A DNA stretch of 16,223 bases. Origin: Nitrospirota bacterium (lineage in GTDB: Bacteria > Nitrospirota > Thermodesulfovibrionia > Thermodesulfovibrionales > Dissulfurispiraceae). Below, piece after piece: positions 1 through 16,223 of the stretch. The first letter of the stretch is position 1. Each line of letters starts with the position of its first letter. The position numbers and the translations under genes are program-made. The notes under the pieces were generated by a model. The model was not told the DNA's origin, did not search any database, and was given only the letters and a program-made list of their open reading frames with translations. Location of the stretch: assembly GCA_040754455.1 (NCBI GenBank), contig JBFMCP010000050.1, forward strand, positions 1 to 16,223, in the 5' to 3' direction.

Positions 1-3
1 TTA

Positions 4-20
4 GAACTCATTTCAAAACC
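4..20 (+). repeat. Left terminal inverted repeat of the IS
   Basis: Exact reverse complement of 823-839. Confidence 0.92.
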
Positions 21-56
21 TCTGAAAGGAATAAAGGATCCATGCTAGAGTGAGGA

Positions 57-835
57 ATGGCATGGAAACATTTAACTGAGAAGCAATGGGAAAAGGTAAG
101 GGAGCATTTACCTGAATATAAACGGAGCCCCAAAGGAGGGCGTCCGAGAGCCAACGACCGAAAGTGCTTTGAAGGAATTCTCTGGATTCTATGGACCGGG
201 GCACAGTGGAGCGAACTACCTAAAGAGTATGGAAGTCCAACAACTTGTTGGAGAAGGCTCAGGGAGTGGGAGGATAGTGGAGTTCTATTGAATCTCTGGC
301 GAGCTTTTCTCTGTGATCTTAGTGACCAGCAAAAGCTGAAGTGGGACGAGTGCTTTGCCGATGGTAGTTTCGTCTCTGCCAAAAAAGGGGAAGGTATGTC
401 GGAAAGACGAAGCGCGGCAAGGGAACGAAGTGGATGGTACTGGTCGATGGCACGGGTACTCCGGTGGGAGCACTCTTGGAGGCGGCTTCCCCGGCGGAAG
501 TAAAGCTCCTTGAGAGGACGTTGGATACGGTGACGGTCGGCCATCCTCAGAGACTGATAGCTGACCGGGGCTATGATAGTAATCCCCTTAGGAGGCGACT
601 GAAAGAGCGGGGGATTGAGCCGATCATTCCGGCCCGTCGTAACAACAGAAAAGCAACGGACCAGGATGGCAGGAAGCTCCGTAGATACAAAAGGAGATGG
701 ATCGTGGAGCGCACGATAGCGTGGTTGGGCCACTTTCGGAGACTCACCATGAGACATGAGCGATTGATCACTACCTATGCCGGTCTGTTTCATATCGCTT
801 GTGCTATGCTCACTTTGAAAAAGGTTTTGAAATGA
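57..835 (+). CDS. IS5-family DDE transposase, split into orfA (57-503) and orfB (to 835), joined by a -1 frameshift near 381-390 (about 259 aa fused)
   Basis: orfA has 'LTEKQWEKV..LP...GGRPR..DR..FEGILWIL.TGAQW.ELP..YG...TCWRR...W...G'. The -1 frame after AAAAAAGGGG reads 'VGKTKRGKGTKWMVLVDG', then 'LIADRGYDS' and 'YKRRWIVERTIAWL..FRRL..R.ER'. These are typical IS5 motifs. Confidence 0.92.
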
Positions 836-839
836 GTTC
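823..839 (-). repeat. Right terminal inverted repeat of the IS (contains the transposase stop codon)
   Basis: Exact reverse complement of 4-20; TGA at 833-835. Confidence 0.92.
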
Positions 840-2634
840 TAGATGGCTCTCATTTGCTCGGGCGGCCAAAGCATCACTACCGCATATGAGCGAAGCGGAA
901 AAGGCAGCTGTCGAGGATTGTATCCTGAATTATTGGGACGAATTGAATCGAGCAAAAGAGATTGCCCATGATTTGGCGAATGGACACCCAGAGGATAACT
1001 TTTACAATCGTCAAACAGTGATCTATTATCTCAATCACAATGGCTATAAACAGTGGAGCATCCTAAAAACAATTGGACCTGATTATCTCTCGGTAAATGC
1101 CACACTAAGATTGGCACTGCTTGAGAGGAAGTTCCAAGGGAAGCGTATTGCCGAGCCCAATACTATCAAAGGAGGCTTAGTCCCGCCACCGATAAGGAGA
1201 GATTGTGCTAAGTTTATGACGGATTCCCAGTGGCTACAGGCAATTCGAGCATATCATAATGGTCGAGAAATCCTTCGAAAAAGCGATCACTGGGTTTTTC
1301 ACTCGGGTGCTAGTGGACTCGCCCAAGTGCTGCAGGAGAGGACGAAGGAGGAACCGGACCGTTTTACTCAGCTTCTCCTGCACCTCCCGGCAGGTACTGC
1401 ACACTACTATCCAGAGGGAATCCTCGTGGGCCTAGCGGACAGTGAAGCCTCAAGTGAAACACTGCTCCGCGCAATACAACATGCCCACTCACAGCCAGAT
1501 AGACCGTTCGGAAGCGGAATCAGCCGCATCTTTCAAGGGCATCCCCTTCTTGCCAACAATGACCAAGCTTTTGAAATCTTACTATGGTACGTTGAGAATG
1601 GAAATGCTTCAACTGAAGGAGAATCCGAAGCAAAACGGGTCGAACAGGAGACCGTGAATGTCGACCAGCTAACGGAAAGAGGCAATGCGCTTCAAATCCG
1701 TGGATACTACGGTGATCGTGGTACTGCAGCTGAAGCGCTCGGAGCAGTGCTTTGGGAATGTCCTTCGAAGATCGAGGAAGGGATAAGTTGTCTTGCTCGT
1801 TGCGTTGCTAACGAGCCGCTATTGAGCATTCGTTGCTCTCTCGTGAGGCCGATCTATTCTGTGCTACGGCATGATAATCAGTGGGCGGCTGATTTGCTGA
1901 GGAGCCTTGTCATACGGGCGGATGGACCAGAGATCACTCCGCTTACAACCTCCGATGGCGTCCATGCGCTCTTCTACATTCTGCATGGTAGCCCAAGTGT
2001 CGGACGGGAACTGCTCGATCTTTTGTTGCAATCCAGTGATGAAAGCCAACAGTTGATCGGAATATACCATTTGTTCCGTGAGGCTTTTTATGATTCAGAC
2101 CTTGCTGAGCGTGCTGATACTCTTATTTCGAAGGATGATGCCCATAGAAAGCTCGCGGCTGATACTGCTGCCAACCACCTGCCATACGCGGAATATCGAT
2201 ATCGAGCGGAGGCCCAATTGGAGACTTTTTTCAATGATCCGGTAAAAGAAATCCGAGCGGAAGCTGCCGAATGCTTTCGGAATCTTAAAACAGATGAAGT
2301 CAATTCCTATCGCCAACTAATGCGAACGTTCATTCAATCAAAAGCTTTTGAGGAAGAAAACTTTTCATTCTTTTTTCTCCTGAAAGGATCGCATGATCAT
2401 GTCTTTGAGGAGGTCGTACTTTCGTCCGAACGCCTGATAGAATTGATAGAAGGTGATAATAAGAGTGGTCCTTTTCGAGAGATGCATTACCTCGAAGATC
2501 TCATTCGAAGGGAATACGCTGCAGTTGCAGACCATCCGGAACTTCGGCGTCGACTCTTAAATGTGATCGACAGAATGTTGTTATTGGGACTGTACGGGAC
2601 AGACCAGATCATCCGAGAACATGAGCGAGGATGA
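840..2634 (+). pseudogene. C-terminal part (about 600 aa) of a large alpha-helical/HEAT-like repeat protein interrupted by the IS; possibly a STAND/NACHT (Avs-like) NTPase sensor region
   Basis: The frame is open from the IS end to TGA 2632-2634, and its first possible starts lie inside the IS. Removing the IS gives ..tt aga tgg.. with no stop. HEAT-like segments include 'LETFFNDPVKEIRAEAAECF'. No P-loop is visible in this part. The family call is recalled resemblance only. Confidence 0.6.
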
Positions 2635-2704
2635 GTTCTGAAATGCTTCTGAGATGCTCAAGCTTCAAAGTGTTATCGAGCAGCTTTGTCGGGTAGGAAT
2701 TTGA

Positions 2705-3007
2705 TTATGCTCTGAGCTCAATAATCCTGATGACCCTTGCATAATCATTTCCCTCAGAGTCTTCGACAGGAGCAAAGAGGACCTTATCCCCAGATCTGAG
2801 TTCAATTCTGGTTCTAAGTAACTCACGGTCATCAATGCTATAGATTGAATTATCAGAGAGGGATTTGATCTTGCCGGTGTTTGTCTCAGGATCGAATTCC
2901 AGGATGATCCCTTCCTCTTTTACATAGAGATCATCCCAGTGTTCTTCCCGTTCCTCTCTGGGGAGGGAGGCTATCGGGAGCTCTTTTTTAACTTTTTTCT
3001 TTCTCAT
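2705..3007 (-). CDS. Small cold-shock-domain-like (OB-fold) protein, about 100 aa
   Basis: 'EGIILEFDPETNTGKIKS....IYSID..EL......LRSGDKVLF.......GNDYARVIRII' follows the CSD pattern G-x-V-x-x-F-x4-G-x-I...L..G..V.F. ATG at 3007 is the likely start, but no clear SD, so the start is uncertain. Confidence 0.55.
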   Translation of the reverse strand: MRKKKVKKELPIASLPREEREEHWDDLYVKEEGIILEFDPETNTGKIKSLSDNSIYSIDDRELLRTRIELRSGDKVLFAPVEDSEGNDYARVIRIIELRA

Positions 3008-3037
3008 TTTTGATGACGAAAACAGGGTTTGAACTCC

Positions 3038-3070
3038 ACCGTCTTGCAACCGTCTTGTTACCGTCTTGTT
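3038..3070 (+). repeat. Three tandem 11-bp direct repeats ACCGTCTTG(CA/TT); candidate integrase arm-type sites
   Basis: accgtcttgca (3038-3048), accgtcttgtt (3049-3059), accgtcttgtt (3060-3070). Confidence 0.85.
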
Positions 3071-3077
3071 GAGACTA

Positions 3078-3114
3078 TTGAGGCCATCACAACGCGGTGT
3101 CGTGATGGCCTCAA
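3078..3114. repeat. 13-bp perfect inverted repeat downstream of the tRNA (possible terminator or att-associated structure)
   Basis: TTGAGGCCATCAC (3078-3090) / GTGATGGCCTCAA (3102-3114), 11-nt loop; no clear U-tract on either strand. Confidence 0.75.
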
Positions 3115-3141
3115 AGTATCTAAATCTTAAGTATTTTTTAT

Positions 3142-3218
<77 letters not shown>

Positions 3219-3225
3219 AACGTTT

Positions 3226-3255
3226 AAAATAACACATTTTTCTTCCGTTTGTCAA
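3226..3255 (-). promoter_or_regulatory. Sigma70-type promoter of the tRNA-fMet gene
   Basis: Minus strand: TTGACA (3255-3250), 18 nt, TATTTT (3231-3226) preceded by TGn, 7 nt before the tRNA 5' end. Confidence 0.65.
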
Positions 3256-3404
3256 ATTAACGTATTAAAAAAATCGAGTAAATAGCTCGTGAAGGTGGAT
3301 GTTTCAGAGAGAGAAACTGCGTAACATATTTTCCACTGCACAGAGAAGAAATGCCAGGTCTGCGGCCTATTACATCAGGATAACCGAGTCTTTTAATATG
3401 AATC

Positions 3405-3413
3405 TGATATAAT
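3405..3413 (+). promoter_or_regulatory. Extended -10 promoter element for the ABC export operon
   Basis: TGaTATAAT, a perfect extended -10, about 45 nt upstream of ATG 3457. Confidence 0.5.
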
Positions 3414-3456
3414 TGATTAATCGGGTAAAAATTTCTATGTGCAGCGGAGTTCCCGA

Positions 3457-4674
3457 ATGGCGAATGAAGATATCTCAAAACTGAAAATAGATAAGGCGGC
3501 AGCAACATTCAAGCCTGCGCGGCGGAAGAGGCCATCCTACCTGATTGCAGCGGCTATCGGCAGTATTGTTCTTATCGCCCTGTTCCTGAGCGGCGTGTTC
3601 ACGCCTGCTACTGAAGTGAAGGTCGCTACGGTTTCGCAGACCTATCCTTACCAGGCGTTTACGGTTTTGAATGCGAGCGGTTACGTCGTTGCCCAGCGCA
3701 GAGCGGCGGTGGCTTCGAAGGTCACCGGGAGACTGGTGTGGCTCGGCGTAGAGGAAGGCAGCCGCGTGAGGAAAGGCGAGATCATCGCCCGCCTCGAAAA
3801 CGAGGATGTCAGCGCGACCCGCAGTCAGGCGGCGGCCAATCTGAATGTGGCCCGTTCCAATCTCGATCAGGCGAAGGCCGAGCTTCGTGATGCCGCGGTT
3901 GCCTATAACAGGGAAAAGGAATTGCTTGAACGCGAGTTCACAACAAAGGCATCGTATGATGCTGCGCTGGCGCGCTATCAGAGGGCACAGGCGGCAGTAG
4001 AAGGTGCGGAGGCAACGATCAGGGCCAATACCGCAGCGCTTAGAGGCGCGGACGTGGCAGTGGAATATACCTTTATCCGTGCTCCCTTCGATGCAGTGGT
4101 GCTCACGAAGAACGCCGACGTCGGCGACATCGTGACTCCTATCGGCGCAGCGGCGGAGGCCAAAGCCGCGGTGGTGACCATTGCCGATATGGATTCGCTC
4201 CAAGTGGAGGCGGATGTTTCGGAATCCAATATCCAGAAGGTCCGGGTGGGCCAGCCCTGCGAAATACAACTGGATGCCCTTCCCGATGTGCGCTTCAGCG
4301 GAGAGGTCCACATGATCGTCCCTACCGCAGACCGTACCAAGGCAACGGTACTGGCAAAGATCCGCTTTATTGATAAGGACAAGCGCATTCTTCCCGAGAT
4401 GAGCGCCAAGGTAGCCTTTCTCTCAAGGCCGGTAGCACCTGAAGAGGAGAGGCCGCGCACCACGGTGAATCCTGCTGCAGTGGTGTCGCGCAATGGAAAA
4501 AAGGCGGTTTTTGTGGTAAAAGATGACCGGGTTATTCTGACGACCATCACCACTGGTGCACAACTCGGCGATGTGGTCGAGGTGCAGAGCGGCGTGAAAG
4601 CGGGGGACCGCGTTGTCCTGAACCCTCCCGAACGGCTGAAGAGCGGGGCGAAGATCAAGGTCGCGGAGAAATAA
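3457..4674 (+). CDS. Efflux periplasmic adaptor / membrane fusion protein (MacA/HlyD family)
   Basis: N-terminal TM helix, 'VASKVTGRLVWLGVEEGSRVRKGEIIARL' lipoyl half, coiled-coil hairpin, 'IRAPFDAVV', 'VEADVSESNIQKVRVGQ'. GGAG RBS before ATG 3457. Confidence 0.93.
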   Translation: MANEDISKLKIDKAAATFKPARRKRPSYLIAAAIGSIVLIALFLSGVFTPATEVKVATVSQTYPYQAFTVLNASGYVVAQRRAAVASKVTGRLVWLGVEEGSRVRKGEIIARLENEDVSATRSQAAANLNVARSNLDQAKAELRDAAVAYNREKELLEREFTTKASYDAALARYQRAQAAVEGAEATIRANTAALRGADVAVEYTFIRAPFDAVVLTKNADVGDIVTPIGAAAEAKAAVVTIADMDSLQVEADVSESNIQKVRVGQPCEIQLDALPDVRFSGEVHMIVPTADRTKATVLAKIRFIDKDKRILPEMSAKVAFLSRPVAPEEERPRTTVNPAAVVSRNGKKAVFVVKDDRVILTTITTGAQLGDVVEVQSGVKAGDRVVLNPPERLKSGAKIKVAEK

Positions 4675-4678
4675 AGAC

Positions 4679-4747
4679 AAATCCTAAATTCCAAACTCTA
4701 AATCCTAAACAATGAATTTTTTCCGTCCGTTTAGAATTTAGAGCTTT
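4679..4747. repeat. Intergenic 7-bp tandem repeats with an inverted copy forming a hairpin
   Basis: aaatcct aaattcc aaactct aaatcct aaac (4679-4710). 4696-4710 pairs with gtttagaatttagag (4729-4743) with one mismatch. Confidence 0.75.
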
Positions 4748-4768
4748 ATCACCAGCGGTGGTATCACT

Positions 4769-5473
4769 ATGGAAAATAACAGACCGTCGATTGTCCGGAT
4801 AAAGAATATCTACAAGTCCTATCGGCGCGGCACCCAGGTTATTCCGGTGCTCCATGATATCACCTTCGATATTGCGGAAGGGGAGTTTCTGGCGCTCATG
4901 GGGCCCTCGGGGTCGGGCAAAAGCACGTTGCTGAATCTTATCGCCGGCATCGACAAGCCGGACAGCGGCACGATCACTATCGGCGGTATCGATATCACGA
5001 CGTTGTCCGAAACCGAGCTCGCCCGGTGGCGCGCCACGAATGTAGGGTTCATCTTTCAGTTCTACAATCTCATACCGGTGCTGACGGCGTTTGAAAATGT
5101 CGAGCTGCCGCTGCTCCTCACGGGACTTTCAAAAGGCGAACGGCATGTCCATGTGGAAATGGCGCTGCGAATTGTGGGACTGGCCGACCGCATGGACCAC
5201 TACCCGGGCCAGCTCTCCGGAGGCCAGCAACAGCGCGTGGCCATTGCGCGAGCGATCGTCACCGACCCGACTATTCTGGTCGCCGATGAACCGACGGGCG
5301 ATCTGGACAAGGTCTCTGCAGGAGAGGTGCTGGGGCTGATGGACCGCCTCAATGCCGAATCGGGCAAGACGATCATCATGGTGACCCATGACCCCCGTGC
5401 AGCGGAGAAGGCACACACCATTAAACACCTCGAAAAAGGTGAGCTGAATGTTTACCCTCAAGCTGCTCGTTAA
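4769..5473 (+). CDS. ABC transporter ATP-binding protein (MacB/LolD-type)
   Basis: Walker A GPSGSGKS, 'GFIFQFYNLIP', signature LSGGQQQR, Walker B ILVADEPTGDLD, H-loop MVTHD. Confidence 0.95.
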   Translation: MENNRPSIVRIKNIYKSYRRGTQVIPVLHDITFDIAEGEFLALMGPSGSGKSTLLNLIAGIDKPDSGTITIGGIDITTLSETELARWRATNVGFIFQFYNLIPVLTAFENVELPLLLTGLSKGERHVHVEMALRIVGLADRMDHYPGQLSGGQQQRVAIARAIVTDPTILVADEPTGDLDKVSAGEVLGLMDRLNAESGKTIIMVTHDPRAAEKAHTIKHLEKGELNVYPQAAR

Positions 5474-6605
5474 GAACGCCTTTCGCCACAAGCTGCGCAC
5501 CTGGCTCACCATTCTCGGTATGACCATCGCGATCCTCGCTTTCGGTCTGCTTCGTACCGTGGTCAGCGCGTGGTACGCAGGCGTCGAAGCGTCTTCTGCC
5601 AACCGTCTCGTAACCAGGAACGCCATATCGCTTGTCTTCAGCCTTCCCATTTCTTACAAGGAAAAGATACGACAGGTGGAAGGCGTGGCCCGGGTCTCAG
5701 CAGGAAACTGGTTCGGCGGCATCTATATCGATGAGAAAAACTTCTTCGCCAACTTTGCCGTGGAACCGAGAAGTTATTTCGATATTTATCCCGAGATCCT
5801 GCTCACCCCTGACCAGAAGGAGGCCTTTCTGCGCGACCGGAAGGGCGCGATCGCCGGGCGCAAGCTCATCGACCGGTTCGGCTGGAAGATCGGCGACACC
5901 ATTACGCTCAAGGGCACCATTTTCCCGGGCAACTGGGATTTCGTGCTGCGCGGTATTTACCGGGGAAGGGACAAGAGTGTTGATGAATCCATGTTCCTCT
6001 TCCATTGGGAATATCTCAACGAGACTATGAAAAAGACCGTGCCGCGCCGCGCCGACCAGGCTGGCTTCTTCATGATCGGGATAGACAACGCCGACCGCGC
6101 CGCCGAGATATCCCTGGCGATCGATGCGCTTTTCAAGAACTCTCTCGCCGAGACCCTGACAGAGACCGAAAAGGCTTTTCAGCTGAGCTTTATCTCGATG
6201 AGCGAGGCCATCGTCGTTGCCATACAACTCGTCTCTTTCGTCGTCATCATTATCATCATGGCGGTCGTGGCGAACACGATGGCCATGACAGCGCGGGAGC
6301 GGATCGGCGAATATGCCATACTCAAGGCACTGGGGTTCAGCGGCCGGCATATTGCGGGATTGATCTTCGGCGAGTCGCTGATCATCTCGATGATCGGCTG
6401 CGCCCTGGGGGTTGCCGCCACGTTTCCGGTGGCAAAGGCGTTCAGCACCGCCCTGAGCCAGTATTTCCCGATCTTCAATGTGGCGACGGCAACCATCTAC
6501 ATGGACATTGCCGCAGCGTTCGTCGTGGGTCTTGTGGCGGCAATCGTCCCTACCTATCGCGCCGTCAACATCCGTATCGCCGACGGACTGCGGAGGATCG
6601 GATAA
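5448..6605 (+). CDS. ABC transporter permease (MacB-like periplasmic core + FtsX domain)
   Basis: 'KNAFRHKLRTWLTILGMTIA' first TM, large periplasmic region, 'NTMAMTARERIGEYAILKALGF' and three C-terminal TMs. Overlaps the ATPase gene. Confidence 0.92.
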   Translation: MFTLKLLVKNAFRHKLRTWLTILGMTIAILAFGLLRTVVSAWYAGVEASSANRLVTRNAISLVFSLPISYKEKIRQVEGVARVSAGNWFGGIYIDEKNFFANFAVEPRSYFDIYPEILLTPDQKEAFLRDRKGAIAGRKLIDRFGWKIGDTITLKGTIFPGNWDFVLRGIYRGRDKSVDESMFLFHWEYLNETMKKTVPRRADQAGFFMIGIDNADRAAEISLAIDALFKNSLAETLTETEKAFQLSFISMSEAIVVAIQLVSFVVIIIIMAVVANTMAMTARERIGEYAILKALGFSGRHIAGLIFGESLIISMIGCALGVAATFPVAKAFSTALSQYFPIFNVATATIYMDIAAAFVVGLVAAIVPTYRAVNIRIADGLRRIG

Positions 6606-7771
6606 TGGGAGTGCCTTTCTACTATAGTTTCCGTAATCTCTGGACGCGCAGGCTCACCACCATCCTTACCGCCCTTGGCATGGCGCTGGTGGTGTTTGTC
6701 TTCGCCTCCATCCTTATGCTCGCCGAAGGGCTCCGGAAGACGCTCGTCGAGACAGGATCATACGACAATGTGATGGTGATCCGGAAGGCGGCGGAATCCG
6801 AGGTGCAGAGCGGTATCGAACGCGACCAGGCTGCGATCGTCGAGACGCAGCCCGAAATCGCCATCGGCCCTGACGGCCAACGGCTCGTTGCAAAGGAATT
6901 GGTGGTGCTCATCAGCCTTCCGAAGAGGGGGACCGACAAGCCCTCCAATGTGGTGATCAGGGGCATCTCCGGACAATCGTTGAATATGCGGCCCCAGGTG
7001 AAGATCATCGAGGGACGCATGCCCAAGCCGGGCTCGTCCGAAATCATGGCCGGCCGGAGCATCGCGAAACGGTTCAAGGGAGGCGGCGTCGGCGAGACCC
7101 TGCGCTTTGGTATGCGCGACTGGACCGTTGTCGGGATTTTTGATGCAGGCGCGACCGGCTTCAGCTCGGAAATCTGGGGTGATGCGGACCAGCTCATGCA
7201 GGCCTTCCGCAGGCCTGTCTACTCTTCGGTGATCTTCACGCTTCGGAATCCCGATGCCTTCGAGACTGTGAAGATGCGCATCGAGAGCGACCCGCGGCTT
7301 ACTGTCGAGGCGAAGAGGGAGACTGAATACTATAAGGACCAATCCGAAATGATGGCCAAGTTTCTCAGCATCCTGGGAATGTCCTTAACCGTGATTTTCT
7401 CTCTCGGTGCGGTCATCGGGGCGATGATCACCATGTATGCAGCCGTTGCCAACCGCACCGGCGAGATCGGTACGTTGCGCGCCCTCGGCTTTCAGCGGAG
7501 GAGCATCCTCGCCGCGTTTGTTGCAGAGTCGCTTTTTCTTGGACTCATCGGCGGCTGCGTGGGCCTCTTCTTCGCGTCATTCATGCAACTGATCACTATC
7601 TCGACCATGAACTTCCAGACCTTCTCGGAGCTCGCCTTCTCGTTCACGCTGACGTTCGACATCATGTATCGGTCGCTGCTCTTCGCTCTCATCATGGGCT
7701 TTATCGGCGGCGTGCTCCCGGCGATCAAGGCCTCGCGGATGAACATCGTCGATGCCCTGCGGGCGAGCTGA
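6605..7771 (+). CDS. Second ABC transporter permease (MacB/FtsX family)
   Basis: Start at the TAATG overlap (6605, MGVPFYYSFRNLWTRRLTT); 'ITMYAAVANRTGEIGTLRALGF'; ends 'IVDALRAS'. Confidence 0.92.
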   Translation: MGVPFYYSFRNLWTRRLTTILTALGMALVVFVFASILMLAEGLRKTLVETGSYDNVMVIRKAAESEVQSGIERDQAAIVETQPEIAIGPDGQRLVAKELVVLISLPKRGTDKPSNVVIRGISGQSLNMRPQVKIIEGRMPKPGSSEIMAGRSIAKRFKGGGVGETLRFGMRDWTVVGIFDAGATGFSSEIWGDADQLMQAFRRPVYSSVIFTLRNPDAFETVKMRIESDPRLTVEAKRETEYYKDQSEMMAKFLSILGMSLTVIFSLGAVIGAMITMYAAVANRTGEIGTLRALGFQRRSILAAFVAESLFLGLIGGCVGLFFASFMQLITISTMNFQTFSELAFSFTLTFDIMYRSLLFALIMGFIGGVLPAIKASRMNIVDALRAS

Positions 7772-7835
7772 GCAGTGGTATTTACGGTGACCACTTGTAG
7801 TAAGATACAGGTAATCATTCCGGAAGGAGAAATGA

Positions 7836-8177
7836 ATGGATCAGAAAAAATTGATGACGCGGGTGAAGTACAAAACGGATAATGAGCGGCTCAATATCAA
7901 CTCTCTGGTGTATTCCATTGCCGATACGGCGATCTTCACGGTGAATAATCTCGTCAATCAGAAGGGGGCCCTCATGATGGCATGGCTCGAGGGAGATACG
8001 CTCCATACGAAGACATTGTACGAGCCTGCAACGCAGGCTACGATCAGTAAGGTGCTGACCATGGAAGACAAGGATGCAAAGCTGATCATGCTCTCGGACG
8101 GCATGATCGTCATTCTCTCGATAAAAGATCCGAAGGGATGCACGCCCCAGATTGTAAAGCAGCAGACAAAGGCATGA
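7836..8177 (+). CDS. Hypothetical protein, 113 aa
   Basis: AAGGAG RBS 6 nt upstream of the ATG, host-like codon usage, fills the intergenic gap; no recognisable motif. Confidence 0.75.
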   Translation: MDQKKLMTRVKYKTDNERLNINSLVYSIADTAIFTVNNLVNQKGALMMAWLEGDTLHTKTLYEPATQATISKVLTMEDKDAKLIMLSDGMIVILSIKDPKGCTPQIVKQQTKA

Positions 8178-8212
8178 ACGGGGCAACCTGAGGCACGTAC
8201 TCCTCTCTTTTC

Positions 8213-8241
8213 TTGCCAAGCACCGGGAACTGCTCTATCAT
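8213..8241 (+). promoter_or_regulatory. Sigma70-type promoter upstream of the IMPase / acyl-transfer operon
   Basis: TTGCCA (8213-8218), 17 nt, TATCAT (8236-8241). Confidence 0.55.
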
Positions 8242-8386
8242 ATCTATATAGAGGGTGTTCACGACAACCATTCTCCGCTTATCCTTTCATCTTTTTCCTG
8301 AGAGCCCTCCCCGGTTGCCTTGTTGAGGGGAACAATTTTTGGTAAGATTACATAACACGTGGTGTGTTGAAAAAAAGGAGCCAGCC

Positions 8387-9175
8387 ATGAAGATCGAGCA
8401 CTTGAGGAAGATCGGAAAGGAACTCTTCTTTGAAATAGGAGAGATGAGGCTGAGGCCCTTTGCCTCTGAGTCCATCGGCAGGGGGGCGGCGGGCGATGCG
8501 ACCTTTCCTATCGATAAGCAGGCGGAAGATATCATCGTCGGCTCTCTTGAGCAGCTCAAGGAGCCCCTGAGCATCATCTCCGAGGAGATGGGCGCCAAGG
8601 GGATTTCGGGGGACGGCAGAATAGCGCTTATCGATCCCATCGACGGCAGCAAGAATGCCATCAACGGCGTTCCCTTCTACTGCTCCTCCATCGCGATTGC
8701 CGACGGCGAAACATTGGGGAGCATATCGCTCGCCTATGTGATCAATCTTTTATCAGGCGATGAGTTCTGGGCCGAACGGGGAGAGGGTGCGTTCTTCAAC
8801 GGTGAGCGCATCGCTACCCAGAAGGACGATCTCTTTTATCTTGTTGCCTATGAGACGCCGCACCCGAGAGAGGACCTGCCCCGGATATTGCCGCTGCTCG
8901 GCGAATCGCGGAGGACCCGCTGCCTCGGCGCTACGGCACTGGACCTTGCCTATCTCGCCTACGGCTCCATCAGCGTTTTCGTTATGCCGTCTCCTTCCCG
9001 GAGCTTTGATTTCGCCGGCGGCTATCTGCTGGTCAAGGAGGCGGGCGGCATAGTGACGGATCTGCAGGGTAATGCCATCGATGAGCGGCAGATCGGTATC
9101 GAGCGGAGTGTTCCGTTGCTTGCCTCGGGAAATCAATCATTGCATGAAAAGGCGTTGAAGCTGCTGAATGGCTGA
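8387..9175 (+). CDS. Inositol monophosphatase family protein (resembles archaeal-type IMPase/FBPase)
   Basis: 'IDKQAE', 'SEE', 'LIDPIDGSKN', 'RTRCLGATALDLAYLA', 'FDFAGGYLLVKEAGGIVTD'. AAGGAG RBS before ATG 8387. Confidence 0.9.
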   Translation: MKIEHLRKIGKELFFEIGEMRLRPFASESIGRGAAGDATFPIDKQAEDIIVGSLEQLKEPLSIISEEMGAKGISGDGRIALIDPIDGSKNAINGVPFYCSSIAIADGETLGSISLAYVINLLSGDEFWAERGEGAFFNGERIATQKDDLFYLVAYETPHPREDLPRILPLLGESRRTRCLGATALDLAYLAYGSISVFVMPSPSRSFDFAGGYLLVKEAGGIVTDLQGNAIDERQIGIERSVPLLASGNQSLHEKALKLLNG

Positions 9176-11789
9176 TACGATCCCCGCGCTCTTCAGGCTA
9201 TCGGCAGAACGATTCAGCGACCGTCGTGCATTCCACTACTTTTCCGGCAGCTCATGGGAGACGATGAGCTATGCCGAATTCTTTGCCCTCTCCGAACGTA
9301 GCGCCGCTTTTCTTTCTCTCCAGGGATTGCGGAGAGGAGACCGCGCCGCTATTATTGCCGAGAACGGACCTGGATGGTGTGCCGCCTACCTGGCGATCGT
9401 GCGATGCGGCGGCATTGCAGTGCCCATCGATATGCAGCTCGGCTCCGGAGAGATCAGGAATCTCCTCCTCGACTCTGAGGCGAAAGCAATACTCTGCAGC
9501 GATAAAACAGCAGCCACTATCCGTGCTGCAACAGACGCCGTTGCAATAAAAATATTCAACATTGATACGGCACCATGGCGCCATGGTGGAACGGAACAGC
9601 AGACTGATGCCCCGGCACTCCGGTGTTCTGTGGCTCCCGACGATATCGCTTCGATTATTTACACCTCCGGCACCACCGGCATGCCGAAAGGGGTGGTGCT
9701 CACCCACCATAATTTTTGTTCCGATGCCGATGCGGTCATCAGGGCCGGCGTCGTCACGCATGATGATAACGTGCTCTCTGTGCTCCCCCTGCATCACACT
9801 TATCCTTTCATGTGCACGTTTCTCGTTCCGCTTTTACTGGGGGCGTCGATCACCTTCAGCCCAGGTCTGAAAGCTGCTGATCTCAGGGCAGCCATAAAGG
9901 ATAAGGGGGTTACCCTGGTGGTCGGCGTGCCGAGGCTCTTTGAGTCGATCAGAAACGGTATTGTCGCAAAAATAAAAGAACGGGGCGCGATCGCAGGCCC
10001 CCTTCTGGCGCTGATGCGGCTGTGCGGCCGGGTGCGAAGGAGCACCGGGCTGAACGTGGGAAAGGTCGTCTTTGCTTCACTCCACCGGAATTTTCCCAAC
10101 GTGAGATTTTTTGCGAGCGGCGGCGCACGGCTCGAACCCTCCCTTATGCACGATCTCGAAGCACTGGGCTTTACGATGGTCGAGGGATACGGCCTCTCGG
10201 AGACTGCGCCGGTTATTACCTTCAACCCTCCGGAAAAAAGAAAGCCCGGCTCTGCCGGGAAACCCCTGCCGGGTGTCGAAATAAGAATAAGCGGAGAGGG
10301 GGAGATCATGGTGAAGGGCCCTATGGTGATGAAGGGCTATTACCGGAACTCTGCGGCAACCGATGCGGTTATCAAGGACGGATGGCTCCTGACCGGAGAC
10401 CTGGGGTATCTTGATCGTGAAGGATATCTCTTCATAACAGGACGGAAAAAAGAGGTGATTGTGCTCAGCTCGGGGAAGAACATCTACCCCGAGGATGTAG
10501 AGAATGCCTATTCGACGATACCGCTCATCAAGGAGCTTTGCGTTGTCGGCAGTGAGCGCGGCGGAAGCATCGATGCGATCCATGCCGTGATCGTTCCTGA
10601 TCTCGATTATGCAAAAAGAGAGTCGATCGGCAATATCACCGAAGCGTTGAGCTGGAGCATAAAAGAGGTCTCGGCGAAGCTTCCTCACTACATGAGGATA
10701 CAGGGTTTTACGCTCTCCTCGGAACCGCTCCCCCGCACTCCGTTGGGCAAGTTGCGGCGCTTTATGGTCAGAGACCTCGTGAAGCGCCGTGAAAAAGAGC
10801 CGCAGCCGGAGCGGAAGGCGGATGAGACGCTGCTCCACGACGAGATAGGGAGGAGTGTGGTGAACAGCATCGTTGCCTTAATGGATGAGAAAGTGCCGGT
10901 GCGCTCGACGGACAGCCTTGAAGTGGACCTCGGTTTTGATTCATTGAAGAAGATAGAATTGATCTCTGCCCTCGAGCATGCCTTTTCCATAGATATCCCT
11001 GATACCTTTATTACCGGGGCGCAGACTGTTGGAGACATTGTTGCTGCATTGAGGGCACATCACGGCGAGGTGACGGGCGGTGTAAGAGAACCGGTGAGCT
11101 GGAAAGATATCCTCGAAAAGGAGCCGTCGCCATCGGACAGGCAAAAGATGGCTGTCGATTACAGCCCTGTCGAGTTGGCTGTCGTCCGCGTCCTTCTCAT
11201 GATCCTGAAGGTGCTCTTCAGGATCGTCTTCCGCCTCGAGGTAAAAGGGGCCGGGCATATACCGGACACCGGCCCTTTCGTGATCGCCCCCAACCATGCC
11301 AGCTATCTCGATGGGTTTGTAGTTGCCGCTGCGCTGCCGTTCGGGACATTTAAAAAGCTTTATTTTCTCGGATTGCAGAAATTTTTTGCCGGCTGGTTTA
11401 CGTCCCGGTTTGCACGACTGGCCCATGTTATTCCGATCGATGCCGAAGTCTACCTCACCAAAGCGTTGCAGTTATCCGCCTACCTGATCAGGAACAACAG
11501 GTCGCTCTGCATCTTCCCCGAAGGCGGCCGCTCATATACCGGAGAGCTTCTTCCCTTTAAGAAGGGGGTGGGTGTCCTGGCGCTGGAGACGGGGGTGCCC
11601 GTTGTTCCCGCATATATCAAAGGAACATATGAGGCACTGCCGCGAGGCTCGCGGTGGATACGGCCGGCACGGATCACCGTGATATTCGGTGAGCCGGTTA
11701 CTGCCGGCCGGCGCGAAGAGGGCGCTGACCGCTATCAGATTTTTGCTGACAGGGTGCGTCAGCGTGTTATGGGGCTATCAAATGATTAA
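9168..11789 (+). CDS. Multidomain long-chain acyl-adenylating enzyme + acyl carrier domain + PlsC-type acyltransferase
   Basis: AMP-binding 'IIYTSGTTGMPKGV', 'GYGLSET', 'TGDLG', 'GRKKEVIV'; phosphopantetheine site 'DLGFDSL'; acyltransferase 'NHASYLD' (HX4D) and 'FPEGGRS'. Confidence 0.92.
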   Translation: MADTIPALFRLSAERFSDRRAFHYFSGSSWETMSYAEFFALSERSAAFLSLQGLRRGDRAAIIAENGPGWCAAYLAIVRCGGIAVPIDMQLGSGEIRNLLLDSEAKAILCSDKTAATIRAATDAVAIKIFNIDTAPWRHGGTEQQTDAPALRCSVAPDDIASIIYTSGTTGMPKGVVLTHHNFCSDADAVIRAGVVTHDDNVLSVLPLHHTYPFMCTFLVPLLLGASITFSPGLKAADLRAAIKDKGVTLVVGVPRLFESIRNGIVAKIKERGAIAGPLLALMRLCGRVRRSTGLNVGKVVFASLHRNFPNVRFFASGGARLEPSLMHDLEALGFTMVEGYGLSETAPVITFNPPEKRKPGSAGKPLPGVEIRISGEGEIMVKGPMVMKGYYRNSAATDAVIKDGWLLTGDLGYLDREGYLFITGRKKEVIVLSSGKNIYPEDVENAYSTIPLIKELCVVGSERGGSIDAIHAVIVPDLDYAKRESIGNITEALSWSIKEVSAKLPHYMRIQGFTLSSEPLPRTPLGKLRRFMVRDLVKRREKEPQPERKADETLLHDEIGRSVVNSIVALMDEKVPVRSTDSLEVDLGFDSLKKIELISALEHAFSIDIPDTFITGAQTVGDIVAALRAHHGEVTGGVREPVSWKDILEKEPSPSDRQKMAVDYSPVELAVVRVLLMILKVLFRIVFRLEVKGAGHIPDTGPFVIAPNHASYLDGFVVAAALPFGTFKKLYFLGLQKFFAGWFTSRFARLAHVIPIDAEVYLTKALQLSAYLIRNNRSLCIFPEGGRSYTGELLPFKKGVGVLALETGVPVVPAYIKGTYEALPRGSRWIRPARITVIFGEPVTAGRREEGADRYQIFADRVRQRVMGLSND

Positions 11790-11845
11790 ATAGCGAAGAG
11801 GACGGCTGCTGTGGTAAAGTTATAGAAACAGGAAAAGGAGTTTTT

Positions 11846-12199
11846 ATGAGCGATTTCAAATACAAACAGTACTCTGACGAGGAAGACAAGATATATAACG
11901 CCGCCATGGAGAAGATACGGCAGGGCATGGAAAACGGCCTGAGCTTCAATGAGGCCTGCAGCACAATCAATGTAAAAGACCATGAATTGAGGGATTTTAT
12001 TGTTGATGACGCTCTCAAAATTAAAATTGCGGAGCTGCATTTCCAGAAGGGACTTCTGCTCCCTGCTGTAGCTGAAACATTAAAGATACCGCTTGCCAAG
12101 ATCCAGACCGCCTATCGGGAGATGCTCGAGGATGTGGGGAATACGGCTGCTGACATGTACCTGATGAACAACCCCGATGGTCCGGTCGGCAATGCCTGA
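11846..12199 (+). CDS. Hypothetical protein, 117 aa, probably helical
   Basis: AAGGAG RBS, TGgTAAAGT extended -10-like element upstream; first gene of a tight four-gene run. Confidence 0.75.
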   Translation: MSDFKYKQYSDEEDKIYNAAMEKIRQGMENGLSFNEACSTINVKDHELRDFIVDDALKIKIAELHFQKGLLLPAVAETLKIPLAKIQTAYREMLEDVGNTAADMYLMNNPDGPVGNA

Positions 12200-12208
12200 T
12201 ATGCGTGC

Positions 12209-12469
12209 ATGAATGAGCAGACAAAACACGTCAAACTCTACGCCCTGAGCACCTGCCCTGTCTGTAAAAGAGTCAGACAGTTCTTGGAGCGCAATGCCAT
12301 TGTGTTCGACTACATCGAAGTGGACCTCCTGGAAAGCGGCGAACAGTGGCTGGCATCGAAGGAAGTAAAGCGATACAACCCTTCGGGCAGCTATCCGACG
12401 GTGGTTGTCGAGGAAGTGATCGCGGGATTCGATGAGGAGGCCCTGAAGAGGGCGCTGGGTATCCCATGA
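12209..12469 (+). CDS. Glutaredoxin/NrdH-like redoxin
   Basis: 'VKLYALSTCPVCKRV' CXXC, cis-Pro motif 'SYPTVVV', 'IAGFDEEAL'. Confidence 0.9.
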   Translation: MNEQTKHVKLYALSTCPVCKRVRQFLERNAIVFDYIEVDLLESGEQWLASKEVKRYNPSGSYPTVVVEEVIAGFDEEALKRALGIP

Positions 12470-12795
12470 CTCCCGAGGAGCTTTATGAGCGGTTGGCACG
12501 CTATGCGGCATCGCAGGGGATCCAGCTCAATAAAGATAGAGCATATGTCTTGGATATCATGCGAGGACTCCTCAAGAATGAGGAACGGTACGGATACCGC
12601 TCCTGTCCCTGCCGTCTCGCCGCAGGCACAAGGGAAAGGGATAATGATATAATATGTCCCTGCGCCTACAGGGACCCTGATCTGAAAGAGTACGGGAGCT
12701 GCTACTGCGGACTCTACGTGACGCAGGAGTGGAATGAGGGATCACGACGGCATCTGAGCGTGCCTGAACGAAGGCCGCCGGAGCGGCATGAATGA
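12466..12795 (+). CDS. Ferredoxin-thioredoxin reductase catalytic-subunit-like protein
   Basis: 'GLLKNEERYGYRSCPCR...DIICPC...G.CYCGLY' gives the CPC/CPC/CxC [4Fe-4S] plus disulfide motif. ATGA overlap with the redoxin gene. Confidence 0.92.
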   Translation: MTPEELYERLARYAASQGIQLNKDRAYVLDIMRGLLKNEERYGYRSCPCRLAAGTRERDNDIICPCAYRDPDLKEYGSCYCGLYVTQEWNEGSRRHLSVPERRPPERHE

Positions 12796-12819
12796 GCAGT
12801 ACGGAGGAGGTTGTAAGCT

Positions 12820-13194
12820 ATGTTATTCAGTGAGCTTCTTTCGCTGAACGATATCAAAAAAGAGCAGTTCGTCATCGATAATATCCGTTGGGACCTTGAG
12901 CCCAAGGACCTGATGGAGCCCCGGACCAAAGTGACGGCAGAGGGGGTAAAGCGCCGGGAGCCGATCAAAGGGTATGTTTTTTATATCGATACGGCGGATG
13001 ATAAGCCGATTCTCTTTCTGATGCGGCACACTGCTGCCGATTATGCGGAGACGCTGGCACGGATCGACGAGATACCACGGGAGCTGCTGGCTGAATCTGT
13101 TGAGGAGAACAAGGCCAGGGCGTATTTCAGAATGTATCCGATCAATAAAAAAGTGGAGGCATGGCTCAAAAAAGAGCTGGGAATAGCAAATTAA
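12820..13194 (+). CDS. Hypothetical protein, possibly DVU0772-family-like
   Basis: GGAGG RBS. 'DNIRWDLEP', 'YVFYID....PILFLMR' and 'ETLARI.EIP' recall the DVU0772-like proteins of sulfate reducers (recollection, unverified). Confidence 0.6.
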   Translation: MLFSELLSLNDIKKEQFVIDNIRWDLEPKDLMEPRTKVTAEGVKRREPIKGYVFYIDTADDKPILFLMRHTAADYAETLARIDEIPRELLAESVEENKARAYFRMYPINKKVEAWLKKELGIAN

Positions 13195-13227
13195 TCGTAG
13201 CTGCACATTTTCGCGGATATTGGTCGG

Positions 13228-13884
13228 TTATGATCTGCCCAACAGCTCTCTGTAGTCCTTCAGTATGGGGAACTCGTGCGAGGGCGCATCCTTTTTCTTC
13301 GAGTTTGCGCCGATCTTCAGGAAGAGATATTTTATGCCGAAGGCCTTGGCGGTCTTGAGCACATTCGCGGTATCATCAACGAAGAGCGACCGCTCTCTGT
13401 CGAATTTCAGCAGTCGCTCTGTTTTTTCCCAGAATTCGATCATCTCTTTGGGATAGCCCATTTCAAAAGAGGTGATGCATCTATCGAAGTATTTTCCTAT
13501 CTGCGTCTTTTTCATTTTTATATCCAGCACCTTGTAATGGGCATTGGTGAGGAGATAGACCTTTTTCTTCTGCTGCTTCATGGCTCTGAGAAAGTCCTCG
13601 ACATGGGGATGCACCTCGATCAGATGGCGGATCTGCTCTTTGAGCGCGGGGATGTCCAGATTGAGCTCCCGCGACCAGAAATCGATATCGGTCCAGTTGA
13701 GGGTGCCTTCGTGGGCCTTGTAGAGCGAGAGCAGCACCTCCTTTGCCTTGCCGAAGGTGATGTTGTGTTTCTCTGCATACCTCTGAGGGACGAGGTGCTC
13801 CCAGAAATAGTCGTCGAAATACCGGTCCAGGAGTGTGCCGTCCATGTCCAGGAGGATGAAATCGATATCCTTGAGCGGAATCAT
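13228..13884 (-). CDS. HAD-family hydrolase, YrfG-like GMP/IMP nucleotidase
   Basis: 'ILLDMDGTLLDRYFDDYFWEHLVPQRY', 'GTLNW..IDFWS..L', 'LLTNAH', 'GYPKE...FW', 'LFVDD'. Confidence 0.88.
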   Translation of the reverse strand: MIPLKDIDFILLDMDGTLLDRYFDDYFWEHLVPQRYAEKHNITFGKAKEVLLSLYKAHEGTLNWTDIDFWSRELNLDIPALKEQIRHLIEVHPHVEDFLRAMKQQKKKVYLLTNAHYKVLDIKMKKTQIGKYFDRCITSFEMGYPKEMIEFWEKTERLLKFDRERSLFVDDTANVLKTAKAFGIKYLFLKIGANSKKKDAPSHEFPILKDYRELLGRS

Positions 13885-14438
13885 TCCTCGCTGCGATACC
13901 AGGAGTGGTCGATATAGTCTTTGGTCCGCTCGTCGACGAGCTCGAGTATGCCCTTGAGTTCTTCAAATATCTCGCTAAAGAGGTCCCCTTCCTCAACATC
14001 TTCGGCGGAGATCGTGTAGGAGTAGGATATTTCGTATTCTTTTGACGGGCCATCACTGGGAAAGACCTCTCTTGTCAGGAGCATCGGCTGGGTATCGGGA
14101 AACTCCTCCTCGATCTCCTCGAGGAGCTCTTCTAAGGCGGGGTGGCGCTCCATGTGGGGGAGCTTTATAATGAAGTCCAGCTCCAGAGAGGTGTCGATGT
14201 CGAGCGCAGCCTCCTCTGACTCGTCTTCGTAGAGGGTGATTCCGGTCTGAAAAGCATCATAGATAAAGGATATCGTGGCCGAAAGGGGATAGGGAGGCTC
14301 CATATGGGGCAGCGTCAGGGAAAACCTGCTCTCCCGATCGAGGGTGAACTGTTCCATGAACACCTGCATGTTGATGATTTCGAGATGATTTTTTGCCGCC
14401 TCCGCGATCTTCATCTGCACTTCTTCAAATCGTATCAT
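13881..14438 (-). CDS. Acidic hypothetical protein, about 185 aa
   Basis: GGAGGGG RBS before ATG 14438; its stop overlaps the HAD start (ATGA); very E/D-rich. Confidence 0.75.
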   Translation of the reverse strand: MIRFEEVQMKIAEAAKNHLEIINMQVFMEQFTLDRESRFSLTLPHMEPPYPLSATISFIYDAFQTGITLYEDESEEAALDIDTSLELDFIIKLPHMERHPALEELLEEIEEEFPDTQPMLLTREVFPSDGPSKEYEISYSYTISAEDVEEGDLFSEIFEELKGILELVDERTKDYIDHSWYRSEE

Positions 14439-14576
14439 GTTCCCCCTCCGAAAACGTCGAGCGCTGTGCGTCAAGCGCCGGGCGAAAAAGCCGCAATAAA
14501 ATAAACGACAATCCTTTGTATGTGGCGCAAAGGCGCCCGATGCTCAACGCATGTTAAAATTATCTGAAATTATACC

Positions 14577-15302
14577 ATGAACGGGAATGGCAAGACGAAT
14601 AAGGTTGCTGTCGTCACCGGTGCGACAGGAGGTCTCGGCAGGCCGATTGCCCTGGCATTCTGGCGGAGCGGCTATCGTGTAGTGATCAATTATGTCCGGT
14701 CCGATCAGGAGGCAAGGGATCTTTTCGCCCTGATGGGTGAGAGGGCAATGGCGGTACGGGCTGATGTGGGCGATTGTGATGAGGTCGCGGCAATGGCCGG
14801 GGCGGTCCGCAGACAATGGGGGGGGGTCGATGTCCTGGTCAATAATGCCGGCATTACCAGAGATGCGCTCCTGATCAAACAGAAAGAGACCGACTGGGAT
14901 GATATTATGAAGACCAATCTCGGCGGCGCCTTTCATATGATCAGGGCCTTTGTACCCCTGATGCACCGTGGAGGGCATGTGGTGAATATCTCTTCCTACT
15001 CGGGGCTGAAGGGGAAGGAAGGGCAGGGGGCCTACAGCGCCTCCAAGGCTGCGCTCCTGGGGCTTACCAAAGCTGCAGCCCATGAATTGGCTGCCCTCGA
15101 TATCCGGGTGAATGCAGTGCTTCCCGGGTACCTGCCGACCTCCATGGGCGAAAAAGCAGCGGCGGCCATGGAGAGAGCGAAAGAGGCAAGTCTCCTGAAC
15201 ACCCTCTCCAACCCCGAGGAAGTCGCCCGATTCATCGTGTATCTTTCAGGGACCACCCATATCACGGGACAGGTTTTCAGCCTCGACAGCAGGATCATAT
15301 AG
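14577..15302 (+). CDS. Short-chain dehydrogenase/reductase, FabG-like 3-oxoacyl-ACP reductase
   Basis: 'VVTGATGGLG', 'LVNNAGITRDALL', 'VNISS', 'YSASKA', 'VNAVLPG', 'ITGQV'. Confidence 0.88.
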   Translation: MNGNGKTNKVAVVTGATGGLGRPIALAFWRSGYRVVINYVRSDQEARDLFALMGERAMAVRADVGDCDEVAAMAGAVRRQWGGVDVLVNNAGITRDALLIKQKETDWDDIMKTNLGGAFHMIRAFVPLMHRGGHVVNISSYSGLKGKEGQGAYSASKAALLGLTKAAAHELAALDIRVNAVLPGYLPTSMGEKAAAAMERAKEASLLNTLSNPEEVARFIVYLSGTTHITGQVFSLDSRII

Positions 15303-15361
15303 AGAGGAATCTCGGCAGCATAATCATACTGAATTAAAATAGTACGGGAGATGGAATAAGA

Positions 15362-16096
15362 ATGCGCTACAAAGGTGTTTTCATAACCGGTACTGATACG
15401 GGTGTCGGGAAGAGCGTTGCTGCTGCCTGCATTATACGGGCGCTCCTGAGGAAAGGGGTAAAGGTCGGGGCGATGAAGCCCATCGAGACCGGCTGCGAAA
15501 ATATTTACGGCAGACTTATGCCGCTGGACGGTACGCTCCTCCGGACCATGGCGGAAATGGATGACCCTGTCGATCTCATTGTCCCCGCTCGCTTTGCCTA
15601 CCCTCTTGCCCCGCTGGTCGCTGCTGAGCTCGAGAAAAAGCCGGTCGATTGTGCTGCGATTATGAATGCTCATACCGCGCTCTCAAGGAAATACGAATTC
15701 CTCGTCGTCGAGGGCGCAGGCGGCCTATTGGTACCCATAACAAAAAAGCAAGGGGCAAGGGGCAAGAGGCAAGAGGTATATTTTATGGAAGACTTGATAA
15801 AGGACTTGCAACTTCCAGTTGTAATCGTTGCCCGCGCAACGCTTGGAACGATAAACCATACGCTCCTCACTGTCGATCATGCAGCGAGCGCGGGGCTCAA
15901 CGTGATCGGAGTGATCATCAACCATTCCTCACCATCGAGGAATAATGATGCCGAGAGGACAACCCCGGTGGTACTGAAAGAACTGTGCCCTGTACCGGTC
16001 CTGGGAGTACTGCCGTATCTCGACAGCATCGCGCCTGGTACGATTGATGAGCTCACCTATATAATCGGAAGCACACTCGTCGATCTTCTCTTTTAA
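15362..16096 (+). CDS. bioD: Dethiobiotin synthase
   Basis: 'FITGTDTGVGKS', 'MKPIETG', 'LVVEGAGGLLVP', 'LGTINHTLLT', 'GVIIN'. Confidence 0.95.
   Translation: MRYKGVFITGTDTGVGKSVAAACIIRALLRKGVKVGAMKPIETGCENIYGRLMPLDGTLLRTMAEMDDPVDLIVPARFAYPLAPLVAAELEKKPVDCAAIMNAHTALSRKYEFLVVEGAGGLLVPITKKQGARGKRQEVYFMEDLIKDLQLPVVIVARATLGTINHTLLTVDHAASAGLNVIGVIINHSSPSRNNDAERTTPVVLKELCPVPVLGVLPYLDSIAPGTIDELTYIIGSTLVDLLF
15748..15775 (+). repeat. Four tandem 7-bp repeats GCAAG(G/A)G inside bioD
   Basis: gcaaggg gcaaggg gcaagag gcaagag, within the 'KQGARGKRQE' segment. Confidence 0.85.
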
Positions 16097-16223
16097 TTCA
16101 ATAGTTTCAAACCTACTGAACAATATGGTTTTTATCTGAAGTTCTGACATGTCTCCATGCATTGTCACTCTGTTGACGTTATAACGGTGATATTTTCCGA
16201 TGCACTCCACAGATTTGCATTGT

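Follow-up and report, generated by a model that had tools for sequence, protein, structure and literature searches.

The closest described counterpart of the gene analysed here is SeAvs7 of Salmonella enterica, for which the available text of a recent preprint reports the apo structure 9N00 and also 9N01 and 9YIX (Lee et al., bioRxiv 10.64898/2026.01.04.697583). According to that text, SeAvs7 senses the HK97-fold major capsid protein of phages with host EF-Tu as a helper, its contacts with EF-Tu involving residues 999-1059 and those with the capsid protein residues 1204-1361, and its N-terminal domain is named Cap4. The Avs7 sensor is described there as spread across several STAND clades and widely transferred. 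Dsr1, in which SIR2 is fused to an Avs7-type sensor, shares the capsid trigger, and the sensors of Avs3 and Avs4 recognise terminase and portal. The same text counts 90 or more defence-associated STAND families that differ in structure, with 14 different triggers, and its methods mention split proteins (10.64898/2026.01.04.697583).

Here we analysed a stretch of 16,223 nucleotides from a Nitrospirota bacterium (contig JBFMCP010000050.1), hereafter called the window. At its left end lies what is very probably the 3′ 39% of a single-gene Avs7-type Avs system, disabled by an IS5-family element at codon 927 of ~1,524. The features of this region are listed in Table 1.

Table 1. Features at the left end of the window and their coordinates
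Feature	Position	Strand	Remarks
IS5-family insertion sequence	2..841	+	840 bp; directly upstream of the remnant; interrupts the gene
IS ORF A	57-503		DUF4096 (E 1.5e-24); NCBIfam NF033580 transpos_IS5_3
IS ORF B	434-835 as listed; frame open from 368		DDE_Tnp_1 (E 5.5e-21); NF033580 transpos_IS5_3
Probable remnant of an Avs7-like antiviral STAND gene	841..2634	+	597 codons plus stop; distal (C-terminal) part of the helical sensor
Frame from first ATG	886..2634	+	582-aa form on record; not the native start
Small ORF	2705..3007	-	between remnant and tRNA; 100 aa from ATG, or 114 aa from TTG at 3049
Hairpin-forming inverted repeat	3078..3114	.	16-nt arms, 5-nt loop, 94% complementary; just past the tRNA 3′ end
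tRNA-Met (CAT), initiator	3142..3218	-	ARAGORN; Rfam RF00005, 63 bits

A gene remnant directly behind an insertion sequence

The element upstream of the remnant has perfect 20-nt inverted repeats (2-21 and 822-841) and an IS5-type DDE transposase, both of which are features of the IS5 family; the terminal TA at either end may be the target duplication and not part of the IS proper. Its two ORFs overlap, with a -1 shift of frame from ORF A to ORF B, and the A6G heptamer at 381-387, within the stretch that is open in both frames, suggests that the transposase is made by programmed frameshifting. Elements with two overlapping ORFs form what we take to be the IS427/IS1031-like group of the IS5 family. 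The element resembles this group in its length, its 20-nt repeats, its pair of DUF4096 and DDE_Tnp_1 ORFs, its NF033580 matches, and the heptamer in the overlap, but a comparison of its DNA with a plasmid collection gave a single 135-nt match at 73% and no close DNA relative. About three bases of DNA lie to the left of the IS in the window, and homology to the relatives of the interrupted gene begins at the first base past the IS repeat; the element probably arrived by simple insertion. Promoter-like sites were at shuffle level (4 found versus 3.7 expected), and on this ground we rejected an outward promoter within the IS or behind it.

The ORF that contains the remnant extends from 799 to 2634 on the forward strand. 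Its codons 1-14 (799-840) are derived from the IS, and native homology runs from 841 onward. By BLASTP, remnant residues 1-596 correspond to residues 927-1523 of the closest relative (P0003, 1,524 aa), with 68% identity over 597 aa and one 1-residue gap. Since the codons from 841 align end to end with this segment, the remnant has no native start, and since it covers just residues 927-1523 of relatives that are ~1,524 aa long, ∼61% of the gene is missing, the NTPase and effector of this copy being absent from the window. The protein on record (P0063, 582 aa) is 100% identical to remnant residues 16-597, and the Atlas entry is the same sequence beginning at residue 16, with neighbours that are labelled "HEAT repeat domain-containing protein" and nothing more.

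An AlphaFold2 model of the 597 residues was almost wholly alpha-helical (pLDDT 88.7), and its fold matches in the PDB, as determined with Foldseek, were generic ARM/HEAT solenoids, among them the designed repeat protein 4rv1 (E 5e-6), importin-alpha, and CAND1; the PDB matches of this model and of the N-terminal model described below did not include SeAvs7 9N00, 9N01, or 9YIX. The preliminary description of this DNA, made from the letters and their ORFs, had seen about 600 codons of helical, HEAT-like sequence with no native start, and both the all-alpha model and the presence in ORF 799..2634 of all three peptides quoted there bear this out. Scans of the remnant in Pfam, NCBIfam, and PADLOC gave no usable family match: Pfam returned only HEAT, below threshold (E 0.085), and PADLOC nothing at E <= 1. 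A phmmer search against the PDB sequence set gave 0 hits at E <= 10.

The reading frame is unbroken up to the stop that is normal for the family. Among 110 positions with a conservation of at least 90% in the other sequences, the remnant deviates once; the corresponding counts are 0-6 for the 23 closest relatives and 8-25 for the six most distant rows. Given the uninterrupted frame to the normal stop and the single change among the 110 conserved positions, the break of the gene is recent. When the N-terminal 927 aa of P0003 served as query, no fragment of ∼940 aa and ∼68% identity came up that could represent the 5′ half. The sole 943-aa match (P0238) has 40% identity and was rejected as the partner because its tail differs and does not consist of the expected IS-derived residues.

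Intact relatives are long proteins encoded by single genes

In a search restricted to lengths of 1,046-2,985 aa, 54 of the 60 longer homologues had 1,468-1,624 aa, and the remnant aligned to their C-terminal ends. A search at E <= 1e-3 gave 1,277 cluster representatives; among the best 150, a count by hand found 78 that had at least 1,389 aa and were matched at their C-terminal ends. At the level of genome loci, 64 of 80 had a single intact ORF that was 1,435 aa or longer, several copies were frame-broken, and one relative (L007) carried an independent IS hit, the second in the family. The preliminary description had named ∼600-aa stand-alone or housekeeping homologues as an outcome that would speak against it; the family is instead made up of long proteins with a P-loop NTPase.

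The relatives are spread patchily over many phyla and one archaeon, as seen in one-genome-per-species data scanned with patterns from the N-terminal half of the protein, where 288 of 318 candidate stretches were confirmed as relatives. The closest ones belong to Desulfuromonadales and Geobacter-like bacteria. Proteins of Geotalea sp. SG265 and Trichlorobacter lovleyi are among the close relatives.

This is a single-gene system. As a candidate for a conserved partner gene, the largest neighbour family was rejected, occurring at only 8 of the 80 loci and in varying positions. Around the relatives, PADLOC-matching ORFs (1e-8) made up 17 of 119 within 5 kb (10/19 loci) versus 6 of 80 at 5-10 kb (5/19 loci), a difference that is not significant (Fisher p 0.18), in a count that covers 19 of the 80 loci and includes false positives from generic domains. 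PADLOC models were likewise matched, via generic ABC and FtsX domains, by three of the window's 10 housekeeping ORFs.

Three parts can be recognised in the relatives: a PD-(D/E)xK nuclease-like domain at the N terminus, followed by a STAND NTPase and then by a helical sensor of ∼900 aa. The P-loop NTPase lies at residues ∼250-570 and gave sub-threshold hits to NACHT, nSTAND1, nSTAND3, nSTAND_NTPase5, and AAA_16. Pfam matches of the NACHT/nSTAND/AAA_16 type were found in all seven relatives scanned, every STAND model scoring under its curated cut-off. In an alignment of 42 sequences, GxGKS (G280, G282, K283, S284), DQxD (D347, Q348, D350), C385-R386, and H542 are invariant, so that Walker A, Walker B, the conserved arginine, and the winged-helix histidine of STAND proteins are present. 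The fold is NACHT-like as well: an AlphaFold2 model built for the first 620 aa in one relative (pLDDT 88.1) matched Avs3 (8dgc, E 1e-15) and Avs4 (8dgf, E 2.5e-14) best, followed by NLRP9, NLRP3, NOD2, and NLRC4. The nuclease motif is likewise conserved in the 42 sequences, with K8, E14, E36, and K61 invariant and E46 and Q59 (Q-x-K) nearly so. Pfam Cap4_nuclease matched one of 10 N-termini (E 0.029). The N-terminal domain is predicted to be a Cap4-type PD-(D/E)xK nuclease and, by homology to SeAvs7, may be active as such in this subfamily.

Comparison with SeAvs7 and other systems

A full family profile built from 50 sequences matched 9n00_A (1,523 aa) with an E of 6.2e-53 in two colinear stretches, profile positions 5-646 falling on SeAvs7 residues 5-649 and positions 998-1525 on residues 984-1522 (i-E 1.4e-9 for the latter). 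The N-terminal 619-position profile gave E 2.6e-47 (5-613 on 5-618), and a profile of the N-terminal 250 aa alone gave E 2.2e-7 (5-190 on 5-191), placing the effector domain of the relatives on the N-terminal domain of SeAvs7 (residues 5-191). The relatives and SeAvs7 are homologous at both ends. Because the remnant by itself has no sequence match in the PDB, the tie between the two sensors rests on the family profile, and it is by this profile that we call them homologous. These results uphold the earlier proposal of a C-terminal sensor from a very large STAND/Avs protein, to which the P-loop NTPase of the relatives and their Avs3- and Avs4-like folds also point. The accompanying suggestion of an effector of an undescribed type does not hold, as this domain in the relatives aligns with the Cap4-type PD-(D/E)xK nuclease domain of SeAvs7.

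The relatives share with SeAvs7 the order of (predicted) Cap4-type nuclease, STAND NTPase, and long helical sensor, nearly the same length (1,524 versus 1,523 aa), and the single-gene organisation. In addition, four residues of SeAvs7 that are given in the available preprint text have counterparts in the relatives: K292 aligns with the lysine of Walker A, D358 with the aspartate of Walker B, R395 with the arginine after the CR motif, and H545 with the winged-helix histidine (10.64898/2026.01.04.697583). The similarity is nevertheless distant, and the sensor remnant gives no pairwise match; moreover, the copy in the window is without its first 926 residues, and the closest relatives of the gene are from Desulfuromonadales and Geobacter-like bacteria, not from enterobacteria.

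Avs3 (8DGC) and Avs4 (8DGF), which also are proteins with a nuclease, a STAND domain, and a repeat sensor, were the top structural matches of the N-terminal 620 aa over ∼590-710 aligned columns, but sequence identity was 13-16%, and the PADLOC model of Avs4 matched one of seven relatives (E 3e-4). The best PADLOC match of full-length relatives was the candidate system PDC-M54A, found for 6 of 7 (E 1e-16 to 5e-8); only its NTPase region aligns (∼300-640 of 1,621-1,657 profile positions), and the sensor remnant in the window was left unmatched by it. The PADLOC models of Dsr1 match neither the remnant nor the relatives, and the latter have an NTPase and a nuclease-like domain in place of SIR2.

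The tRNA-Met gene bounds an AT-richer segment

The tRNA-Met gene lies ∼500 bp downstream of the remnant, with its 3′ end facing it. Initiator tRNAs are marked by an unpaired A1/C72 and by three G:C pairs in their anticodon stem, and this tRNA has both, the pairs being GGG/CCC. The GC content is 0.471 in 842-3141 versus 0.547 in 3439-16223, and GC3 jumps across the tRNA, from 0.447 in the remnant to 0.592-0.751 in nine genes to its right. Among the genes on that side are those of a MacAB-type efflux system and those for an inositol monophosphatase and an AMP-binding/acyltransferase fusion. The tRNA is the boundary between an AT-richer segment and housekeeping genes.

The small ORF between remnant and tRNA is not an integrase and has no match in Pfam, NCBIfam, or PADLOC. 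Since the hairpin just past the tRNA 3′ end has no T-run, it was not called by the terminator scan.

The preliminary description had placed the gene in AT-richer DNA between an IS and the 3′ end of a tRNA-fMet, and GC, GC3, the IS repeats, and the tRNA all agree with this. It had further proposed an island integrated at the tRNA. Composition and position fit, but integration at the tRNA is not supported: family scans found no integrase gene between 842 and 3141 or elsewhere in the window, in which the tRNA 3′ end also has no direct repeat; the far border would fall outside the window. A 14-nt inverted match to the tRNA 3′ end (1182-1195) lies within conserved codons and was taken to be a chance match. 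Among 60 relative loci scanned, a tRNA was present within the ∼10-kb flanks at 13, which by a rough estimate is about the chance rate; many different tRNAs were involved, and a tRNA stood directly upstream at only two (L035 and L039). We therefore rejected tRNA linkage as a trait of the family.

Discussion

Several other readings of these data were weighed. The remnant alone matches generic ARM/HEAT folds, and the Atlas label would fit a housekeeping HEAT/ARM-repeat protein with no tie to defence, yet such a protein is barely credible here given that the full-length relatives combine a STAND NTPase with a nuclease-like domain, match Avs3, Avs4, and SeAvs7, and are distributed patchily, and that the composition of the segment is foreign. 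A more serious, though unlikely, alternative is that the relatives form a sister family of proteins with Cap4, STAND, and helical-sensor parts that is not Avs7 proper and responds to another phage trigger, with or without EF-Tu; the window copy would still be IS-truncated. The similarity to the SeAvs7 sensor by profile and not pairwise, the failure of the PADLOC Dsr1 and Avs models to match the sensor, and the large numbers of STAND families and triggers in the available preprint text would all suit such a family (10.64898/2026.01.04.697583). Against it stand the colinearity of the SeAvs7 matches at both ends, the near-identical lengths, and the same predicted type of N-terminal domain, as well as the report, in the same text, that the Avs7 sensor itself spans several STAND clades and is widely transferred.

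It is very improbable that the ∼600-aa product works as a stand-alone protein, for example as the sensor-only part of a split system or as a decoy that binds the capsid. Its homology sets in precisely at the IS repeat, a native start and a ribosome-binding context are lacking, promoter-like sites are about as frequent as expected by chance, and a gene split into parts of 925 and 600 residues was found at none of the 80 loci, 64 of which have single long ORFs. The points in its favour are that the frame is intact and undecayed, that read-through transcription is possible since the transposase genes of the IS point the same way, and that the methods of the preprint name split proteins (10.64898/2026.01.04.697583). 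Some database proteins also break close to the window junction, P0067 (606 aa) beginning two residues past it and P0231 (925 aa) and P0238 (943 aa) ending just short of it, but short database proteins of this family come in all lengths, like contig-edge fragments. With the window junction at 927, the start of P0067 at 929, and the ends of P0231 and P0238 at ∼913-925, these breaks have led us to a further idea, which we give a slim chance: that breaks in the family cluster at a hinge near residue 925, between proximal and distal sensor, with the distal piece persisting as a working module. As no decay is seen, the distal piece could persist in this manner, and via read-through from the IS it could act as a capsid- or EF-Tu-binding decoy or as a modulator of other Avs7/Dsr1-type sensors. 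Separately, and with a chance as slim, the Desulfuromonadales subfamily may respond to a non-capsid trigger.

We thus favour an Avs7-type gene broken by the IS. By homology to SeAvs7, as described in the available preprint text, the intact protein would clamp a phage protein with its bilobed helical sensor of ∼900 aa (residues ∼620-1524), which would free the STAND NTPase (∼250-620) from autoinhibition. ATP-bound protomers would then assemble into tetramers, in which the N-terminal Cap4-type PD-(D/E)xK nuclease (∼1-230) would cut DNA and abort the infection (10.64898/2026.01.04.697583). By analogy, the capsid protein would be the trigger in this subfamily, and EF-Tu would be used as well. The remnant corresponds to SeAvs7 984-1522 in the alignment and so spans both the EF-Tu-contact and the capsid-contact residues. 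Without NTPase and nuclease there can be no signalling or killing, and the copy in the window is accordingly a defence pseudogene.

The significance of this locus is mostly one of annotation, since what it holds is an ordinary broken defence gene: a ∼600-aa ORF on record as "HEAT repeat" or "hypothetical" is most likely the tail of an Avs7-type immune gene that was killed by an IS. The Avs7-like Cap4-STAND architecture is extended to Desulfuromonadales, Geobacter-like bacteria, and many other phyla. The independent IS hit in a relative and the frame-broken copies are in keeping with the rapid turnover that is usual for defence genes. Should the trigger of this subfamily prove to differ from the capsid protein, its intact members could serve to map the specificity of the sensor.

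Results

A gene tail behind an insertion sequence

We compared the long open frame behind the insertion sequence (IS) with P0003, its closest relative in the databases (1,524 aa). From base 841, its 597 codons aligned unbroken to residues 927 to 1523 of P0003 (68% identity, one 1-residue gap), and the IS contributes just the first 14 codons of the frame. The remnant (841-2634, +) therefore has no native start, and ∼61% of the gene is absent from the window. The three peptides cited in the preliminary description were all present in this translation, and everything it had observed (open frame, IS, tRNA, and composition) was confirmed. The remnant ends at the family's usual C-terminus (...EHER-x-stop). 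Of 110 positions that ≥90% of the other 28 aligned sequences conserve, it departs from one; at the same positions, 0 to 6 deviations were counted in the 23 closest intact relatives and 8 to 25 in the six most distant rows. Since signs of decay are absent, we take the disruption to be recent; continued selection on the piece is the less likely alternative.

The IS is bounded by perfect 20-nt inverted repeats (2-21 and 822-841). Its two ORFs match DUF4096 and DDE_Tnp_1 (Pfam) and the IS5-family model NF033580 (NCBIfam), and an A6G heptamer lies at 381-387, within the region open in both frames. We infer that the IS is intact, with programmed frameshifting. It may simply have inserted, with the other half of the gene upstream, or it may have caused a deletion. 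When the N-terminal 927 aa of P0003 were used as query, the matches listed contained no ∼940-aa protein of ∼68% identity, and the window's own genome was beyond the reach of our genome scan because the scan patterns all lay in the N-terminal half. A 943-aa protein considered as the missing 5′ half was rejected, its tail being unrelated.

Features of the window discussed in the text
Feature	Position	Strand	Remarks
Insertion sequence, IS5-family	2-841		Terminal repeats and ORF family matches
IS ORF, first	57-503		Overlaps ORF 434-835
IS ORF, second	434-835		-1 frame, open from 368
Open frame with remnant	799-2634	+	ORF listing and translation
Small ORF, no known family	2705-3007 (100 aa) or to 3049 (114 aa)	-	Between remnant and tRNA
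Hairpin-forming inverted repeat	3078-3114		16-nt arms, 5-nt loop; ∼30 nt past tRNA 3′ end
tRNA-Met(CAT)	3142-3218	-	3′ end towards remnant
MacAB-like efflux operon	3439-7771		HlyD/RND adaptor 3439-4674, ABC ATPase 4769-5473, two FtsX-type permease ORFs
AMP-binding enzyme/phosphopantetheine carrier/acyltransferase fusion (Aas-like), 873 aa	9168-11789		Adjoins inositol monophosphatase gene

The tRNA has an unpaired A1/C72 and a GGG/CCC anticodon stem, both textbook features of initiator tRNAs. The proposal that the gene sits in a tRNA-linked island is supported by composition and position only: neither an integrase nor a direct repeat of the tRNA end was found in the window. The GC content of 842-3141 is 0.471 and the GC3 of the remnant 0.447, and GC3 is 0.592 to 0.751 in nine genes beyond the tRNA. 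These are housekeeping-like (a MacAB-type efflux system, an inositol monophosphatase, the AMP-binding/carrier/acyltransferase fusion, an SDR, and a BioD-like protein). Because the ORFs listed for the two permeases (5448-6605 and 6005-7771) overlap, the second is likely to start near 6605. The small ORF at 2705-3049 has a lysine-rich N-terminus and no Pfam, NCBIfam, or PADLOC match, and the hairpin is not called by the terminator scan because no T-run follows on either strand. The tRNA 3′ end (3138-3151) and the part of the remnant encoding the conserved PPPI motif (1182-1195) share a 14-nt inverted match (93%), which is probably due to chance.

Relatives are long, widespread, and without a fixed partner

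A homologue search confined to proteins of 1,046 to 2,985 aa returned 60 longer homologues, 54 of them 1,468 to 1,624 aa long, with the fragment covering their C-terminal ends. Among cluster representatives, searched exhaustively, 1,277 matched at E ≤ 1e-3; by hand count, 78 of the best 150 were at least 1,389 aa long and matched at about residues 920 to 1520. The other 72 had scattered lengths (212 to 1,363 aa), and in most of them the match ran to the protein's own C-terminus, the pattern expected of contig-edge fragments. In a one-genome-per-species scan, 288 of 318 candidate stretches were confirmed as relatives, and the best 80 of these made up our locus set. The closest came from Desulfuromonadales and Geobacter-like bacteria (50 to 52% identity to P0003), the other hosts including rhizobia, gammaproteobacteria, cyanobacteria, Acidobacteriota, Chloroflexota, Planctomycetota, and one Methanothrix. 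The gene forms one ORF of ≥1,435 aa in 64 of the 80 loci; four of the rest were cut by contig ends and 12 broken internally. The Methanothrix sp. MAG locus (L065, JAXGJB010000046.1) holds a full-length member (1,511-aa ORF, truncated at the contig end), which reflects either cross-domain transfer or a binning error. In Geobacter sp. UBA6151 (L007:10599-11882, DIUT01000049.1), a relative was disrupted independently near codon 200, where an ∼1.3-kb insert codes for a 428-aa DDE_Tnp_1/DUF4372 transposase, a second IS strike in this gene family.

No neighbor gene was conserved across the 80 loci, the largest neighbor family occurring in 8 with varying positions and strands. The system consists of a single gene. 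Our scan for defense genes took in loci L001 to L019, which supply 119 of the 473 ORFs of ≥150 aa located up to 5 kb away. Matches to PADLOC models at E ≤ 1e-8 were found for 17 of the 119 ORFs, in 10 of the 19 loci, compared to 6 of 80 control ORFs (5 of 19 loci) lying 5 to 10 kb away; the difference was not significant with 19 loci (Fisher p 0.18 whether ORFs or loci were counted). Strong matches included DISARM DrmD (E 1e-74), DrmMI (E 1e-230), PDC-S71 (E 2e-120), and PDC-S02 (E 3e-165), and other strong, specific ones were an AbiLi/AbiLii pair, PD-T7-1, SoFic, PD-Lambda-2_B, and AbiEi. Single PADLOC HMM matches over-call defense genes, since 3 of 10 housekeeping ORFs in the window also match, through generic ABC and FtsX domains (the ABC ATPase matches mad3, E 5e-31, and the FtsX permeases, 5448-7771, CARF_LolE_TM, E 4e-16). 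In the eight closest loci, the neighbors (44 ORFs, Pfam) were mostly housekeeping genes, e.g., GlnE, IleRS, transketolase, PFOR, DnaX/RecR, and EF-G, interspersed with small toxin-antitoxin or defense-like genes (PIN, zeta-toxin-like, YhcG nuclease, Fic, and M78 peptidase). The gene thus tends to be a small insert among core genes. tRNA genes with many different anticodons were present in the flanks of 13 of 60 loci scanned, about the chance rate by a rough estimate, so tRNA linkage is no family trait. The sole clear adjacency among these 60 was a tRNA-Leu(TAA) ∼100 to 125 bp upstream of the family gene in Mesorhizobium sp. RMAD-H1 (L035:9790-9875) and a Methylobacterium MAG (L039:9813-9898).

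Intact relatives resemble Avs7

A P-loop NTPase at about residues 250 to 570 was found in all seven full-length relatives scanned with Pfam (AAA, AAA_16, NACHT, nSTAND1, nSTAND3, nSTAND_NTPase5, and NB-ARC, all below curated cut-offs except AAA). We aligned the first 620 residues of 42 of the 80 loci, those in which the ORF is intact and the match begins within residues 1 to 4; GxGKS, DQxD, CR, and histidine 542 were invariant. An AlphaFold2 model of this region from the Geotalea sp. SG265 copy (pLDDT 88.1) best matched Avs3 (8dgc, E 1e-15) and Avs4 (8dgf, E 2.5e-14), followed by NLRP9, NLRP3, NOD2, and NLRC4. Within the first 250 residues, K8, E14, E36, and K61 are invariant and E46 and Q59 nearly so, a pattern that fits a predicted PD-(D/E)xK nuclease whose motif reads QxK; support from Pfam was weak, with Cap4_nuclease matching 1 of 10 N-termini (E 0.029). 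Because the relatives carry this Cap4-type nuclease-like domain, the suggestion of an undescribed effector type is not supported.

When family profiles were run against PDB sequences, one chain scored far above the rest: 9n00_A, a 1,523-aa "AAA family ATPase," with E 2.6e-47 for the N-terminal 619 profile positions, E 2.2e-7 for the N-terminal 250 alone, and E 6.2e-53 for the full-length profile. For the last, the alignment fell into two colinear segments (5-646 on 5-649; 998-1525 on 984-1522, i-E 1.4e-9), of which the second spans most of the part kept in the window. The entry 9N00 is apo SeAvs7, Avs7 of Salmonella enterica (Lee et al., bioRxiv 10.64898/2026.01.04.697583). Among the NTPase residues of SeAvs7, that preprint names K292, D358, R395, and H545, which align with the family's invariant K283, D347, R386, and H542.

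No curated family matched the fragment by itself: Pfam gave a sub-threshold HEAT hit (E 0.085) alone, NCBIfam and PADLOC gave none, and there was none in the PDB sequence set. Its AlphaFold2 model predicts an all-helical solenoid (pLDDT 88.7) with generic ARM/HEAT matches alone in the PDB and likewise in the Atlas; the SeAvs7 entries were absent from the Foldseek matches of both this model and the N-terminal one. Full-length relatives matched the PADLOC candidate PDC-M54A in the NTPase part alone, and Avs4 in 1 of 7 (E 3e-4); the Dsr1 models matched none of these seven. Since the fragment alone has no PDB match and the PADLOC matches are confined to the NTPase, we file the window gene as Avs7-like. 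Membership in a sister family with another trigger would accommodate these same gaps, and we regard it as unlikely.

Some family proteins break close to the window junction at residue 927: P0067 (606 aa) begins at the position of residue 929, and the similarity of P0231 (925 aa) and P0238 (943 aa) ends at ∼913 to 925. These breaks could reflect a hinge, a hotspot, frameshifts, or chance. The boldest reading, in which a hinge near residue 925 is repeatedly the site of breakage and the distal part of the sensor functions independently, seems very improbable to us.

Discussion

Our data support the main interpretation of the preliminary description, namely that an IS has cut an anti-phage protein of the STAND/Avs type and left the tail of its sensor. 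According to the preprint (10.64898/2026.01.04.697583), Avs7 consists of a Cap4 nuclease, a STAND NTPase, and a bilobed TPR sensor that wraps around the HK97-fold major capsid protein of tailed phages, with host EF-Tu incorporated and enhancing assembly. In the same account, capsid binding lifts autoinhibition, and DNA is then cut by the Cap4 domains of an asymmetric, ATP-bound tetramer. The sensor is also reported to occur in Dsr1, to be joined to at least 20 effector types, and to have undergone wide horizontal transfer. The window gene is a broken member of the family of SeAvs7, and since that member is characterized and structurally solved, the kind is already known.
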